From contig DIFW01000017.1 in NCBI GenBank assembly GCA_002419295.1, positions 57,099-121,098 of the forward strand: DNA of 64,000 nt, given 5' to 3'. Positions within the stretch are counted from its first letter, which is position 1, and every line of letters begins with the position of its first letter. This stretch comes from Patescibacteria group bacterium UBA5738 (GTDB lineage: Bacteria; Patescibacteriota; Minisyncoccia; Minisyncoccales; UBA5738). The notes under the pieces were generated by a model that saw only the letters and a program-made list of their open reading frames with translations, was not told where the DNA came from and searched no databases. The translations under genes and the position numbers were made by a program. This document shows positions 1 to 64,000 of this stretch, piece by piece.

Positions 1-285
1 GGTACGGATGAAATTATCAAACGACAAATCAAGTTTTTCTTTTAACGCCAAAAACGGCCGCGCGGAATCATCGCAATACGCCTGCGGGGTTTTTCCAAGC
101 TCGGCGGCGCGTTGATAAATTTTAGCGCCATGCTCGTCGGTACCGGTATTGAAAAACACCTCTGCTCCTTGCGAGCGATGCCATCGCGCCAAAACATCCG
201 CCTGAATGATCTCCAGCGCGAAACCAATGTGCGGTTTGGCGTTCACATAGGGCAAAGTGGTGGTGATATAATATCTTGAAGCCAT
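1..285 (-). CDS. metG: Methionyl-tRNA synthetase, N-terminal part (gene continues past window start)
   Basis: Reverse-strand translation from ATG at 285 reads MASRYYITTTLPYVNAKPHIGFALE..., a class I aaRS HIGH-type motif typical of MetRS. No stop before position 1. Confidence 0.8.
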   Translation of the reverse strand, partial: MASRYYITTTLPYVNAKPHIGFALEIIQADVLARWHRSQGAEVFFNTGTDEHGAKIYQRAAELGKTPQAYCDDSARPFLALKEKLDLSFDNFIRT

Positions 286-307
286 AATAAATAAAACCTT
301 ATCAAAA

Positions 308-994
308 TTAACGCCCCCCTTCAAGCACCGCGACAAATTCGCCCTTCAAAGGGTCTTTTTTTATTTTGGCGATCACTTCGGCGATCGTGCCGCGATAGAT
401 GGTTTCAAAGGTTTTGGTCAATTCTCGGCAAACAACGAGGCGACGGGTTTTGTCTGGATTCAATTCGTCGATTTCGGACAGGGTTTTTAAAATTCGGAAA
501 TTGGATTCGTAGAACACCGCGGTGAATTCGTTTGCCAGCAGGTCTTCAAAGTATTTTTTGCGTTTGTTTTTCGCCGGCGGGAAACCGGCAAACATAAATT
601 TGTCCGTGGCAAAACCGGAAACGCTCAACGCCGCGATCGCGGCATTCGCGCCCGGAACGGGAATAATTTTAACACTATCGCCGAATTCTTCCACCACCGC
701 TTCCACCAGCCGGTTGCCCGGGTCACTGATACCGGGCGTGCCGGCGTCGGAGACCAGCGCCAAGTTTTTTCCCTCCTTCAGCAATTTTAAAATTTCGCCG
801 GTCTTTTCTGCGTCCGAATGCTGGTGGTAACTCAACAGCGGCTTTGCGATTTCATAATTATCAAGCAAAACTTTGGTCACGCGCGTGTCTTCGCACAATA
901 TCAAATCCGCGCTTTTCAGCGCTTCAACCGCCCGCAATGTCATATCGTCCAAATTGCCGATCGGCGTCGCCGCAATGTATAAAATCCCGGACAT
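308..994 (-). CDS. rsmI: 16S rRNA (cytidine1402-2'-O)-methyltransferase, tetrapyrrole-methylase fold
   Basis: 228 aa. ILYIAATPIGNLDDMTLRA...ILCEDTR is the typical RsmI N-terminus. Confidence 0.85.
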   Translation of the reverse strand: MSGILYIAATPIGNLDDMTLRAVEALKSADLILCEDTRVTKVLLDNYEIAKPLLSYHQHSDAEKTGEILKLLKEGKNLALVSDAGTPGISDPGNRLVEAVVEEFGDSVKIIPVPGANAAIAALSVSGFATDKFMFAGFPPAKNKRKKYFEDLLANEFTAVFYESNFRILKTLSEIDELNPDKTRRLVVCRELTKTFETIYRGTIAEVIAKIKKDPLKGEFVAVLEGGR

Positions 995-996
995 AA

Positions 997-2028
997 TTAT
1001 TCGTTTAATCTTTTATTGCGCATCAAATAATCCCTTACAAAGTCGTATAAAACACCAAACAAAGGAATCGCCAAAATCGCGCCGGCGACTCCCCAAATCG
1101 CTTTTCCGGCCAAAAGCGAGAGTAGCACCAATATCGCGGGAAACTCAATGAATTTCTTTGAAAGCAAGGGAATCACCAGATTGTTTTCCAATTGCTGGAT
1201 TATCGTGAAAATCGCAATCGCGGCCGCCGCCTTTTGCCACGAATCAAGCAACGCTACCAGCGCGATCACCGCGCCCGAAGCAATCGGGCCGATAAACGGC
1301 ACAATATCGGCCACTCCCGCGAAAAATCCCAGAAACACCGGATAGCGAATATCCAGCGCCCAGCATGCCAGCGAAGTGAACACCCCCACCGCCAGCATTC
1401 CCGCCAAACGCACCGCGAACCATCCCGAAATCTTCACTTGCGCCCTTCCCCACCAATCTAAAACGATTTTTTCCCGTTTGGCTGGAATGGCCAGCAAAAT
1501 AAATTTTTTAATGCCGGCGGCCTCCAAGGAGAAGAATGCCGCGGCGACGATTATGGTGAATGTCGTTAAAATGCCGCCAAACAATACGCCCAGCGACCCG
1601 ATAATTCCCGAAGACGCGCCCACCATCCAATCGCGGACCGCGGCGACAAACGCGTCCATGCTTTGGAAAATCACAAATCCCATTCCCGAAAGAAACGGCG
1701 ACACTTTTTCGAAATAAAGCGGGAACAACTGTCCCAATTGCTGGGTCTCAATGGCAAAAATCGGCGCGAGCCAATAAATTCCCGCCCCAAAAATTCCGAA
1801 AACGGAAAAATAAACCAAAAACACGGATGCCCCGCGCGGCACTTTCAATTTTTCCAAAAAGTCCACCGCCGGATTGAAAAGCACGGAAATAATCAACGCA
1901 AAAAGCGCCAGCGACAAAACCTCCCGCGCCAAATACAGCGCGTATCCCACCGCCAATGCCAAACCGATCTTTGCCAGCATTGCCCATGAAACATCAATTG
2001 TTTTTTTATCTCCGCCGATTGAAAACAT
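997..2028 (-). CDS. AI-2E family transporter (PerM/YhhT-like membrane protein)
   Basis: 343 aa polytopic membrane protein. C-terminal block DIVPFIGPIASGAVIAL...IIQQLENNLVIP matches the AI-2E/UPF0118 signature. Confidence 0.7.
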   Translation of the reverse strand: MFSIGGDKKTIDVSWAMLAKIGLALAVGYALYLAREVLSLALFALIISVLFNPAVDFLEKLKVPRGASVFLVYFSVFGIFGAGIYWLAPIFAIETQQLGQLFPLYFEKVSPFLSGMGFVIFQSMDAFVAAVRDWMVGASSGIIGSLGVLFGGILTTFTIIVAAAFFSLEAAGIKKFILLAIPAKREKIVLDWWGRAQVKISGWFAVRLAGMLAVGVFTSLACWALDIRYPVFLGFFAGVADIVPFIGPIASGAVIALVALLDSWQKAAAAIAIFTIIQQLENNLVIPLLSKKFIEFPAILVLLSLLAGKAIWGVAGAILAIPLFGVLYDFVRDYLMRNKRLNE

Positions 2029-2037
2029 ATTCTTTGA

Positions 2038-3309
2038 TTATAGCGCCTCTTCGAGTAAATCGCGAAACCTTGATTCGCCGCCATAAGGTCCGATCACCGC
2101 CAAATTCAACTTTTCGGGTTTGAAAATATCACGCGCCGCCTCTTGAATATCATCAACGGTCACTTGCTTTATTTTCTCATAGATTTCCTCAGGTTCCAAT
2201 ATCCGGCCTTCCAGCAATTCTTGCTCGCCGTAGAACAATCCTTTGGCATGGGACGATTCCAGCGCGATGGCGCTCCTGCCGGTGTAATTGTCTTTGGCCC
2301 GTTGCAATTCCGCCGCCGAAACTTGGCTGGCGCGAATTTTTTTAAATTCCCCCAAAATCACTTTGATGCCCTCATCCAGGCGATCGCTGTTTAAATTGGC
2401 CGTCGCCGCCAGTGAACCAGAGTCGGGATCCATTGACAATTCCGTGTGCACATCATAGACCAGCCCACGCTTGAATCTCACCTCTTCCATCAAGCGGGAA
2501 GAAAACATTCCCCCCAAAACGGTTTCCAGCAATTCCAGCGCCCGGCGACGCGGATAACTGTAGTCAAACGCTCTTACCCCCAGTGCGATCTGCGTTTGAT
2601 TAGTGTCTTTTTTATAAATCAAAACCTGCGGCGTTTCCTGCTTTTCCGCCACAGCGGCTTTTTTTGCCGGATCTTTGGCGGCAAACCGCCCGAAATATTT
2701 TTTTGTCAATTTTTCAGCTTCATTTTCGTCAAAATTGCCGGAGACGCAAACAACTGTGTTTTGCGCCGCATAATTTTTGTCCCGGTATTCCAAAAGCCGG
2801 TCGCGGGAGATACCTTTAACCGTTTCAATCGTCCCGACGATGTCCCGCCCCGCCGGCTGGTCGCCGTAAAGCGCCTGGTTCCAAACCGTCCAAATATGAC
2901 GCATCGGGTGGTCATGAAACATATTGATTTCTTCAATGATCGTTCCCCGCTCTTTTTCAATTTCTTCGGCCGGCAAAACGGAGTTCAAAAAAATATCGGC
3001 GACCAAATCAAACGCCGCTTCAAATTTTTTGCTTTGCACCTTGGCGTAATAACCGGTCATCTCCTGCGAAGTAAACGCGTTGGCAACGCCGCCCAGCCCG
3101 TCAATTTCCGAAAAAACAGCCATTTCCGTCAAGCGCTTTTTGGTGCCCTTGAATTGCAAATGCTCCAGAAAATGGGAGATACCGCTGATCTCTTTGGTTT
3201 CGTATTTGGAACCCGTACCCACCAGCGTCAAAACCGTTACCGTATCGGTGTTCGCGGAGTTTACCGTGATCAGCCTCAACCCGTTGGGCAATGTTGTTTT
3301 TTTATACAT
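2038..3309 (-). CDS. M16 family zinc peptidase (insulinase/pitrilysin-like)
   Basis: 423 aa. Inverted zinc-binding HxxEH motif (HFLEH) near the N-terminus, followed by GTKK and an M16-type domain. Confidence 0.75.
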   Translation of the reverse strand: MYKKTTLPNGLRLITVNSANTDTVTVLTLVGTGSKYETKEISGISHFLEHLQFKGTKKRLTEMAVFSEIDGLGGVANAFTSQEMTGYYAKVQSKKFEAAFDLVADIFLNSVLPAEEIEKERGTIIEEINMFHDHPMRHIWTVWNQALYGDQPAGRDIVGTIETVKGISRDRLLEYRDKNYAAQNTVVCVSGNFDENEAEKLTKKYFGRFAAKDPAKKAAVAEKQETPQVLIYKKDTNQTQIALGVRAFDYSYPRRRALELLETVLGGMFSSRLMEEVRFKRGLVYDVHTELSMDPDSGSLAATANLNSDRLDEGIKVILGEFKKIRASQVSAAELQRAKDNYTGRSAIALESSHAKGLFYGEQELLEGRILEPEEIYEKIKQVTVDDIQEAARDIFKPEKLNLAVIGPYGGESRFRDLLEEAL

Positions 3310-3360
3310 ATAATTTACCGCTGAATAATTAACGAATGTATTACTTTAAAATTTTTACGC

Positions 3361-3915
3361 TTATTTTTCAAAACCGCCAATAACCCAGTCAAATTCACCC
3401 TGCCAGTTCCGGTTCGGACAATTCCATCCCGGGCTTGCCGGATGCGGCCGGCCGCTGGTTTCCATATCAATGATCCCCAAAACAAAGAATGCTCCTCTGG
3501 CCGCATCACAATTGGCATATCCGGCGCTGTAACGATGATAACAGTAACCATAACATCCGGTGCCGGATCCCCCTCTGGGGTCTGTCGGCACTTGTTTCAG
3601 CAACCCTGCCGTTTCCAACATGCCAATGAACGGGCTGTTATTGCCGTCATTACATGGCCCTTGGTCCCATCCGTCGCAACAAGCATCCGATGAAATCGGC
3701 GGGAACCCTCCGTATTGGACATTATACATCTGCAGTGCCAGCACAATTTGCCGCATATCACTCACCCGCCGCGCGTCGCGCGCTTTTGCACGGGTATCGG
3801 TCATCGCCACCAGCACCATCCCCGATAACACACCGATGATGGAAATCACCACCAAAAGTTCGATTAAAGTAAACCCGTTCTTGCTTGCCAAATTGGATTC
3901 AAAGGGAAAAATCAT
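3361..3915 (-). CDS. Type IV pilin-like protein (prepilin N-terminal cleavage/methylation domain), paralog 1
   Basis: Class III signal KNG|[25 protein letters not shown], then a KARDARR motif and a Cys-rich variable C-terminal domain. Confidence 0.8.
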
Positions 3916-3959
3916 CTCTCTTTTTAAAATTACCCGATAATCATTTTTCGTAATGAAAA

Positions 3960-4541
3960 TTATTTTTGGCGCATCCCGACGGTGATCACGCCATAATTAA
4001 CACTGCTCGGATTGGTACTGCCATAATTAAAAAAATATCCGGACGGATAATCCGTACCGCTCACGGTGCAAGGACAAGTCCGTGTGCCGGGAGACGCCAT
4101 ATTCGGTTTTTCAAGGCGATAAGAAAGCATGTACCAATGCCCCGAACATCCGTAACCGGAAGCGTAATAGGCATAAAGATAGGTGCTGGTCGTTGTCCAC
4201 GGATAATTAACCGGATTGGTGATCGGAGTATTAACCGGGTCTGCGGGCAAACTGATATACGGCGCCAATTGCGTTTTAAAAGCGTTCCAATTAGTCTCAT
4301 TGTTGCTGATTGTCCAGCCTCTTACCGGATAGGTGCCCTTCTCCGCGTAATACAATTCCAGCGCCTTGCGGATTTGAGTGATGTCGTTAACCCTCCGCGC
4401 GTCCCGCGCTCTGGCACGCGCATCGGTCATCGCCACCAAAACCATCCCCGACAGCACGCCGATGATGGAAATCACCACCAGAAGCTCGATCAGAGTGAAG
4501 CCGTTCTTGCCCGGGTTTAATCTAGCAAAGAACTCCGGCAT
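3960..4541 (-). CDS. Type IV pilin-like protein, paralog 2 (start trimmed to [19 protein letters not shown])
   Basis: Same conserved prepilin N-terminus as paralog 1. About 150 nt near-identical to paralog 4. Confidence 0.8.
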
Positions 4542-4723
4542 TACAACTTGCCCCGCAATCACGCAAACCGCCGGTACCGGCAAATTTCATTTCTTGCAAG
4601 ACATATTAATTTTCTTTTTTGCATCCTTATCATAAAAATCCGGCTTATTATAAACACTCAATAAAACTAGTTTTTCTTGGAAATGAGAAAATCATAAAAC
4701 TCTCGCCGGATAATTACTTATGC

Positions 4724-5311
4724 TTATATTCCCAGATAACCGCATTGGCGGCAAGACCCGCCGGGAGGACAATGAATGGCAGATTTACCACTTTCCCAGG
4801 CCGCCCATTTCCACCCTAGACAATCATTGTCATTATTCGGAAATTTATCCGTTTGAAATGATAATTGATAAGCCCCATTGATAGTATTCACTGGCGACGG
4901 CAACCAATATGATCCGGGAGAGGCATAAATATATGTCCAATAAACGCGGCCAATGTCTCCGTATGACGGATCTTTAGGGATTTGCTTTAGATAAGTTACC
5001 AGCGCGGCATTGACGCTGTCGCTGCCATGCGGACCGCCGCCCCAACATTCTTCCGTGGAAGGTATCCCAAGACACACGATTTGCCCGCCCGTACCCGGAT
5101 ATGAACCGTGTTCGGCGGCATACATTTCTATCGCGGTTCTTATCTGCCGGATATCCGATACCCGCCGCGCGTCCCTTGCCTTTTCCCGAAACCCCGTCAT
5201 TGCCACCAACACCATCCCCGATAACACACCGATGATGGAAATCACCACCAAAAGTTCGATTAGGGTAAAACCTTTTTTGTTCGATTTTAGTTTGGCAAAA
5301 AAATCCGGCAT
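4724..5311 (-). CDS. Type IV pilin-like protein, paralog 3
   Basis: [39 protein letters not shown]..., with a divergent Cys-containing C-terminal domain. Confidence 0.8.
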   Translation of the reverse strand: MPDFFAKLKSNKKGFTLIELLVVISIIGVLSGMVLVAMTGFREKARDARRVSDIRQIRTAIEMYAAEHGSYPGTGGQIVCLGIPSTEECWGGGPHGSDSVNAALVTYLKQIPKDPSYGDIGRVYWTYIYASPGSYWLPSPVNTINGAYQLSFQTDKFPNNDNDCLGWKWAAWESGKSAIHCPPGGSCRQCGYLGI

Positions 5312-5321
5312 TATGCTTTAC

Positions 5322-5555
5322 TTAATGAATCATTTCCCCGGAAACATCGTAATTAACGGTTTGGTTTTTGGCGTTCTGCTGATAGAAATAATATCCCCAA
5401 AACGCGACGGTCAAAACCAGGCACACAATAATGATAACGATCTGAATTTTTTTCTTTTTCGCGCCCCGCTCCAAATCCGGCGGCGGGGCAATCTCGGTTT
5501 GCGGCTTGGCAGTATAATCGCTGAAATCAATGCCTTTATTTTGATTTGAGTCCAT
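5322..5555 (-). CDS. Small single-pass membrane protein, hypothetical, embedded in the pilin array
   Basis: 77 aa. Pro-rich N-terminus, one hydrophobic helix (IVIIIVCLVLTVAFWGYYFY). No recognisable family. Confidence 0.35.
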   Translation of the reverse strand: MDSNQNKGIDFSDYTAKPQTEIAPPPDLERGAKKKKIQIVIIIVCLVLTVAFWGYYFYQQNAKNQTVNYDVSGEMIH

Positions 5556-5566
5556 ATTTTTGAAAA

Positions 5567-6097
5567 TTATTTTTGCACCATACCAATAGTAAGAGTGCCG
5601 GAATAATTATAGGTGCCATTGGGACATTTTACCCCGGGAGATACAATACTACCCGGTTTTTCTATCCTGGCTAACAACATATACCAATGCCGGGTGAATG
5701 AAGCATCCGGGACATAAGTGCCCGTTCCCGTATAATAACTATAAGTATAAACATCGGCAGTATACGCATGTCCGGAAGAAGGCGCGTTGATCGGATCTTT
5801 GGGAAGGGCGATATAAGGCGCCAGCGGTGTCACCAGCGCTTGCCACGCGGCCGCGTCGTTGCTACTTCTCCACCCAATTGCATTAGGATAGATTGCGTTC
5901 TCCGCGTAATACAATTCCAGCGCCTTGCGGATTTGGGTAATATCGTTCACCCGCCGCGCGTCGCGCGCTCTGGCGCGCGTATCGGTCATCGCCACCAAAA
6001 CCATCCCCGACAGCGTGCCGATGATGGAAATCACCACCAGAAGTTCGATCAGAGTAAAACCATTGGATGGTTTTAACTTGGCAAAAAACTCAAACAT
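5567..6097 (-). CDS. Type IV pilin-like protein, paralog 4 (start trimmed to MFEFFAKLKPSNGFTLIE)
   Basis: Conserved prepilin N-terminus. 5' region nearly identical to paralog 2. Confidence 0.8.
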   Translation of the reverse strand: MFEFFAKLKPSNGFTLIELLVVISIIGTLSGMVLVAMTDTRARARDARRVNDITQIRKALELYYAENAIYPNAIGWRSSNDAAAWQALVTPLAPYIALPKDPINAPSSGHAYTADVYTYSYYTGTGTYVPDASFTRHWYMLLARIEKPGSIVSPGVKCPNGTYNYSGTLTIGMVQK

Positions 6098-6171
6098 TCG
6101 CCCTCGCCCCGCGGTCACGCAAAACCCGACTTCGCCGAATCCGGTTTCCCGCGGCACAAATTAACCTTTCT

Positions 6172-7563
6172 TCATCCCGAATATAACCCGCGCTTGACAT
6201 AATCGGCAAGCAAATTCATCTTCACGCGCGTCTGCGCCATAGTATCGCGATCGCGCACCGTGGCATCATCACCGGCAAGCGAATCAAAATCCACGGTAAT
6301 GCAATAGGGCGTGCCGATCTCGTCCTGGCGGCGATAGCGTTTGCCGATATTGCCAGAATCGTCAAACTCGCACATAAATTCCTCGCGCAACGCTTCATAG
6401 ACTTCCCGCGCTTTGGCGACAAGTTCGGGTTTGTTTTTCAACAACGGGAAAATTGCCGCTTTGATCGGCGCCAATCTCCGGTCAAACTTCATCACTGTGC
6501 GCGTCTCGCCGTTAACTTCCTCTTCGGCATAAGCTTTGTCCAAAAACATAAAAAACAGCCGGTTCAAACCCACGGAAGTTTCCATAATGTGGGGAATGAA
6601 TTTTTCGCCGCTTTGAGGATCGGCATAACTCAAGTCCTGCCCGGAAAATTTGGAATGCTGGCTCAAATCCCAATCGCCGCGCGCGTGGATGCCCTCCACT
6701 TCCTTGTATCCGCCCAGCGCCTTGAAATTATATTCAATGTCATACGCTTCGGAAGCATAATGCGCCAATTTTTCATGCTTGTACCAGCGGATATCGCTTT
6801 CATCCATCCCATAATTCAAATACCAGTTCCAACGAGTTTGCTTCCAATCATTATATTTTTCTTTCATCATCGACGGATGCAAAAAATACTGCATCTCCAT
6901 CTGTTCAAACTCGCGCGTGCGGAAAATAAACTGCCGCGCCACGATCTCGTTGCGAAACGCCTTGCCTACTTGCGCGATACCGAACGGCAATTTCACTCTG
7001 GCGGTATCCAGCGTGTTTTTATATTCCAAATAGATGCCGCCGCAGGTTTCCGGCCGCAAATAAACCACATTTTCTTCGCTCAACGCGTCGGTGGGAGAGC
7101 CCAGATTGGATTTGACCATCAATGAAAATCTTTTTGCCGCGGTTAAATCCGTCGATCCGCAATTGGCGCATTTGAGTTTTTTTTCGCTCCGCAGTTTGTC
7201 CAATTCGGCATTAAGAAATTCCAGCGGCTGTTTGTCCGCCGACACTCCGAATTGCTCCAGAATATGATCGGCGCGCCAGCGGGCTTTGCATTTTTTGCAA
7301 TCAACTTGCGGATCATCAAAACTGTCCACATGCCCGGAAGCGAGCCATGTCGTCGGATGCATAAAAATCGCGCTGTCCAAACCCACAACATCGTCGCGCA
7401 ACTGCACCATATGCCGCCACCACGCGTCGCGAATGTTGTTTTTCAAGAGCGTACCGTAATGGCCATAGTCATAAATCGCGGCAAACCCTCCATATATTTC
7501 CGAGGACGGAAAAACGAATCCCCTTCTTTTGGCCAACGAGATGATATTTTGCAAATAATCCAT
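6172..7563 (-). CDS. glyQS: Glycyl-tRNA synthetase (homodimeric alpha2 type)
   Basis: 463 aa. N-terminus GFVFPSSEIYGGFAAIYDYGHYG and class II aaRS motifs typical of GlyRS. Confidence 0.85.
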   Translation of the reverse strand: MDYLQNIISLAKRRGFVFPSSEIYGGFAAIYDYGHYGTLLKNNIRDAWWRHMVQLRDDVVGLDSAIFMHPTTWLASGHVDSFDDPQVDCKKCKARWRADHILEQFGVSADKQPLEFLNAELDKLRSEKKLKCANCGSTDLTAAKRFSLMVKSNLGSPTDALSEENVVYLRPETCGGIYLEYKNTLDTARVKLPFGIAQVGKAFRNEIVARQFIFRTREFEQMEMQYFLHPSMMKEKYNDWKQTRWNWYLNYGMDESDIRWYKHEKLAHYASEAYDIEYNFKALGGYKEVEGIHARGDWDLSQHSKFSGQDLSYADPQSGEKFIPHIMETSVGLNRLFFMFLDKAYAEEEVNGETRTVMKFDRRLAPIKAAIFPLLKNKPELVAKAREVYEALREEFMCEFDDSGNIGKRYRRQDEIGTPYCITVDFDSLAGDDATVRDRDTMAQTRVKMNLLADYVKRGLYSG

Positions 7564-7592
7564 ATTTCAAATGAAAAATTTAAATAGATTTT

Positions 7593-9272
7593 CTAATTTG
7601 TTTTTGGCTGGACGATGCCGCTGTTTTCAACCAGCGCCGGATCGGAAAGCGAGGCTGTGTCAATGGCAGGGGCGATTGATTCCAGCGGAATACCAGTCCA
7701 ACCGTCATTGCCTTTTATCACCGCTTGGCCGATGATCCCGGCGGTGCCGCCGATCTGGGAATTCATCGGCGTTACCGCCACTTGAAATGAAATGTTAAGC
7801 GGATTGGAAACCAGCCCTTGTCCCGCCGACATATCGCCGATGGTCCAAACGATTTCCCGGGTCGTTTGATCATATGCCAATTTTTCGGCTTGATTCTCGG
7901 GAAAAATCTTGCCGGCGGCCAATTGCGCCTCCGGCGGCAAAACCGCGCGCGCGCTCACCGCGCCGACATTCGAATAATAATTTTTCACTTGCCATGTAAC
8001 CGTATAGGTTGTCGGCGCGCCGGCCTGAGGCGGCAAAGGCCCAGTATTGCCGAATATCTCATCGCCATAGAACGCCTTTTGCGTTAATTCCAATTTGGAG
8101 CTGATTTTGGTGGTGAATTCCTCGCGCGCCGGACCGATCATTATCTTGTTGGTAAGTTCCGGCCGATTCAAACGGCTCAAATCGTCTTTCAGCTTCACCC
8201 AGAATTCCGCTTTTCCTTCGTCCATCACCGGCAGATAGGCCAACCCGTTGTTCTGCCGCCAGTCGAATACCAGCGAATTGTTGCCGGTTTGGAAATTACC
8301 GGTTTCTGATTTTATCGTCGTCAAATCATACAAATCACCTTCCAGATTATCGATTAAGACCAGATTATAAAGCTCGCTGTCGCTCACATTTTTATAATAA
8401 ATCTCGTAATGCAACCACTCTCCCGGCTTGGCGGTGTAATTGGCGTCGCCGTTGATGGTTTGCCGCAACGCGACCGTGGGCTTGACGATTTTGGTGCCTT
8501 TTTCAATTTCTTTCAACTGCATATACTGGCCGTCTTTCCAAATACCGATGCGCGCCCGAAAAACCTTTCCTTCGTTCAAAGACCCGGAAAGCCGTCCGGA
8601 GACATCAATCGTACCCGACTGGTTTTTATTCAATACCGGCACCACCCATTCGTCTTTATCGAAAGATTCCGGCGTTGAATGCGAAAATGAATACCCCGCG
8701 GGATAGTCCATATTGACGCGCAAATCGGTGAGAAGCCAATCCACATTGGAAAAATAATTTATCTTGAAGCGAAAATCTTTGTCGGCCTCCACGGTGGAAG
8801 CAATATCCATATCCAAATCCAAAGGCACCTCTTTCATTATTGTGGTAAATGTCGTCGCCGACTCAAAGCGCGCGCTCAAATTTTTCGGCTGGTAGGAAAG
8901 CACCGCGCTTGCCACTCTGGCATCGCCGGCTTTTCCCACCACGCGAAATTTGAAAGTGAAGCTTTTTTCTTCTCCGGGATAAATCGCGCCGCCCAGCTTT
9001 TCGGATTCAAGCACTTCTTTGGCAAAGATTTTATCGTCTTTAACCGAAAAATCCGGCGCCGTAAAAATCAGATTGGGATTTTCCAGCCGGAATTCGCCGT
9101 TGTTTTTGTACTTCACCACATATTCCACTTCCTGCCCCAAAACCGCTTCGCGGGGACCGAAAATTTCCAATTTCAATTCTTCTTTCGAGTAAATGTTTTT
9201 GCGCCAAAAACCATAACCCACGGCGGCAATCACTAAAACAAAAACGATTAAAATTTTAACAAATTTGCTCAT
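7593..9272 (-). CDS. Membrane-anchored DUF11-type (conserved repeat domain) surface protein
   Basis: 559 aa. N-terminal TM helix, then repeated beta-rich modules (GQEVEYVVKYKNNG..., GEWLHYEIYYKNVSDS...) that resemble DUF11/CARDB-like repeats. Confidence 0.5.
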   Translation of the reverse strand: MSKFVKILIVFVLVIAAVGYGFWRKNIYSKEELKLEIFGPREAVLGQEVEYVVKYKNNGEFRLENPNLIFTAPDFSVKDDKIFAKEVLESEKLGGAIYPGEEKSFTFKFRVVGKAGDARVASAVLSYQPKNLSARFESATTFTTIMKEVPLDLDMDIASTVEADKDFRFKINYFSNVDWLLTDLRVNMDYPAGYSFSHSTPESFDKDEWVVPVLNKNQSGTIDVSGRLSGSLNEGKVFRARIGIWKDGQYMQLKEIEKGTKIVKPTVALRQTINGDANYTAKPGEWLHYEIYYKNVSDSELYNLVLIDNLEGDLYDLTTIKSETGNFQTGNNSLVFDWRQNNGLAYLPVMDEGKAEFWVKLKDDLSRLNRPELTNKIMIGPAREEFTTKISSKLELTQKAFYGDEIFGNTGPLPPQAGAPTTYTVTWQVKNYYSNVGAVSARAVLPPEAQLAAGKIFPENQAEKLAYDQTTREIVWTIGDMSAGQGLVSNPLNISFQVAVTPMNSQIGGTAGIIGQAVIKGNDGWTGIPLESIAPAIDTASLSDPALVENSGIVQPKTN

Positions 9273-9290
9273 TGAAAATTTGATGATTGC

Positions 9291-9836
9291 TTAATAAAAC
9301 TTTTTTGGATTCAGGCTGTTTACTCCGGACACAAAATTGCGCCTGCTTTCAGAATCATACTTAAGTTTTTTAACCTCATCGGAAGTGAAGCTTCGGAGCG
9401 ACGGATGGCTCCACCTGCCCTCTTTCACCGCTGTCTGCATAGATCTTAATTTATCTCCTCTCACCCACGCATCACCGCTCCCTCCAAGAATTCTGGCCAT
9501 CGTTTTTTTCGCTTTCTCTTTTGATGCAAATGATTCCGGAAGTGCTTTTCCCCACGATTCCGCCAGCGCCGGCGCGATTTTTTTCAATTGCTCCGACCCC
9601 TGCGCGCCATAATATTTTTTAATTTCTTCTTTAGTTTTTCCGGATTTTTCTTGTATTTTTGGAGCAATCGTCTTGGCCTTATCTGTTGTTATATTGGAAC
9701 GACTGCCGCCAAACCGCGATGTCGGGCGATTTAAAAGATCCCCGCCTTCGGAGAACGAATGACCCAAAACATTTTCATTCTCGTTGCTGTTTTCCGGTTT
9801 TGTGCCGCCGCCAAAAAAATTTCCAAAGATTGACAT
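9291..9836 (-). CDS. Hypothetical low-complexity protein
   Basis: 181 aa. Gly/Ser/Lys-rich, no TM helix and no recognisable motif. Confidence 0.3.
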   Translation of the reverse strand: MSIFGNFFGGGTKPENSNENENVLGHSFSEGGDLLNRPTSRFGGSRSNITTDKAKTIAPKIQEKSGKTKEEIKKYYGAQGSEQLKKIAPALAESWGKALPESFASKEKAKKTMARILGGSGDAWVRGDKLRSMQTAVKEGRWSHPSLRSFTSDEVKKLKYDSESRRNFVSGVNSLNPKKFY

Positions 9837-9848
9837 CGTGCCGTTAAA

Positions 9849-10892
9849 TTAAAAAATTGCAAACAGTTTAGACAAAAACAAGGCATACAAAAGGACATAA
9901 AGCCAACCCTGCCCGGAATTTATTCTGCGCGAAAATCCCGAAACTGTCAACAGCGCGGCGGCGGCGGCAAGAAACGGCAACGATATATCCAAAACCGCGC
10001 CATCAACCGGCAGAGGTGAAAACATCGCGGCAATACCGGCCACCAGCAATAAATTCACCGCGACGCCGGAAAAGACATTCCCCAAGGCCAATTCATATCT
10101 TTTTTTGGCGATCACCGCGAAGCTCCCCCACAATTCGGGCATTGCCGCAAAAATCGCCAGCGCCGAAACCGCCAAAATCGAAGCGGAAACCGGCAATAAA
10201 TCCGCGGTTCCGGCAAGCGATTCAATCGTGAAATTTGCCGCGATCGCCAGCAAAAGCACACCGCCCAGCCCAAGAAAAACCGCGGCGGGAAAATCCTTGG
10301 CGCGGCGGTTAAACCCGCGGCTGAATCGCGCCCCCACCATTTCGACTATGCCCGGAGTACTGCCGAATATCGACGGCGTCACGACATCCCGCGGCGTAAA
10401 TTTGCGGACGCGCCCATGTGAAATTAAAAATACGGCGCAAGCCGAAAACGCGGCCAGCATCAGCAACCCTTCGCCGAAAACAATGATTCCATCAATGGCG
10501 CAAAAACAAAATATCGCCGCGGCGGCTACCAGAAGCGGCGCGTCGGCATCCGTACATTCGCGATTGATCGGCAAATTTTTGGCCGCGATCGCGGACGCGC
10601 CCGCCACCAGCAAGATATTGGCGATCGACGAACCCAAAAGAACCGGCAAGACCAACTCCGGCCGGCCGGTTAAAACGGCGGCAAGGGCCAGCGCCAATTC
10701 GGGCAGAGCCGCGCCAATGGCAATCGCCGCGAATCCCGCCGCGACATCTTTGCTGAAAAACCGCGCGGCGGCGGCGGAAAACAACGCGGCGCCTTGCAAC
10801 AGCGCGACCACCGAAACGATAAATATGAATAGCCAAATAAAAATTTCCACGGACAAAATTGAAAATGTAAATATCAAAATGGAAAATGACAA
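9849..10892 (-). CDS. Ca2+/cation antiporter, CaCA family (YrbG-like)
   Basis: 347 aa polytopic protein with two alpha-repeat motifs (GAALPEL... and AAMPELWGS...GNVFSG..NLLLVAG). Confidence 0.55.
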   Translation of the reverse strand: MSFSILIFTFSILSVEIFIWLFIFIVSVVALLQGAALFSAAAARFFSKDVAAGFAAIAIGAALPELALALAAVLTGRPELVLPVLLGSSIANILLVAGASAIAAKNLPINRECTDADAPLLVAAAAIFCFCAIDGIIVFGEGLLMLAAFSACAVFLISHGRVRKFTPRDVVTPSIFGSTPGIVEMVGARFSRGFNRRAKDFPAAVFLGLGGVLLLAIAANFTIESLAGTADLLPVSASILAVSALAIFAAMPELWGSFAVIAKKRYELALGNVFSGVAVNLLLVAGIAAMFSPLPVDGAVLDISLPFLAAAAALLTVSGFSRRINSGQGWLYVLLYALFLSKLFAIF

Positions 10893-10995
10893 TGTAAAAT
10901 TACAAAATGTCCAGCTCCCGACATTTTAACATTTTAATCTGTCATTTTGATCTTTCCGCCAAAGGACGGATGCGCCTTATGCGCAGATTTTTCAT
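10869..10995 (+). repeat. Intergenic repeat, copy A (19-mer aaatatcaaaatggaaaat ... ttccgccaaaggacggATGcgcct..agattttt)
   Basis: Two conserved blocks with the same spacing (about 80 nt) recur at 32289..32410. Block 2 contains an SD-like AAAGGA, an ATG and an MRL[MV]RRF start. Confidence 0.6.
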
Positions 10996-11014
10996 TTTTA
11001 CATTTATTGTTAGT

Positions 11015-14000
11015 TTAGCATTTTTTTATCCCCAGCCAAATAGGCTGTCCCGCGATCTTGGCATCAACCGCCGCCGCGGTTTTGTCCGGTTTTTTAAACT
11101 CTAAATCGGCCGCTTTGGTTTCTTTGGCGATTATGAGTCGATTTTTTTCAATCACAACCCTCAATTCGCCTTCGGCAACGCAATAAACGGCAATTTTATC
11201 CGCCGGAGTAAATTTGGCGGTCTTGCGCAATTCCTGGATTTGGCGCATAGTTTCGCGGACACTGCCTTCCTCTTTCAATTCGGGCGTGATGTTCCAATCA
11301 ATTTCAACCGGCACTTTCAATTCCGAATTGAATTCAATGGTTTTCACATTTACTTCGCCGGCCAGAAGATCGCGCAATTCGCCGCTCAATCCGCCCGCGC
11401 CGGCGATAACCAGCTTTGCCAGCGGCTGGCGCACCTTCACGCCGCGCTTGGCGCGTTCGGCCAAAACCAGCGCACAAACCTTGCGCGCCCGCTCCATTTG
11501 CGCTTCCAATTTCGCGTCAATCATTTTTTTATCCGCCTCCGGATATGCTTCCAAATGCGCGGATTTCGCGTTGGCAAAATCGTTCCCCGACAAATCTTGC
11601 CAAATCTCTTCGGCCAAAAACGGCGCCAGCGGCGCGCAAACTTTGGCAAATTCGGCCAAAACATAAGCGAAGATTTTTGCCGCTTGGTTCAATCTCGCCG
11701 CGCTTTGCGGATGTTGCAAGCGCTTGCGCGAACGGCGCACATACCAAAGCGACAGATCGTCAATGGCAAACTTTTCCGCGGTTCTTGCCGCGCGGGTGAT
11801 ATCATAAGCGTCAAGACCGGCGGCGATTTTCGCAATCTCTGAATGCAAGCGCGACACAATCCAGCGGTCAAGCACATCCGCCGGCGCGACAGACACGGGA
11901 GCTTTGATTTTCGGCGCGTAAGTTTTCAAGAATATATGGCAATTCCGCAAAGTCATCAAAAACTTATTCTTTGCCAGCGCCAAATCTTTTTCGTTGTACA
12001 GCTTGGAATCCCCCGGATCATTGACGGTGTAAAAATACCACCGCACCGCGTCGGCGCCGTATTTTTCCACCATCTCCCATGGATTCACCACATTGCCTTT
12101 TGATTTGGACATTTTTTCGCCTTTCTCGTCCAACACATGCCCCATTGACACCACATTTTTATAGGGCGCGCCGAATTTCAGCGCCGTGGACAGCGCCAAC
12201 AAAGTGTAAAACCACCCTCTCGTTTGATCAATCGCCTCGCAAATGAAATCCGCGGGAAAAGCCGCCGGCGGCAAATCTTGCGACTGGCCCTTTTGTCGAG
12301 GCCAAAATTCTTGTGCAAACGGCATCGCCCCCGAATCCAGCCAGCAATCCAAAACCTCGGCGGCGCGCGCCATTCTTTGCCCGCATTTTTCGCAAATCGG
12401 CGCGACTTCGTCGATAAACGGGCGATGCAGGTCGATTTCCATGTCATCGCCAAACGGCAATTGCTTAAATTCAATTTCACGGGACTTGCCGGTATCGATT
12501 TTTTTGATTTTGCCCCGATAACGGCCGTCCAAAATTGCCGGCGCGGACATCCCTTTGAGCGTGTGCTCCAACATCGTCAGCGGCAATTCGTGGGATACCA
12601 AAACAATATTTTTACCTTCGTATTTTTTATCAATCTCGGCCATTAATTCATACATCCGGCGGCGAATCATCACCAAACTTTCGCCTTTGGGAGGTTTGGC
12701 GGCGAGAGGATTTTTTTTTGTTGATATGTAATCCCAAAAATTCTTGGGGTCTTGGCCGTTGAAAATTCCCACATTGGCTTCGCGCAATCTTTTGTCATAG
12801 ATGATTTTGGCGCCGGTGGTTTTTGCGATGATTTGCGCCGTTTCTTTCGTCCGCAACAAATCCGAGGCGATAATCAAATCTATTTTTTCTTTGGCCAGTT
12901 TTTTTGCCGAAACCTCCGCTTGTTTTCCGCCTTTTTGAGTGAGCGGCAACGGATCGGCCTCCGGCCAGCAAGAAGCGATTTTTTTAACTTGCCGTTGAGA
13001 GTGGCCGTGGCGAAAAACAAAATATCGGTTCTTTGAATATTTTTGTTCGAGCAAATCGCGGACCGAACCAAAAACTTCCCGATGGCCGCAATCGCATTGC
13101 CACACCGGCAGAGGCGTGCCCCAGTAGCGGTCGCGCGAAATCGCCCAATCTTTCACTTCGCGCAACCATTCGCCAAACCGCCCTTCTTTCAAATGCGGCG
13201 GCACCCAATTTATCTTTTGGTTGTTTTTGAGCAAATCATTTCTCAACGCCGTCATTTTGATAAACCAGCTCTTTTTGGCATAGTACAGCAATGGTGTTTT
13301 GCACCGCCAGCAAAACGGATAATCGTGTTCATACGCTTCGGTTTTAAAAAGCAATCCCTTTTCTTTTAAATCGGCGATGATCAAGGAATCGGCATCCTTG
13401 ACAAACATCCCCGCCCATTTGGGAACATCCGGCAAAAAACCGCCGTCTTCGCCGACATTCAAAATCACGGGGAATACCGGCGCGCCGTTTTTTTCCCGTT
13501 GGCGGTTTTCTTTTTTGATCACTTCCATATCTTCGGCGCCGAACGCCGGCGCGATATGGACAATTCCCGTACCGTCAACCGCCGACACAAAGTCCGCAGC
13601 AATCGTCTCGTAAATGATTTTTGATTCTTCGGTTTTGACCGGAAACGGCGCCCGATACCGCAATCCGATCAAGCTATTGCCTTTTATATCTCGGACAATT
13701 TCGTATTCGCCGCCCAAAACTTCAACGCGGTCTTTGGCCAAAACCAAACCGCCGCTCTCTCCGTTTCTTGGCTTCGCCAACACATAATCCAGCGCCGGAT
13801 TCACCGCGGCGGCAACATTGGCCGGCAATGTCCACGGCGTAGTGGTCCAAACCAACAGCGCAGCATTTTTAAATTCCGGACTAACAAGGGGAAATTTGAC
13901 ATACACCGAAGGGTCTTTCACTCTTTTGTAGCCCTGCGCCACTTCATGGCTGGATAGCGCCGTACCGCAACGCGAGCAGTAGGGCAAAACTTTGTAATCT

Positions 14001-14506
14001 TGAAACAAAAGCTTTTTTTGCCACGCGCGCTTCAAAATAAACCACACCGACTCCATATACCGCGCGTCATAGGTGATATAAGGATTGTCCAAATCCAGCC
14101 AATAGCCGATACGCTCGGTAAGTTTGCGCCATTCGCCAATCTGCTCAAAAACCGAATCGCGGCATTCTTTATTGAATTTTTTAATGCCGTATTTTTCGAT
14201 GTCTTTTTTGCTGTGAAGGCTAAGTTTTTTCTCAATTTGCAATTCCACCGGCAACCCGTGCGTATCCCATCCGGCGCGGCGCCGGACGCGAAACCCCGCC
14301 ATAGTCTTGTAGCGGCAAATTAAATCTTTGAAGACCCGCGTTTCCATATGGTGTATCCCCGGGCGCGCGTTGGCCGTGGGCGGCCCCTCATAAAACACAA
14401 AATCCTTTTTGCGCCGAGGCGTTCTTTTGACCGATTTTTCAAAAATCAAGTTCTCTTTCCAAAACTTGACGATATTTTCCTCATTTTTGTTGAAATCCTT
14501 CTCCAT
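11015..14506 (-). CDS. ileS: Isoleucyl-tRNA synthetase with an embedded histidine-phosphatase (PGAM-like) domain
   Basis: 1163 aa. HIGH-type PGIHH, editing-domain motif GTGIVHIAPAFGAED, WAISRDRYWGTPLP and KMSKSKGNVV. A block of about 190 aa inserted between WAISRDR...CDCGH and IDLHRPFIDE carries RHGHS and LVSHE motifs. Confidence 0.9.
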   Translation of the reverse strand: MEKDFNKNEENIVKFWKENLIFEKSVKRTPRRKKDFVFYEGPPTANARPGIHHMETRVFKDLICRYKTMAGFRVRRRAGWDTHGLPVELQIEKKLSLHSKKDIEKYGIKKFNKECRDSVFEQIGEWRKLTERIGYWLDLDNPYITYDARYMESVWFILKRAWQKKLLFQDYKVLPYCSRCGTALSSHEVAQGYKRVKDPSVYVKFPLVSPEFKNAALLVWTTTPWTLPANVAAAVNPALDYVLAKPRNGESGGLVLAKDRVEVLGGEYEIVRDIKGNSLIGLRYRAPFPVKTEESKIIYETIAADFVSAVDGTGIVHIAPAFGAEDMEVIKKENRQREKNGAPVFPVILNVGEDGGFLPDVPKWAGMFVKDADSLIIADLKEKGLLFKTEAYEHDYPFCWRCKTPLLYYAKKSWFIKMTALRNDLLKNNQKINWVPPHLKEGRFGEWLREVKDWAISRDRYWGTPLPVWQCDCGHREVFGSVRDLLEQKYSKNRYFVFRHGHSQRQVKKIASCWPEADPLPLTQKGGKQAEVSAKKLAKEKIDLIIASDLLRTKETAQIIAKTTGAKIIYDKRLREANVGIFNGQDPKNFWDYISTKKNPLAAKPPKGESLVMIRRRMYELMAEIDKKYEGKNIVLVSHELPLTMLEHTLKGMSAPAILDGRYRGKIKKIDTGKSREIEFKQLPFGDDMEIDLHRPFIDEVAPICEKCGQRMARAAEVLDCWLDSGAMPFAQEFWPRQKGQSQDLPPAAFPADFICEAIDQTRGWFYTLLALSTALKFGAPYKNVVSMGHVLDEKGEKMSKSKGNVVNPWEMVEKYGADAVRWYFYTVNDPGDSKLYNEKDLALAKNKFLMTLRNCHIFLKTYAPKIKAPVSVAPADVLDRWIVSRLHSEIAKIAAGLDAYDITRAARTAEKFAIDDLSLWYVRRSRKRLQHPQSAARLNQAAKIFAYVLAEFAKVCAPLAPFLAEEIWQDLSGNDFANAKSAHLEAYPEADKKMIDAKLEAQMERARKVCALVLAERAKRGVKVRQPLAKLVIAGAGGLSGELRDLLAGEVNVKTIEFNSELKVPVEIDWNITPELKEEGSVRETMRQIQELRKTAKFTPADKIAVYCVAEGELRVVIEKNRLIIAKETKAADLEFKKPDKTAAAVDAKIAGQPIWLGIKKC

Positions 14507-14684
14507 AGTATTTATTCAACTTCTGCTTCATATTAGCAAATCCTCCCGATATTTAAAGACCTTATCGCATTCTGCGGGAACGGTCTTTATGGCCGTTCGC
14601 ATTATATTATATCCAACCCCGCGGACATAAATACAAAATACAGACAAACAGCAGACCTATTGAATTCTTGCCTGTTTTAAAAAA

Positions 14685-14975
14685 TTATTTCAACACTTCC
14701 GCGTCTTCTTTGATTTTTTCGGCTAAAATCATTTTCACCAGCGACTGATAGGGCACATCGCGGCGATTAGCCATTTCCTTCAAGCGATAAATCATATTTT
14801 CCGGCAAGCGGATGGAAACACTGCGCAAGGAAGGATTCAGATTTGGCAAAACGGAATTGGTTGGCGCGTCGCTCCAATCAATATAATCCGCGCTGTCATG
14901 TTTTGCCCAGAATGCGCGCTCTTCGTTTTCATCTTTAAATTTGGGAATCTGTTTTAAATTATTTTTTTTGTTCAT
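14685..14975 (-). CDS. brnA: BrnA-like antitoxin (ribbon-helix-helix) of a BrnT/BrnA type II TA pair
   Basis: 96 aa. EERAFWAKHDSADYIDW...RLPENMIYRLKEMANRRDVPYQSLVKMILAE is a typical BrnA. Overlaps the upstream toxin gene by 17 nt. Confidence 0.7.
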   Translation of the reverse strand: MNKKNNLKQIPKFKDENEERAFWAKHDSADYIDWSDAPTNSVLPNLNPSLRSVSIRLPENMIYRLKEMANRRDVPYQSLVKMILAEKIKEDAEVLK

Positions 14976-15276
14976 ATTGTTTTTGATAAATAATTTTTTC
15001 TTTTTTGCTCATCGTCCTTGCCGAAATGATTCTAATTTTATTTTTTCTGATCGTAAACGCTTCAAAAAGCAATCTGTTTTTATTGGTTTTTCCAAGCGCG
15101 TAATAACGAACTTCATCCTTGCCGGAATGTTTATCGTCGGATTGAAGCAAAAGCGGCCGGTTGAAAAAAATTTCCTCGCTTTCCCAAAATGCCACCCTGT
15201 GTTTTCCCCAATTTTTATCAATGTTGCCGCTATCCCAGTCAAATCCAACAATTTCGGAAAAATTAAAACCTCTCAT
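14959..15276 (-). CDS. brnT: BrnT-like ribonuclease toxin (DUF497)
   Basis: 105 aa. FDWDSGNIDKNWGKHRVAFWESEEIF matches the BrnT/DUF497 N-terminal signature. Confidence 0.75.
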   Translation of the reverse strand: MRGFNFSEIVGFDWDSGNIDKNWGKHRVAFWESEEIFFNRPLLLQSDDKHSGKDEVRYYALGKTNKNRLLFEAFTIRKNKIRIISARTMSKKEKIIYQKQYEQKK

Positions 15277-15850
15277 TTGATTATGTATATTTCCATTATA
15301 TACAACCCGACAAACCTGTCAATAGCGCAAACTCGTCTTCGCTTCCAACGAAAAACGGATCCGAAAGGATCCGCGGTTCCGTTATTCGCTTGTCGGTTAT
15401 CCCGCCGCGCGGGCATCGCGCCCATATCAAACCCGCAAGGTAAAATGCCAACAAATAAAAAATAAAAATGGCTGATATTTATTCCATTTTTAAAATTTGC
15501 GCGCCGCGCTCAATGCGCCGCGCCGCCAATCGGCAGACAATTACGCCGCCGGAGTCGCCGGGTCGGTAACCGGAGCTATTGTCGGTTCTTCGGTGGCCGG
15601 AGCGGCCGGGGTTGTTCCTTCGTCGTTGTACATTGTTTTCAACAAAAACCTTGATTTTTCGCCAAAAATGGGCGGCTTTGGCGCAAAAATTTCAATCTCT
15701 GTTTTTTAACCCGCCAAAGGCAGGACGCGCCCCTCGCGCAAACTCAACTCTCGTCAAGATGTCTTCATACTAATCGCAACCGCAACGGCTTGTCAACCCA
15801 AAAACGCAAAAGGCTTGAAAAATAACGCAATTTATTGTAGAGTTCCAATT

Positions 15851-16699
15851 ATGATTAACACAAACAAAGAAATATCTAAAAATGACGAGAATTGCCCCGT
15901 CACGATAAATCCTCCGCGCACCGGAGAAATTATCAAGGGCAAAGTGATCGTTCAAGAGCGATCGGCGCTTTATGTTGACTTGGGCGCGATCGGCACCGGC
16001 ATTGTTTACGGCAAAGAATTCCACGAAGTCAAAGACCGCCTCAAAGACATTGGCGAAGGCGATTCGATTTCGGCGAAAATCGTGAGCTTGGAAAACGATG
16101 AAGGCTATATCGAACTGTCGATCAGCGGCGCCACCCGCAAGCTGGTTTGGGATGAATTGCGCGAAAAACAAGAAACCCGCGAGCCGGTAACCGTTAAAAT
16201 CGGCGGCGCCAACAAAGGCGGGTTGATGGCAAAAGTATCCGGCCTTCCCGCGTTTCTGCCGGTATCCCAACTGGCGAGCCATCATTACCCCAAAGTAGTG
16301 GGTGGCGATCCGGATAAAATTTTAAAAGAACTCCAAAAATTCGTGGGAGAAGATCTTTCGGTGCGGATTTTAAATTTAAAACCGAAAACCGGCGAAATTA
16401 TTTTGTCGGAAAAAATGGCGGAAATGGAACAGCGCGAAGAACAATTAAAAAAATACCATGTGGGGCAGGATATCGGCGGCGCCATTACCGGCGTAATGGA
16501 ATTCGGTATTTTTATTCGTTTTGATAATGATAGCGTGGAAGGGCTCATTCCCGTGGCGCAAATTCCCGAAGAAGCCAAGAAAAACCTTTCGGAAAACTTC
16601 AAGATCGGCGACAAGCTTAACGCGCGCATTGTTGAAATCGGCAACGGAAAAGTGTTTTTGTCGCTTGCGGATCGCGGCGAGGCCCGGTCTGAAGTTTAA
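15851..16699 (+). CDS. rpsA: Short S1 RNA-binding domain protein (ribosomal protein S1-like, three S1 repeats)
   Basis: Repeated S1-domain patterns (GEIIKGKVIVQERSALYVDLGAIGTGIVYGKEF, GQDIGGAITGVMEFGIFIRF). The track ORF starts at TTG 15815. The first ATG is 15851. Confidence 0.7.
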   Translation: MINTNKEISKNDENCPVTINPPRTGEIIKGKVIVQERSALYVDLGAIGTGIVYGKEFHEVKDRLKDIGEGDSISAKIVSLENDEGYIELSISGATRKLVWDELREKQETREPVTVKIGGANKGGLMAKVSGLPAFLPVSQLASHHYPKVVGGDPDKILKELQKFVGEDLSVRILNLKPKTGEIILSEKMAEMEQREEQLKKYHVGQDIGGAITGVMEFGIFIRFDNDSVEGLIPVAQIPEEAKKNLSENFKIGDKLNARIVEIGNGKVFLSLADRGEARSEV

Positions 16700-16717
16700 T
16701 CTGGCAATTGCCGAACG

Positions 16718-18556
<1,839 letters not shown>

Positions 18557-18580
18557 GCAATCGTCCACGACGATTGCCAC

Positions 18581-18653
18581 GGGCGTGTAGCTCAGTGGTA
18601 GAGCACGGCTCTTATAAAGCCGGGGCCGATGGTCCGATCCCATCCACGCCCAC
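18581..18653 (+). tRNA. tRNA-Ile (anticodon TAT)
   Basis: Cloverleaf folded by hand. Acceptor GGGCGTG/CACGCCC, anticodon stem CGGCT/AGCCG, loop CTTATAA giving anticodon UAU, T-arm GATGG-TCCGATC-CCATC. Confidence 0.7.
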
Positions 18654-18669
18654 AATCTCGAAAACAATC

Positions 18670-18743
18670 GGGCAGTTGGCGCAGGGGTAGCGCACTACTT
18701 TGACATAGTAGGGGTCACAGGTTCAAATCCTGTACTGCCCACC
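18670..18743 (+). tRNA. tRNA-Val (anticodon GAC)
   Basis: Acceptor GGGCAGT/ACTGCCC, anticodon stem CTACT/AGTAG, loop TTGACAT, T-loop TTCAAAT, 3' ACC. Confidence 0.8.
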
Positions 18744-18820
18744 CTTTGACTTTTAAGCGATTTTAGTTTAAAGTGATCACTTGTAAGATCAAAATTCAAT
18801 TATTTAGAATAATCAACACC

Positions 18821-19201
18821 ATGGAAAAGAAAATCGCAGAATTCGCGCAATCGGGCAAAAAACAGGATTTGCCCCAAATCAAGGCCGGCGACACCGTGCG
18901 CGTGCACCAAAAATACACCGACAAAGGCAAAGAAAAAATTCAAATCTTTGAAGGGTTGGTGTTGTGCCGCAAACATGGCAACGAAACGGGAGCGGCTATC
19001 ACCGTGCGCAAAATTTCTTCGGGCGTGGGCGTGGAAAAGATATTCCCCCTTCACTCGCCGGTCGTCGCCAAAATTGAAGTCGTCAAATCGGGAAAAGTCC
19101 GGCGCGCCAAAATTTATTATATGCGCACCGCTAAAGGCAAAAAGTCTCGCTTAAAAAGAGTGGAAGCCAAACCCGCGGCAAACTCAACCGCCAAAGAATA
19201 A
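18821..19201 (+). CDS. rplS: 50S ribosomal protein L19
   Basis: MEKKIAEFAQ...KAGDTVRVHQKYTDKGKEKIQIFEGLVL...GVGVEKIFPLHSP is a canonical L19. Confidence 0.9.
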   Translation: MEKKIAEFAQSGKKQDLPQIKAGDTVRVHQKYTDKGKEKIQIFEGLVLCRKHGNETGAAITVRKISSGVGVEKIFPLHSPVVAKIEVVKSGKVRRAKIYYMRTAKGKKSRLKRVEAKPAANSTAKE

Positions 19202-19208
19202 CCCAAAA

Positions 19209-19241
19209 ATCAAGAAGCCTAACCGCTTCTTGATTTTTATT
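19209..19241 (+). terminator. Rho-independent terminator after rplS
   Basis: Stem ATCAAGAAGC / GCTTCTTGAT with loop CTAACC, followed by TTTTATT. Confidence 0.7.
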
Positions 19242-19289
19242 GCTTTTGCGATAAACTACCCACTATAAACTATTTACCACCCCGTTTCA

Positions 19290-19378
19290 CGGGATTTGAG
19301 CGAGTGATGGAATCGGCAGACATCTGCGTTTGAGGGGCGCAGGCCGCAAGGCGTGAGGGTTCAAGTCCCTCCTCGCTC
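19290..19378 (+). tRNA. tRNA-Leu (anticodon GAG), long variable arm
   Basis: Acceptor GAGCGAG/CTCGCTC, anticodon stem TGCGT/GCGCA, loop TTGAGGG, variable-arm hairpin GGCCGCAAGGC, T-arm GAGGG-TTCAAGT-CCCTC. Confidence 0.75.
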
Positions 19379-19421
19379 ACAAAGAACAGTTGATGAGTAA
19401 TGGAGTAAAATACTATTTCCC

Positions 19422-19496
19422 GGGCGATTAGCTCAGTTGGTACGAGCGACTCGTTTACACCGAGTAGGCCAGGGGTTCGAATCCCTTATCGCCCAC
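19422..19496 (+). tRNA. tRNA-Val (anticodon TAC)
   Basis: GGGCGAT...GCTCAGTTGGTACGAGC, anticodon stem ACTCG/CGAGT, loop TTTACAC, T-loop TTCGAAT, acceptor ATCGCCC. Confidence 0.8.
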
Positions 19497-19511
19497 AGCA
19501 AATTAAAAAGG

Positions 19512-19545
19512 ATGGGATGTTTAGCCAAACATCCATTTTTTATTG
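19512..19545 (+). terminator. Rho-independent terminator after the tRNA cluster
   Basis: Stem GGATGTTT / AAACATCC with loop AGCC, followed by ATTTTTTATT. Confidence 0.7.
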
Positions 19546-19672
19546 CGTTCCCAATTTAAAAATGGTATAAACAGGATGTTGCCCAAACAGCCTGTTTTTT
19601 GTTGTTTTTCCGTTTTGTGTTTCGTCTCGGATTTTGATATTCGAATTTCGGATTTCCCGCCGGAGGCGGGTT

Positions 19673-19757
19673 GGAGGGGTGTTCCGAATGGCAAGGTACC
19701 GCTCTCGAAAAGCGGCGGGCGCAAGCCCTTGCGAGTTCGAGTCTCGCCCCCTCCGCC
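19673..19757 (+). tRNA. tRNA-Ser (anticodon CGA), long variable arm
   Basis: Acceptor GGAGGGG/CCCCTCC, anticodon stem CCGCT/AGCGG, loop CTCGAAA, variable arm CGGGCGCAAGCCCTTG, T-arm GCGAG-TTCGAGT-CTCGC, 3' GCC. Confidence 0.75.
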
Positions 19758-19798
19758 TCAATGATAATTTAAAATTTTGCGCGCGCGCAAAACAATTC

Positions 19799-20164
19799 AT
19801 GCAATTTTTTCCCAAAAAACAAACCGAAGAACCGCAGAATGTTGAAGAAATTTTGGCGGAATTTAAAAAGGTAAAAGACAAGTGCCAAAAACTTGCCGCG
19901 AAAGTTGACCGATTGGAAGAAAAAAACCGGCAGAACATCAATAAAGTCGGCGTGGTCCGGTTTAATCCGTTTGAAGGATGCGGCGGCAATCAAAGCTTTT
20001 CTCTGGCCATTTTAGACGATGAAAAACGGGGGGCGGTGATCACCAGCTTATTTTCGCGAGACGGCAACCGCGTCTATGCCAAACCGATTGAAAACGGCGC
20101 GTCAGCCTATCCCCTGTCGGAAGAAGAAAAGCAAGCAATCGAAATCGCGCAGAAACAAAAATAA
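19799..20164 (+). CDS. DUF4446-like hypothetical protein
   Basis: Start set at MQFFPKKQ because the track ORF N-terminus overlaps tRNA-Ser. Coiled N-terminus, then VGVVRFNPFEGCGGNQSFSLAILDD...GAVITSLFSRDGNRVYAKPI, which resembles the DUF4446 core. Confidence 0.45.
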   Translation: MQFFPKKQTEEPQNVEEILAEFKKVKDKCQKLAAKVDRLEEKNRQNINKVGVVRFNPFEGCGGNQSFSLAILDDEKRGAVITSLFSRDGNRVYAKPIENGASAYPLSEEEKQAIEIAQKQK

Positions 20165-20310
20165 CAAATTTTCAATTTTCAATTTCTAATTTTCATTGAA
20201 TTTTCAAACCATCAATGAGCCAAACGGGATACTTGTTTGTATTTTATTTGAAACATTGGAATTTGAAACATTTATTGGAAATTGAAAATTGGCAATTTAA
20301 AATCATTTTA

Positions 20311-21789
20311 ATGACTTCCAAAACCAACTTAATAACTCGGCCGCCGGTGGTCGTAGTGATGGGCCATGTGGATCACGGTAAAACATCCATATTGGATTAT
20401 ATCCGCAAAACTCATATCGCCGATCGCGAATCCGGCGGCATCACCCAGCACATTGGCGCGTCGGTTGCCGAGTTTAAGGGCAAAACCATCACTTTCATCG
20501 ACACTCCCGGCCATGAGGCGTTTTCGCAAATGCGCGCGCGCGGCGCGAAAATCGCCGATATCGCGGTTTTGGTGGTTGCCGCCGAAGAAGGATGCAAACC
20601 TCAAACCAAGGAAGCGGCGGCGGCAATCAAAAAAGCCGGACTGCCCGTGATCGTGGCAATGAACAAAGCCGATTTGCCGCAAGCAAATATCGACAAAGTA
20701 AAACGCGATCTGGAAAAAGAAGATCTCTTGGTTGAAGATTGGGGCGGCAATGTGCCCGCCATCAGCGTTTCGGCAAAAACCGGCCAAGGAATCGATGAAT
20801 TGCTGGAAATGATTTTATTGGTGGCGGAAATGGAAAACTTCCAAGCCGATTTGAGCGCGGCGGCGGAAGGAATCGTTATTGAATCTTCTTTGGACCATCG
20901 CCGGGGGCCCAGCGCCGCGATTTTGCTTCAAAACGGCATCCTGAATTGCGGGCAGATCATCGGCACCGCTTCAACTTTCGGCAGAATAAAATCATTGGAA
21001 GATTTTTGCGGCAAAAAAACAAACCGCGTCGAGCCGTCTTTTCCGGCAGTGGCAACCGGTTTTGAATCCGTGCCGATCACCGGCGAACCCTTCCGCGCGT
21101 TCAATACCGTTCAGGAAGCGCAAGATTTTATAAAAAGCGCCGCGGCAAATCCCGCGGAAACGGCGGAAAATCAGGAAGGCCGCAAAATTTTCAAAATTAT
21201 CGTCAAAGCCGATGTTTTGGGAACATTGGAAGTTTTGCGGGAAACCATCGGCCAAATTCCGGCAACCGGCGATGTTTCCATCGAAATAATCGGTGGCGGC
21301 GCCGGAGAAATAAATCTAAACGATGTTAAAATGGCAAAGGGAGGCAATACCACAATCATCGGATTTAGAGTTAAAATCAATCCCGACGCCAAAGCGATGG
21401 CCGAACGGGAGAAAATCCGCGTGATGAATTTTGATGTTATCTACGAAATGATTGAATGGTTGCGCTTGTATATGGAAAAAATAAAAACGCCGCAAATCTC
21501 GCGCAAGGATTTGGGCAAATTGAAAGTTTTGTTGAGCTTTTGGGCCGATAAAAACCGGCAGATTGTGGGCGGGAAAATTGTTTCCGGAGAAGTGAAAAAA
21601 GGCGTGAAAATAGAAGTTTTCCGCAATGAAGAATCAATCGGGCAGGGCCGCTTGATCAATCTGCAAAAAAACAAGAAAGATATCGCCGCCGCCGGCAAGG
21701 GCGATGAAGTGGGGATTCTCTACGAAGGGCGGGAAAAAATCCAAGAGGGCGACCAATTGGTGTTCTATATTCATGAAAAAAACCTCTAA
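20311..21789 (+). CDS. infB: Translation initiation factor IF-2 (short form)
   Basis: G-domain [19 protein letters not shown]...DTPGHEAF...NKADL, followed by IF-2 domains. Start trimmed to MTSKTN. Confidence 0.9.
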
Positions 21790-21790
21790 T

Positions 21791-22132
21791 ATGTCCGAGC
21801 ACCGGATTGAAAAAATAGAATCGCTTCTGCGCCAAATTTTGGCCGAAATGCTCCAGCGGGAATTCATCCCTCCCGCAGGCGCGATCGTATCGCTCACGCA
21901 AGTGTCCGCCAGCGGCAATCTTCAAGAAGCCAAAGTTTATATCAGCATCATCCCCGACTCCGCCGCCGAACCGGTTTTCCGACGGTTGGCGCGCGGCGTT
22001 CGCTTTTTCCAAAGCGCCGTCAACAAAAAATTAAAAATGCGCCCGGTGCCAAAAATCATATTTGTCCTTGACCAGCAAGGCCGGCAAGCGCAAAATGTGG
22101 AAACCATCCTGGAACAATTGAAAAAAAACTGA
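21791..22132 (+). CDS. rbfA: Ribosome-binding factor A
   Basis: MSEHRIEKIESLLRQILAEMLQREF...GAIVSLTQVSASGNLQEAKVYISI is an RbfA pattern. Starts immediately after the infB stop. Confidence 0.8.
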   Translation: MSEHRIEKIESLLRQILAEMLQREFIPPAGAIVSLTQVSASGNLQEAKVYISIIPDSAAEPVFRRLARGVRFFQSAVNKKLKMRPVPKIIFVLDQQGRQAQNVETILEQLKKN

Positions 22133-22187
22133 TTTTGTATTAAATTCTACTCATCCCTCGCCGCTCATTGCTCATCAACTATCCCAT

Positions 22188-22263
22188 GGCCAGGTAGCCA
22201 AGCAGTAAGGCAACGGTCTGCAAAACCGTTATGCATGGGTGCAATTCCCATCCTGGCCTCCAA
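22188..22263 (+). tRNA. tRNA-Cys (anticodon GCA)
   Basis: GGCCAGGTAGCCAAG..., anticodon stem ACGGT/ACCGT, loop CTGCAAA, T-loop TGCAATTCC, 3' TCCA. Confidence 0.85.
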
Positions 22264-22357
22264 CAAATTTAAAATTGTAAAATCAAAATTCCGCAAGGAA
22301 TTTTGCCTTAATTTTTAATTTTGATTTTTAAACTTTAAACTTTCACGCGCCCGGGTG

Positions 22358-22434
22358 GTGGAATCGGCATACACGAGGGACTTAAAATCCCTTGGGAGCA
22401 ATCTCGTGTGGGTTCAAGTCCCACCCCGGGCACC
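22358..22434 (+). tRNA. tRNA-Leu (anticodon TAA), long variable arm
   Basis: GCCCGGGTGGTGGAATCGGCATACAC, anticodon stem AGGGA/TCCCT, loop CTTAAAA, T-arm GGG-TTCAAGT-CCC, 3' ACCA. Confidence 0.85.
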
Positions 22435-22535
22435 AACGAATAACTAAACTTAAAGACTAGCGAATCAATAATTGCCATTACCAAAAAACCGCCCCTCGCA
22501 TACGCTCGGGACGGTTTTTTGTTCGATATTAAATT

Positions 22536-23114
22536 TTACTTTTCCAAAACTTCCACATAGGCGTATTTCACGCCGAAGTTTTTCGCTTGCTCATAGGTGG
22601 GGAACCAAATGTCAAAATGGTAGCCGCCCTTTCTTTGGTGCATCCTGTCTTGGACCGAAAACACTTTGTCCCCGAATAATTCAGGAATCCGGATTTCGGT
22701 ACCAAAGGGCAAGCCGTTGTTGGCCACAATGCCATCACGGACATAAGTGCCGTTGGCAGTGATAAACGGCGTGCTGTCGGTCTGTTCCGCAGTACTGGAA
22801 TAGGCGGTTAAAACCACCCTCATCCGGCGCGTTGCCTCCTTGTCCGCCGCCAAATCATTGTTTTTGGAGCAAACATTCGCCGGAGTTTTAATTTCCAAAA
22901 ATACCGCCCGGGAAATCATCTTGCCGCAAAATTTAAATTCCTCGGCATTCCCATAGGCCACAATCTCCTGAACCGGAGCGTCCGGCGGCGAAAACAAGCT
23001 CTCTTGCGCCTCCACGCCGCTGAAACGAAGACCCAGCCACAAACCGTAAACGGCACCCAAAATGAAAACGAGCAAGCTTCGGCTTAAAACCGGCAAAACA
23101 AAACGGATACTCAT
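22536..23114 (-). CDS. 3D-domain protein (MltA/YuiC-like putative cell-wall hydrolase), N-terminal membrane anchor
   Basis: 192 aa. C-terminal VLTAYSSTAEQTDSTPFITANGTYVRDGIVAN...HFDIWF matches a 3D-domain pattern with conserved Asp residues. Confidence 0.55.
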   Translation of the reverse strand: MSIRFVLPVLSRSLLVFILGAVYGLWLGLRFSGVEAQESLFSPPDAPVQEIVAYGNAEEFKFCGKMISRAVFLEIKTPANVCSKNNDLAADKEATRRMRVVLTAYSSTAEQTDSTPFITANGTYVRDGIVANNGLPFGTEIRIPELFGDKVFSVQDRMHQRKGGYHFDIWFPTYEQAKNFGVKYAYVEVLEK

Positions 23115-23367
23115 AATTTATTCGGTCATAGATGCCTTTCTATACCGCGGTTAGGGTTTAAATCCTCCTCGCGTTCATATTGATTCAAAATGAACGCCAA
23201 ACCCGCCTTATTCATCGCGACGCCATCAATTCTATTCTAAAACCAAGAATTTGTCAATACCCGCGCAAGCTCAAAAGTGCCAAAAACATTGACATTTTAA
23301 ATTTGACAAAATTTAAAAAAAGACGCTAAAAAATGCCAATTCGCATCGCCGGGGCGCGAACAAGCCG

Positions 23368-24687
23368 CTAATCCGGCCAATAAACTGCGGCTAACGATTG
23401 CAAAACAACGCTTTTGTCGCTCCACGGCAGTTTTTTGCCGCCGGCCACGCACATTGATTCCTCGCACCCCTTGCCGGTGATAATCACTCTGTCGCCGGAT
23501 TCGGCGGATTTTATCGCTTGATTGATCGCTTCTCGGCGATCAATGATTTTTTTAACGCCGGTATCGTTGCCGGCGATTTCATTGATAATTTTCAACGGAT
23601 CTTCATCATAGGGGTCTTCATTGGTAACAAAAACCAAATTACAGTATTTTTTAGCCAACCCTCCCATAACCGGCCGCTTCCACTTGTCCCGGCCGCCGCC
23701 GCAAGCCCCCAACACGCAAATCAATTTTCCCTTAAAATCGGATTTCATCGTTTGGTAGGCCTTTTCCAGCGAATCGGGTGTCACGGCGTAATCCACAAAA
23801 ACTTCAAACGGGTCAACGGACATTCTCTCCATTCTCCCGGGAATCGTTTCGATTTTTACCAACGCATCCCTGCAGACTTTCAGAGAAATATTTTGTGAAC
23901 GGGCGACACAGATCGCGGCCAACGCGTTGTAAATATTAAATTTTCCGGGCAATCGCAAATTAAAACGGCAACCGGTAGCTTCAAAGGAAGAACCGGCGGA
24001 AGAAACCGCCAAATGACGCGCGAAAATATGGCCGCGATCATCATCCGGACGGTCGTCCGCGGCAATCCCGTAAACATATTTTTCGCGCGCGAAAAATCCG
24101 GAGAAAAAACCATAATTGGCGTCATCGGCGTTTAAAATATGGATTTGGCGGCACGACGCGAAGAGATTGCCCTTGGCGCCGCGATATTTTTCAAAGCCGC
24201 CATGCGATTCAATGTGCTCAAGGGAAACATTGGTGATAACCGCGGCCGTAAAATCAATAAATCGGTGCCGGTACTGCTTAATCCCTTCGGAACTCACCTC
24301 AACCACCGCATATTGGCATCCGCTATTCGCGGCATCGCGCAAAAATTTTTGCAACGCGAATCTGCCGGGCATGGTCATTCTTGACTGATTCTTCCATGCC
24401 TTGCCGCCAACCCTGAATTCAATCGAAGAAGAAAGCGCGGGGTTTTTCCCCGCCTCCGACAAAATCCGCGCGATCATCATTGCGGTGGTGGATTTGCCGT
24501 TGGTGCCGGTCACGCCGATAACTTTCAATTTGCGTGAAGGAAACCGGTAAAAAATCGCGGCGGCGAACGCCAACAAAAAGTGGTAGCCGCCGACAATAAA
24601 TCCGGGCATTATTTTTTTAGCCGCCGTTTTGATCCGATTTAGAATCGCCATATCGCCAATTATAGCCAAAACGCTTGCAAAAATCAA
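23368..24687 (-). CDS. Mur ligase family protein (MurE-like)
   Basis: 439 aa. Walker A GVTGTNGKSTTAMM, central domain, DYAVTPDSL (like the Mur ligase DYAHTPD block) and a C-terminal domain. Confidence 0.6.
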   Translation of the reverse strand: MIFASVLAIIGDMAILNRIKTAAKKIMPGFIVGGYHFLLAFAAAIFYRFPSRKLKVIGVTGTNGKSTTAMMIARILSEAGKNPALSSSIEFRVGGKAWKNQSRMTMPGRFALQKFLRDAANSGCQYAVVEVSSEGIKQYRHRFIDFTAAVITNVSLEHIESHGGFEKYRGAKGNLFASCRQIHILNADDANYGFFSGFFAREKYVYGIAADDRPDDDRGHIFARHLAVSSAGSSFEATGCRFNLRLPGKFNIYNALAAICVARSQNISLKVCRDALVKIETIPGRMERMSVDPFEVFVDYAVTPDSLEKAYQTMKSDFKGKLICVLGACGGGRDKWKRPVMGGLAKKYCNLVFVTNEDPYDEDPLKIINEIAGNDTGVKKIIDRREAINQAIKSAESGDRVIITGKGCEESMCVAGGKKLPWSDKSVVLQSLAAVYWPD

Positions 24688-24780
24688 AAATTATGATATA
24701 GTTTGCTTTGTCGGTCTTTAATTTTCCGATATTCCCGTTCTTGGCGGGATGCGCCCGGGCGCATAATTTTAACGCAAAAT

Positions 24781-25044
24781 ATGCCAATCATAAAGTCAGC
24801 AAAAAAAGCCCTGCGGCAAAATGTGGCGCGGCGCAAAAAAAACAAAGCGTGCAAACAAAAAATCAAATCGCTGGTAAAAGACGCGCGCACGGCGATTGGC
24901 GGCAAAAACGCTTCAGAGGCGCAAAAAAATTTGCCGGCCATCTACAAAGCATTGGACAAAGCCGCTAAAACCGGAGTCATCAAAAAAAACACAGCGGCAA
25001 GAAAAAAATCGCGCATTACCAAACTAATTAAAAAACTCTCCTAA
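24781..25044 (+). CDS. rpsT: 30S ribosomal protein S20
   Basis: MPIIKSAKKALRQNVARRKKNKACKQKIKSL... is a canonical S20 N-terminus. Start trimmed from the track ORF. Confidence 0.85.
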   Translation: MPIIKSAKKALRQNVARRKKNKACKQKIKSLVKDARTAIGGKNASEAQKNLPAIYKALDKAAKTGVIKKNTAARKKSRITKLIKKLS

Positions 25045-25057
25045 CAACGAGAGTTTT

Positions 25058-25972
25058 TTATAAGGCCGCGACCAACAAATCCAGACCGGCGAGAGCGTCT
25101 ATCTTTCCGGTTTTGATGTCAAAATCGGCTTGGCGAATCAAAAAATAATCTTTCTTTAAGCGCGCCGCTTCAAAGCGGCGCGCTTGCGCGACGGTTTTGG
25201 CAAAAACATAAGGGTGCATTCCCAATCGCCGCGCTCCCGCGGCGGAAAAATTTTTGACCAAAAGCAAATTCTTGAATTGTCCGGCGATCATCGCCAGAAG
25301 ATAAAGAGGATGATCGCCGCGGGCGATGTGGCGCCGGATCATTGCGATCGCCTCTTTTTTGTTTTGTCCGGCCAGCGCGTCAACGGTTTGAAAAATGTTA
25401 TTTTCAAAAACCGCGGAAATGTTTTTTTCAATATCGGCGGAAGTAATTTTGCGGCCGGCGGCAAAATTGACCAATTTCCTTATTTCATTGGCAACAAGCC
25501 AAAGATCGTTCCCCAACCGGCGGGCCAAAAGCGGCGCGATGCCGGCGCTTTCCGGACGGCCCAAGGCGGCAAGCTCCGCCGCAATCCACTGCTCCAGATC
25601 CGCACCACCCAAAGGAATAAATTCTTGGACTTGTCCGGCCTTGGAAAGCGCTTTCAGAAAGCGATCCGCTTTCAAAACCTTGCCCTTTTGGCAAAATAAA
25701 ATGTTATTGGGTGAAGCCGAAATTTCACCAATCCTGCCAATAATCGCCTCTTTAAATTCTTTGCTTGCAATTGGATTTTTGACAATGAAAAATTTTTTGG
25801 CGGCAAAAAGCGACGGTTGGAAAAAAGCGCGGAAAAAATCATGCGCGGAAATATCTTCCGCGTCAAAGACCGCAAAGTCCGATCCCTTTGACCGGTTTTT
25901 GTATTCGGAAACTATTTGTTTCATTTTCCGGCCAAGCCGGAGAGTGTCGGCGCCGTAAAGAAAAATCAGCAT
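25058..25972 (-). CDS. holA: DNA polymerase III delta subunit
   Basis: 304 aa. MLIFLYGADTLRL..., the AAA+ lid-like fold of HolA. Position beside the rpsT region is typical. Confidence 0.75.
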   Translation of the reverse strand: MLIFLYGADTLRLGRKMKQIVSEYKNRSKGSDFAVFDAEDISAHDFFRAFFQPSLFAAKKFFIVKNPIASKEFKEAIIGRIGEISASPNNILFCQKGKVLKADRFLKALSKAGQVQEFIPLGGADLEQWIAAELAALGRPESAGIAPLLARRLGNDLWLVANEIRKLVNFAAGRKITSADIEKNISAVFENNIFQTVDALAGQNKKEAIAMIRRHIARGDHPLYLLAMIAGQFKNLLLVKNFSAAGARRLGMHPYVFAKTVAQARRFEAARLKKDYFLIRQADFDIKTGKIDALAGLDLLVAAL

Positions 25973-25982
25973 CGTGTCCCGA

Positions 25983-26351
25983 TTATTTGAGAATATTCCT
26001 CACTTTTTCGATAATCTCGCCGGGAGTAAAGTGCGCCTTAATCAAGTAATCCACGGCCCCCAAGCTTAATCCCTTGTCCACATCTTCTTTCTGTCCCAAA
26101 TTTGACAGGATGACTACCGGAATTGACGCGGTGAACGGATCTTCTCTTTTTTGAGTTAGAACTTCAAATCCGTCGATGCCGGGCAAAATCAAATCCAAAA
26201 GCACCAATTCGGGATGGCCTTCTTTTATCTGGAGCAACCCTTGCTCCCCGTCAACCGCCTCCAACACATCATAGCCTTCGTTTGACAATTTTTTGACGAT
26301 CAATTCCCGCAGAAATTTATCGTCTTCCACAATAAGAATTTTTCTTGGCAT
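25983..26351 (-). CDS. Single-domain response regulator (CheY-like receiver only)
   Basis: KILIVEDDKFLREL...VLLDLILPGIDGFEVL...VVILSNLGQKED...GAVDYLIKA is a receiver domain with no output domain. Start at MPRKIL. Confidence 0.75.
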   Translation of the reverse strand: MPRKILIVEDDKFLRELIVKKLSNEGYDVLEAVDGEQGLLQIKEGHPELVLLDLILPGIDGFEVLTQKREDPFTASIPVVILSNLGQKEDVDKGLSLGAVDYLIKAHFTPGEIIEKVRNILK

Positions 26352-26367
26352 AGGTAATAAAAACAAA

Positions 26368-26736
26368 CTATTCCCCGATGTATTTTTGAATTTTATCAGC
26401 CACCTCTTTGGGATCAAACTCCGTCTTAACCAGCCAATCGGCCGCTCCCAGTTCTTTTGCTCTTTCCAGCTCAAGCGGCTGGCCGGAATTGGAAATGATG
26501 ATCACCGGTATTTTCGCGAGCTTTTCATCTTTTTTCATCTCCGCCATCACCTCAAACCCGCCCATGCGCGGCATCACGATATCAAGCAAAACCAAATCGG
26601 GCATATTCTCCCTCATTTTCTCAATTCCTTCCTGGCCGTTCATCGCCAACGCCACATCATAACCGGCGGCATCAAGCTTTTTGCTCAAAAGCTTGATGAT
26701 CAATTCCTCGTCTTCGATTAGTAAAATTTTTTTCAT
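26368..26736 (-). CDS. Single-domain response regulator (CheY-like receiver only)
   Basis: MKKILLIEDEELIIKLL...DLVLLDIVMPRMGGFEV...VIIISNSGQ...GAADWLVK. Start trimmed to MKKILL. Confidence 0.75.
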   Translation of the reverse strand: MKKILLIEDEELIIKLLSKKLDAAGYDVALAMNGQEGIEKMRENMPDLVLLDIVMPRMGGFEVMAEMKKDEKLAKIPVIIISNSGQPLELERAKELGAADWLVKTEFDPKEVADKIQKYIGE

Positions 26737-26779
26737 AGCCTTTTGTGATATTATAACCCTTGACGCAAAAAGAATCAAA

Positions 26780-28189
26780 TCAAGCCTCAATCAGCGGATC
26801 TGGGGCGGGCGGCAAAGTAAAAGAAAACGCGGTTCCTTCGTCTTTTTTGGAAACAAAGCCGATACTGCCGCCGTGGGTTTCCACAATATTCTTCGCGATA
26901 AAAAGCCCCAGCCCGGTACCTTCGGTTTCCGCTTTGATCGCGTTGGCTCCGCGAAAATATTTGGTAAAAACCCGATTTTGCTGCTCTTCGGGAATGCCTA
27001 TCCCGGTATCTTTCACCTCAAGAAAAACCATCCCCTCTTCTTCACCGAGAGTAACAAAAATATTGCCGCCGGCAGGCGTGTATTTCAACGCGTTTTCAAT
27101 TAGATTTGAAATCACCAGCTTGATTTTTTCAAGGTCCACTTTCACCGGAGGAATAATCGGCGAAATTTTCTCAAAATTTAATTTCAATTTCTTTTGCCGG
27201 GCGATATCTTCATAATTCGCCATTAAGCCGGCGACAACCTCTTCCATATCCGCAATCGTCAAAGTGTAAAGATGGCGGCCTTCTTCAATACGCGTCACAT
27301 TCAACAGATCATTGATCAAGTTGATCATCCTTTCGTTCGATTTGTATGTCTTGTCTAAAAATTCTTCCTGCTCTTCGTTGATCGGTCCCAAATCGCCGTC
27401 CAAAATCATCCGCAGTGTCCATTTAATCGCCGAAATCGGCGTGCGCAACTGGTGTGCGGCGATGGAAACAAATTCGGTTTTCATTTTTTCCACCATTTTT
27501 TCACGGCTGATATCATGCACGAGCAAAATCGTACCGATTTTTCCGGCGTGCCCGGCAACCTCCAAAACGCTTACTTCAAAAACATTTTTTTCATCCAAAA
27601 ATAATTCTTTGCGCGAGATATTCGCCAAGCCGTCGCCCATCAGCTTTCCCAGCAATTTAAGCTTGGGCGCGCGAAAACATTCGGCAATGCTTTGCCCGGT
27701 CATATTTTTGCTTTCTATGCGGGTAATGCCAAAAAAAGATTCCATTCGGGGATTAATCAGCGCCAACCGGTCGTGATGGTCAAAAAACATCAGTCCGTCC
27801 GCCAGAGCGGTGATTATCGCCAAAGTTTTTTCCTTTTCTTCTTCGGCCCGGCGGCGCAAATCTTCCATATCTTCAAGCATATTCATCAGCGCCATGCGGG
27901 AATTCTCCGATTCTTCCACTTTTTGCCGCAATTCTTGGGTGCGCGCCTTCACCTCCTCCTCCAACCCCGAAGCAAGGTCCCGCAACGCTTTTGTCTTCGC
28001 ATTGACTCTTATTTCTAAAATATTTTTGGCTTCTTCCAATTGAGATTTGACCTCGTTGAGTTCGCGAATTTCATCGGCGCGGGAAGGCAAAACCGGCTCC
28101 GATTCGTTGCCGGAACCTTTCGCGCCGCTTGGGAACACCGCCTTTTCGGGGCGCGGAATATTGTTTTTATCAATTAACGGCTGGTTCAT
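26780..28189 (-). CDS. Cytoplasmic sensor histidine kinase portion (coiled-coil, PAS-like, HisKA, HATPase)
   Basis: 469 aa. H-box AAHQLRTPISAIKW, N/G1/G2 ATPase boxes (LIENALKYT, DTGIGIP, GTGLGL). The N-terminus is a coiled coil with RTxEL repeats and no TM segment. Confidence 0.8.
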   Translation of the reverse strand: MNQPLIDKNNIPRPEKAVFPSGAKGSGNESEPVLPSRADEIRELNEVKSQLEEAKNILEIRVNAKTKALRDLASGLEEEVKARTQELRQKVEESENSRMALMNMLEDMEDLRRRAEEEKEKTLAIITALADGLMFFDHHDRLALINPRMESFFGITRIESKNMTGQSIAECFRAPKLKLLGKLMGDGLANISRKELFLDEKNVFEVSVLEVAGHAGKIGTILLVHDISREKMVEKMKTEFVSIAAHQLRTPISAIKWTLRMILDGDLGPINEEQEEFLDKTYKSNERMINLINDLLNVTRIEEGRHLYTLTIADMEEVVAGLMANYEDIARQKKLKLNFEKISPIIPPVKVDLEKIKLVISNLIENALKYTPAGGNIFVTLGEEEGMVFLEVKDTGIGIPEEQQNRVFTKYFRGANAIKAETEGTGLGLFIAKNIVETHGGSIGFVSKKDEGTAFSFTLPPAPDPLIEA

Positions 28190-29411
28190 TTTGTTTTTTT
28201 TCTTTAACCATTGCCGCTTGCAATCGCGCTATCTCTTGTTTTAATTCCATCATTTTCAGTTCGCGGCCAACGGTAATTTTTTGGAAAATTTCCAAATCTT
28301 TGATTTTCGATTCAAGGTCTTTGGTGCGCTCCGCCACCCTGTCTTCCAAAGTTCGATTCAATATCTCCAACTCTTTGGTGCGGGCGCTGACGCGCGCCTC
28401 CAAAGCCGCGTTCGCTTCTTCCAAATTGACTCTGGCATGCTCCAGCGCATGGGTTCTCTGCGCGACTTTTTGTTCCAGCGCTTCTTTTTCGCGATATTCT
28501 TGAACGGTGCTTTGCACCAAAACATAGCCAAAAACGCAAAAAAGGATAAAAAGCACGATTAAAAGCGCTTGTTGCCACAAAACCTCCACAAAAATAGGCA
28601 TCACCAATAAACTCGCGCCCATCAATCCCACAAAAACTTCCACCAAAATAATCTTGATGCCGTACAATTTATCCCTTATCGCCCGATAAATCGCATACCC
28701 CAGAAAAACGGCAATAATATAATCCGCAAAAATCGCAAAAAAACCGATGTATCCCCAAAATTCTCCGCGCGCCGCACCGATAATGTTAAACACCAGATTA
28801 AACAGCCCGAAAATCGCCGCCGGCAATAAAATTGCTTGAGCTTTTTGCCGATTTTGAAGATCGGCAAAACGGCGGTTGCGCGACAATTCTCGAAAAGATA
28901 ATGCCAGCGTCGCGGCGGCGGCAATCGCATATGGCCAAAAAAGAGGTCCGGCGGCAATCCATGAAGCAACTGAAAAATTTTTGTCGAAAAACGATTCGGC
29001 GGCAATCAAAGGAGTGAAGGACGCGGCGAAGAAAAACGACCAAACCGCAATGTTGATATTGTTTTTGCGCCGCTGTTTTTTATCAAGAGGATTGGCCGCG
29101 GGAAAATTCAAAACAAAAGAATAAAACGCGGCGAAAAAAATCGCCAGCAGGGCATATATCCCCCGGAATACCCACAACGATGCGGCGGAAGCGATTTCCA
29201 AAGGAAAAATCACTCCGGATTGCGCGCTCAAGAAATCAAAATCAATCCAAAGTAAGACATAAAAAACCCCCGCCAGAAACAACCGTCCGGAACGAGTGCG
29301 CCAATTGGCCGCGTATGCCCATAGAATTAATTGCAATCCCGCGACATTGACCAGAAAAAACAGCAACTTGCCGATCAGCGCGAAAATATTAATTATATTG
29401 ATAAAATCCAT
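28170..29411 (-). CDS. Polytopic membrane sensor module with C-terminal RTxEL coiled-coil, probably the N-terminal half of a split histidine kinase
   Basis: 413 aa with many TM helices, then ...AQRTHALEHA...SARTKELEIL...AERTKDLES.... The stop overlaps the kinase start by 20 nt, in another frame, at an A7 tract. Confidence 0.5.
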   Translation of the reverse strand: MDFINIINIFALIGKLLFFLVNVAGLQLILWAYAANWRTRSGRLFLAGVFYVLLWIDFDFLSAQSGVIFPLEIASAASLWVFRGIYALLAIFFAAFYSFVLNFPAANPLDKKQRRKNNINIAVWSFFFAASFTPLIAAESFFDKNFSVASWIAAGPLFWPYAIAAAATLALSFRELSRNRRFADLQNRQKAQAILLPAAIFGLFNLVFNIIGAARGEFWGYIGFFAIFADYIIAVFLGYAIYRAIRDKLYGIKIILVEVFVGLMGASLLVMPIFVEVLWQQALLIVLFILFCVFGYVLVQSTVQEYREKEALEQKVAQRTHALEHARVNLEEANAALEARVSARTKELEILNRTLEDRVAERTKDLESKIKDLEIFQKITVGRELKMMELKQEIARLQAAMVKEKKQNEPAVN

Positions 29412-29472
29412 CTTCGTTGAAGATATGCTTTTATAATATCATCAAACGCGTGCGGCGAAAAGAAACCATGGA

Positions 29473-30411
29473 TTAAAACAGCGTGCCGTTGCGTCCCGCG
29501 CCGTTTTGCGGCAAGCGCTTGGCAACGCCGGCGAGACCCAAATCCAAAAGCGCGGCGGCGGGCATTTTCCCCGCGAAATTTTTAAACGCGCATTTTTCCA
29601 CCACCGCGCCCACGGGCGCATCGGCAACCATCAGCGCCAATTTTTGAAATTGCAAAATTTTTCCCCGGTTTTGCACAAGAATTTCTTTGATTTTTTCTCC
29701 GCGAGCGCGGTTTCCGAAGCAGAAAGGCTCCCGAGATTCTCTAATTTCGACAAACGCGTTTTCCAAACTGCCGCATTGTTTCAAAATTTCAACCGCCGCC
29801 TTGGGACCGATCCCCGGGGCTCCGGGAATATTGTCCGAAGCATCCCCCGCCAGCGCTTTTAACGCCGGAATTTGCGCGGGCGCAACACCAAAGAATTCTT
29901 TCACCTTTGCCGCATCGTACATTACCGCGTTTTTTATGCCGCGGTTGACAATAAACGCTTTCACATTTTCACCCACCAATTGCAAACTATCGTAATCTCC
30001 GGTGAGAATATAAAAATCAATCGGTTCTTTTTCAGATTCCTTTTGCGCCGCCGCGATCACCGAGGCGATCAAATCATCGGCTTCAAATCCGGCAACAGCA
30101 AACGCCGCGATTCCCAAATCCGGCAACAAATTTTGAATGATCTTCAATTGCGACACCAAATCGGGCGCGGTTGCCGGCCGCTGGGCCTTATAGCCGGCAA
30201 ATTCTTTGTTGCGGAATGTTCCGCCTTTGGTGTCAAAACAAACCGCGAGATAAGCGGGAGAAAAATCCTCCACCGCGCGCAGAAGCGCCAGCATAAATCC
30301 ATGCGCCGCGCCCACCGCCTGCCCCTTTTTATTGGTCAGCGGCGGCATCGCGTGAAACGCGCGGTGCGCCACGGAATTCCCGTCGATGACCACAAATGTC
30401 TTGTTTTTCAT
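29473..30411 (-). CDS. Stand-alone 5'-3' exonuclease (FEN-like, Pol I N-terminal domain homolog)
   Basis: MKNKTFVVIDGNSVAHRAFHAMPPL...FDTKGGTFRNKEF..YKAQRP is the 5' nuclease signature. Start trimmed to avoid overlap with tsaE. Confidence 0.75.
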   Translation of the reverse strand: MKNKTFVVIDGNSVAHRAFHAMPPLTNKKGQAVGAAHGFMLALLRAVEDFSPAYLAVCFDTKGGTFRNKEFAGYKAQRPATAPDLVSQLKIIQNLLPDLGIAAFAVAGFEADDLIASVIAAAQKESEKEPIDFYILTGDYDSLQLVGENVKAFIVNRGIKNAVMYDAAKVKEFFGVAPAQIPALKALAGDASDNIPGAPGIGPKAAVEILKQCGSLENAFVEIRESREPFCFGNRARGEKIKEILVQNRGKILQFQKLALMVADAPVGAVVEKCAFKNFAGKMPAAALLDLGLAGVAKRLPQNGAGRNGTLF

Positions 30412-30421
30412 TGCTTTAATT

Positions 30422-30880
30422 TTAAAATTCCGCCAAAAGGCGGCGAGTTTTGGCGCCGGCGATTTCAAAGCTTATCGCCCGCGCGCTTTGAGGTAAAAAT
30501 TCCGCGGCGACTTGCGGCCACTCGATTGCGACGATATTATTTTTGTCGTTTAAAATCTTCTTAATGCCCAATAATTCCAGATCGTCTTCGGCGCCAAGCC
30601 GGTAAAAATCAATGTGATAAAAATTTTCACATCCATTGCCCGGCAGCGAATATTTTTTCAAAATCGTAAAAGTGGGACTGTTGATCGTTTCCTTGATCCC
30701 CAGACCGGCGGCGAACCCTTGGATAAAATTGGTTTTACCCGCGCCCAAATCTCCGAACAACGCCAAAACGCGCGCCGCCGCGCCGGATTTTTCTCCCAGA
30801 ATTTTTCGCGCCAACAATCTCCCCAGCCTTTTGGTTTGGCCGGGCGACTCGGAAATATAAATTTGTTTTTTGTTTTTCAT
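30422..30880 (-). CDS. tsaE: tRNA threonylcarbamoyladenosine biosynthesis protein TsaE
   Basis: P-loop LFGDLGAGKTNFIQG...INSPTFTILKKY...YHIDFYRL is canonical TsaE/YjeE. Start trimmed to MKNKKQ. Confidence 0.75.
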   Translation of the reverse strand: MKNKKQIYISESPGQTKRLGRLLARKILGEKSGAAARVLALFGDLGAGKTNFIQGFAAGLGIKETINSPTFTILKKYSLPGNGCENFYHIDFYRLGAEDDLELLGIKKILNDKNNIVAIEWPQVAAEFLPQSARAISFEIAGAKTRRLLAEF

Positions 30881-30949
30881 CGAAAAATTGACTTTTGCGC
30901 GGGAGTGGGATAATTTGAATAAACCCCCGTTATCCATTCTGTCATATTT

Positions 30950-32278
30950 ATGGCCATAACTCAAAAAATAACTCAAAAAATCGTCCTGCCGCGAGAATTG
31001 ATTGATTCAATGAAAACCGATCTGGTCGGACTGGAAGCGTTTCGCGCGAAAATTGAAGAAATGTTGCGCGATCCGGAAAATACCGTCACTCAAATTATTG
31101 AAATAATTCTGGCGGGCGGCATTATTTTTGATTCTTCAGACATTCATATTGAGGGCCGGGAAAACGACGCCAAATTGAGAATGCGCTTGGACGGCGTTTT
31201 GCAGGATGTGATCTTATTTGACAAAAAAAACTACGACGCGCTAATCTCGCGCGTAAAATTACTTTCGGAAATGAAGCTTAATGTGAGCAACCGCCCCCAA
31301 GACGGCCGTTTTTCCATCGCCGCCGGGGACAATTCCGTGGAAATCCGCGCGTCAATTCTCCCCACCGAGCATGGCGATTCGGTAGTGATGAGAATTTTAA
31401 ATCCCAAAAATCTGATCAATCTGGAAGAAGCCGGATTGCGCAAAGACCTTTATGAGATGTTTCTGGAACAGATTGGACGGCCCAACGGCATGGTTATCGT
31501 CACCGGACCCACCGGATCGGGCAAGACCACCACGCTGTACGCATTTTTAAAAAAATTGCAAAGCCCGGAGGTGAAAATTGTGACCATCGAAGATCCAATT
31601 GAATATCATTTGGAAGGCATTTCCCAAACCCAAGCGGAGCCCGACAAAGGATATGATTTTGTTTCCGGATTGCGCGCTATCGTGCGCCAAGACCCGGATG
31701 TTATTCTGGTAGGTGAAATCCGCGATTTGGAAACCGTGGATATCGCCCTGCAAGCCGCGCTCACCGGCCATTTGGTATTCTCGACCCTGCATACCAACGA
31801 CGCGGTCGGAGCAATCCCCCGCCTGATCAGCTTGGGCGCCAAGCCGTTTAACATCGGTCCGGCGATCAATATGGCCATTGCCCAGCGCCTGGTCCGGCGC
31901 GTATGCCCCGAATGCGCAGTAATGGAATCCCCCTCCGAAGCGGAACTGGCGGAAATCAAGGATGGCTTGTCCGCCGTTATTTCGGAATTGGCCAAAAAGG
32001 GGATAGAAATTCCCGTGCTGGACGAAAACTTCAAAATCCCCCGCGCCAAAGGGTGCAAAAAATGCGCCGATACCGGCTATCGCGGAAGAATCAGCATTTA
32101 TGAAGCGTTTAAAGTGGATGATGAAATCCAATCCTATGTTTTGGGATCGCCCACCGTCCCCGGCATAAAAGAAATCGTGAAAAAGAAGGGAATGCTCACG
32201 CTCTATCAAGACGGACTGATTAAAATCGCGCAAGGCATCACCACATTGGATGAATTAAAAAGAGTGGCTGAAAAATAA
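30950..32278 (+). CDS. GspE/PilB-family secretion ATPase (type IV pilus assembly ATPase-like)
   Basis: 442 aa. Walker A VTGPTGSGKTTTLYA, Asp/His boxes (GEIRDLET, LVFSTLHTND) and a tetracysteine C.EC...C.KC motif of the PilB type. Confidence 0.8.
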   Translation: MAITQKITQKIVLPRELIDSMKTDLVGLEAFRAKIEEMLRDPENTVTQIIEIILAGGIIFDSSDIHIEGRENDAKLRMRLDGVLQDVILFDKKNYDALISRVKLLSEMKLNVSNRPQDGRFSIAAGDNSVEIRASILPTEHGDSVVMRILNPKNLINLEEAGLRKDLYEMFLEQIGRPNGMVIVTGPTGSGKTTTLYAFLKKLQSPEVKIVTIEDPIEYHLEGISQTQAEPDKGYDFVSGLRAIVRQDPDVILVGEIRDLETVDIALQAALTGHLVFSTLHTNDAVGAIPRLISLGAKPFNIGPAINMAIAQRLVRRVCPECAVMESPSEAELAEIKDGLSAVISELAKKGIEIPVLDENFKIPRAKGCKKCADTGYRGRISIYEAFKVDDEIQSYVLGSPTVPGIKEIVKKKGMLTLYQDGLIKIAQGITTLDELKRVAEK

Positions 32279-32288
32279 TGGAAAATTT

Positions 32289-32410
32289 AAATATCAAAAT
32301 GGAAAATTTTGGAGTTAAAATTTAGCTTTACCAAATTTTAACGATATATAATATCCTTAATTTTAATTTTTCCCGCCAAAGGACGGATGCGCCTCGTGCG
32401 TAGATTTTTA
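32289..32410 (+). repeat. Intergenic repeat, copy B (same two conserved blocks as 10869..10995)
   Basis: aaatatcaaaatggaaaat at 32289, ttcccgccaaaggacggATGcgcct at 32369 and agattttt at 32401. The embedded ATG opens a 29-codon ORF, MRLVRRFLHF.... Confidence 0.6.
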
Positions 32411-32831
32411 CATTTTAAATTTCAATTAAAAAATCCCGGGATCGGGAGTCAAATTGGTTCTGCGCCCAATTTTTAGAATTTCCCGAGGTATACCCCAGCC
32501 GCAGCCAGGATACCCATCGTAAAAAATTCCAGACTCCCAATCTCGAGATTCTCGTTTTTGCCGTTGCTCTCGCAAAACGGCGCGTTTTCTATTACCTGTG
32601 CATTATAGTATATTTGGTTTTTCTTGTCAAGCCCCCATTACAAAAATCACGGAACAAGAAAGAGTTGACTAAACAGGGTTTTTGGTATAGTGTGAAAGCA
32701 CAGGACGCAAAAGATGATTTTGCGATGATTTTTTGTGTCGAATTAACAAATTAAAGTCCGACTGCCGGAATTTGAACGCCCGAGATCATCGTTTCAAATT
32801 TTGCGCTTCGCGCTTTGAGCTTATCATTTCA

Positions 32832-33566
32832 ATGTCAGGACATTCTCACGCCAAAACCATCGCCCATGCCAAAGGCATCGCCGACCAAAAACGCGGCGCC
32901 GCGTTTTCCAAAATGGTGCGCCTCATCACCGTCGCCGTAAAAGACGGCGGCGCCAATCCCGAAACCAACGCCCGCCTGCGCATGGCGCTGGACCAAGCCA
33001 AGGGTATTAATATGCCCAAGGACAACATTGAACGCGCGATCGCCCGCGCCACCGGCGCCGGCGAGGGGCAAATATTTTCGGAATTTTTGTTCGAAGGTTA
33101 CGGCCCCGGCAATGTCGCGCTTTTAATTGAAGGAATCACCGACAACAAGAACCGCGCCGTTAACGATGTGAAAACCATTCTAAACCAAAACAACGGCAAG
33201 ATTGTGGGCGAAGGCGCCATCCGCTGGATGTTTGAGCGCAAAGGAATGGTAATTGTCAAAGTGGAAGACCAAGCGTCGGAAAAACAAACCAAAGAAAATT
33301 TGGAAATGGAAGCGATTGAAGCCGGCGCCGAAGATATTTATTGGTTTGAAAATGTCTTGGAAATACGCACCGCGCCCGAAAACGCCGAAGCGGTGAAAAA
33401 GGCGCTGGAAGGAAAAGGCGTCAAGGTGGAGTCATTTTCCCTGTCGTGGCTACCCAAAGAAGAAATTGAAGGCGACGAAAAAATTAAGGAGCAAAACGAA
33501 AAACTGATAGAAAAATTAACCGACAACGATTCGGTACAGGAAGTCTATTCCAATTTAAAAGATTAA
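32832..33566 (+). CDS. yebC: YebC/PmpR family DNA-binding regulatory protein
   Basis: MSGHSHAKTIAHAKGIADQKRGAAFSKMVRLITVAVKDGGANPETNARLR is a canonical YebC N-terminus. Start trimmed. Confidence 0.85.
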   Translation: MSGHSHAKTIAHAKGIADQKRGAAFSKMVRLITVAVKDGGANPETNARLRMALDQAKGINMPKDNIERAIARATGAGEGQIFSEFLFEGYGPGNVALLIEGITDNKNRAVNDVKTILNQNNGKIVGEGAIRWMFERKGMVIVKVEDQASEKQTKENLEMEAIEAGAEDIYWFENVLEIRTAPENAEAVKKALEGKGVKVESFSLSWLPKEEIEGDEKIKEQNEKLIEKLTDNDSVQEVYSNLKD

Positions 33567-33618
33567 AAATAAACATTGAGCTTAACCCTTATTAAGCTTT
33601 GACAAAAAACATCAAAAA

Positions 33619-33645
33619 GCTCCGCGCTAGCGGAGTTTTTTTGGT
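33619..33645 (+). terminator. Rho-independent terminator after yebC
   Basis: GCTCCGC-GCTA-GCGGAG hairpin followed by a T8 run. Confidence 0.7.
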
Positions 33646-33767
33646 ATTTGCATTTTTCTATGCAATCGCCCACATTTGATTAACCGCAAAGGGCGCGCAC
33701 CCACAGATGCAAATCAAAATTGAGGTTGTTGAGGTTTGACCTCAACACAAGATAAAAAATAGCAGAG

Positions 33768-34076
33768 TTAAAGTTGCGATACTATTCGCAAATACTCTGC
33801 TACGATAATACTTTGCAATAACTGCGGAGTTATTCCGAAATTGCTTGCAAAAGAAACGAACACTGGATCATTCAACCTGTGTGCGGCAGTAATTTGGGGC
33901 AAGGTATAATTAACAAAACCTGCCCCGCATGTAGTAACCACCAAGCAACTACTTTTATCGGGGCTTATCACATATTCAATGCTATTTTCCCCACCATCCG
34001 CATTAGTAAAGGTGGTAATATCTACTACTACTTTTACCATCAAATCACCATAATAATTTTGCCATATTTTTAACAT
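33768..34076 (-). CDS. Hypothetical protein
   Basis: About 103 aa from MLKIWQNYYGD.... No recognisable motif. Local A/T-richer composition. Confidence 0.25.
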   Translation of the reverse strand: MLKIWQNYYGDLMVKVVVDITTFTNADGGENSIEYVISPDKSSCLVVTTCGAGFVNYTLPQITAAHRLNDPVFVSFASNFGITPQLLQSIIVAEYLRIVSQL

Positions 34077-34204
34077 TTTGTCAAGATGGCTATCTGTGCG
34101 GCGCAAGCGTATAATGAATAATAAAATCAAAATACGAATTTCAGTTTGCAGGGGTCGCACCCCTGCGATTACGCAGGGGAACGACCCCCAAAATTCAATA
34201 ATTT

Positions 34205-34690
34205 ATGATAATTTTAGGTATTGACCCCGGGTTGGCAACCACCGGATTTGGGGTGGTATGTCCCATTAAAACCGGCGCGTCCAAACTCAAGTGCGTGGGA
34301 TATGGCACGATTGATACCGCGCCGGATATGATTTTGCCCGAGCGGTTGAAAAAGATACACAATGATTTGGGCCGGGTGATCACGCAATACCAACCCAAGG
34401 CTTTGGTGATGGAAAATGTTTTCTTTTTCAAGAACGCCAAAACCATTGTGCCGGTTTGCCAGGCCCAAGGAGTTATTTTGCTCGCCGCGGCCAAAAAGGG
34501 CCTGCCGGTTTACCGCTACACCCCCATCGAAGTCAAAATGACCATCACCGGGTTTGTGAAAAGCGACAAAAAAGATGTTCAATGCGAAATTCGCAAAATC
34601 TTGCGGCTGGAAGAAATTCCCAAGCCCGACGACGCGGCCGACGCGCTCTCAATCGCGGCGACATATCTTATTCGCAGTTTAAATTTGTAA
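34205..34690 (+). CDS. ruvC: Holliday junction resolvase RuvC
   Basis: MIILGIDPGLATTGFGVV...VMENVFFFKN...PDDAADALSIA is the canonical RuvC pattern. Confidence 0.85.
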   Translation: MIILGIDPGLATTGFGVVCPIKTGASKLKCVGYGTIDTAPDMILPERLKKIHNDLGRVITQYQPKALVMENVFFFKNAKTIVPVCQAQGVILLAAAKKGLPVYRYTPIEVKMTITGFVKSDKKDVQCEIRKILRLEEIPKPDDAADALSIAATYLIRSLNL

Positions 34691-34791
34691 ATTTAAACTG
34701 CGATTTTCAATTTATCAAAACAAAAAACCGTTGAAATCAAATTTCAACAGCTTTTTCAATGGGTTTCCAACAGATTTATCAATATGTTATC

Positions 34792-34905
34792 CACAACTCG
34801 CAAAATTCAATAAAATGTTTTTGCGGAACCCTGCGAGCGCGACGGCGCGAACACGAGGAATTTTTCTGCAGAAAAATATCCGTGTTCCGCAAAAACATTT
34901 TATTG
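34792..34905. repeat. Perfect 30-bp inverted repeat (gcaaaattcaataaaatgtttttgcggaac / gttccgcaaaaacattttattgaattttgc) with a 54-nt spacer
   Basis: Both arms read directly from the sequence at 34792..34821 and 34876..34905. They lie between convergent ruvC and tyrS. Confidence 0.8.
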
Positions 34906-34926
34906 AATTTTGCACCGCCGAACAAC

Positions 34927-36126
34927 TTATGCAACCTTGTAGAATTTTGATTTGCCAATTTGGACAACCATACCCGGCTTAATTTCAATCATTTCTTGCC
35001 AATCGGTTTTTAATTCACCGCCTACCTTAACTCCGCCTTGTTCGCACAACCGCCGCGCTTCCCCCTTTGATTTTGCCGCACTCAGCGCCACCAGCAAATC
35101 GGGAAGATTGAGAAAATTTTCTTTGACGGCAACCGTTGGAATGGTGGTCGGCAATTTGCCCTCCTGCGCCACCCGGACGAATTCTTCTTTGGCGCCATCC
35201 GCCTGTTTTTTGTCATAAAATATGGCCACGATCCGATGCGCCAAATCCATTTTAACATCCCGCGGGTGAACAATTTCTTTTTCCGTTTTTAACTTCAATT
35301 CGGCAATCTCCGTTTGCGGCGCGTCGGTCAGCAATTCAAAATAATTCCACATCAAACGATCGGAAACCGCCATAACTTGAGTAAACATTTTCGCCGGCTC
35401 TTCATTGATGCGAATATAATTATTCACCGATTTGCTCATTTTTTTAACCCCATCGGTACCAATCAGCAAAGGCACGGTCATCACATCTTGTTCGGGACGG
35501 CCGAACGCTCTCTGGACTTTGCGGCCAAACAACAAATTAAGCCGCTGGTCATAGCCGCCCAATTCGATATCGGCAGAAACCGCCACCGAATCATAACCCT
35601 GCAAGAGCGGATACAAAAGCTCCAGCATGCTCACATCCAAACCTTCTTTCAGGCGCTTTTGGAAATCTTCGCGCTCAATCAAGCGCGCCACGGTAAAACG
35701 GCCCGCCAAATCCATCAAAAACGACATCGGCTTTTGACCAAACCACTCTCGATTGTAATGTATCTCGGCTTTATCAATATCAATCACCTTCGAGGCTTGC
35801 CGAATATAATCTTTCATGTTATCCCGAATTTGCGCCTCGGTCAGGGCGGGCCGCGAAGTCGTCCGGCCCGAAGGATCGCCGATGAGCGTTGTGAAATCGC
35901 CGATTATCAATACCGCGGTATGCCCCAATTCCTGGAATTGCGCGAGTTTGCGCATCGCTACCGAATGGCCAAGATGAATGTCGGCCGCGGTGGGATCGAT
36001 GCCGAATTTAACGCGCAACCGTTTTCCCGAGGAAAGTTTTTTGGCCAGAGAATCTTTATCGATCGCCTCCTCCACTCCGCGCGCCAATATTTCTTTAATT
36101 TTTTCCGAATCGGTGTTTATCTCCAT
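34927..36126 (-). CDS. tyrS: Tyrosyl-tRNA synthetase
   Basis: HIGH-type ADIHLGH, KMSKS, and a C-terminal S4-like domain (ARRLCEQGGVKVGGE). Confidence 0.9.
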   Translation of the reverse strand: MEINTDSEKIKEILARGVEEAIDKDSLAKKLSSGKRLRVKFGIDPTAADIHLGHSVAMRKLAQFQELGHTAVLIIGDFTTLIGDPSGRTTSRPALTEAQIRDNMKDYIRQASKVIDIDKAEIHYNREWFGQKPMSFLMDLAGRFTVARLIEREDFQKRLKEGLDVSMLELLYPLLQGYDSVAVSADIELGGYDQRLNLLFGRKVQRAFGRPEQDVMTVPLLIGTDGVKKMSKSVNNYIRINEEPAKMFTQVMAVSDRLMWNYFELLTDAPQTEIAELKLKTEKEIVHPRDVKMDLAHRIVAIFYDKKQADGAKEEFVRVAQEGKLPTTIPTVAVKENFLNLPDLLVALSAAKSKGEARRLCEQGGVKVGGELKTDWQEMIEIKPGMVVQIGKSKFYKVA

Positions 36127-36182
36127 ATGGTTTTATTCTACAATAATAAATTCAGATAACAAATAATCGATAAAATTTCAAT

Positions 36183-38123
36183 ATGGCAATCAAATTCATC
36201 AATTTTAAAAAACAGCGCGCCGGCGGAAGGAAATTCGCGCAAATTTTGGGAAAAATTTTAGCGGCGGGCATTGTTTTGGTATTGGCCGGCGCGGTATTGG
36301 CCGGCATGGTTTTCATTTATTACACGCGCGACTTGCCGCGTCCGGAAAAATTTTCGGAAAAAACCACCATCCAATCAACAAAAATATACGACAGGACAAA
36401 AACATTCCTTCTTTATGAAATCTATGGCGAAGAAAAACGAAACTGGGTCACTTTCAGTGAGATTCCCGAACCAATGAAAAAAATGGCCGTGGCCGCCGAA
36501 GACAAAAATTTTTATAAAAACAATATTGGTATTGATATCGAGGGCATCACCCGTTCGTTTTTGAATTATTTTAAAACCGGCAAAATTACCGGCGGATCGA
36601 CAATCCCACAACAATTGATCCGCTCCACATTTCTCACCAACGAAAAAACCGCGGAAAGAAAAATCAGGGAAATTATTATGGCAATCGAGTTAACGCGCCG
36701 CTACTCAAAAGATGAAGTTTTGGAGTGGTATTTAAATCAAGTCCCTTTTGGCCAAAACACTTACGGCGTGGGCGCGGCCAGTATCAATTATTTCAAAAAA
36801 CGCGTCAACGAACTTGATTTAGCCCAACAAGCCACCTTAATATCTTTAATTCAATCACCATCCTACTATCCCAATCATTTCGATGAATTAATGAATAGAA
36901 AAAATTATGTCTTAAACCGGATGGTTGAGGATGGGTATTTAACTCCCGAAGAATCCGAAGACGCCAAAAAAATAGAAGTGAAATTTGAAGAGAAAAAAAC
37001 AGAAATGAAAGCGCCGTATTTCACCCTCTGGGTGAAACAATCCATGGAACAAGAATACGGAAAACAATATCTTGAAGAGGCCGGACTCACGGTAATCACC
37101 TCGCTTGATTGGGAAATGCAACAAACCGCCGAAGCTACGGTTCGCGACGGAGTAAGAGCCAATTACGCCAATTACGCCCATAACGCGGCGTTGGTGGCGC
37201 TTGACCCCAAGACCGGCCAAGTATTGGCAATGACAGTGGGAAGCGGTAATTATTATGACGATCCCTATCCAAAAGGATGCAATCCGGGAATTGATTGTTT
37301 ATTTGATCCCCAATATAATGTCGCGACAATGGCCCCGGGCCGGCAACCAGGATCATCGTTTAAGCCGTTTGTTTACGCCACCGCTTTTGAAAAAGGATAT
37401 TCCGACACCAGTATTGTCAACGACACGCCAACATGTTTTGGCAAATGGGGAGGTGAAAACTATTGCCCCAGAAATTATACCGGAACATTTCAAGGCCCGG
37501 TAACATTAAGAAAAGCGCTTGCCGGATCTCTAAATGTTCCCGCGGTACAAGTATTGAATTCAATGGCGGGATTAAGCGACAGCATCGCCAAAGCTAAAGA
37601 AATGGGAATCAGCACCCTTAACAACCCGTCATCCTTCTATGGCCTTGCTTTGGTTTTGGGAGGCGGTGAAACCACTTTAATAGATATGGTATCGGCCTAT
37701 GGCGTTTTCGCCGCGCAAGGACAGCGTATACCGGCAAACGGGATAGTTGACATTTTGGACAGCAATGGCTTTTCAATTTACAAAAACAACCAATCACCCC
37801 AAAAAGTTTTAAGCCGCCGCAGTGCCAATTTGATTAGCAGTATCCTTTCAGATAACAATGCCCGCGCTTATATTTTTGGCGCCAACTCGCCGCTTTATTT
37901 TCCAAATTACGAAGTGGCGGTCAAAACCGGCACAACCAGCGATTATAAAGACGGCTGGATTATCGGCTACACCCCCTCTGTCGCCGCCGGAGTTTGGGCG
38001 GGAAACAATAATAATGAGGCGATAAAAAAAGAACCGGGTTCGGTGGTCGCCGGTCCAATATTCCATTCTTTTATGGAAAAAATCCTTCCTAAATACCCAA
38101 AAGAATATTTCCCCGCACCATAA
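36183..38123 (+). CDS. Class A penicillin-binding protein (bifunctional transglycosylase/transpeptidase, PBP1A-like)
   Basis: 646 aa. N-terminal TM helix, GT51 motifs (AAEDKNFY, GGSTIPQQL), then a transpeptidase domain (SSFKPF, KTGT). Confidence 0.85.
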   Translation: MAIKFINFKKQRAGGRKFAQILGKILAAGIVLVLAGAVLAGMVFIYYTRDLPRPEKFSEKTTIQSTKIYDRTKTFLLYEIYGEEKRNWVTFSEIPEPMKKMAVAAEDKNFYKNNIGIDIEGITRSFLNYFKTGKITGGSTIPQQLIRSTFLTNEKTAERKIREIIMAIELTRRYSKDEVLEWYLNQVPFGQNTYGVGAASINYFKKRVNELDLAQQATLISLIQSPSYYPNHFDELMNRKNYVLNRMVEDGYLTPEESEDAKKIEVKFEEKKTEMKAPYFTLWVKQSMEQEYGKQYLEEAGLTVITSLDWEMQQTAEATVRDGVRANYANYAHNAALVALDPKTGQVLAMTVGSGNYYDDPYPKGCNPGIDCLFDPQYNVATMAPGRQPGSSFKPFVYATAFEKGYSDTSIVNDTPTCFGKWGGENYCPRNYTGTFQGPVTLRKALAGSLNVPAVQVLNSMAGLSDSIAKAKEMGISTLNNPSSFYGLALVLGGGETTLIDMVSAYGVFAAQGQRIPANGIVDILDSNGFSIYKNNQSPQKVLSRRSANLISSILSDNNARAYIFGANSPLYFPNYEVAVKTGTTSDYKDGWIIGYTPSVAAGVWAGNNNNEAIKKEPGSVVAGPIFHSFMEKILPKYPKEYFPAP

Positions 38124-38130
38124 AAAACAA

Positions 38131-39267
38131 TCAATATTTTTTAATCGGCATTATAATATAAATAAAATCGGTTTCATTGTTGAATTTCAACAACCCCGGC
38201 CCGTCATCTCCAGAAAATTCAAAAATACATTCATCGTTTTTTAAGGCGGATAATCCGTCAATTAAAAAACGGCAATTAAAAACAATCGACATATCTTTTC
38301 CGGACGCGGAATTTATTTTTAATTCACCCTCATATTCCCCCAGCTCCGCGGAGTGGCTTGAAATTTTTATTGATTTATTTTTAATTGAAACATTAAAAAC
38401 CACCTCGCTGTTTTTTCCCGCAAAAATACCCGCGGGTTTTAAATGTCCCATTATTTCTTTTTTGGAAAATTCCGCCGATGCCGCGTATGAAGCGGGAATT
38501 ATCGCCTGATAATCGGGAAAATCACCATCGATAAGCCGGCTAAAAAACCGGATTCGCGGCTCGTCAATATCCGCGCCATTAAACAAATCTATTGTTATTT
38601 GATTACCAGATAAATATATGTTTATATTTTTTGAAATATCTCCGAATATCGCGATAATTTCGCGCGCCGCCCTTGCGGGCAAAGTTATTGCGTAATCTTT
38701 GGAAATTTTATTTGACGCGGTAATGGGAATAGTTTTTTCTCCCAACCGAAAACTGTCAGTGGCGACAAATTTTATTTTATTGGCGCCAACAACCATATAA
38801 ACCCCGTTAATTTCCGGTTTCACCGAAGAAACTCCGGTAAAACCAACAACACAAGACAACGCTTGGCAAAACAAATCCGCGCGAACGCTAAAAAAATCAC
38901 CATCACCAATAAAGGGAATCACGGGAAATTCTTCCGCGGATAACCCGTTTAAATTTGTTTTTGTTTTTCCGTCAATAATGGAAATGGAATTTTTTTGGGT
39001 TTCAATTGTTAGTGTTGGTCCGGGAAGCGATCCTATTAAACTTGATAAAGTTTGAGTTGGTAAAACAATCGCGCCATCCTCTTCAACTTTAGCAAGAGTT
39101 TCCCATAGCACCCCTGTTTCCAGATTGGTCGCGGCAATACCCATTGAATTATTTTCAACTTTTAACATAATATTTCCCAATATGGGTAATGTTAAATCTT
39201 TTCCTGTAACTTTTTCAACATAAGAAATCGCTTTTTTGAGTTTTTCTTGTAAAATTTTAACTTTCAT
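38131..39267 (-). CDS. dnaN: DNA polymerase III beta sliding clamp
   Basis: 378 aa. MKVKILQEKLKKAISYVEKV...LTLPILGNIMLKV... has a three-domain clamp profile. Immediately downstream of dnaA. Confidence 0.85.
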   Translation of the reverse strand: MKVKILQEKLKKAISYVEKVTGKDLTLPILGNIMLKVENNSMGIAATNLETGVLWETLAKVEEDGAIVLPTQTLSSLIGSLPGPTLTIETQKNSISIIDGKTKTNLNGLSAEEFPVIPFIGDGDFFSVRADLFCQALSCVVGFTGVSSVKPEINGVYMVVGANKIKFVATDSFRLGEKTIPITASNKISKDYAITLPARAAREIIAIFGDISKNINIYLSGNQITIDLFNGADIDEPRIRFFSRLIDGDFPDYQAIIPASYAASAEFSKKEIMGHLKPAGIFAGKNSEVVFNVSIKNKSIKISSHSAELGEYEGELKINSASGKDMSIVFNCRFLIDGLSALKNDECIFEFSGDDGPGLLKFNNETDFIYIIMPIKKY

Positions 39268-39500
39268 TTTTTTATTGTTATTTTTTAATTTAATTAAATT
39301 TTAAAATAGTATTATTAGTTTGTGTGGATAAATTAATTTTTTAATCATAATCACCTTTAATTTTTACGATTTCTAATATGTTAATTTGTTTGTGGATATT
39401 TTTGTTGAAAAACATAACTCGTTTTTTAGTTGTTTATAATTAACATAATATTACCATTTTTTCCTGCGCCAAATAACAACTTATCCACACACAACACAAA
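39268..39500. other. Probable oriC (dnaA-dnaN intergenic region, AT-rich, DnaA boxes)
   Basis: TGTGGATAA at 39323..39331, TGTGGATAT at 39392..39400 and TTATCCACA at 39481..39489, in a very AT-rich 233-nt spacer. Confidence 0.65.
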
Positions 39501-40859
39501 TTAAGAATTGTAAATTTTATTTTTTAATAATTTTATTTCCTCGCAAAAATCATCATCATTTTTCATTTTTAAAGATATTTTTTTATAGGCGTGCATTACC
39601 GTGGTGTGATCTTTATTTCCTATTTTTCTGCCAATAAATGGAAAAGAAGCGTTAATTTCATTTCTTAAAAGATACATCACCACTTGGCGAGGCGTAACAA
39701 TTTCTTTTTTGCGCGAGTTCGATAATATTTCTTTTTCTTTTAAATCGTAAAAATTGGCGGTTTCTTGGATTATTTTTTTAAAATTAATTATTTTCTTCGG
39801 GTTTATGGACGACAAAACCTCTCGGCACATTTCAGGAGTGGTGGTTGTGTTTTTAAGTTTTGAGTGCGCGGCGATTTTAATTAACGCGCCCTCAAGTTCC
39901 CGCACATTGTTTTGGATTGTTTCGGCGATTGCCGATAATATTTGGTCTGAAAAAGAAAGTTTCAGATATTGGCATTTTTCTTTTAAAATTGCCATTCTGG
40001 TTTCAAAGTCGGGCAAGCTGATGTCGGCGATCATTCCTCCTTCAAAACGGGACCGCAAGCGATCGGAAAGCTCGGTGATGGCTTTTGGTGGACGATCGGA
40101 GGATAAAACTATTTGCAGGTTTTTGTTGTGGAGGGTGTTGAATATGTAAAAAAATTCATCTTGAGTTTTTTCTTTTCCGGAAATAAATTGAATATCGTCA
40201 ATGATAAAAACCGCGGTATTGAGATATTTGGCGCGCAAATCTTCAATTGTGCCGCCGCGGATGGCATTAATAATTTCCGTGGTAAGTTTTTCCGTTGGAA
40301 CATATTTAACTTTTTTATCCGGGAATTTGTTGGCGACCTCGTTGCCGATTGCTTGCAGTAGGTGCGTTTTTCCCAAACCGACGCCGCCGTAAAGAAAAAG
40401 AGGGTTGTAGGTTTGTCCCGGTTTTTCCGCCGCCGCGCGCGCGGCGGCGTGTGCCAGCTCGTTATGCGGACCCACAACAAAACAATCAAATTGGTATTTC
40501 GGGTTGAGGTTTGTGTTTTTATTGAATGAAAATTCTTCAAAACCCAGCTGTCCCCCGATTTGAGGATTGCGGCGGGATAGATTTTTGTTTTTTATTGACG
40601 GGTCGGGTGCGATTTGCACCACCTTGAAAAACACTTCTCTGATTGATGTATCAAACTCTCTTAAAAACGCAATCATTTGTTTGCGGTATTTTTGTTCCAG
40701 CCACTCTTTTGCCAGACAATTGGGCACGGCGACAACCGCCTCCCCGTTTTCAATTGAAATGATCATGGTTGATTTAAACCATGTGGCGAAAATCGCCGGA
40801 GAAACGCTTAATTGTATTTGGGCCAGTATCGATCGCCAGATTACTTCATTGTTGATCAT
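39501..40859 (-). CDS. dnaA: Chromosomal replication initiator DnaA
   Basis: 452 aa. AAA+ Walker A GGVGLGKTHLLQAIGNE, box VII, and a C-terminal DNA-binding domain. Confidence 0.9.
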   Translation of the reverse strand: MINNEVIWRSILAQIQLSVSPAIFATWFKSTMIISIENGEAVVAVPNCLAKEWLEQKYRKQMIAFLREFDTSIREVFFKVVQIAPDPSIKNKNLSRRNPQIGGQLGFEEFSFNKNTNLNPKYQFDCFVVGPHNELAHAAARAAAEKPGQTYNPLFLYGGVGLGKTHLLQAIGNEVANKFPDKKVKYVPTEKLTTEIINAIRGGTIEDLRAKYLNTAVFIIDDIQFISGKEKTQDEFFYIFNTLHNKNLQIVLSSDRPPKAITELSDRLRSRFEGGMIADISLPDFETRMAILKEKCQYLKLSFSDQILSAIAETIQNNVRELEGALIKIAAHSKLKNTTTTPEMCREVLSSINPKKIINFKKIIQETANFYDLKEKEILSNSRKKEIVTPRQVVMYLLRNEINASFPFIGRKIGNKDHTTVMHAYKKISLKMKNDDDFCEEIKLLKNKIYNS

Positions 40860-41217
40860 ATTTTTGTGGTGGTTCAGTCGCAGTTCTTAATTATAGCCCG
40901 ACATTTTTCAAAAACAATAAACCGTAAAAATGGCAAAATTTACTCAAAAAAATTCTCCTTCTTTTTTTCAATCGCGATTCTAGACGCAATTTTCAAAATT
41001 AAGCCCAAAAAACAACAATAAGAAACAAATAGCAAAAAAGGGCAAATTTTTTGCTTGTTTAAAACTTGTGGAAAACTATGGGTAAAATGTGGATAAAAGC
41101 TAGAAATAAACGCTATTGACACAATATCATTTTTTACCAAACATTTGCAAGCGGTTGTTTTCGGCGCTTGCTTTTTTGCGTGATTAGTATACAATAATCG
41201 TGTGATAATTTAATGAT

Positions 41218-41352
41218 ATGAGCGTAACCTATCAGCCCAAAAAAAGGAAAAGAAGCAAAACGCATGGATTCCGCGAACGGTCAAAAACCGTTGGCGGACG
41301 CCGTGTTTTGAAAGCAAGACGCGCCAAAGGGCGGAAAAAGCTTTCGGTTTAA
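41218..41352 (+). CDS. rpmH: 50S ribosomal protein L34
   Basis: Hand-translated 44 aa, [44 protein letters not shown]. Too short for the ORF track. Confidence 0.85.
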
Positions 41353-41358
41353 TTTTTT

Positions 41359-41706
41359 ATGTTGCCGCCGGCCAATCGTCTAAAAAAAGAAAAAGAAATA
41401 AAGCGCGCGCGGGCCGGAAAAATGATTGGAGGAAGCGGATTACTGGCGTGCCGGGCGGCGGCAAACGATTTGCCGGTTGCCCGGTTTTGTTTTATTGTGT
41501 CAAAAAAAATTTCTCCGAAAGCGACCGCGCGCAATAAAATTAAACGGCGTTTGCGCGCCGCGATCGCCGCGGCGATGCCGCGGATTGCGTCCGGATTTGA
41601 TTGTGTTTTGATCGCTCGTTTTGGCTTGGCGGCAAAAAATTATCAAGAAATTTGCGACTGCGTCAATTTGGTTCTGGCAAGGGCGGGGTTGATAAAATCA
41701 AGCTAA
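41359..41706 (+). CDS. rnpA: RNase P protein component
   Basis: 115 aa basic protein with RNR-like motif (ARNKIKRRLR). Sits in the conserved rpmH-rnpA-yidC order. Confidence 0.8.
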   Translation: MLPPANRLKKEKEIKRARAGKMIGGSGLLACRAAANDLPVARFCFIVSKKISPKATARNKIKRRLRAAIAAAMPRIASGFDCVLIARFGLAAKNYQEICDCVNLVLARAGLIKSS

Positions 41707-41724
41707 TATAAACTTTTTATCACT

Positions 41725-42429
41725 ATGAATATCTTTGATGTTTTAATCTATCATCCCCTTTTTAATATTCTTATTGTTTTATACCAATGGCTGGGAGATT
41801 TTGGATTGGCGGTAATCGCGCTCACAATACTGATTCGGTTTTTGCTTTATCCCCTGGCCGCGAACGCGGTTCGGATGCAAAAAATTACCGCGCGCATTCA
41901 GCCGCGGATGAAAGAAATTCAAGAAAAATATAAAAACGACAAAGAAAAACAAGCGTTGCTGATGATGCAATTATGGAAAGAGCACAAAATCAATCCGATG
42001 AGCAGTTTTTTTCTGTTGTTGGTGCAATTGCCGATACTCTGGGGGCTTTATTATGTTTTTTGGAACGGGATGAAAAACGGTTCGTTATCAATGTTATACG
42101 ATTTTGTTCCCAACCCGGGGGCGATTGATCCGATGTTTTTGGGCGCAGTGTCTTTATCGGAAGCGTTTCCTCCTTTTGCGATCGCGGCGGGGATTTTGCA
42201 GTTTATTCAGACCAAAATGATGGCGCCGGCGATGCCGGATAAAAATGGCGGAGAAAAAAGCCAAAGCGAGCGCTTCGCGGCAATGATGCAAACTCAAGCC
42301 CTTTATGTTTTTCCGGCCGTTACAATATTGATTTTTTGGGGATTGCCGTCTGCGCTGGGGCTTTATTGGATTGCTTCCGGCGTATTTTCTATCATTCAGC
42401 AATATTATATTTTGAAAAAAAACAGCTGA
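41725..42429 (+). CDS. yidC: Membrane protein insertase YidC (short form)
   Basis: 234 aa polytopic protein. LLYPLAANAVRMQKITARIQPRMKEIQEKYKNDKEKQ...LWKEHKINPM is the Oxa1/YidC core. Confidence 0.85.
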   Translation: MNIFDVLIYHPLFNILIVLYQWLGDFGLAVIALTILIRFLLYPLAANAVRMQKITARIQPRMKEIQEKYKNDKEKQALLMMQLWKEHKINPMSSFFLLLVQLPILWGLYYVFWNGMKNGSLSMLYDFVPNPGAIDPMFLGAVSLSEAFPPFAIAAGILQFIQTKMMAPAMPDKNGGEKSQSERFAAMMQTQALYVFPAVTILIFWGLPSALGLYWIASGVFSIIQQYYILKKNS

Positions 42430-42474
42430 TTTTGCCATAGAGGCACTAAAACAACGGGTTTAACCAAAAAAAGC

Positions 42475-42939
42475 ATGAATGAACAAAAAACCATCACCGA
42501 AAAAATCAAAAAAATCGTGCAGAGTTTGATAGAAAAAATCGATAACGCCGCCAGAATTTCCGTTTCCGACGCGAAAGACGGCGTTGTTGAGATAAATATC
42601 AATTCCGACGATGCGGAAACAATGATCGGCGCCGGCGGCGAAACCCTGCGGGCGGTCCGGCATCTCGCGCGGGTGATGGCGCGAAAAACTTTCGGGGAGC
42701 CGGTTTTTATCGAGATTGACATTAACGGGTATCTCGAAAAGAAAAAAAATTACCTGCGCCAGTTGGCGGTTTCCACCGCCGATGAAGCGGCGCTGGAAAA
42801 CAAGGAAATTTCTCTGCCGCCGATGAATTCTTATGAGCGCCGCATTGTGCATATGGCGCTGGCCGGCCGGCGCGACATTTTCACCGAAAGCCGCGGGTGC
42901 GATTCTGACCGGCGCGTGGCGATTAAGCCCGCGCGCTAG
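42475..42939 (+). CDS. Jag/KhpB-like RNA-binding protein (KH and R3H domains)
   Basis: KDGVVEININSDDAETMIGAGGETL (KH domain) and C-terminal YERRIVHMALAG (R3H domain). Downstream of yidC, as usual. Confidence 0.75.
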   Translation: MNEQKTITEKIKKIVQSLIEKIDNAARISVSDAKDGVVEININSDDAETMIGAGGETLRAVRHLARVMARKTFGEPVFIEIDINGYLEKKKNYLRQLAVSTADEAALENKEISLPPMNSYERRIVHMALAGRRDIFTESRGCDSDRRVAIKPAR

Positions 42940-43001
42940 ATTTGGCAAAAAAAACGGCGGCCCGATCAAAGGCGGCCGTTTTTTGTTTGGCGGGATGTGG
43001 A

Positions 43002-44990
43002 CTATGCGGCGGCGGTTTTCCCAACATTGATTCCGGAATCGGTTTTGAGGGGTTCGTTCGCCGCCGGAGTTTCTTTTAAAGCGTTTATCGACGCTCCGCC
43101 GCCATTATTTTTCGGCGCCGCCATCGCGCCGGATTCCGAATCGGGCTTGCGGTTGATGATCTCGGGCGGCGGCCCCGGTTTTTGCGCGACCGCGGCTTTT
43201 TTGATTTCCGCTTTTGCTTTTTTGATTTTTTCCAACTCTTCGGGATTGGTGGTGATAATTTGATCTTCAATATATGAAGCCACCACTTTCATTGCCACAT
43301 GCTTTTGCCCGGCAAAAAACAACCCTTCTCCGATTTCGGCTTCCAAAAGCAACCCCTTTTCCCTTTCGGTGAGATTAAATGTTTTTTGGACCACATCAAT
43401 GGTCGCCGGCGATTGTTTCAGCAGGATTTGTATTGAAGAGTTGGTGATGATCGGCGGTCCGTAGTTGGAACGCATAAAATCAGCCACATCTTGGGTGATG
43501 GTGGAAACTCCCAGCCAGTATTTGCGGGCCCGCTTGCACAATCCGTATAAAAACGAGGCGCCATCGTCGTTTTGCATCAATACCCACGCCTCGTCAACCA
43601 CCAAAATCCGTTTGCGCAATTTGGCGCGGACCTTGTTCCAAATATAATGCATAATGATATACATCGCCGCCGTTCGGAACTCGTTTTCCATATCGCGGAT
43701 GCCAAAAACCACCAGCGGCTTGTCCGTGGAAATGTTGGTGGGTTGGTTGAAAAATTCCGCGTATGTTCCCTGCGTAAATTTGCGAACGCGGCGCACCAAA
43801 GAGTCGGCGCCTTCCATTCCTTCCAGCACCGCTTCCAAATCCTGCATCAGCGGCACTCTCTCCGCCCACAGCCGGGGATCGGTTTCCGGGGTGATGTCTT
43901 TGGCGGCATAAACTTCGGTAAGCGCTTGATCGATGATAGCGTCTTCTTCGGAGGTTAATCCTCCCAAAAGGATTCTTACCAATCCCACGACATTAATAAT
44001 GTTGGAGCGGATTACATCGGCCGGGTTTTCGTCTTCTCTCGGCTCGGGCAAATCAAAAGCATTGATATGGTAGGGTGACGACAGCGAAACATTCAAAAAC
44101 GATCCGCCAGTCGCCTCGGCCAAAGTTTTAAATTCGTTTTCCGGGTCCACGACAATGGCATCCACCCCCATCATCATTGAGCGCAAGATTTCCAATTTGA
44201 CGGTGTAGCTTTTTCCCGATCCTGATTTCGCGAAAATGACGCTATTGGCGTTTTCCATTGAAAAGCGATCAAAAAGTATCAAGGAATTATTATGGAGATT
44301 GGTGCCATAAAGAATCCCTTCATTGGCGGAGAGATCAAACGAGACAAACGGAAAAGTGGACGACAGCGGGCTGGTATTCATCGGCGTCCATGTTTGTATT
44401 TGGTCCATGCCGTAGGGACAGGTGGAAACAAAGCCTTCTTTTTGCTGATAGAGCGACGGCTTGATGTAAATCAGTTTGGATTCAAGGATTGAGCGCAAGG
44501 TGGTTTCAATATCGCGCAATTTTTCAAAATCGTTTTCATATGCCGTCAAATAAATTCCCAGACGAAACATTCTTTCGGTGGAAGTTTGCAATTTGTCGCG
44601 CAAATCTTCCAAATCTTGATGGGCGATTTCCAGCGCTGGATCGCGCACCAGTCCTTTTTCCTGGCGATCCATGATTTCGGCTTGAACTTCGGTGAGTTTT
44701 TTGCGCAATTGTTTTAGCGTGGTGCCGGTATCAATGGGATGGATATGGAAACTTACATCCATGGGAGTGTCCAGATTGATTACCGGAGTGAACCAGCCGG
44801 AATTCAAATAGCGCGGATAGGAAAAAATAAAAAACGATTTACCGCACCGCTCCCCGATCTTGAAATGATCCGACGCCAAAACAATTGACGCCGGCGCGAC
44901 AATATCTTTGATGTTGATCGTTTTCATTTGCAATTCTTGGCCAGGCAACGCGATTTTTTTCGCTTTTTTGGGGGGAGAAAATAACGACAT
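43002..44990 (-). CDS. VirB4/TraC-family type IV secretion ATPase (body)
   Basis: 662 aa. Walker A AKSGSGKSYT, VVDPENEF...INAFDL, Walker B LVVDEAWVLM, and a TraC-like N-domain (YPRYLNSGWFTPVINL). Low-complexity K/A/P-rich tail. Confidence 0.7.
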   Translation of the reverse strand: MSLFSPPKKAKKIALPGQELQMKTINIKDIVAPASIVLASDHFKIGERCGKSFFIFSYPRYLNSGWFTPVINLDTPMDVSFHIHPIDTGTTLKQLRKKLTEVQAEIMDRQEKGLVRDPALEIAHQDLEDLRDKLQTSTERMFRLGIYLTAYENDFEKLRDIETTLRSILESKLIYIKPSLYQQKEGFVSTCPYGMDQIQTWTPMNTSPLSSTFPFVSFDLSANEGILYGTNLHNNSLILFDRFSMENANSVIFAKSGSGKSYTVKLEILRSMMMGVDAIVVDPENEFKTLAEATGGSFLNVSLSSPYHINAFDLPEPREDENPADVIRSNIINVVGLVRILLGGLTSEEDAIIDQALTEVYAAKDITPETDPRLWAERVPLMQDLEAVLEGMEGADSLVRRVRKFTQGTYAEFFNQPTNISTDKPLVVFGIRDMENEFRTAAMYIIMHYIWNKVRAKLRKRILVVDEAWVLMQNDDGASFLYGLCKRARKYWLGVSTITQDVADFMRSNYGPPIITNSSIQILLKQSPATIDVVQKTFNLTEREKGLLLEAEIGEGLFFAGQKHVAMKVVASYIEDQIITTNPEELEKIKKAKAEIKKAAVAQKPGPPPEIINRKPDSESGAMAAPKNNGGGASINALKETPAANEPLKTDSGINVGKTAAA

Positions 44991-45008
44991 GTTCCAATTT
45001 TTGGTTTT

Positions 45009-45656
45009 TTATTGAATTAATTCGGGCGGGATCTCCGGATAATAACCGCGTTCAGAGTCTTCAAGATGGTGCGAGCTCCATAAAAACTCGGCGATTTCAA
45101 GGCTGTTGAGCGGCACGCATTGCAAGCCGCAACGGCGCAATCCCAATGCCACGAACTCCATTCTTTGCGCCAGCTGGGTCTTGCTTTGGTCAAATTGTTC
45201 CTGTGCCGCTTCCGCGATTTTTTCGCGATTGACATTTTTTTCCCGTTTCGCCGCCGCCAAGCTGGGAAGCGCGATCGGCTGGAACGGCACAATCACATAA
45301 AAAGATTTGTTCATAATGGTGCCTCCCGAAACGATTTCATTAATAAAGTTGCGATATTCAACAATCTGCGTGCGCAGAAGATCGTTGCTTTGCTTGGTTT
45401 CCAAATCGCGCAACTTGTCCAAATAGCTGGTGATATTCAACTTGCGGCTTTGCACCAGAATCTGCAGGGAAAAATCAAGAGAATTCAAAAAATTTTGATA
45501 TTGGCCGATGACGGCGTTTTGTTCTTCTTCGGCCATCAGGGCGAAATTGATGGAATTAACCATAATAATCCCCCGCAACCCCTTGTTTTTCAGAACCAGG
45601 ATGCCGTCTTTGATTTGATCAATTTCCAAAAATTGTTGAGTGGATAGAATCGCCAT
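45009..45656 (-). CDS. VirB4 N-terminal domain fragment, separated from the ATPase body by one in-frame TAA
   Basis: 215 aa. IDQIKDGILVLKNKGLRGIIMVNSINFALMAEEEQ resembles Gram-positive-type VirB4 N-termini. The downstream ATG (44990) is 21 nt from the stop, in the same frame. Confidence 0.45.
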   Translation of the reverse strand: MAILSTQQFLEIDQIKDGILVLKNKGLRGIIMVNSINFALMAEEEQNAVIGQYQNFLNSLDFSLQILVQSRKLNITSYLDKLRDLETKQSNDLLRTQIVEYRNFINEIVSGGTIMNKSFYVIVPFQPIALPSLAAAKREKNVNREKIAEAAQEQFDQSKTQLAQRMEFVALGLRRCGLQCVPLNSLEIAEFLWSSHHLEDSERGYYPEIPPELIQ

Positions 45657-45668
45657 ATTTTAAATTTT

Positions 45669-46109
45669 TTACGCGGTTTCTATATAATCGCGGATGAGCC
45701 GCCAGTTGTTTTTTTTGGAAGACGCGGTAATTTTAATCATTGTCGGCGCTTTTTGGAGGGTGATTGTGCCTCGGTCAACGGCCTGCTGGTTGGGCAGAGA
45801 AAATCCTTGCCATAAAAACATTCTTGGCGATCTGGCAAAAGCGATATAGTGCTCAATCACCTTGATGATGTCGATGCCGTCAATTTTCACGAACGCCAGC
45901 GCGCCGGAGCATCCTCCAACGATGGCGATCATCGCCAGCGCCAGCGGCATGCTGGCCTTGCCGACCACAAAATAAATCACAAACGATATGGTGGTGCCGA
46001 TGCCGACAAAAATAAACTGCTTGAATGTGAGCGGCCCCACAATCTTGGACTCCATTTCAATAAATTGCGGAATGGTGAAATTCATGTTGGAATCATAATT
46101 CGCTTTCAT
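45669..46109 (-). CDS. Small two-TM membrane protein, VirB3-like (PrgI/TcpE-type) by position and topology
   Basis: Start trimmed to MKANYDSNMNFTIPQFIEME. Two adjacent hydrophobic helices. Lies directly upstream of the VirB4 genes. Confidence 0.35.
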   Translation of the reverse strand: MKANYDSNMNFTIPQFIEMESKIVGPLTFKQFIFVGIGTTISFVIYFVVGKASMPLALAMIAIVGGCSGALAFVKIDGIDIIKVIEHYIAFARSPRMFLWQGFSLPNQQAVDRGTITLQKAPTMIKITASSKKNNWRLIRDYIETA

Positions 46110-46291
46110 TATATCATCCTTCCATTTTCCCCGCAAAATTTCGCGCGTTAAAAACCGCCGCGTTTTGGCCCGAATATGGTTTTGTGAAAGCCATTTCGCG
46201 AGTGAAATATATTTGATTTCTTTTGCAATCCCCAACGAGGGGTTACGCTGTAATTTCTTGACAGATAGATTGGGTTTGATAATGTGAAAAT

Positions 46292-46633
46292 ATGAAAAGC
46301 AAAAACACATTGGAGAATGGATCGGTGCGGCATATAATTTTTAAACAGGACGGCGTTTGGTACGGCGTGGCTTTGGAATTTAATATCGTGGAAGAAGGCG
46401 ATAATCCGGTGGAAGTGATGGTGTCTTTATTTGAGGCGATACAGGGTTATGTTCAAACCGCGCAAAAATGCAAAATGAGCGCGGCGCCGTTAAACCAAAC
46501 CCCTGATAAAGAATATCAAAAACTTTGGGAGAAACTGTCCAAATCCCAAGTTGCGGGGAATAAAAACGAAAAATCATTACAGGTCTATAATTTCGGCTAT
46601 ACGCCCTTCGCTTCCTATGCCTTGTGCCATTAG
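46292..46633 (+). CDS. HicB-like (UPF0150) antitoxin-family protein
   Basis: DGVWYGVALEFNIVEEGDNPVEVMVSLFEAIQGY resembles the HicB N-domain. A TTGACA-17-TAATGT promoter lies directly upstream at 46257. Confidence 0.4.
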   Translation: MKSKNTLENGSVRHIIFKQDGVWYGVALEFNIVEEGDNPVEVMVSLFEAIQGYVQTAQKCKMSAAPLNQTPDKEYQKLWEKLSKSQVAGNKNEKSLQVYNFGYTPFASYALCH

Positions 46634-46636
46634 TTT

Positions 46637-46741
46637 ATGGCTAAAAATATTTTCAATTGGACTTTTTCGGATATAGTTGGTTTTTTGCGGGATCGCGGTT
46701 TTATTTATTCCCACGCCAGAGGCAGTCATCAGATTGGCTGA
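46637..46741 (+). pseudogene. Truncated hicA-like toxin remnant (34 codons)
   Basis: MAKNIFNWTFSDIVGFLRDRGFIYSHARGSHQIG then stop. It matches the HicA/YcfA N-terminal half through the GSH motif. No continuation in any frame. A terminator hairpin follows at 46768..46800. Confidence 0.4.
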
Positions 46742-46949
46742 AATATTAAGCCGCTTCTATTTCCAAACAAAAACCGCCGCGATTTTTGCGGCGGTATTGT
46801 TTTGGTAACCATAAATACCTCGGTCTTGGATTGATAATTGTCCGCGCATAGTTTTGATGGTTGTCAATCTTTGCAAATTGATTTTACCATTTTGTAATAT
46901 GCGGGCAATAGCTTGGGTTAAACCGGTATTCAAATTTGTGAGCAGTTAA

Positions 46950-47135
46950 AAAAGTAACCCCTCACTGGGGCTACTGCATTTTGCATTTATTCCTCCTTTG
47001 GAAAAGGAGGTGGCCCCGCTACGGCGGGGCCGGAGGATTTCTTAATTCGAATTTCAAATCCCTCCTTTTCGCTTCGCTCAAAGTGCTCCCTTTTCCAAAG
47101 GGAGAATAATACTCAGTGAGGGGTTACTTAAAAAA
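46950..47135. mobile_element. MITE-like element, 170 bp, with 14-bp perfect terminal inverted repeats and an 8-bp target-site duplication
   Basis: TIRs gtaacccctcactg (46958..46971) and cagtgaggggttac (47114..47127). Direct repeat ttaaaaaa on both flanks. Four internal 8-bp hairpins. Confidence 0.65.
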
Positions 47136-47249
47136 TCCTTGACAAATTAGCAAAAATATGATATGGGATAACCAGCTCCGCCGGGCTTCCGGCGCCTAAA
47201 ATTATTAATATGGATGCTGAAAAATAGATAGAAAAAGGAGGTTGTAAGC

Positions 47250-47621
47250 TTGGGAAGTGTTAGGCTTGGATTGTTAACGGATATTATTTTCATATCTTCT
47301 TTTCTTCCATTTGTTGTGGCATATTATCTTTCCGCAACATATCTATGGCCGATCATGGACGACCCTGTGATCAATATGGTAGAATTTTACATGGTTTGGG
47401 CGGTTGCCTTTGCTGTGTTTTGGACCATCATCAGGGTTTGGAGAAGGAAGAGGGTGGAATTAAGTGCGGTGCAAGCCGCGGAAAATAGGAAGTGGGGTGT
47501 TCCCGAGAAAGAAAAACCCAAAAAGAAGGAAAAAACCAGCACAGATTTGCTGGCAGAAGAGGTACTTAAGAAAGTTGAGGAGAGCATGGATGAAAAAGGA
47601 GAAAAAGGAGGTGAAAAATAA
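47250..47621 (+). CDS. Small two-TM membrane protein with Lys/Glu-rich tail, hypothetical (TTG start)
   Basis: Strong SD AAAGGAGG 8 nt before the TTG start. Two hydrophobic helices, then a KEKPKKKEK tail. Confidence 0.4.
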   Translation: MGSVRLGLLTDIIFISSFLPFVVAYYLSATYLWPIMDDPVINMVEFYMVWAVAFAVFWTIIRVWRRKRVELSAVQAAENRKWGVPEKEKPKKKEKTSTDLLAEEVLKKVEESMDEKGEKGGEK

Positions 47622-48895
47622 TGGCAATACCGTTGCCTGACATCCCGGGGGATATTATTTATTTGTTTTTGGGGCTTTTGGGTGTTTGTATTTTGTGTTT
47701 TTTGGTTTGGTTGGTTTGGTTCCGTATTCCAAACGATCTCCAAGGGCGGTGGTTGATCCGAATTAGCGAGGGTCAAGGTGGATGGCTACACCAAGGAGAT
47801 AACAAAATTGACCCAAAAAGAAATGATCAGGGAAATGCCGCAGGGGTAGTAACGAATGGTCCTGCGATTAAGCCAATCATTTGTTTCAAGGGGTACCATT
47901 GCGAAAAAAATGATGCTGGAGAATATATAGTTGTTCCAGATGTGGATAAAAAACAAGACAAGAAGGATTCTCCCGCGGGTTATGCACTGTTGTGGCCTAT
48001 TCTCTTTGTTTGGCACTATCTTTCTGCTTTAACAAAAAAGCTTTTCTACGGCATTTTTTGGCTTGGCCCTCTTTATGTGTATGGGGCGGGAACCAATAAA
48101 TGGGAAGAATGGGTAGAAGAGCGTGGCAAAAAGGTGCTACGGACATTTGATCGTCGTGAGTTCGGTTTTAGGCTCAAAGTTACGAACTTTGGGTTTGAGA
48201 CAGAGGCCGCTGAAGCAAAAAACAAAGTTCCTTATAAGATTAAGGGAGAAGCTTTCTGGCGTATTGAGAATATAGACAGAGCAACCAGAATGATAGATGA
48301 CAGCAACTATAAGGCGGCAGCGTTGCTGACAGGAGAAATAGTAGCATGGGTTAGCAAGGAACCAATCTATCATATTGAAAGAGATAGAAAAGGAAAGATT
48401 GTCGCCGTTGGAGCTGAGCCGTCGGAGACTTTGAAGGAGAAGCTAGTGGTGCATTTATCAAGAGAAGGAGGTGCTGTTGAAAGGATCCGAAAAGAATATG
48501 GATTCTTAATTAGCGAAATTGTTATTTTGGATATTGAGCCCATGGGTGAGTTTTCCGAGCTTTTAGCCGCTGAAGCAAAGGCTGAGCTCAAGGGGCAAGC
48601 CGATGTTAGAGCGGAAGAGTTTGAAATGGCAGTCCAAAATATTAGGAGAGAATATACTGAAGCATGGTCAGATCTTTATAGAAGAAAACCAGAAACATTT
48701 GTCCAGTTTGCGGCCAGAGGTATTGAAAAACACGGCCCTCCGAGCATTTTTGGAATTGAGGGAATGGTGAGAGGTTCGACTGCGGATGGAGACATAGGAA
48801 GGCTTTTACAACTGATTGCTCCCAAACTGTCTGCGGAAGAAATAGATAAAGTAATTCCACAAATAATGGAATTGCTCAAAAAGAAATCGAAATAA
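47621..48895 (+). CDS. Membrane-anchored protein, possibly SPFH/band-7-like
   Basis: 424 aa. N-terminal TM helix. ILDIEPMGEFSELLAAEAKAELKGQADVRAEEFE resembles the SPFH C-terminal coiled region. A/T-rich codon usage. Confidence 0.35.
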   Translation: MAIPLPDIPGDIIYLFLGLLGVCILCFLVWLVWFRIPNDLQGRWLIRISEGQGGWLHQGDNKIDPKRNDQGNAAGVVTNGPAIKPIICFKGYHCEKNDAGEYIVVPDVDKKQDKKDSPAGYALLWPILFVWHYLSALTKKLFYGIFWLGPLYVYGAGTNKWEEWVEERGKKVLRTFDRREFGFRLKVTNFGFETEAAEAKNKVPYKIKGEAFWRIENIDRATRMIDDSNYKAAALLTGEIVAWVSKEPIYHIERDRKGKIVAVGAEPSETLKEKLVVHLSREGGAVERIRKEYGFLISEIVILDIEPMGEFSELLAAEAKAELKGQADVRAEEFEMAVQNIRREYTEAWSDLYRRKPETFVQFAARGIEKHGPPSIFGIEGMVRGSTADGDIGRLLQLIAPKLSAEEIDKVIPQIMELLKKKSK

Positions 48896-48896
48896 G

Positions 48897-48938
48897 GCTA
48901 TCTGTACCAATCAGACAGCCTCTTTTTATTTACCCATT
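48897..48938 (+). terminator. Rho-independent terminator
   Basis: GGCTATCTG-taccaat-CAGACAGCC hairpin (one mismatch) followed by TCTTTTTATTT. Confidence 0.6.
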
Positions 48939-49065
48939 AAAATATTGCAACGAATCTGCCCTAAATATACTTGGTGAGCAATTAAACTTTTCTTAACGCG
49001 TAGTATTGACAAGGAGGGAAAGCCGCGACAATTTGGTTACGCAACAGCTTATTCGAATATTGGCT

Positions 49066-50352
49066 TTATGCTCTCATATCTTTTATTGGGATTTTGCTTT
49101 CTTGATGTTTTTGATATTCTTCGCTTTGTCCGTATTTGGTATCCATTGATGCTCGCGTATCTTTGATGCCACCCTGTATCTTTCCTTCCATTCCGGATTG
49201 GAAACTTTTTCTTCCTCCGGAGGAAATTCCCTTGCCTATTCCTCCCGCCATTCCCTGCATGCCCTTGGTGATACCGCTACTGATTTCTCCGCTAAGCTTG
49301 GGAATCATTGCGGCGCAAAGCATTTGCACCGTCATCATATATATTGCCAGCGCGATCCAGTAGATTATTCCCGAAGTGATAAAAGAAATCGTATAGGTGC
49401 CAAACGAAAAAATTGGGGGTTCGTATTGCATTTCTTGCGGCATAATCATATAGGACGCGCTTAATCCGAGCGTAAGCAAAAACAACATCAATACTCCTCC
49501 CAATGTCCAGCTAGTAAGCCAATCAACCCATGTTTTGAAGTGATGTTGCGTTTGCGGCAAGACGCCGGCCAATATTGCCAGCGGTGCGAGAATTGCCAAA
49601 ATTTGGATAACAAAAACACGCGTTAAAAAAAACATTGCAAAAGAAAACAACAATCCGGTCAATGTGTTCATTACCATTATTTTAACGATCAAGGTTGGCA
49701 CAGTGTATATCATTAGCAAGAGTGTTCCCATTACCAATCCCAACCCGGCTAAAATATTCCATCCCAATACAACCGAAGCTACTGCGCCGCCGCTATAAAG
49801 CGCGAATAGAGACAGAGCATTTATAAAAATATCTTTGAAAAATATATCAAATACCGCGGAAAAGATGTCTCCCCCGCCGATGATAATGCTTCCCATTATT
49901 ATATTGCTTATATCAAGCAACATTCCCACAAACAACGGCGCGAAATGGATTAACAATGCGGCAACAAAAAATTTAATAAAATGTTTTTTTGCATTAATTG
50001 ACTCAACATTAAAAATCGTCCCTAGGGCAATGGTGATAAATACAACAATTAGCAAGATATCGGCTATTGTTGTGGTTATGCTTATGCCTGTTTGGACGAA
50101 TGCGCTGTCTTTGAGATTAAGCATTTCCGGGCTTTTGCTGATGGAAAAATTGAATAAAGCGCTGGCGGTTAAAAGATAGATCAATCCACTGGCAATTTGT
50201 TTAAACAAATCAAATATGTATTGTGTTACCGGCTTAACGAAATTCGAAAGCATTACCTCCATGCTTGCCGATTGGGCTACTGCCTGATCAGGGAAGTATG
50301 TTAATCCGACTATCAATAATATTACCAACAAAAATGAGAATTTTGCTTTCAT
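49066..50352 (-). CDS. Polytopic membrane protein with signal peptide and Gly-rich C-terminal tail, VirB6/TrbL-like by architecture
   Basis: 428 aa. N-terminal signal peptide (...DQAVAQSAS), about 8 TM helices, hydrophilic GxxG-rich C-terminus. Sits in the T4SS-like operon. Confidence 0.35.
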   Translation of the reverse strand: MKAKFSFLLVILLIVGLTYFPDQAVAQSASMEVMLSNFVKPVTQYIFDLFKQIASGLIYLLTASALFNFSISKSPEMLNLKDSAFVQTGISITTTIADILLIVVFITIALGTIFNVESINAKKHFIKFFVAALLIHFAPLFVGMLLDISNIIMGSIIIGGGDIFSAVFDIFFKDIFINALSLFALYSGGAVASVVLGWNILAGLGLVMGTLLLMIYTVPTLIVKIMVMNTLTGLLFSFAMFFLTRVFVIQILAILAPLAILAGVLPQTQHHFKTWVDWLTSWTLGGVLMLFLLTLGLSASYMIMPQEMQYEPPIFSFGTYTISFITSGIIYWIALAIYMMTVQMLCAAMIPKLSGEISSGITKGMQGMAGGIGKGISSGGRKSFQSGMEGKIQGGIKDTRASMDTKYGQSEEYQKHQESKIPIKDMRA

Positions 50353-50379
50353 AATTTTATCATTGTAAAAACTTGGCGA

Positions 50380-51630
50380 TTAACGGAACATTCCGCCTAT
50401 AATTCCGATGAAAGTACCGATAACATTTTGAGTTTGATTGGCGATATTTACCAAAGTGCCTTGCTTCGTTTTGTCTTTAATTCTAACTGCGGTGATATTT
50501 TCAAAATTCGTTGCGCTATAGGCATATTCTTTAAACTCTCCAGTGTTCTCGTCGGCGGTTTCTTTGATGCATTTGCCTGAATCTCTGTTTAGACAGCGGT
50601 TTATTAAGCAACCGCAAGCAAGGAAGCCGCAAGGCTCCAGTTTAGCGGTGTCAACTGTGCCGTCGGCATTTTTTTTGTAGGAAAATGCTTGGTATGATTT
50701 TGGTTGGCTCACCGGGCCTTGGGGGAAATTGATCCATCCGCCGTTGATTGCATTGTTCCCTGCCCCCTCCACTTTGTATTCATTGCCGGCAAAATTAACT
50801 TCATCATAGAAGATCACGACATCACATCCCGTTTCAGGAGCATTATAGGTGGCAATGCAGGTATAGGGATTTGGCAGGCATATTTTTTGCCAATCAGTTT
50901 TGCTGCCGTTTTCATCAAAGCCATAATTGCAACCGCAATATAAGCTTTGGCAATCGGCATTTTTACTGCAAAACTGGTAATTATCACTGGCGCCTGGTGT
51001 TATTTTGGCTTCATTCCCCGTTTCGGCGCATACGCTATCGTTGCCGCGGCAACAGCGCCAATTTTTTGGCACGCATTGTTGGTCAAAAGTACCATCGGAA
51101 TCTTTACAGCAATTTATATTATCGTTTGGCCCGGAACAACTTCGGTTGTTAATCGGGAAATTTCCCGCAAGATTTGCCGGGATTGTCGGCAAAGCGACTG
51201 CCATTTCGGTGAGATTGGGATTGATCAAGCTAAAGATTGCCCAACTGGATAATAATAATGCCAGTCCGATCGCCGCGGATTGTATTCTTTTCCTTGCTTC
51301 AGATAATTTATTTGGATCGGCAACGGAAGTGATATATTGTATGCCGGCGATAATCAGCGCGATGAATACCGCCAATCCCCCCAACCCCACTCCCCAGCCG
51401 AAAAAGTAGCCGACAAGATCCGCCAGCGCTGAATCTTCACTCAATGTATATCCTCCCAGTGGAGATGCCGGCCAATCGGTTTGCAAGGTAAAGCCAAAAT
51501 CCGGCGCTTCACATTTCGTTTCAGCTAATTCGCTGGAAAAAATTATTGTCGCGGGGAACGACAAGAGGCAAGCGATTGCAAATAGTAAAAATGCGCGTAA
51601 AATATTTTTTTTAAAAAATTTGGAATGCAT
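50380..51630 (-). CDS. VirB2/TrbC pilin-like hairpin fused to a C-terminal Cys-rich extracellular domain
   Basis: Signal peptide, LADLVGYFFGWGVGLGGLAVFIALIIAGIQYITSVADPNKLSEARKRIQSAAIGLALLLSSWAIF (pilin-like two-helix hairpin), then about 280 aa with about 22 Cys. Confidence 0.45.
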   Translation of the reverse strand: MHSKFFKKNILRAFLLFAIACLLSFPATIIFSSELAETKCEAPDFGFTLQTDWPASPLGGYTLSEDSALADLVGYFFGWGVGLGGLAVFIALIIAGIQYITSVADPNKLSEARKRIQSAAIGLALLLSSWAIFSLINPNLTEMAVALPTIPANLAGNFPINNRSCSGPNDNINCCKDSDGTFDQQCVPKNWRCCRGNDSVCAETGNEAKITPGASDNYQFCSKNADCQSLYCGCNYGFDENGSKTDWQKICLPNPYTCIATYNAPETGCDVVIFYDEVNFAGNEYKVEGAGNNAINGGWINFPQGPVSQPKSYQAFSYKKNADGTVDTAKLEPCGFLACGCLINRCLNRDSGKCIKETADENTGEFKEYAYSATNFENITAVRIKDKTKQGTLVNIANQTQNVIGTFIGIIGGMFR

Positions 51631-51631
51631 T

Positions 51632-52366
51632 TTATTTTTTGGGAAGGATTGATACTGATTCTATCATTTCGTTGATTTCTTGCACAATTGTTGCGGTGGA
51701 GCTTTGCGAGGTTATCGATATGGTGTAAATTTTGCCGGAGGGGGTGTCGAAAATGGCGTTGACTATTTTTAAATTTATCGTAATTTTTGAAGTTGGCTCA
51801 ACGATGGATTGTTCCGTTTCCACCACGGAAACGGTTTGGTCCCCTTTGACGATTTCGGAGCGGGCGATTTTGGCGGCGATATTTTTGGCGCGCAAATCGG
51901 TTTCAATTTTTTCCATCAGTTCTTCAGCGGTTTGCGCGCTTGATTCTTCCACGGTGAGGGAGTTGATCGACGGCATTATCGATTGGCTGGCGGTTTTATA
52001 GGCGGCGAATAATATCTTGCCGCCGGCGCTTTCCGCGGCTTGTTCGCCGAGATTCATCGGTATCCAATCAATCGGGTACTCAAAGGAGAAGGACTCGTCC
52101 GGGGCGGTCCATATTTTTGTTTCAACGGTCGTGGTGGCGCTGTCCGCCGGACTTTGCGCCGGATTTTGCAATTGGCCTTGTATCTGGCTCATAATGCCGT
52201 CAAGCTGTTGGCCGGCGTCGGGCACTCCTTGCATCAATTCTTGCGGCAAATTAAGTTGCAGATTTTTGATATTGCCCTGAAATTGGTTGAACTGCCACAT
52301 CGTGGAGCCGGCCAGAAACGCAATCATTACAAACACGCCGATTAAATATAGATTCACCAATTTCAT
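51632..52366 (-). CDS. N-terminally anchored hypothetical protein (possible VirB8-like periplasmic component)
   Basis: 244 aa. One N-terminal TM helix, a Q-rich linker and a soluble domain. No diagnostic motif. The VirB8 assignment is only positional. Confidence 0.3.
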   Translation of the reverse strand: MKLVNLYLIGVFVMIAFLAGSTMWQFNQFQGNIKNLQLNLPQELMQGVPDAGQQLDGIMSQIQGQLQNPAQSPADSATTTVETKIWTAPDESFSFEYPIDWIPMNLGEQAAESAGGKILFAAYKTASQSIMPSINSLTVEESSAQTAEELMEKIETDLRAKNIAAKIARSEIVKGDQTVSVVETEQSIVEPTSKITINLKIVNAIFDTPSGKIYTISITSQSSTATIVQEINEMIESVSILPKK

Positions 52367-52375
52367 AATATCGAA

Positions 52376-54955
52376 TTATATGTTCCACCACACTCCCGCG
52401 TATCCGAACAATGAGGTGAATATTCCCACGATTGTCCAGGCGAAAAACAATATGAAATAGCCGATGCCGATCAGTTTCCACCATGAAATGACTTTTTGCT
52501 TGATTTCGGGAGTGCCAAAGCTGGTATAGAACAAGCCGCCGGTGGCCAGCCCCAGCAAAGGCAGAAGAATAAACGCCGCGCGGAACAGAATCATATTCAA
52601 AATTTGCATTATTACCAGCAGAAAATGCTTGGCGCCGCAAGCTTCGCGGTCGTCCCATTCGGTGTTGGGATTGTCATTGGTGAGGCCGCAGACCGCCAAA
52701 ACCATTTGCCCTTTTTCTATTTCTTTGCCGCCGGCGGCAAAATCAAACGACCATGTTGCCGGCGCCGCGCCCGTATCCGTGCATTTTTCGTCCAGACAAG
52801 CTAAAACCGACCACTCATATTTTCCCAGACAATAGAGCTGGCGGATGTCCTTGTTGATCGTCGTTGAGTTTTCGTTGACGATTTTTTCCACTTTTTGTCC
52901 GGGAGCGCAATCTTTGTTGGTTTCTTTGTCGGATTTTTCGGCATAATTCAGATTTAGTTTGTAATAATGCGCGCCGGCGACCGGTTCCCATGAAAAGCTG
53001 TAGATCAGCTGGCTGTTATTGATTGTTTCTTGCGGGTTAATCGGTCCTTCTGACGCGCCCAAGGCCGCGGTGGAAAAAGTGAATTTGGGCGAAGGCGCGC
53101 CACAAAGCTGGCCGTTTTCGTCGGCGCAAGTTTGCACGCTCCATTCATAAGATTGGCTTTGGTTGACGGCTGGATAGTCCGCGGCGTAATTATTGTTTTG
53201 CGAGACAATTTTCTGGCCGTTGAAATCCAAAACATAAGATTTGGCGCCGGCAACCGCTTCCCAATGCAAATCAACCGGCATTGCCAAATCGGAAGTGTTG
53301 TCCGCGGGGGATAAAGTTTCGGTTTTCGGCGCGCGGCCGGTGGTGCGGAAATACCACCATTGAGACCACGGCTCGTCGCACACATTGCCCACCGGAATCG
53401 ACGGCCAGCAAGATTTCACGCGCCATTTGTAGGCAGTGTCCAATTCCAGTTCAATCCCCTGCGCGTCGCTGTTGTTGTCGGCGGCGTTTGCTTTGGAAAA
53501 AATAATTTGTGATTTTGTGGTGCGCCGCTCTCCGTCTACCAATGATTGGCCGGTGTCGCCGGAAATTTTTTGAATATCATAAGCAAAAGAATTGGCGCCG
53601 TTGGGAGCTTGCCATAAAAGCTTTCCCGGCAGTTCGGCGAGTTTGGCGGTTTGCGCATTGGCATAATCGCCGTCATTGGCGGGCGAAAGCGCCTTCGGTG
53701 CTTCAACAATTTCATTTTTTGCGGTAAATTTCCAAAGCTGGCCCCAATATTTGTCTGATGATGAGCCGCAATATTCATCGCCGGCATTGGTGTTGTTGAA
53801 ACACCGCCGCAACTGCCAATAGTAGGTAATGTTTTTGGTGAACAGCGCCCGATCTTGACTGGACATTTCTTTATGCGACCACCAATTGCGCCCGACTGTC
53901 TCTTGCGCCGGGTTAATGACATCGGGCTTGCAGGTGTTATCGGTTTGCTTTTGAAGATAATGGCAAGCCATGGGATTTTGCAATGCCGGCACATCTTTTT
54001 TTAACCATGCGGCCAATTGAGAAAATCCTTGCGGGATTTGCGCGCCGGTCAATACCAGATGATTTTCGTTGGTATAAACACGCAACTGGTATGATAGCGC
54101 CGCGATCATATTATTGTTGTAGGCCATTTTTTCCGATGAAACTTTGGCCGAACACCAATCAAGCTTCAACCCATCATAGGAGATGCCGGTTTTTCCGTCC
54201 GGACCGTTCCAATCCGGGTCGCCGATGTTGATGGGTTCGGGAGCCGGGCTGGTTTTAAATGTCCACCATGGCGCTTTGTCTTCGGGCAGGCAATTGGAAC
54301 CGTCTTCGTTGCAACAAGGGCGTATGCGCCACTTGATTACCGTGTCGGAGTTATAGAAACAGGGGTAAAATTTTTCCGTCGCGTTAAATTCGTTGGTAGT
54401 CAAAATCTGGCGGAAAATACCGCCGGCGCTTTGAGAGTCGTTTAATTCCAAATTCTTGTTTTCTATTTCTAAAATATACGAATGGGCGCCGAATAATTTG
54501 GAAGTCGTCGCTTTTTTATTTCCCAATTTTTCTTGAAAATTCCAAATATATTCTCCGTCTTCGTTTTGCCACCCGTCGATATTGTCCCATGCCAAAACCA
54601 CGGGCAAGGTGATTTCATTTTCGTTGGTTTGCCTGGTTTTATTCACCGGATCGTTATAATAGTAATGGTTTTTGGGCATGGTCAAGCATTCGTTGACGCA
54701 AGCGCAAGCGCCCATATCAATATTGTCGTTAATTTTCAGTTGCCCTCCCTTTTGCCACGATTTGCAAACGGTTTCGCCGGATTTCGTGCCGCTAAAAGAC
54801 GCGCCGCATTCTTCCGGGATGTCAAAATAATCGGTTTCACCGATATCGGTTGCGGAACACAATAACGGCGCGATTGTTGCGGCCAAAAAAAATAAAATAT
54901 GCGGGAAAAATGATTTTAAAATTTTAGAAATCATGCCGATTTTTTGATTTATCAT
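52376..54955 (-). CDS. Giant secreted Cys/Trp-rich repeat protein with C-terminal VirB2-pilin-like membrane hairpin (paralog A)
   Basis: 859 aa. Signal peptide. Repeated modules (YKWRVKSCWPSIPVGNVCDEPWSQWWYFRTTGRAPK, YEWSVQTCADENGQLCG, WTFKTSPAPEP). C-terminus FRAAFILLPLLGLATGG...IGIGYFILFFAWTIVGIF. Confidence 0.5.
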   Translation of the reverse strand: MINQKIGMISKILKSFFPHILFFLAATIAPLLCSATDIGETDYFDIPEECGASFSGTKSGETVCKSWQKGGQLKINDNIDMGACACVNECLTMPKNHYYYNDPVNKTRQTNENEITLPVVLAWDNIDGWQNEDGEYIWNFQEKLGNKKATTSKLFGAHSYILEIENKNLELNDSQSAGGIFRQILTTNEFNATEKFYPCFYNSDTVIKWRIRPCCNEDGSNCLPEDKAPWWTFKTSPAPEPINIGDPDWNGPDGKTGISYDGLKLDWCSAKVSSEKMAYNNNMIAALSYQLRVYTNENHLVLTGAQIPQGFSQLAAWLKKDVPALQNPMACHYLQKQTDNTCKPDVINPAQETVGRNWWSHKEMSSQDRALFTKNITYYWQLRRCFNNTNAGDEYCGSSSDKYWGQLWKFTAKNEIVEAPKALSPANDGDYANAQTAKLAELPGKLLWQAPNGANSFAYDIQKISGDTGQSLVDGERRTTKSQIIFSKANAADNNSDAQGIELELDTAYKWRVKSCWPSIPVGNVCDEPWSQWWYFRTTGRAPKTETLSPADNTSDLAMPVDLHWEAVAGAKSYVLDFNGQKIVSQNNNYAADYPAVNQSQSYEWSVQTCADENGQLCGAPSPKFTFSTAALGASEGPINPQETINNSQLIYSFSWEPVAGAHYYKLNLNYAEKSDKETNKDCAPGQKVEKIVNENSTTINKDIRQLYCLGKYEWSVLACLDEKCTDTGAAPATWSFDFAAGGKEIEKGQMVLAVCGLTNDNPNTEWDDREACGAKHFLLVIMQILNMILFRAAFILLPLLGLATGGLFYTSFGTPEIKQKVISWWKLIGIGYFILFFAWTIVGIFTSLFGYAGVWWNI

Positions 54956-54978
54956 TTATCATTTATCATTATACACCT

Positions 54979-57930
54979 TCAAAGGATTTGGTTCCATAAT
55001 TCTTTATAGCCGACCAAATTCATCAAAACGGAAACAATGATCCACGCGAAAAACAAAATGCCATAGCCGATGCCGATTTTTTTCCAGCCGTCTTTTATTG
55101 TCGGAATAAGATTGGCCTTATCATGCGACAAATAGAACATTCCGCCGGTGATCATCGCCATTACCGGTAAAAGTATGAATGCCAGCTTGAACACCACAAA
55201 GTCAATGATTACTTTGGTTCCCAGAACCAGATGTTTGATTTCGCAAGGTTCTTTCTCGTTGTATTGGGTGTTTGGATCGTCCGCTGCCAATCCGCAGACC
55301 ATCAGTCCGGAACTCTGCCCTTTGTTGGCGATGGAAAAAAATTGTTCGGCGTAAACATATCCTTTTGAGGCGCATTTATCATCAAAGCACGGTTGCACCA
55401 CAAACGAATAATTACCGGCGCAGTATGGCGATCCGTTTTTATCCGCCGTTCTGATTGCCATACTGGTCGCGGAAACTATTTTTTCTTTGTATTCGTTGTT
55501 AAACCAATCCGGATCGCAGCTGGTGCTCTTCTCTCCGCTTTCAACTTTCGCGGTTACCAGAAAATATTTGGCGTTACTGCTCCATGTCAAACCGGAAGGT
55601 ATCCGCGAGATGTCTCCCGAAGGAGACAAGTTGGTTGGCTTAGTAAAATCTTTTGTGAGATATGTTCCAAAATTGCTCCACGGACCGCAAACGGTTCCGT
55701 TCTTGTCGGCACAAGTCTGCACCTGCCAGCGATAAGTTTCTTTTGCTACTTTATAATTGAAGGTATAGGAATTGGTTGGTTGAGGATTCGGATTTTCGAT
55801 GCCGACTTCTTTTCCGGCCGCGTTGAAAATCCTGACATTAAAAGATCCGTTCGCCGGCACGCTTTCCCATATGAAGGTCGCACTGGGCGCGTCGTCATTG
55901 GCGATTTGCAGAGAATCGTTTTTTGGCGGCCGTCCGGTAGTGATAAAATTTTGCCACTCCGACCATTTGCCGCCGCAAATTTCGTTGATATTGCCCACCG
56001 GGATTGACGGCCAGCAGGATTTCACGCGCCATTTGTATTTGGTGTTGATCTTTAATTCCACGGATTCGGGATTTTTCCCCTGCGTTGGGGCCTTGTCGGT
56101 GATGGCGATTGTAATTTGAGCTTTATTAAACCTTCGCCCTGCGTCATTTTTGTAGCTTTCTTGGCAATCCCCCGTTCTAAAAATACTTTCTCCGTTTTCG
56201 TCTTGAATGTCGTATAAAAAAGAGTTTGCGCCGCAGGGAGCGGTCCAGTTGAAAGTATTGTTCAATCCGATCAGATTGTTGTCATCGCCCCAGTTTTCAT
56301 TTTTCGCCGGGCTGATCGGCGCCGGCGGTTTCAATGTGCTCGAATCCATTGCTTTGCCGATTAATTGCCATTTTTGCCCGAAGTCTTCGTCAATGTTGCT
56401 GTCGCAGTGAGGGAAGCTGCTGTCTTCGGCGCCGCCGCTAACATTGAAACAGGGTTTGATTTGCCAGGAATACTTCAAATCGGCGCCTTTACTGCCGGTA
56501 AAAAGATTGCGATCTTGGCTGGTATTTTCCGCCGCGGAAAAAAAAGGCTTGAAAGTCGCGTCACTTATCAATTGATCCGTATAGGGGGAAAAAGAAAGAG
56601 ACTCCGGTTTCGCGCAACTTCCGTCGCTGTTTCTTTGCAAGTAATGGCAAGCTTCGGATTCGTGCTCCCCGACGGCCACTTCGCTTTTCGCGGCCTTTTC
56701 TATGCCGGATTCCATCCATTTATCGCATTCGCTGGCGCCGCCGCTCCACGCGTTTTTCCAGCCATCCCAGCGGGATTTAATGCCGCTGACAACGCCGCTG
56801 TTTTTTATCCATCCGAGAATGCCGCCTAAAACGGGGATATTCTCAATTTTTTCGATCAGTGCTCCCAGAGAAGTGTTTTCGCTGGACATTACGCGCATTT
56901 GGTAATTGGCCGCGTAGTCAATCTGGCTGTCGTTATAGACTTTATCAAAACGATTGTAGGTGTTCGGAACGGATTTTACGAGTTTGGCTTTGCACCAATA
57001 TAGCTTGGCACTGCAAAAATCCACGCCTTCAAGGGCGCCCGGTCCGTTCCAATCCGGGTCTTGGGCGATTTTATTGTTGCCGGCATATGCCTCTGAATCG
57101 TTGACACCTAAGAGTTCGGGGGCCGGAGAAGTGGAAAATTCCCACCAACCCTCGTTATCGCCGTATGTTTTACATTGCAATCCGGACCTGTCGCAACAAG
57201 GCAAAACTCGCCAGCGGTACTTTGAGTTGGTTTGAAAAAAACACGCTCCGCCGTCATCGCGCGAATTGAAGCCGTTTTTTTGCAGAACCTTGGCATAGGC
57301 TTCTTTTCCGCCGATATTTTCAATCGCGTATCCTCCGGCTTCGGCGAGATTTAAACCTTTTATTCCGTCCGGGGCGCCGGCATCATCCATGCTCTGGATT
57401 TGGACGCGGTAGCTCCGCGCGCCGTAATCAACGGTTGGCGCTCCCGTACCGATCACGAATTTCCCCTCGTTTTGCCATTCCGGGATATTATCCCATGCCA
57501 AGATGATGGGCAAGCTGATGACATCGGGCGTGTTTTGGTAAAGCTTGCCGCCTTCAATTTTTTTTGTCTCTTCGTCGTATTGCGCGTTATTATCGTAATA
57601 TTGCGGATTTTTTGGCGATTCAAGGCATTCTTTTTCACATTTGCAGAGTCCGTAATCGTTGCGCCCGGCTTGCGCGATTTGCCAGCTTGAGCATTTTCTT
57701 GTGCGCCTATCGTTGTCGCAACATGAAGGATTTCCATCTTTCTCGCAGGGAGAAGTGTAATGTTCCCATACTTCTCCGCTTCCGACATCAAAACCGTTGC
57801 ATGTTTTGGGAATATCTTCGTAATAATATTTATGGCCGCAGGCATTCGCTTCAAGCGGAGCCGAAAAGCAAAACAACACTGTTGCCGTTGTGGCGAAAAA
57901 AGAAAAGATTTTAAAATAATTTTCTGCCAT
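54979..57930 (-). CDS. Giant secreted Cys/Trp-rich repeat protein with C-terminal VirB2-pilin-like membrane hairpin (paralog B)
   Basis: About 983 aa from MAENYF. The same repeat family (YKWRVKSCWPSIPVGNINEICGGKWSEWQNFITTGRPPK, YRWQVQTCADKNGTVCG, WEFSTSPAPE). C-terminus KLAFILLPVMAMITGG...IGIGYGILFFAWIIVSV. Confidence 0.5.
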   Translation of the reverse strand: MAENYFKIFSFFATTATVLFCFSAPLEANACGHKYYYEDIPKTCNGFDVGSGEVWEHYTSPCEKDGNPSCCDNDRRTRKCSSWQIAQAGRNDYGLCKCEKECLESPKNPQYYDNNAQYDEETKKIEGGKLYQNTPDVISLPIILAWDNIPEWQNEGKFVIGTGAPTVDYGARSYRVQIQSMDDAGAPDGIKGLNLAEAGGYAIENIGGKEAYAKVLQKNGFNSRDDGGACFFQTNSKYRWRVLPCCDRSGLQCKTYGDNEGWWEFSTSPAPELLGVNDSEAYAGNNKIAQDPDWNGPGALEGVDFCSAKLYWCKAKLVKSVPNTYNRFDKVYNDSQIDYAANYQMRVMSSENTSLGALIEKIENIPVLGGILGWIKNSGVVSGIKSRWDGWKNAWSGGASECDKWMESGIEKAAKSEVAVGEHESEACHYLQRNSDGSCAKPESLSFSPYTDQLISDATFKPFFSAAENTSQDRNLFTGSKGADLKYSWQIKPCFNVSGGAEDSSFPHCDSNIDEDFGQKWQLIGKAMDSSTLKPPAPISPAKNENWGDDNNLIGLNNTFNWTAPCGANSFLYDIQDENGESIFRTGDCQESYKNDAGRRFNKAQITIAITDKAPTQGKNPESVELKINTKYKWRVKSCWPSIPVGNINEICGGKWSEWQNFITTGRPPKNDSLQIANDDAPSATFIWESVPANGSFNVRIFNAAGKEVGIENPNPQPTNSYTFNYKVAKETYRWQVQTCADKNGTVCGPWSNFGTYLTKDFTKPTNLSPSGDISRIPSGLTWSSNAKYFLVTAKVESGEKSTSCDPDWFNNEYKEKIVSATSMAIRTADKNGSPYCAGNYSFVVQPCFDDKCASKGYVYAEQFFSIANKGQSSGLMVCGLAADDPNTQYNEKEPCEIKHLVLGTKVIIDFVVFKLAFILLPVMAMITGGMFYLSHDKANLIPTIKDGWKKIGIGYGILFFAWIIVSVLMNLVGYKELWNQIL

Positions 57931-57937
57931 TAGACCA

Positions 57938-58738
57938 TTATAATTCAAAAACGCGGGCAAGGGCAATCCAGTCCTGCGGCGATAAATTTTCCGGCCGGCA
58001 ATTTTGGGGGATGCCGGAGTTCGCCATTGCCGCCTTTATTTTTTCGCGGGGCAGATTCGCGATTTGGACGAGATTGCTTGCCAAAAGTTTTCGCGGATGC
58101 GAAAATCCGGCTTTTAAAATTCTAAAAAATTTTTCCGAGAATTTTTTATCGGCGCGCTCCCCTTCTTTTGCGCGGGGAACAAGAAGCAAGATCGCGGCAT
58201 CAACTTTCGGCACGGGCCAAAAAGATCCCTTGGAAACATAGCTGATAATTTTGGGAATGGCGTAAAATTGCACGGCGGTTGCCAAAATGTTCGCTTTTGG
58301 CGCTTGCGCGCAAATTCTTTGCGCCACTTCTTTTTGGATGATCAAAGACATTAACGCCGGCGGATTTCGGCTTTCCAAGAATTTGCGGATGATCGGCGCG
58401 GCGGCATAGAACGGCAGGTTGGCGACGATCTTGTAGGGCGCGGCGATTTTTAATTCGTCGAATTTGAGCGCGTCGGCGAGAAACAATGTGAAATTGTCCG
58501 CTTTGTTGAATTTTTCGCGCAAAACATCCGCCATTCGGCGGTCTTTTTCCGCGGCGATCACGGGACGGCCGGTTTTTATCAATTCCGCGGTGAGATTGCC
58601 GGTGCCCGGTCCGATTTCCAAAACAGTTTCGCCCGATTTAATTTCCGCCGCGCCGATTAATTTTTTTATGATTCCCGTTTCGGACAAAAAATTCTGCCCC
58701 AGCCGTTTTTCCGGCCTGATTTTCAATTTATCGTTCAT
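57938..58738 (-). CDS. rsmA: 16S rRNA (adenine1518/1519-N6)-dimethyltransferase
   Basis: RLGQNFLSETGIIKKLI...VLEIGPGTGNLTAEL is the canonical KsgA SAM-binding region. Confidence 0.85.
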   Translation of the reverse strand: MNDKLKIRPEKRLGQNFLSETGIIKKLIGAAEIKSGETVLEIGPGTGNLTAELIKTGRPVIAAEKDRRMADVLREKFNKADNFTLFLADALKFDELKIAAPYKIVANLPFYAAAPIIRKFLESRNPPALMSLIIQKEVAQRICAQAPKANILATAVQFYAIPKIISYVSKGSFWPVPKVDAAILLLVPRAKEGERADKKFSEKFFRILKAGFSHPRKLLASNLVQIANLPREKIKAAMANSGIPQNCRPENLSPQDWIALARVFEL

Positions 58739-58820
58739 GGATTCATTTTACCATAAAAAAAGCTTTTCCGAATTTATCTATTGACAATATCTTGGGTTTT
58801 TATACAATAATGATTGGATT

Positions 58821-59876
58821 ATGAGTATTATTCTCCAACTGAAAAATTTCGCCAAACTACTCCTCGCCGGAGCGGTTTTGTTTGCCGTCTGCTCCGTGAT
58901 CTCCCGGCAGGTATCTCAGCGCGCTTCGGCCGGAATTAACGATGATTTTTGCGCCGAAACCAAAATGTTTGCTCATGCCGGCGAGCAGGCGAAGCCCGAA
59001 TCGCCGGATTATCTTTTGGCGGGCGAAGGATGCGTTAAAGCCGCGGTCCCGCCGGTGGCGATTACACCTCGGGTTTTGGCGGCGATTACCGGCGATTTTT
59101 CGGAGAACAAAGCGCAAGAAGAACAACAAAACACCATTATTGAGTATGAAATCACCGGCGACGAAACGCTGTCAAGCTTGGCCGAAAAGTTTAACATCAG
59201 CGTTGACAGCATCGCGTGGGCGAACAATCTTTCCAAAAACGCGGATTTGAAAACGGGAGAGAAATTGGTCATTCCGCCGGTAAGCGGGGTGATCCATCAC
59301 GCGGTCGCGGGCGATACGATCGGGCAGATTGCCAAAAAATACCAAGCGAAATCGGAAGAAATCGTTGCCTTCAACGGCCTTGCCGGCGAGAATGATATTT
59401 TTATCGGTGATATTCTGATGGTTCCCGGCGGCAAGATCGTTGTTCCTCCCGCGCAAAAGCCGGCGGCGGCAAAAACCGCGGTGCAGGCTCCCGCGCGCGC
59501 ATCGGGATTGTCGGCGATGCCGGCGGACTATTTCTTGTGTCCGGTGGGAGCGGCTTGCAAAAAAACGCAAGGATTGCATTTCTACAACGCGGTTGATTTG
59601 ACCGGAGGATATTGCGGCGCGCCAATATACGCCGCGGCGTCGGGAATCGTGGTCAAGGCGGTAACCGGCGGCTGGAACGGCGGTGCCGGCAATAATATCA
59701 CCATTTCCCATATGTCCGGCACGATAACAACTCATTATTATCATTTGCAAACAATTTTGGTAAAAGCGGGACAAGAAGTGAAAAAGGGCGACTTGATCGG
59801 TACGATGGGAAAAACCGGCAATTCGACCGGTTGCCATCTCCACTTCGGCGTGGGCGGCGCGGCCAACCCTTTTTAA
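58821..59876 (+). CDS. LysM-domain M23 family peptidase
   Basis: N-terminal TM helix, two LysM repeats (GDETLSSLAEKFNISVDSIAWANNL and GDTIGQIAKKYQAKSEEIVAFNGL), and a C-terminal M23 domain with HYYH...GCHLHFGV metal-binding motifs. Confidence 0.8.
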   Translation: MSIILQLKNFAKLLLAGAVLFAVCSVISRQVSQRASAGINDDFCAETKMFAHAGEQAKPESPDYLLAGEGCVKAAVPPVAITPRVLAAITGDFSENKAQEEQQNTIIEYEITGDETLSSLAEKFNISVDSIAWANNLSKNADLKTGEKLVIPPVSGVIHHAVAGDTIGQIAKKYQAKSEEIVAFNGLAGENDIFIGDILMVPGGKIVVPPAQKPAAAKTAVQAPARASGLSAMPADYFLCPVGAACKKTQGLHFYNAVDLTGGYCGAPIYAAASGIVVKAVTGGWNGGAGNNITISHMSGTITTHYYHLQTILVKAGQEVKKGDLIGTMGKTGNSTGCHLHFGVGGAANPF

Positions 59877-59931
59877 GGGGCTTTTATAAATAAAATTTCA
59901 GACTGCAATCCCAACCGCTTCACGGCGGTTT

Positions 59932-61452
59932 TTAAATTAATTCGGGGGGCCGATATGATAGCGCTTCGGAAATGTGATCAGAAGTAATATTTTCTTTTCC
60001 GTCCATATCGGCAATGGTGCGGCTTACTTTCAGCACGCGATGATAGCCGCGCGCGGAAATTTTGGAAGAATTTACCGCGGCTTTCATCAGCAGTTCGGAA
60101 TCTTTGTCCATGCGGCAAAATTGCTTGATTTGGTCAATATTCATCTCGGCGTTGGTTTGGTCTTTGCCGAAGCGGGATTTTTGAATTTCGCGGCAGCGGC
60201 AGACTCGATCTTTTATATTTTGCGCCAAATCGTTTTGTTCCGGTGCGGGATTGGCCAATTTGTCATATTTTACCGCCGGAACATTGATAAACAGATCAAT
60301 GCGGTCCATCAGCGGTCCGGAGAGTTTTTTGCGGTACATTCTGATTTGCGCGGGTGTGCAAACGCAAGGTTTTTCCGGATTGCCGAAATTCCCGCACGGG
60401 CAGGGATTGGAGGCCAGGACGAGCATAAAGCGCGCCGGCAGCGACATTGCGTGCCGCGCCCGCAAAACATTGATAGCTCCTTCCTCTATCGGTTGCCGCA
60501 AAGATTCCAGCGCGTCGCGATGAAATTCAGGGAATTCATCCAAAAAAAGAACACCGCGATGTGCCAAGGTGATTTCGCCCGGCCGGGGAGGGTTGCCGCC
60601 GCCGATTAGCGCGGCATCCGAAGTTGTGTGGTGCGGCGCGCGAAAGGGGCGGTTTGAAATCAAGGAGCCGCTGTTTAACAGGCCGCAAACGCTGTATATT
60701 TTGGTGACTTCCAGCGATTCTTCAAAAGAAAGCGGCGGGATAATGTCGGGCAGGGTTTTTGCCAGCAGGGTTTTTCCGGTGCCCGGAGGACCCCACATGG
60801 AAAGATTATGGCCGCCCCCGGCCACGATTTCCAACGCTCGTTTGGCCGATTCTTGTCCGGCGATTGATGCCATGCCGTTGACGACAACGCTTTTGAATTC
60901 CGTTTCCGCCGGTTTTTCCGCCGGCTCGATGTTTATTTTTCCTTCCAGATAATCAATCGCGTGAGAAAGGGTTCTGACCCCAATCGCGCGAATGCCGTCA
61001 ATCAGCGCCGCTTCGCTTGCGTTTGCTTCGGGAAGGATGATTTCTTTGATTCCCTTTTGCCGGCAAGCGATGGCGAAACAAACCGCGCCTTTGGCTGGCC
61101 GCAAACGGCCGTCAAGCGCCAATTCTCCCAAAAAAATTTTTTCGTTCGGATCAAACCGTATTTTTTTATCGGCCAAAAGATAGCCCAGAGCGATGGGAAG
61201 GTCGTAAAGAGTGCCTTCTTTTTTTAAATCGGCGGGCGCCAAAGAAACCAAAACTTTCACCGGTTCGTGGTGCGGCGGCTTAAATCCCGCGCTTTCAATC
61301 GCCGCCCCTACCCTTTCTTTGGCTTCTTGGACGGATTTATCGGGCAAGCCGACAACATCAAACCGGCGCAGGCCGTAGGAAGCATCAACTTCAATTTCAA
61401 TTAGTTGCGCGTCCAATCCGGTGATGGCCGCGGAAAAAATTTTAGAAAGCAC
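59932..61452 (-). CDS. comM: YifB/ComM family Mg-chelatase-like AAA+ ATPase
   Basis: 506 aa. MLSKIFSAAITGLDAQLIEIEVD...Lon-like N-domain, Walker A GPPGTGKT, and a C-terminal ChlI-like region. Confidence 0.8.
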   Translation of the reverse strand: MLSKIFSAAITGLDAQLIEIEVDASYGLRRFDVVGLPDKSVQEAKERVGAAIESAGFKPPHHEPVKVLVSLAPADLKKEGTLYDLPIALGYLLADKKIRFDPNEKIFLGELALDGRLRPAKGAVCFAIACRQKGIKEIILPEANASEAALIDGIRAIGVRTLSHAIDYLEGKINIEPAEKPAETEFKSVVVNGMASIAGQESAKRALEIVAGGGHNLSMWGPPGTGKTLLAKTLPDIIPPLSFEESLEVTKIYSVCGLLNSGSLISNRPFRAPHHTTSDAALIGGGNPPRPGEITLAHRGVLFLDEFPEFHRDALESLRQPIEEGAINVLRARHAMSLPARFMLVLASNPCPCGNFGNPEKPCVCTPAQIRMYRKKLSGPLMDRIDLFINVPAVKYDKLANPAPEQNDLAQNIKDRVCRCREIQKSRFGKDQTNAEMNIDQIKQFCRMDKDSELLMKAAVNSSKISARGYHRVLKVSRTIADMDGKENITSDHISEALSYRPPELI

Positions 61453-61563
61453 GTTGAATTTAAATTTAATCCGGTATTTAATCCGGCAAGAATGATTCGC
61501 TTACGCCGGCGATGCTTTACCGGTCCGTGGCGCAACGAAGCAAAACGGAGGATTAAATAATCC

Positions 61564-61932
61564 TTATTGCTGGCAATCCACGCAAAACGGCGCTTCGGGA
61601 AAAATTTCCAACCGCGCCATGGGAATTTGCTTGCCGCATTTTTCGCATTTGCCATAATTGCCATTTTTGATTTTAGCGAGCGCTACATTGATCGCGGCCA
61701 GCTTTGTTTCAAGATTTCGTTCAAGTGAAAGGCGATTGGTATATTCTTCAACTTCGTCCGCCTGCCGTTCCAGAGAAGAGGTTCCGGCATCGCCTCCGCC
61801 ATACGGAAATTTGCTCTGCCAGTCGCCGGGAACATTTTTATTGGGAACGGCAATTTTGTTTAGTTCGGCTTCCGCGGCGATTTTTTCCTCTTTCAGTTTT
61901 TTTTCAAATTGATCCAATGTTTGTTTTGCCAT
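61564..61932 (-). CDS. DksA/TraR family C4-type zinc-finger protein
   Basis: Start trimmed to MAKQTLDQFEKKL. Coiled-coil N-terminus and C-terminal CEKCGKQI...FCVDCQ four-Cys finger. Confidence 0.6.
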   Translation of the reverse strand: MAKQTLDQFEKKLKEEKIAAEAELNKIAVPNKNVPGDWQSKFPYGGGDAGTSSLERQADEVEEYTNRLSLERNLETKLAAINVALAKIKNGNYGKCEKCGKQIPMARLEIFPEAPFCVDCQQ

Positions 61933-62005
61933 TTTTTTGTGATTATTATTCGAGGGCTTAAAGAAAAAGCGCCCCGCGCGGCTTCGTCTTGATTTTACCC
62001 CCCTT

Positions 62006-64000
62006 TTATTCTTTTGGCAATCGGTCAAATATTCCGGACATGGAATTGTTCGAAGTTGAGAAAACGAAATACTTTTGCCGGTAACTTATCCAAGCAATCG
62101 CGAATTCATCTTCCGCGGGAGAAAAACTCATCAGTTTGTAAGAGGTTTGGGCGCTACCGGATGTGCTGAATTTCAACGCGTCGTTATCGGCGGAAGTTTT
62201 TCGGCCCAAGAGGTGAAAAAAGTTTTCGGTGTCTTTGACGATACTGCCTTCCCAGCCGCTCATTGCCGTTTCAATCAGGCTGGCATTAATAACCGGCGAC
62301 ACGAGTCCGATGCGATTTTTCCCGTTGTTGGCAAAAATGAAAAATTCACATTCATCGTTGATTGAATTGTAAAAAACTGAGGGTGCGTTTATTTTATAAA
62401 TAGCAAAAAATTGTTTCAGGCCGATTTTTTTATCGGTGGCCCGGTTGATAATTACGAGTTTATAATATCCGTTGGCGTCAAATTTTTTACGCAAGTATGG
62501 CGAAATTAAATTGGGTATGTTGGCGGGGTCGTCGGTATAGATCGTTACCGGCGATGGCATGGCGGATAAAATTGATTTATTTTCCGCCGGCGTTTGCGGC
62601 TCTGATTTTGCCGGCGTTTCAACCGTTGCCGGCTTTTTAACAACCGGGGCGTTGCCGTTTTTACTCATAATGATTATCAGCGTTATTGCTAAAATTCCGG
62701 CCAGCGCCAGAATTACCATCATTCTCGCGAAAAATTTATTTTTTCCGGATTTATCCATCGGTTGCTCAAAATCGGGTTGCGGTTGAACTGCGGCGATCTC
62801 GTTTGCCATCGTCGACGTATTTATTGCGCCGGTATTCGTCGGGATTGTGGTTTTTTTGATTTGCTGCCACCGGCTTTCCAATCTCGCTGCGACGGGAGTT
62901 AAAATTTCTTCCTCTTGTTTTGGCTCTTCTGTTATTTTTTTCGCGACTACGGGCTCAAACGGCGGCGCGCTTGGCCTCTGGATGTTTGGTTTGGAGCTAC
63001 TTTCCAAAGGATCTTTTTGGGCAAAAGCGCGGATGTTTTTTGCCGGAGACGCTTCCACTTGCTCGCGGTATATCGCGCCGTTTCGCGCCGCCATTTTGGC
63101 GATATCTTCCGCACTCGGGGCCGCGTTCTTGGCCGTTTCGCCGGCCGGTTTTGCCGCAACAATATTATTTTTTGTTTCTTGTTCGTTGCCGGTTTTTGGC
63201 TCTTCCTTTTTCGTTTCGGGAATATCCGTTTTTTTGATTTGGCTTCCGGTCGGGGTTTCGATATTTGTTTGCGGAGCTTTTTCGGCGGGATTATCCGGCA
63301 AACCGCTATCTTTGTTTTGATTGTTTTGGATCGATTTTTTCGTTTCTTGCGCCGGAGAACTTTGGGCCGTTTCTTTGTTTTGGGATTCTATTTCTTGAGC
63401 CGGAGTTTGATTTATTTTTGAATTTTCGGGTTCGCTTTTTCTTTCCTCGGATTTGTTTTGACCAATTTTTTTTTCTTCGGGCTTGTCTTGTTGAGCGGCT
63501 TTTTTTGCCGGTTCTTCTTCCAATTGGACGATATCTGCCAAGATTTCGGGATTAAAATTGACGCCGTTTTCTTCCAAAAGGCGGCGGATAGTGTCGCGCA
63601 ACGCGCGAACCGGCAGGCCGTCTTTCTCCAAGTTAACTTGGGCGGCCATGATTTTGTTTTGAATGGCGTCTATTTTGGAGTTGAATAAGTTTATTTTTTC
63701 TTTTACGGAGTTTAATTGCGTTTCCGCTTGCTTGAATTTTTCTTCTTCCGACCATTTTTTTTCCACAATCGACTTGAGCTTGTTGTTGGCTTCCCATCTT
63801 GATTGTTCTATTTCCCTCTTTTTAGCGGGGTCCGACTCTTTGGCTTCTTGGTTTTCGATTGTGTTGATCCGGCTTGAAAGTAAAGCCTCTTCTTCCGACA
63901 GAAGAGATAATTCTTGTTGGATTTTTGCTTTTCTGTTTTCTGCGGCGGTAAAATCGGGAGATACCGCTTCTTTTTCGGTAATAATTTTTAAAATATCTTC
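62006..64000 (-). CDS. Large hypothetical protein: coiled-coil, K/E/P low-complexity segment, one TM helix and a C-terminal globular domain (N-terminus beyond window end)
   Basis: The reading frame stays open upstream of the GTG at 63766 to the window edge (...EDILKIITEKEAV...KKWSEEEKF). TM helix ILALAGILAITLIIIM. No family recognised. Confidence 0.35.
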   Translation of the reverse strand, partial: EDILKIITEKEAVSPDFTAAENRKAKIQQELSLLSEEEALLSSRINTIENQEAKESDPAKKREIEQSRWEANNKLKSIVEKKWSEEEKFKQAETQLNSVKEKINLFNSKIDAIQNKIMAAQVNLEKDGLPVRALRDTIRRLLEENGVNFNPEILADIVQLEEEPAKKAAQQDKPEEKKIGQNKSEERKSEPENSKINQTPAQEIESQNKETAQSSPAQETKKSIQNNQNKDSGLPDNPAEKAPQTNIETPTGSQIKKTDIPETKKEEPKTGNEQETKNNIVAAKPAGETAKNAAPSAEDIAKMAARNGAIYREQVEASPAKNIRAFAQKDPLESSSKPNIQRPSAPPFEPVVAKKITEEPKQEEEILTPVAARLESRWQQIKKTTIPTNTGAINTSTMANEIAAVQPQPDFEQPMDKSGKNKFFARMMVILALAGILAITLIIIMSKNGNAPVVKKPATVETPAKSEPQTPAENKSILSAMPSPVTIYTDDPANIPNLISPYLRKKFDANGYYKLVIINRATDKKIGLKQFFAIYKINAPSVFYNSINDECEFFIFANNGKNRIGLVSPVINASLIETAMSGWEGSIVKDTENFFHLLGRKTSADNDALKFSTSGSAQTSYKLMSFSPAEDEFAIAWISYRQKYFVFSTSNNSMSGIFDRLPKE

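Follow-up and report, generated by a model that had tools for sequence, protein, structure and literature searches.

A T4SS-pilin-family protein with a cysteine-rich outer domain in a Patescibacteria secretion locus

Introduction

Canonical conjugative pilins (VirB2, TrbC and TraA, PF04956; F, T, RP4 and R388 pili) have a long leader, a hairpin and a basic cytoplasmic loop, and their genes lie beside those of VirB3, VirB4 and VirB6-type proteins. In the F pilus, both pilin termini are outside and the loop lines the lumen (PMC5018250). Patescibacteria encode VirB2-like pilins of family PF18895 in loci that place a monoderm VirB4, PrgI/VirB3 and TrsD near dnaA, ksgA and rnpA (PMC12102498). In Ca. 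Southlakia epibionticum, an essential pilin array lies in the T4SS cluster SEML1_0006-0019, and epibiotic growth there requires the T4SS and pilin genes (PMC10633639). The available parts of Quinonero-Coronel et al. 2025 (PMC12102498) treat these pilins as small proteins occurring in arrays of 2-11 divergent copies, and the portions of the Patescibacteria T4SS literature consulted make no mention of pilins fused to folded ectodomains. A further related group, the Mbov_0395 family of Mycoplasma ICEs (NF045849), consists of short proteins that have no ectodomain and are also tied to a monoderm VirB4.

The protein described here, p416, is encoded in an origin-proximal Patescibacteria T4SS (MPF_FATA-related) that matches those in PMC12102498 (2025). 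The locus was studied in a 64-kb window, by which we mean the whole stretch of DNA analysed, from a bacterium that is ultrasmall and probably parasitic. Like the Patescibacteria pilins, p416 has a signal peptide followed by a two-helix hairpin of the same family, and it shares with canonical conjugative pilins the long leader, basic loop and gene neighbours. Unlike the small Patescibacteria pilins, it is 416 aa long and bears a 250-aa ectodomain with ~10 implied disulfides, and in place of a pilin array there is one conserved orthologue, or there are two copies with a polytopic partner apiece. Compared with canonical conjugative pilins it is 3-4 times larger, is encoded by a monoderm and lacks a threshold-level sequence match. 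The secretion system is already known; the outer domain of p416 has not previously been described.

The T4SS locus

The genes discussed below are as follows.

43002..44990, minus strand: VirB4-family ATPase of the monoderm CD1110/MPF_FATA type (PF19044, PF12846)
45009..45656, minus strand: TrsD/TraC-like protein, a separate gene equivalent to the VirB4 N-terminal domain
45669..46310, minus strand: PrgI/VirB3-like protein (PF12666, 44.6 bits against 27)
49066..50352, minus strand: p428, polytopic, directly downstream of p416, with a signal peptide, ~8 hydrophobic segments and a Gly/Ser/Lys-rich tail
50380..51630, minus strand: p416, 416 aa plus stop, a two-module T4SS_pilin-family protein
51632..52366, minus strand: p244, next upstream of p416, with a single membrane helix at its N-terminus
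52376..54955, minus strand: p859, with a signal peptide, ~7 FN3/Ig-like domains and a C-terminal hairpin (775-810, 816-849)
54979..57966, minus strand: p995, a paralogue of p859 with the same architecture
58821..59876, plus strand: LysM and peptidase M23 protein flanking the locus, its position conserved

The genes occur in a fixed order (KsgA, p995, p859, p244, p416, p428, PrgI, TrsD, VirB4, then Jag, YidC, DnaA), which is unchanged in related loci L001 and L003-L010 and kept in each related locus long enough to show it. The ATG start of p416 lies one base past the stop of p244. Searches returned 44 database relatives of p416, ~34 of them full length and all with PF18895. Because both homologues and gene order are conserved, p416 is a real, conserved gene, and we rejected the idea of a spurious ORF.

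The VirB4, TrsD-like and PrgI genes lie within 8 kb of p416 on the same strand, and the cluster is flanked by DnaA, DnaN, YidC, Jag and KsgA. VirB4 scores 360.6 bits with NF045971 (cut-off 325). The TrsD-like protein matches the N-terminal part of VirB4 models; its NCBIfam TrsD match has an E-value of 4.6e-7 and is well under the 200-bit cut-off, and its orthologues match PF26593. The true start of PrgI is probably internal, near 46085, which would give a protein of 138 aa, the length of its homologues; tblastn matches are confined to residues 53-213. Neither a relaxase nor a coupling protein, both of which these Patescibacteria T4SS clusters lack, turned up when 46 ORFs of the window, all but a few of its non-overlapping ORFs of at least 150 aa, were scanned with Pfam. 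The LysM and M23 protein is a candidate cell-wall hydrolase that may fill a VirB1-like role, and PMC12102498 reports that in Paceibacteria VirB1 homologues bearing M23/LysM domains accompany VirB4.

Among the direct neighbours of p416, p428 is VirB6-like by position and topology and a probable cognate partner: it always adjoins p416 across related loci, and locus L012 carries a tandem duplication of the pair formed by the p416-like and p428-like genes. It has no match among Pfam, NCBIfam or PDB sequences and no detectable VirB6 sequence similarity. On the other side, p244 shows a weak PsbP-like similarity (E 0.012, below threshold), and its matches to PDB sequences are insignificant or due to chance.

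Layout of p416

The encoded protein divides into seven segments, all on the minus strand.

51523..51630: residues 1-36, long Sec-type signal peptide, a basic KFFKK and then a hydrophobic core
51421..51522: residues 37-70, N-terminal segment facing outward, where C40 is near-invariant and W53-P54..P57 invariant (family alignment A1)
51217..51420: residues 71-138, pilin hairpin (PF18895 at 76-136, NF045849 at 71-136, AlphaFold2 helices)
51145..51216: residues 139-162, variable linker (pLDDT <50 at 140-158, identity 0.26)
50845..51144: residues 163-262, cysteine-knot module (13 conserved cysteines, pLDDT 81-94)
50461..50844: residues 263-390, predicted beta-sandwich, tentatively beta-gamma-crystallin-like (Foldseek and a Greek-key motif)
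50383..50460: residues 391-416, poorly conserved tail (identity 0.16; low-confidence predicted helix 393-415, pLDDT 42-60)

An earlier note on this DNA had proposed a signal peptide, then a two-helix hairpin, then a Cys-rich C-terminal domain of ~280 aa. This layout agrees with the hydrophobic segments (5-36 in the signal peptide, 72-106 and 116-138), the helices of the AlphaFold2 model (7-36, 69-104 and 106-136) and the PF18895 match, and 278 aa follow the hairpin. The leader is probably cleaved around residues 33-36. For a 485-aa orthologue, the accessible part of the supplement of PMC10936435 gives a SignalP signal peptide with cleavage at 26-27 (probability 0.97). The model is confident over residues 160-390, and the linker that precedes this region is probably flexible. 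The tail is often aromatic-rich and amphipathic, and the tails of relatives are rich in W and F (alignment A1).

A pilin hairpin in a large protein

PF18895 (T4SS_pilin) matches p416 over residues 76-136 at 31.2 bits, above the gathering threshold of 26.6 bits (E 2.4e-7), and matches 32 of 32 aligned relatives, with a best E-value of 1e-12. The earlier note had named a generic double TM anchor as the finding that would undo its proposal, and the passing of this threshold by p416 and every aligned relative speaks against such an anchor. A near miss came from NF045849, the 'Mbov_0395 family pilin-like conjugal transfer protein' model, at residues 71-136 (35.2 bits against a cut-off of 40, E 7.1e-9); here the hairpin aligns over 66 of 80 profile positions (E 7e-9), and the sister model Mbov_0397 matches the window's VirB4 and TrsD. 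The TrbC/VirB2 profile PF04956 does not match p416 even at E-values up to 10, and in 6 of 32 relatives its matches are at 0.11 or worse, i.e., not at threshold. A distant small relative, P0136, matches both PF18895 and PF04956. Compared with PDB sequences, the hairpin profile found no solved pilin, and its matches to viral coat proteins (E 0.26 or worse) are due to chance. By profile similarity, p416 belongs to the T4SS-pilin family of Patescibacteria (PF18895, VirB2-like), with two modules.

The hairpin is highly conserved, with a mean pairwise identity of 0.79 compared with 0.29-0.33 at non-Cys ectodomain positions. Helix 1 contains an invariant glycine zipper, GWGVGLGG, the loop follows a conserved basic pattern (DPxK..A..RI.S), and helix 2 ends in NPNL. 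Within the loop, DPNKLSEARKRIQ, residues P106, K108, A112 and R115 are invariant (alignment A1, as for the zipper). The core hairpin motif is common to p416 and genuine small pilins of 93-127 aa, and p416 lies outside the ~90-160 aa size typical of a major pilin. In other Patescibacteria the same hairpin bears other C-terminal domains, and the WPxSP motif of the N-terminal segment recurs in other hairpin-first pilin fusions. The modularity proposed earlier thus holds on an evolutionary scale only, in these alternative C-terminal domains and in the duplication of p416 with p428 in one lineage.

No small 'major' pilin was found in the 64-kb window. The only unshadowed small two-helix ORF (47250..47621, plus strand) was rejected as a candidate, having no signal peptide and no Pfam or NCBIfam match. 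A family-specific hairpin HMM run against the six-frame ORFs of the window found p416 alone and, being too narrow, misses the hairpins of p859 and p995.

The giant proteins p859 and p995

The two giant proteins upstream carry their hairpin at the other end. They are 31% identical over their full length (E 9e-129), and the AlphaFold2 model of p859 (pLDDT 83) matches strings of FN3/Ig domains in Foldseek at E 1e-13 to 1e-8. Their order of signal peptide, ectodomain and C-terminal two-helix hairpin confirms the reversal relative to p416 that had been noticed earlier. PF18895 falls below threshold on the two hairpins (19.4 bits in p859, 15.1 bits in p995) and matches 24 of 34 members of the giants' family, with a best E-value of 1.8e-4. 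The hhalign comparison of the giants' hairpin with that of p416 gives 74.6% probability (E 2.7e-5), and direct BLASTP between them is negative, so that the link comes from the broad Pfam profile and hhalign only.

Homology between the Cys-rich domain of p416 and the N-terminal regions of the giants, which the earlier note had thought possible, was rejected: BLASTP gives E ~1, hhalign gives 0.06%, and the folds differ too, with FN3/Ig sandwiches in the giants and a cysteine-knot plus crystallin-like arrangement in p416. The description of 'two topologies' is apt as a statement about domain order and fails as one about orientation, as the ectodomain points outward in both. Nor is there support for a 'combinatorial' system, the five-gene set being fixed and one-to-one orthologous across genomes.

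The cysteine-rich ectodomain

The ectodomain spans ~250 aa and contains 19 of the protein's 21 cysteines (residues 165-354); the other two are C21, in the signal peptide, and C40, just past it. The ~22 cysteines counted earlier are therefore 21, and the patterns reported with them are present: CC pairs at 174/175 and 193/194, CxC pairs at 232/234 and 339/341, and the string CCRGNDSVC. Cysteine makes up 9.8% of residues 163-356, compared with 0.9% in the window's other 43 genes (binomial P ~3e-14), and p416 is the most Cys-rich protein of the window. Alignment A1 shows little or no variation at 20 of the cysteines, and 31 of 32 relatives have an even number of cysteines (20-34) in the mature protein, the one exception being N-terminally truncated. 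This conservation and parity imply ~10 disulfides and an ectodomain outside the cell. No DsbA or VKOR disulfide-forming system was found in the 64-kb window.

The cysteine-knot module is enlarged in relatives by inserted C-x5-C-x4-C units (alignment A1). Its resemblance to the Dickkopf Cys-rich domain is no more than an insignificant lead (PDB E 0.38; one member matches PF21481 at E 0.011). No Pfam family matched the ectodomain, the whole-family profile gave only chance or insignificant matches to PDB sequences, and no ligand-binding motif was identified in p416. Among 1.84 billion representatives, 16 clusters carry the ectodomain, and the nine of these recognised from an earlier search are all hairpin fusions.

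The beta-sandwich contains six cysteines (269, 334, 339, 341, 346 and 354) and ends in a conserved D386-x-x-K389. In Foldseek, 50 of the 50 PDB matches listed for the p416 model are entries with the beta-gamma-crystallin fold; Nitrollin (3enu) matches with an E-value of 1.4e-2, a probability of 0.99 and a TM-score of 0.49 on the target. A first Greek-key signature is present at Y275-DEVN-F280-A-G282, which fits [YFW]-x4-[YF]-x-G, and the family consensus is FYxxPDFxG. Pfam crystallin profiles did not match any of 32 members at E-values up to 10. Alignments by hhalign to gammaD-crystallin and Protein S fall on the Greek-key motif and are insignificant (E 0.05-0.13). The microbial calcium-binding motif N/D-N/D-x-I-S/T-S is not conserved (NNAING in p416, [IL]N[SG][GD]W in the family, with no Ser/Thr-Ser pair). 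The C-terminal half of the ectodomain may form a beta-gamma-crystallin-like sandwich, a tentative assignment drawn from weak Foldseek scores on the predicted model and from the first Greek-key motif. The likeness to microbial beta-gamma-crystallins (Nitrollin, Protein S, spherulin 3a) lies in the predicted fold at ~263-390 and the Y-x4-F-x-G motif. In contrast to these proteins, p416 has a Cys-rich CGxxACGC..C segment in place of the second Greek key, and an unrelated cysteine-knot module precedes the sandwich.

Discussion

What does a pilin hairpin do in a protein of this size? We lean, somewhat better than evenly, towards p416 being a T4SS pilin whose hairpin assembles with the machinery while its ectodomain is displayed for host contact. 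Once the leader is removed, both ends of the hairpin would be outside and the basic loop in the cytoplasm; since the F-pilus termini are outside (PMC5018250), a C-terminal fusion would be displayed outward. The probably flexible linker joins the compact, disulfide-held ectodomain to the hairpin, which would act as the assembly module, docking to or being handled by the VirB6-like/VirB3/VirB4 machinery. An oligomer associated with the T4SS, in the form of a pilus or a short stalk, could then arise as p416 hairpins pack with one another and possibly with the hairpins of p859 and p995.

The identity of p416 is 34-53%, compared with ~90% for VirB4, and few genes of the locus evolve as fast. From its location, evolutionary rate and context, we infer that the outward ectodomain may bind a host-cell surface structure; it would therefore be a contact or recognition element of an apparatus that cultivated relatives need for epibiotic growth. 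A relative of p416, YFSK_1540 (PMX_810_sub_00168), is present in the cultivated, archaeon-parasitising Ca. Yanofskyibacterium, which grows in co-culture with Methanothrix; this puts binding and localisation experiments within reach. The accessible part of the supplement of PMC10936435 places day-14 transcription of this orthologue at the level of ribosomal-protein genes, and for two related genomes, PMX.50 and PMX.108, the paper counts proteins with a T4SS-pilin domain among the extracellular proteins of unknown function that reach the highest expression. Several points count against this explanation. To our knowledge, a T4SS pilus has yet to be observed in a Patescibacterium. A 28-kDa domain per subunit would be hard to accommodate sterically in an F- or T-type filament, and no small major pilin is present in the window to dilute p416 in a filament. 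The absence of a threshold match to TrbC/VirB2, of a sequence match to solved pilins, of VirB6 similarity in p428 and of an identified ligand-binding motif, together with the weak crystallin-like fold scores, also weighs against it.

The strongest competing explanation, which we consider unlikely although well short of negligible, is that the hairpin is a mere pilin-derived two-pass anchor and p416 a static, non-polymerising surface or envelope protein (e.g., a coat or spacer) that is independent of the T4SS ATPase. All three hairpin proteins of the locus bear large ectodomains with no small pilin in the window, as such an explanation would have it, and p859 and p995 are similar to the strings of FN3 domains in S-layer and 'grappling hook' proteins. 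In Ca. Yanofskyibacterium, too, the PF18895 proteins are large (genes of 1143-1458 nt, in the part of the supplement of PMC10936435 that is available). However, 79% identity in the hairpin against ~30% elsewhere is unexpected for a plain anchor, and the invariant glycine zipper, the basic loop, the strict adjacency and co-duplication with p428 and the fixed place in the T4SS cluster point to specific interactions. Judged from these sequence patterns, hairpin conservation, zipper and loop favour an assembly role over a plain anchor.

It seems improbable that the ectodomain is a released effector or toxin, with the hairpin serving for export or holding and cleavage in linker 139-162 freeing the domain onto the host envelope, much as with WmKT, SKLP and SMPI, killer toxins and protease inhibitors that are rich in disulfides and have the beta-gamma-crystallin fold. 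Several features would suit release: disorder and variability in the linker, a compact domain with many disulfides, and Foldseek matches that are single-domain microbial beta-gamma-crystallins. Yet the linker lacks a conserved cleavage motif (alignment A1), and Pfam searches of 32 members and the PDB sequence profile found no similarity to a toxin family. In addition, the near-invariant C40, which lies N-terminal to the hairpin and keeps the cysteine count even, may be disulfide-bonded to the ectodomain; such a bond would hold the ectodomain on.

We hold it equally improbable that p416 is a secretion-channel subunit, a stand-in for a VirB5/VirB2 stalk whose ectodomain is a wall-crossing conduit and does not bind the host: p416 does adjoin and co-duplicate with the VirB6-like p428, and outer-membrane core homologues are not expected in a monoderm (available text of PMC12102498), but core channel parts usually evolve slowly, whereas few parts of the locus diverge as much as the p416 ectodomain, which gains or loses whole Cys modules between relatives.

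Returning to p416 as an assembling pilin, a bolder and doubtful extension is that the T4SS builds, in place of a bare VirB2 tube, a 'decorated' fibre or stalk made wholly of ectodomain-bearing hairpins (p416 with its disulfide-stapled, crystallin-like head, p859 and p995 with their FN3 strings), each hairpin type being loaded by a VirB6-like partner of its own, as an attachment and conduit device. If so, modular pilins of the VirB2 class would be seen here for the first time, in a device by which this Paceibacteria clade parasitises methanogenic archaea. The T4SS is one of the few machines essential to the epibiotic life of Patescibacteria, and the p416 family is a candidate for its host-contact element, in which the pilin hairpin that is best conserved in the locus carries a highly expressed, fast-evolving, disulfide-locked ectodomain and is paired with a VirB6-like protein. 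That VirB2-type hairpins can apparently bear large folded domains at either end widens the idea of a conjugative-type pilin.

A parallel in design exists in the modular type IV pilins of Streptococcus sanguinis, in which a functional domain is reportedly grafted onto the pilin core. The shared logic is a polymerisation or anchoring module joined to a C-terminal adhesive module, which places an adhesin on a fibre. Unlike these pilins, which have an N-methylated single helix, p416 belongs to an unrelated pilin class with unrelated machinery. Separate type IV pilin genes also occur in the window, at 3361-6157.

Architecture of the hairpin fusion protein

The minus-strand ORF at 50380..51630 encodes a protein of 416 aa (p416). 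Hydrophobicity analysis finds a signal-like N-terminal stretch (residues 5-36) and two further stretches (72-106 and 116-138), and an AlphaFold2 model with 32 homologues as input places helices at 7-36, 69-104 and 106-136. In the same model, residues 140-158 are disordered (pLDDT <50), 160-390 form a confident, mostly beta domain (block pLDDT mostly 81-95), and a terminal helix is modelled at low confidence. The loop of the hairpin is positive-inside, so both of its ends lie outside; membrane topology is the same whether an ectodomain precedes or follows the hairpin. The earlier note, which described a signal peptide, a pilin-like hairpin and a Cys-rich domain in this order, was right but for small numerical details (the cysteines number 21).

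Regions of p416 (residues) and mean pairwise identity in the family
71-138, hairpin: 0.79
139-162, linker: 0.26
163-262, Cys-knot module: 0.40 (0.29 without Cys)
263-390, putative crystallin-like module: 0.37 (0.33 without Cys)
391-416, tail: 0.16

Of these cysteines, C21 lies in the leader, C40 shortly after it, and 19 within 165-354, where they form two CC, two CxC and a CCRGNDSVC pattern. Cysteine makes up 9.8% of residues 163-356 versus 0.9% across the 43 remaining window genes (binomial P ~ 3e-14), and p416 has the highest Cys content of all window proteins. In an alignment of relatives, 20 cysteines, namely C40 and all 19 in the ectodomain, are fully or almost fully conserved. The mature Cys count is even (20, 24, 26, 28, 30, 32 or 34) in 31 of 32 relatives, and the sole odd one is missing its N-terminus. 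To judge from the sequences, such a pattern marks a protein that is extracellular and fully disulfide-bonded. Because C40, although N-terminal to the hairpin, is on the same outer face as the C-terminal ectodomain, the two may be bonded.

The hairpin belongs to a pilin family

Residues 76-136 match Pfam PF18895 (T4SS_pilin) at 31.2 bits, above the threshold of 26.6, and the family is matched by all 32 aligned homologues (best E 1e-12). The hairpin is therefore not the generic double anchor that the earlier note had considered as an alternative. A whole-protein search returned 44 relatives (~34 full length), all with PF18895; those named are Patescibacteria/Paceibacteria MAGs, including Ca. Yanofskyibacterium parasiticum. 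A genome scan found eight p416-type loci in Patescibacteria MAGs. A hairpin-only profile recovers true pilins of small size (93-127 aa) that share the core motif G-x-QYITS-G-x-P/K ... A..RI..A..GL; one of these matches PF18895 as well as PF04956, the classical TrbC/VirB2 family. Canonical VirB2 (PF04956) has no threshold-level match among the p416 relatives (6 of 32 only, at E 0.11 or worse), and a PDB sequence search found no solved pilin with the p416 hairpin. The name VirB2 thus holds as VirB2-like, not as VirB2 proper; the right name is the Patescibacteria T4SS_pilin family.

Residues 71-136 also resemble NCBIfam NF045849 ('Mbov_0395 family pilin-like conjugal transfer protein', of Mycoplasma ICEs) at E 7e-9, short of its cut-off (35.2 bits vs 40). 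The closeness of the hairpin (51217..51420, minus strand) to this family hints that monoderm MPF_FATA-type systems have VirB2-like hairpin proteins, which PMC12102498 treats as absent from the MPF_FATA class.

Within the hairpin, a glycine zipper (GWGVGLGG) and a basic loop (P106, K108, A112, R115) are invariant, which suggests that the helices pack or dock in a specific way. For a mere anchor, as in the alternative reading of p416 as a static anchor or coat protein, such conservation would be hard to account for.

A rare ectodomain

A Pfam search with the Cys-rich domain, as proposed in the earlier note, gave no family match for p416 or its relatives, even with the E limit at 10. An exhaustive HMMER search with the ectodomain alone found 16 clusters in 1.84 billion cluster representatives. 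Since nine of these were known from the whole-protein search with PF18895, and most others are also 420-520 aa, the ectodomain is rare and has so far been seen only in the hairpin fusion.

All 50 Foldseek matches listed for the p416 model against the PDB have the beta-gamma-crystallin fold, the top match being Nitrollin (E 1.4e-2, probability 0.99, TM 0.49 on target). A Greek-key signature, Y-x4-F-x-G, at residues 270-282 (DVVIFYDEVNFAG) is kept across the family. The assignment otherwise finds no support at sequence level (Pfam, 32 members; hhalign), and the microbial Ca-binding motif is not kept in the family, so our confidence in describing residues ~263-390 as beta-gamma-crystallin-like is moderate. 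The preceding part of the ectodomain (163-262) is a cysteine-knot module, which relatives enlarge by extra C-x5-C-x4-C units; it shows no significant likeness to the Cys-rich domain of Dickkopf.

Other Patescibacteria have proteins of identical plan: signal peptide, WPxSP motif, hairpin and then different Cys-containing C-terminal domains, several with Greek-key-like motifs. The C-terminal domain of one such protein (P0040) aligns to p416 with 70% probability. Placing the hairpin first and the ectodomain second is thus a recurrent design, not a reversal.

The two giant proteins of the locus, p859 and p995, are paralogous (31% identity, E 9e-129). The p859 model (pLDDT 83) has about seven beta-sandwich domains followed by long helices at 775-810 and 816-849, and its PDB fold matches are FN3/Ig strings (E 1e-13 to 1e-8), including cytokine receptors, contactins, the GhpA 'grappling hook' neck and an S-layer protein. 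The C-terminal hairpins of p859 and p995 do not reach the PF18895 threshold; 24 of 34 members of their family match it, and some are named 'pilin' at NCBI. Against the profile of the p416 hairpin, the family hairpin aligns over the loop and helix 2 (74.6% probability, E 2.7e-5). Homology between the Cys-rich regions of the giants and the p416 ectodomain, which the earlier note had thought possible, is rejected by BLASTP, profile-profile comparison (0.06% probability) and fold, and its suggestion of a combinatorial system is unsupported.

The T4SS locus

Gene order in the window is LysM/M23 peptidase (plus strand), KsgA, p995, p859, p244, p416, p428 (polytopic), a divergent pair, PrgI, TrsD-like VirB4 N-domain, VirB4, Jag, YidC, an intergenic gap, DnaA and DnaN.

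Features of the locus
51632..52366, minus strand: p244, one N-terminal membrane helix and a weakly PsbP-like C-terminal domain (E 0.012)
47250..48895, plus strand: divergently oriented pair within the T4SS cluster, kept in related locus L001
45669..46310, minus strand: PrgI ORF, 213 aa
45009..45656, minus strand: 215-aa TrsD/TraC-like protein, the N-terminal part of VirB4 by VirB4 models
43002..44990, minus strand: 662-aa ATPase, the remainder of the split VirB4

VirB4 scores above the cut-off of the monoderm CD1110-type model (360.6 vs 325 bits), and the locus is the origin-proximal, relaxase-less, MPF_FATA-related Patescibacteria T4SS of Quinonero-Coronel et al. 2025 (PMC12102498), which, according to that paper, adjoins dnaA, dnaN, rnpA and ksgA. 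ORF searches of the window found no small pilin encoded in the locus. The block p995-p859-p244-p416-p428 is found in unchanged order in all related loci that extend far enough.

Identity of locus proteins to the window protein
VirB4: ~90%
TrsD: 83-92%
p859: 59-77%
p995: 43-57%
p428: 35-58%
p416: 34-53%

At 34-53% identity, p416 ranks among the fastest-evolving genes here, even as its hairpin has hardly changed. In a Yanofskyibacterium-type genome (GCA_032942435.1, L012 6777..12803), p416-like and p428-like genes are tandem-duplicated as a unit (380 + 434 aa, the p244 homologue, 485 + 450 aa), an arrangement that speaks for the fusion and its polytopic neighbour being cognate partners. L009 and L010, which are contigs from a single MAG, also each carry a copy, and contig NAPDCCLC_10000892 (JGI sample 3300002446) has identical p859, p244 and p416 with the C-terminal 646 residues of p995.

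The p244 gene always lies directly upstream of p416, whose ATG is one base past the p244 stop codon, a spacing that suggests translational coupling. The divergent pair encodes a 123-aa protein with two membrane helices and a Lys/Glu-rich tail and a 424-aa protein, neither with a Pfam or NCBIfam match. The PrgI ORF is probably over-extended: homologues are 138 aa, similarity begins at residue 53, and a start near 46085 would give 138 aa. Several MAGs with this Patescibacteria-type locus (L004-L006, L009, L010) are titled 'Candidatus Pacearchaeota archaeon' or 'uncultured Candidatus Saccharibacteria bacterium', probably automatic mislabels, judging from gene content.

Expression and possible function

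In day-14 metatranscriptome data from an archaeon-parasitising enrichment (supplement of PMC10936435), the Ca. Yanofskyibacterium orthologue PMX_810_sub_00168 (1458 nt, PF18895, predicted signal peptide) has an expression value of 9.97, comparable to those tabulated there for L11 and NusG. Its neighbours (735, 1302 and 1143 nt) agree with the L012 gene order. For PMX.50 and PMX.108, two related genomes, PMC10936435 lists T4SS-pilin-domain proteins among the top-expressed extracellular proteins of unknown function. Ca. Southlakia cannot grow epibiotically without the T4SS and its pilin genes (PMC10633639), and a 2025 review speculates on a pilus-like conduit (PMC12857230).

The T4SS and the pilin family are known, and relatives already appear in public annotation as 'Type IV secretion system pilin'. 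No pilin with a fused, folded ectodomain is described in the available portions of PMC12102498 or PMC12857230. What appears new is a VirB2-class hairpin with a large folded ectodomain, the ectodomain itself (rare, without a Pfam family, with ~10 disulfides and a crystallin-like half), and the pairing of the fusion with a VirB6-like protein.

The hairpin is probably the module by which the VirB6-like/VirB3/VirB4 machinery handles p416. It would assemble, along with further hairpins, into a pilus or short stalk, and the ectodomain, held ~20 residues off on its flexible linker, would bind a host surface structure. The main weaknesses of this mechanism are that, to our knowledge, no T4SS pilus has been observed in Patescibacteria, that the locus encodes no small pilin, and that an F-like filament would be crowded if every subunit bore a 28-kDa domain: by rough estimate, the domains would need to lie at a radius of ~8 nm. 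Besides the static anchor or coat protein, rival readings are that p416 is a channel-stalk subunit or that its ectodomain is a released toxin-like domain.

Other observations in the window

Four consecutive genes (3361..6157, minus strand) carry the type IV pilin N-methylation motif PF07963, and a T2SSE/PilB-type ATPase is encoded at 30950..32278 (plus strand); together these are a type IV pilus system separate from the T4SS. At 11015..14506 (minus strand), a 1163-aa class I aminoacyl-tRNA synthetase (tRNA-synt_1 and Anticodon_1) has an unusual His_Phos_1 histidine-phosphatase domain (497-656, E 1.1e-31) inserted in the middle of its catalytic domain.

What the first reader, a model, noticed from the sequence alone, without database searches (positions are those of the whole stretch)
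52376..57930. Two giant paralogous Cys/Trp-rich repeat proteins ending in VirB2/TrbC pilin-like hairpins
The 859-aa and roughly 983-aa proteins share a signal peptide and an N-terminal Cys-rich domain. They carry repeated modules of about 35-40 aa with invariant Y.W.V..C, C and W...W.F.T positions (for example YKWRVKSCWPSIPVGN..C...WS.W..F.TTGR.PK). Both end in two hydrophobic helices separated by a short polar loop (...ILLPxxxxxTGGxFY...IGIGYxILFFAWxIV...). That ending closely resembles the pilin hairpin near the N-terminus of the neighbouring 416-aa protein. A large extracellular adhesin-like domain would thus be covalently attached to a T4SS pilin-type membrane anchor. I do not recognise the repeat as a described domain.
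Basis: inference. Interest (0 to 1): 0.8.

Follow-up and report, generated by a model that had tools for sequence, protein, structure and literature searches.

The report
Giant FN3-stalk proteins ending in T4SS pilin
Two neighbouring genes of an ultrasmall (Patescibacteria) bacterium encode long, disulfide-rich chains of fibronectin-III-like domains that end in the same two-helix module as the small "pilins" of this group's type IV secretion system, so they are probably host-contact stalks plugged into that machine; this large-pilin design has not been described in the papers I could search.

Summary
ORFs 52376-54955(-) (859 aa) and 54979-57930(-) (983 aa) are full-length paralogues (31% identity, E=5e-129). 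Each has a signal peptide, a Cys-rich head and two C-terminal hydrophobic helices.

The "undescribed 35-40 aa repeat" is the last two strands (F-G, with a conserved Cys pair) of five divergent fibronectin-III-like domains. The AlphaFold model (pLDDT 84) matches tandem FN3 structures (Foldseek E=3e-13).

The last ~108 residues (VCG...C..KH cap plus helix-loop-helix) belong to Pfam PF18895, T4SS_pilin:
- The window proteins score below threshold (E=1e-3 and 0.024).
- Relatives reach E=2e-9.
- Stand-alone 142-150 aa forms (signal peptide plus module) exist.
- A profile-profile match to the neighbour's PF18895 domain gives 80% probability, against 4% for reversed controls.

Fold comparison with solved VirB2/TraA pilins was uninformative, and the VirB2/TrbC Pfam model did not match.

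The genes lie in a tight operon within a dnaA-proximal, monoderm-type T4SS locus. The gene order is conserved in the related Patescibacteria loci long enough to show it.

The module occurs in 2452 clusters of the 50%-identity representative library, and is C-terminal in 149 of the best 150. Best reading: "modular T4SS pilins" that present an FN3 stalk for host contact. This is a new variant of a known kind, and the function is inferred.

The parts
52376..54955 (-). Gene A: 859-aa modular pilin (signal peptide, Cys-rich head, five FN3-like domains, C-terminal T4SS_pilin module)
   Evidence: ORF; AF2 model pLDDT 84.2; 46 word-indexed homologues
54848..54955 (-). A residues 1-36: signal peptide / N-terminal hydrophobic helix
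   Evidence: Hydrophobic segment 12-39; helix 5-28 in the model; least conserved part
54626..54847 (-). A residues 37-110: small beta-rich Cys-rich head (invariant C50 C64 C84 C90); the most variable mature domain
   Evidence: mean pairwise identity 0.51 versus 0.61-0.68 for the FN3 domains
52721..54625 (-). A residues 111-745: five FN3-like beta-sandwich domains (about 111-240, 241-417 with a helical insert, 418-543, 544-633, 634-745). Each ends in the Y.W.V..C...C...W.F.T strand F-G motif.
   Evidence: DSSP of the model; Foldseek versus PDB returns tandem FN3 structures, E=3e-13; motif positions; invariant Cys pairs
52379..52720 (-). A residues 746-859: pilin module. It comprises the Cys cap (VCG...DNPNT.WDDRE.C..KH, C756/C773), helix 775-810, a Lys-rich loop and helix 816-849.
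   Evidence: PF18895 E=1.1e-3; profile finds 2452 clusters including stand-alone pilins; hhalign to the gene C pilin domain, probability 79.7%; hairpin model; charge distribution
54979..57930 (-). Gene B: 983-aa paralogue of A with the same architecture and longer inserts
   Evidence: BLASTP 31% identity over the full length, E=5e-129; public gene call P0041 of 983 aa
54982..55308 (-). B residues ~875-983: pilin module
   Evidence: PF18895 E=0.024; A2 profile E=5.9e-49; sequence
51632..52366 (-). Gene E: 244-aa signal-anchored protein, conserved between the A-type and C-type genes in related loci. Function unknown; weak sub-threshold PsbP-like hits.
50380..51630 (-). Gene C: 416-aa protein with signal peptide, N-terminal T4SS_pilin hairpin (residues ~72-138 = 51217..51417) and a C-terminal ~280-aa Cys-rich ectodomain (21 Cys)
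   Evidence: PF18895 31.2 bits, above the cut-off; NCBIfam Mbov_0395 pilin-like E=7e-9, 35.2 bits, below its cut-off of 40; all 44 homologues carry PF18895
49066..50352 (-). Gene D: 428-aa polytopic membrane protein. A VirB6/PrgH-like candidate by position only.
   Evidence: Many hydrophobic segments; no family hit; syntenic polytopic genes in L001 and L003
45669..46310 (-). PrgI (VirB3-like) gene
   Evidence: PF12666 E=2.1e-11
43002..44990 (-). VirB4-like T4SS ATPase
   Evidence: PF19044 TraG P-loop E=7.8e-24, AAA_10, DUF87
45009..45656 (-). 215-aa protein at the position of the TraC-like (PF26593) gene in related loci
   Evidence: Synteny with L001 and L003; no Pfam hit in the window copy
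58821..59876 (+). LysM + peptidase M23 protein flanking the operon in all related loci. A possible VirB1-type wall hydrolase.
   Evidence: Pfam; synteny; the paper notes M23/LysM domains in Patescibacteria VirB1 homologues

Best explanation
A and B are modular T4SS pilins.

Proposed sequence of events:
1. Each protein is exported by Sec through an N-terminal signal peptide.
2. Its C-terminal helix-loop-helix inserts in the cytoplasmic membrane with both ends outside and the Lys-rich loop inside.
3. The whole N-terminal part therefore lies outside the cell.

The outside part is a Cys-rich head on five disulfide-stapled FN3-like domains. At about 3.5-4 nm per FN3 domain (textbook value) this gives roughly 20-25 nm.

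The C-terminal module is the same module that makes up the small stand-alone pilins of Patescibacteria T4SS loci. It is as conserved as the globular domains. I therefore infer that it is not a passive anchor. It would dock into the VirB4/VirB3(PrgI)/VirB6-type machine encoded a few kb away. There it could enter the pilus or conduit as a minor, initiating or tip subunit, or sit as a collar at its base.

In either position it would hold the FN3 stalk and its more variable head toward the host cell. It would then play the adhesin role that VirB5/TraN or PrgB play elsewhere, and that has not been found in Patescibacteria.

Shown here: the domain architecture, family membership of the module, the topology signals, operon and locus context, and conservation across genomes.

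Inferred: incorporation into a filament, the adhesin function, and the disulfide pairing.
For: Architecture:
- AF2 model with pLDDT 84.
- Foldseek top hits are all tandem FN3 structures.

Module identity:
- PF18895 hits in 18 of 40 close relatives and 17 of 54 broader relatives, best E=2.3e-9.
- Complete 142-150 aa proteins consisting of a signal peptide plus this module (P0117, P0142, P0160). P0160 is above the Pfam cut-off at 27.0 bits.
- hhalign to the neighbour's bona fide PF18895 domain: probability 79.7% over 69 in-register columns, against ~4% over 7-8 columns for reversed controls.
- Cross-hits of the C-type pilin HMM on A2-type modules.

Topology:
- Acidic pre-helix flank, three Lys in the loop, uncharged tail, and no LPXTG motif.
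- Gene C carries its extra domain on the other (C-terminal) side of the hairpin, which is also outside under the same topology.

Conservation of the hairpin:
- Mean pairwise identity 0.67 for the hairpin and 0.82 for the Cys cap.
- FN3 domains 0.61-0.68; head 0.51.

Context:
- ksgA-B-A-E-C-D are co-directional with gaps of 1-27 nt.
- VirB4-like and PrgI genes lie 6-9 kb away and dnaA is close by.
- The order B-type, A-type, ~240-aa gene, C-type pilin recurs in the 8 distinct related loci long enough to show it (L001/L002, L009, L010, L012-L015, L018). L003 has a single giant in the same position.

Literature:
- Patescibacteria T4SS is of the monoderm type, often near dnaA, with VirB2-like pilin arrays and 'no adhesins such as PrgB detected' (PMC12102498).
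- The pilin array is essential in Ca. S. epibionticum (PMC10633639).
- T4SS-pilin-domain proteins are among the most highly expressed unknown genes in Patescibacteria that parasitise methanogens (PMC10936435).
Against: - A and B themselves score below the Pfam gathering threshold (19.4 and 15.2 bits against 26.6).
- No structural or sequence link to any solved T4SS pilin was obtained.
- No pilus has been shown experimentally for any Patescibacteria T4SS.
- An ectodomain of about 750 aa on every subunit is sterically hard to fit into a VirB2-type helical filament.
- No plain small pilin lies within 10 kb in any of the related loci or in the 64-kb window. A 'major pilin plus giant minor pilin' scheme therefore needs a gene elsewhere, or gene C as the major subunit.
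- There is no binding data for the FN3 chain.
Confidence: 0.5

Rival explanations
1. Envelope scaffold or plain anchor. The hairpin only tethers the proteins in the membrane. The FN3 chains form a fixed stalk or fence through the cell wall and S-layer, for example a sheath or spacer around the T4SS channel or a general surface layer. There is no polymerisation into a pilus and no direct host binding.
For: - All three pilin-module genes of the locus carry large ectodomains, and no small pilin lies nearby.
- FN3 chains are typical spacers (fold hits include titin and the GhpA neck).
- The ectodomain is rather evenly conserved, without a hypervariable region.
- Relatives carry M23, C39-like or C70 peptidase domains, which suggests wall-directed activity.
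Against: - A generic anchor would not need a module shared at E~1e-27 to 1e-29 with stand-alone pilins. Nor would it keep an invariant Cys cap and the G80/Y81/W88 helix residues.
- The gene order inside the T4SS locus is strictly conserved.
Confidence: 0.3
2. Giant pro-pilins. The FN3 ectodomain acts as an oversized leader or passenger that is cleaved just upstream of the VCG cap. Cleavage would release a normal ~108-aa mature pilin into the membrane pool, and possibly a secreted FN3 protein.
For: - Known T4SS propilins (TraA, VirB2, TrbC) are processed from long leaders (textbook knowledge).
- In stand-alone relatives the signal-peptide cleavage region lies only 5-15 residues before GLVPCG.
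- The linker at 742-755 has low confidence, pLDDT 66-69.
Against: - The linker has no hydrophobic h-region or signal-peptidase-like site, and no conserved cleavage motif.
- A leader of about 750 aa with 18 invariant Cys and conserved folds would be very costly for a reduced genome.
- No dedicated protease gene was seen in the operon.
Confidence: 0.1
3. Chance resemblance. The C-terminal hairpin is an unrelated two-transmembrane anchor, and the T4SS_pilin hits reflect hydrophobic composition only.
For: - Sub-threshold Pfam scores for A and B.
- Fold searches are non-specific.
Against: - Reversed-profile controls collapse to 4% probability.
- Relatives reach E=2.3e-9 on PF18895.
- Stand-alone forms exist.
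- The only other hit among 883 window ORFs is the PF18895 domain of gene C.
- The locus context agrees.
Confidence: 0.05

Closest known systems
Patescibacteria VirB2-like pilins (Pfam PF18895 T4SS_pilin), including the essential pilin array of Ca. Southlakia epibionticum (PMC10633639; PMC12102498)
   Same: The same helix-loop-helix module, a signal peptide, a location in a monoderm-type T4SS locus near dnaA, and several divergent pilin-module genes in a row.
   Different: [quoted passage not shown] Here the module is the last 108 residues of 859- and 983-aa proteins with a five-FN3 ectodomain. The third pilin-module gene (C) also carries a 280-aa extra domain.
VirB2/TraA/TrbC conjugative pilins of diderm T4SS (Pfam PF04956; F, pED208 and T pili)
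   Same: A two-helix hairpin with both termini outside and a basic loop (topology from textbook knowledge of F-pilus and T-pilus structures), a Sec leader, and association with VirB4, VirB3 and VirB6.
   Different: No PF04956 match. No retrieval of solved pilins by fold or sequence. Size is 8-10 times larger. The host is a monoderm. There is a Cys-bonded cap before helix 1.
Modular type IV (T4P) pilins, for example PilB of Streptococcus sanguinis (PMC8179133)
   Same: The design principle: a pilin polymerisation module with a functional adhesive module grafted on, so that the filament itself carries the adhesin.
   Different: An unrelated pilin fold and machinery (class III signal peptide, N-terminal alpha-1 helix, prepilin peptidase). 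Here the pilin module is a C-terminal hairpin of the T4SS type.
T4SS adhesins: VirB5 and TraN (diderms); PrgB (enterococcal pCF10, LPXTG-anchored)
   Same: The proposed role, which is contact with the target cell for a T4SS, and encoding in the T4SS locus.
   Different: No sequence or domain relation. No LPXTG motif. PrgB-type adhesins were reported absent from Patescibacteria. Here adhesin and pilin would be a single polypeptide.
Tandem FN3 surface proteins (for example the neck of the grappling-hook protein GhpA, PDB 9flp; bacterial FN3/Ig adhesin stalks)
   Same: A chain of FN3-like beta-sandwiches acting as an extended stalk.
   Different: A conserved Cys pair closes the F-G hairpin of each domain. 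There is an extra Cys-rich head and a pilin-type membrane module.

Membership tests
Pfam PF18895 T4SS_pilin (Patescibacteria-type VirB2-like pilin) | Match to the family HMM at or above the gathering score (26.6 bits) | tested here: inconclusive
   A scores 19.4 bits (E=1.1e-3) and B 15.2 bits (E=0.024), both below the cut-off. Homologues with the same module reach E=2.3e-9 and 27.0 bits in the stand-alone form P0160. hhalign to the gene C PF18895 domain gives probability 79.7%, against 4% for controls.
Pfam PF18895 T4SS_pilin (Patescibacteria-type VirB2-like pilin) | Signal peptide followed by two long hydrophobic helices joined by a short basic loop | tested here: met
   Hydropathy; AF2 helices 775-810 and 816-849; three Lys in the loop and an acidic outer flank.
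Pfam PF18895 T4SS_pilin (Patescibacteria-type VirB2-like pilin) | Encoded in a T4SS locus with VirB4, VirB3/PrgI and a polytopic VirB6-like gene | tested here: met
   VirB4-like at 43002-44990 and PrgI at 45669-46310. A polytopic gene D adjoins, but its VirB6 identity is not shown. The same locus order recurs in related genomes.
Pfam PF18895 T4SS_pilin (Patescibacteria-type VirB2-like pilin) | Small protein (~100-150 aa) consisting essentially of the pilin module | tested here: not met
   The proteins are 859 and 983 aa, and the module is only the last ~108 residues. This feature makes them a variant.
Pfam PF18895 T4SS_pilin (Patescibacteria-type VirB2-like pilin) | Polymerises into an extracellular T4SS pilus | not testable with these tools
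   No experiment exists for any member. The literature calls the pilus 'potential'.
VirB2/TrbC pilins (Pfam PF04956) | Match to the PF04956 HMM | tested here: not met
   No PF04956 hit at E<=1 for A, B or C.
VirB2/TrbC pilins (Pfam PF04956) | Specific structural similarity to solved T4SS pilins (TraA, VirB2, TrwL, CedA1) | tested here: inconclusive
Fibronectin type III / E-set Ig-like domains | Seven-strand beta-sandwich fold with the strand-B Trp and strand-F Tyr corner | tested here: met
   The AF2 model gives Foldseek top hits on tandem FN3 proteins, E=3e-13 to 1e-8. The 'L.W' and 'Y.W.V' motifs are conserved.
Fibronectin type III / E-set Ig-like domains | Match to Pfam FN3-type HMMs | tested here: inconclusive
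   A and B have no FN3-type hit at E<=1. Relatives hit fn3 (7 of 40, best 1.4e-6), Pur_ac_phosph_N (13 of 40) and Ig_Rha78A_N (14 of 40, best 5e-9), and Ig_Rha78A_N again in 23 of 54.
Sortase-anchored Gram-positive T4SS adhesins (PrgB type) | C-terminal LPXTG sorting signal | tested here: not met
   No LP.[TSA][GAN] motif in A, B or C.
Type IV (T4P) pilins, including modular pilins | N-terminal class III signal peptide (G/[FM]...E5) and N-terminal alpha-1 helix | tested here: not met
   The N-termini are ordinary Sec-type leaders (MINQKIGMISKILKSFFPHILFF...). The helical module is C-terminal.

The most novel reading that the evidence does not exclude
In this Paceibacteria-type lineage the T4SS has no plain pilin at all. 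Its extracellular conduit or filament would be built or capped only by 'modular T4SS pilins'. Two carry ~750-870-aa FN3 stalks on the N-terminal side of the hairpin, and one carries a Cys-rich domain on the C-terminal side. Pilin and adhesin would thus be one polypeptide, a design not known for any T4SS. This organelle would be what recognises and holds the host cell. Relatives that add M23, C39-like or C70 peptidase domains to the same scaffold would in addition breach the host wall.
Probability: 0.25. Interest if true: 0.85.

Novelty: new variant of a known kind. Interest (0 to 1): 0.6.

Why it matters
Patescibacteria make up a large share of bacterial diversity and live attached to host cells. 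In the one species tested genetically, the T4SS and its pilin genes are essential for that lifestyle (PMC10633639).

Two points are unknown: what the T4SS does, and how it reaches the host. A recent survey explicitly found no T4SS adhesin in the phylum (PMC12102498). A conserved pair of giant proteins that weld an FN3 stalk onto the T4SS pilin module is a concrete candidate for that missing contact device.

It also widens the known range of T4SS pilins, which in characterised systems are 7-12 kDa peptides (my own knowledge). It gives defined targets for antibodies, cryo-ET labelling and host-range prediction from the variable head domain.

The family is large: the module profile finds 2452 50%-identity clusters at E<=1e-3 and 460 at E<=1e-10. 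Public annotation calls members either 'hypothetical protein' or just 'pilin'.

Tried and rejected
2. Profile of the module against PDB sequences. No T4SS pilin was found; the best hits were GPCR and K-channel helices at E>0.6.
3. NCBIfam scans of A, B, relatives that NCBI names 'pilin', and stand-alone forms. No model hit. The PGAP name 'pilin' therefore probably comes from the Pfam HMM, which is my inference.
4. Genomic context of stand-alone pilins P0117, P0142 and P0160. The contigs are only 1.1-1.5 kb, and the neighbours are not A2-type modules. Whether giant and small forms coexist in one locus remains unanswered.
5. Choline-binding or other short cell-wall repeats. Rejected because the period and the fold are those of FN3.
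6. LPXTG or lipobox anchoring. No LPXTG-like motif was found. By my reading of the N-terminal sequences printed there, 'PLLC' in A is not a lipobox.
7. T4P-type pilin. Rejected, as there is no class III leader.
8. Literature searches for giant or fused T4SS pilins in CPR. None was found. The supplement of PMC12102498 lists PF18895 hits as 'VirB2' without lengths.
Full report
**1. What is there**

Two adjacent minus-strand ORFs occupy the finding's coordinates.
- A is 52376..54955, 859 aa.
- B is 54979..57930, 983 aa from the ATG. The alternative TTG start at 57966 would overlap ksgA, and the public gene call P0041 is 983 aa.

They align over their whole length at 31% identity, E=5e-129. Both are rich in Cys (2.9% and 3.4%) and Trp (3.7% and 3.1%). 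Both begin with a Sec-type hydrophobic leader. Both end in two long hydrophobic segments.

**2. The 'repeat'**

The motif Y.W.V..C...C...W..W.F.T occurs five times in each protein. In A it starts at 207, 378, 509, 603 and 713 (four copies per protein match the regex; the fifth was read from the translation). Its Tyr, Trp and Cys positions are invariant in a 40-sequence family alignment (A1).

An AlphaFold2 model of A built on that alignment is confident (mean pLDDT 84.2). It shows:
- a leader helix;
- a small Cys-rich beta domain (~37-110);
- five beta-sandwich domains (~111-240, 241-417 with a helical insert, 418-543, 544-633, 634-745);
- a short linker;
- a helical hairpin (775-810 and 816-849).

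The motif always forms the last two strands of a sandwich.

Foldseek against the PDB returns only tandem fibronectin type III proteins at the top: gp130 at E=3e-13, contactin FN1-3, fibronectin 10-12, titin FnIII, and the neck of the grappling-hook protein GhpA. A and B have no FN3-type Pfam hit. Their relatives do: Ig_Rha78A_N in 14 of 40, Pur_ac_phosph_N in 13 of 40, and fn3 in 7 of 40.

So the repeat is a divergent FN3-like domain. Its F-G hairpin carries a conserved Cys pair, so a disulfide is inferred rather than measured. It is not a new domain.

**3. The C-terminal module**

The last ~108 residues comprise four elements:
- a conserved cap, VCG...DNP.T.W.ERE.C..KH, with invariant C756 and C773;
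- helix 1, containing 'LLP' and 'ATG';
- a short Lys-rich loop;
- helix 2, containing 'IGIGY..LFFAW'.

*Pfam.* T4SS_pilin (PF18895) is the only Pfam hit on A (E=1.1e-3, 19.4 bits) and on B (E=0.024). Both are below the 26.6-bit cut-off. The neighbouring 416-aa protein C passes it at 31.2 bits. C also gives a sub-threshold hit on NCBIfam's Mbov_0395 pilin-like conjugal transfer family (35.2 bits against a cut-off of 40).

*Further tests.*
- (a) 18 of 40 family members hit PF18895 at E<=0.01.
- (b) A 17-sequence profile of the module (A2) was searched against 1.84 billion cluster representatives. It found 2452 proteins at E<=1e-3 and 460 at E<=1e-10. In 149 of the best 150 the module ends within 10 residues of the C-terminus, and 110 of them are at least 600 aa long.
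- (c) Among the hits are complete 142-150 aa proteins that are just a signal peptide plus this module ('GLVPCG...C..KH' plus hairpin): P0117, P0142 and P0160. P0160 passes the Pfam cut-off.
- (d) 54 long representatives share the whole FN3-chain architecture, and 17 of them hit PF18895, best E=2.3e-9.
- (e) Among all 883 ORFs of the window, the A2 HMM finds only A, B and then the pilin region of C (E=2.3e-4).
- (f) hhalign of A2 against a 44-sequence alignment of the C-type pilin domain gives probability 79.7% and E=1.5e-5. It aligns helix 1, loop and helix 2 in register over 69 columns. Reversed-profile controls give ~4% over 7-8 columns.

I conclude that the module is a member of the Patescibacteria T4SS_pilin family, in a 'GLVPCG-cap' subfamily. 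It is only remotely related to the hairpin of C (13% identity), so 'closely resembles' is too strong.

**4. Topology**

The flank before helix 1 is acidic (6 D/E against 3 K/R). The inter-helix loop has three Lys. The tail is uncharged. There is no LPXTG motif. Applying the positive-inside rule (textbook knowledge), the loop is cytoplasmic and both ends face outward. That is also the topology known for VirB2 and TraA (my own knowledge).

Consistently, A and B carry their extra domains N-terminal to the hairpin, and C carries its 280-aa Cys-rich domain C-terminal to it. Both positions are outside the cell.

**5. Context**

ksgA-B-A-E-C-D are co-directional with gaps of 1-27 nt. Nearby genes:
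- a PrgI/VirB3-like gene (45669-46310);
- a VirB4-like ATPase (43002-44990; PF19044 E=7.8e-24);
- yidC;
- dnaA (39501-40859) and dnaN.

A LysM plus M23 peptidase gene sits on the other side (58821-59876). The rest of the window is housekeeping, so this is chromosomal.

This matches the published picture of the Patescibacteria T4SS: monoderm MPF-FATA type, often next to dnaA, with arrays of 2-11 divergent VirB2-like pilin genes and usually no relaxase (PMC12102498).

Related loci from metagenomes and 15 GTDB-species genome loci, all Patescibacteria MAGs (Paceibacterota/Minisyncoccales), were examined. The 8 distinct loci long enough to show it (L001/L002, L009, L010, L012-L015, L018) keep the order M23/LysM, ksgA, B-type, A-type, ~240-aa gene, C-type pilin, polytopic protein... 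PrgI, TraC-like, VirB4. The most distant locus, L003, has a single giant in the same position. No plain small pilin lies within 10 kb in any of these loci.

**6. Conservation**

Mean pairwise identity within the A-type orthologues:

| Region | Identity |
|---|---|
| Cys cap | 0.82 |
| Hairpin | 0.67 |
| FN3 domains | 0.61-0.68 |
| N-terminal head | 0.51 |
| Leader | 0.29 |

A membrane segment as conserved as the globular domains, and shared with stand-alone pilins, argues for specific helix packing rather than simple anchoring. The distal head is the most variable mature part.

**7. Mechanism (inference)**

The best-supported reading is that A and B are modular T4SS pilins.
1. They are exported by Sec and held N-out/C-out by the pilin module.
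2. That module engages the T4SS assembly. It could act as an initiating or tip subunit of a pilus or conduit, or as a collar at its base.
3. The ~20-25 nm FN3 stalk and Cys-rich head project to the host surface.

This would supply the adhesin function that the 2025 survey did not find in the phylum ('No adhesins, such as the MPF-FATA PrgB, were detected'). It agrees with T4SS-pilin-domain proteins being among the most highly expressed unknown genes in Patescibacteria parasitising methanogens.

The nearest conceptual precedent is the 'modular pilin' PilB of Streptococcus sanguinis type IV pili (PMC8179133), which uses an unrelated pilin fold.

Rivals:
- A non-polymerising envelope scaffold or anchor (0.3). 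It is supported by the absence of a small pilin in the locus and by peptidase-bearing relatives.
- A giant pro-pilin that is cleaved (0.1). No cleavage motif was found.
- Chance resemblance (0.05). The controls contradict it.

Steric crowding makes a filament built solely of 859-983-aa subunits unlikely, so a tip or base position is more plausible.

**8. Novelty**

The pilin family, the locus and the pilin arrays are known. NCBI's pipeline already labels two homologues 'pilin'. I found no paper that notes T4SS pilin modules fused to large ectodomains, or this FN3-stalk family. Characterised T4SS pilins are small peptides.

I rate it a new variant of a known kind, of moderate to good interest (0.6). 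It offers a concrete, testable candidate for the host-contact element of an essential but functionally obscure machine. Every functional statement remains an inference.

Noticed in passing
window 50380..51630 (-): The neighbouring bona fide PF18895 protein C (416 aa) is also 'modular'. Its pilin hairpin is N-terminal (residues ~72-138), and a 280-aa domain with ~20 Cys follows it with no family hit. All 44 homologues found (233-509 aa) carry PF18895. One is from Ca. Yanofskyibacterium parasiticum, a parasite of methanogens.
   Followed up: partly
relatives P0079, P0102 and others in alignment A3 (not in the window): Some members of the wider FN3-stalk plus C-terminal pilin family carry extra enzyme-like domains at the N-terminal end. 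These are Peptidase_M23 (2 of 54, E=3.6e-23), Peptidase_C39_2 (2 of 54), Peptidase_C70 (1), and beta-helix plus DUF5123 (P0102, 1668 aa). This suggests wall- or surface-degrading activities delivered on the same scaffold.
   Followed up: partly
window 11015..14506 (-): A class I aminoacyl-tRNA synthetase (1163 aa, Ile/Val/Leu type) has a histidine phosphatase (His_Phos_1, E=1e-31) domain inserted at residues ~497-656, between the two halves of the catalytic domain. This is an unusual insertion.
   Followed up: no
window 38000..40000: G+C drops to 0.34 (against ~0.46-0.50 elsewhere) across the dnaN/dnaA region (dnaN 38131-39267, dnaA 39501-40859). This is probably the AT-rich replication origin. 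The T4SS locus starts about 2 kb beyond dnaA, matching the published origin-proximal placement.
   Followed up: no
window 47621..48895 (+) and 47250..47621 (+): A 424-aa membrane-anchored protein lies on the opposite strand inside the T4SS locus. It is conserved at the same position in L001 and L003, where it has a faint Band_7 hit. A small 123-aa two-TM protein precedes it. Their role in the locus is unknown.
   Followed up: no
window 30950..32278 (+): A T2SSE-family ATPase (PilB/GspE type, E=1e-112) lies about 11 kb from the T4SS locus. The genome therefore also has type IV filament machinery, as reported for Patescibacteria.
   Followed up: no
window 7593..9272 (-): A 559-aa protein has DUF11 and DUF7619 repeat hits and may be another surface protein.
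   Followed up: no
L003 588..1160 (+): In the most distant related locus, a 190-aa protein about 9 kb upstream of the giant gene carries the same C-terminal pilin module (A2 profile E=6e-12; also hit by the C-type HMM at 1e-6). It is an intermediate-sized form between stand-alone and giant pilins.
   Followed up: partly
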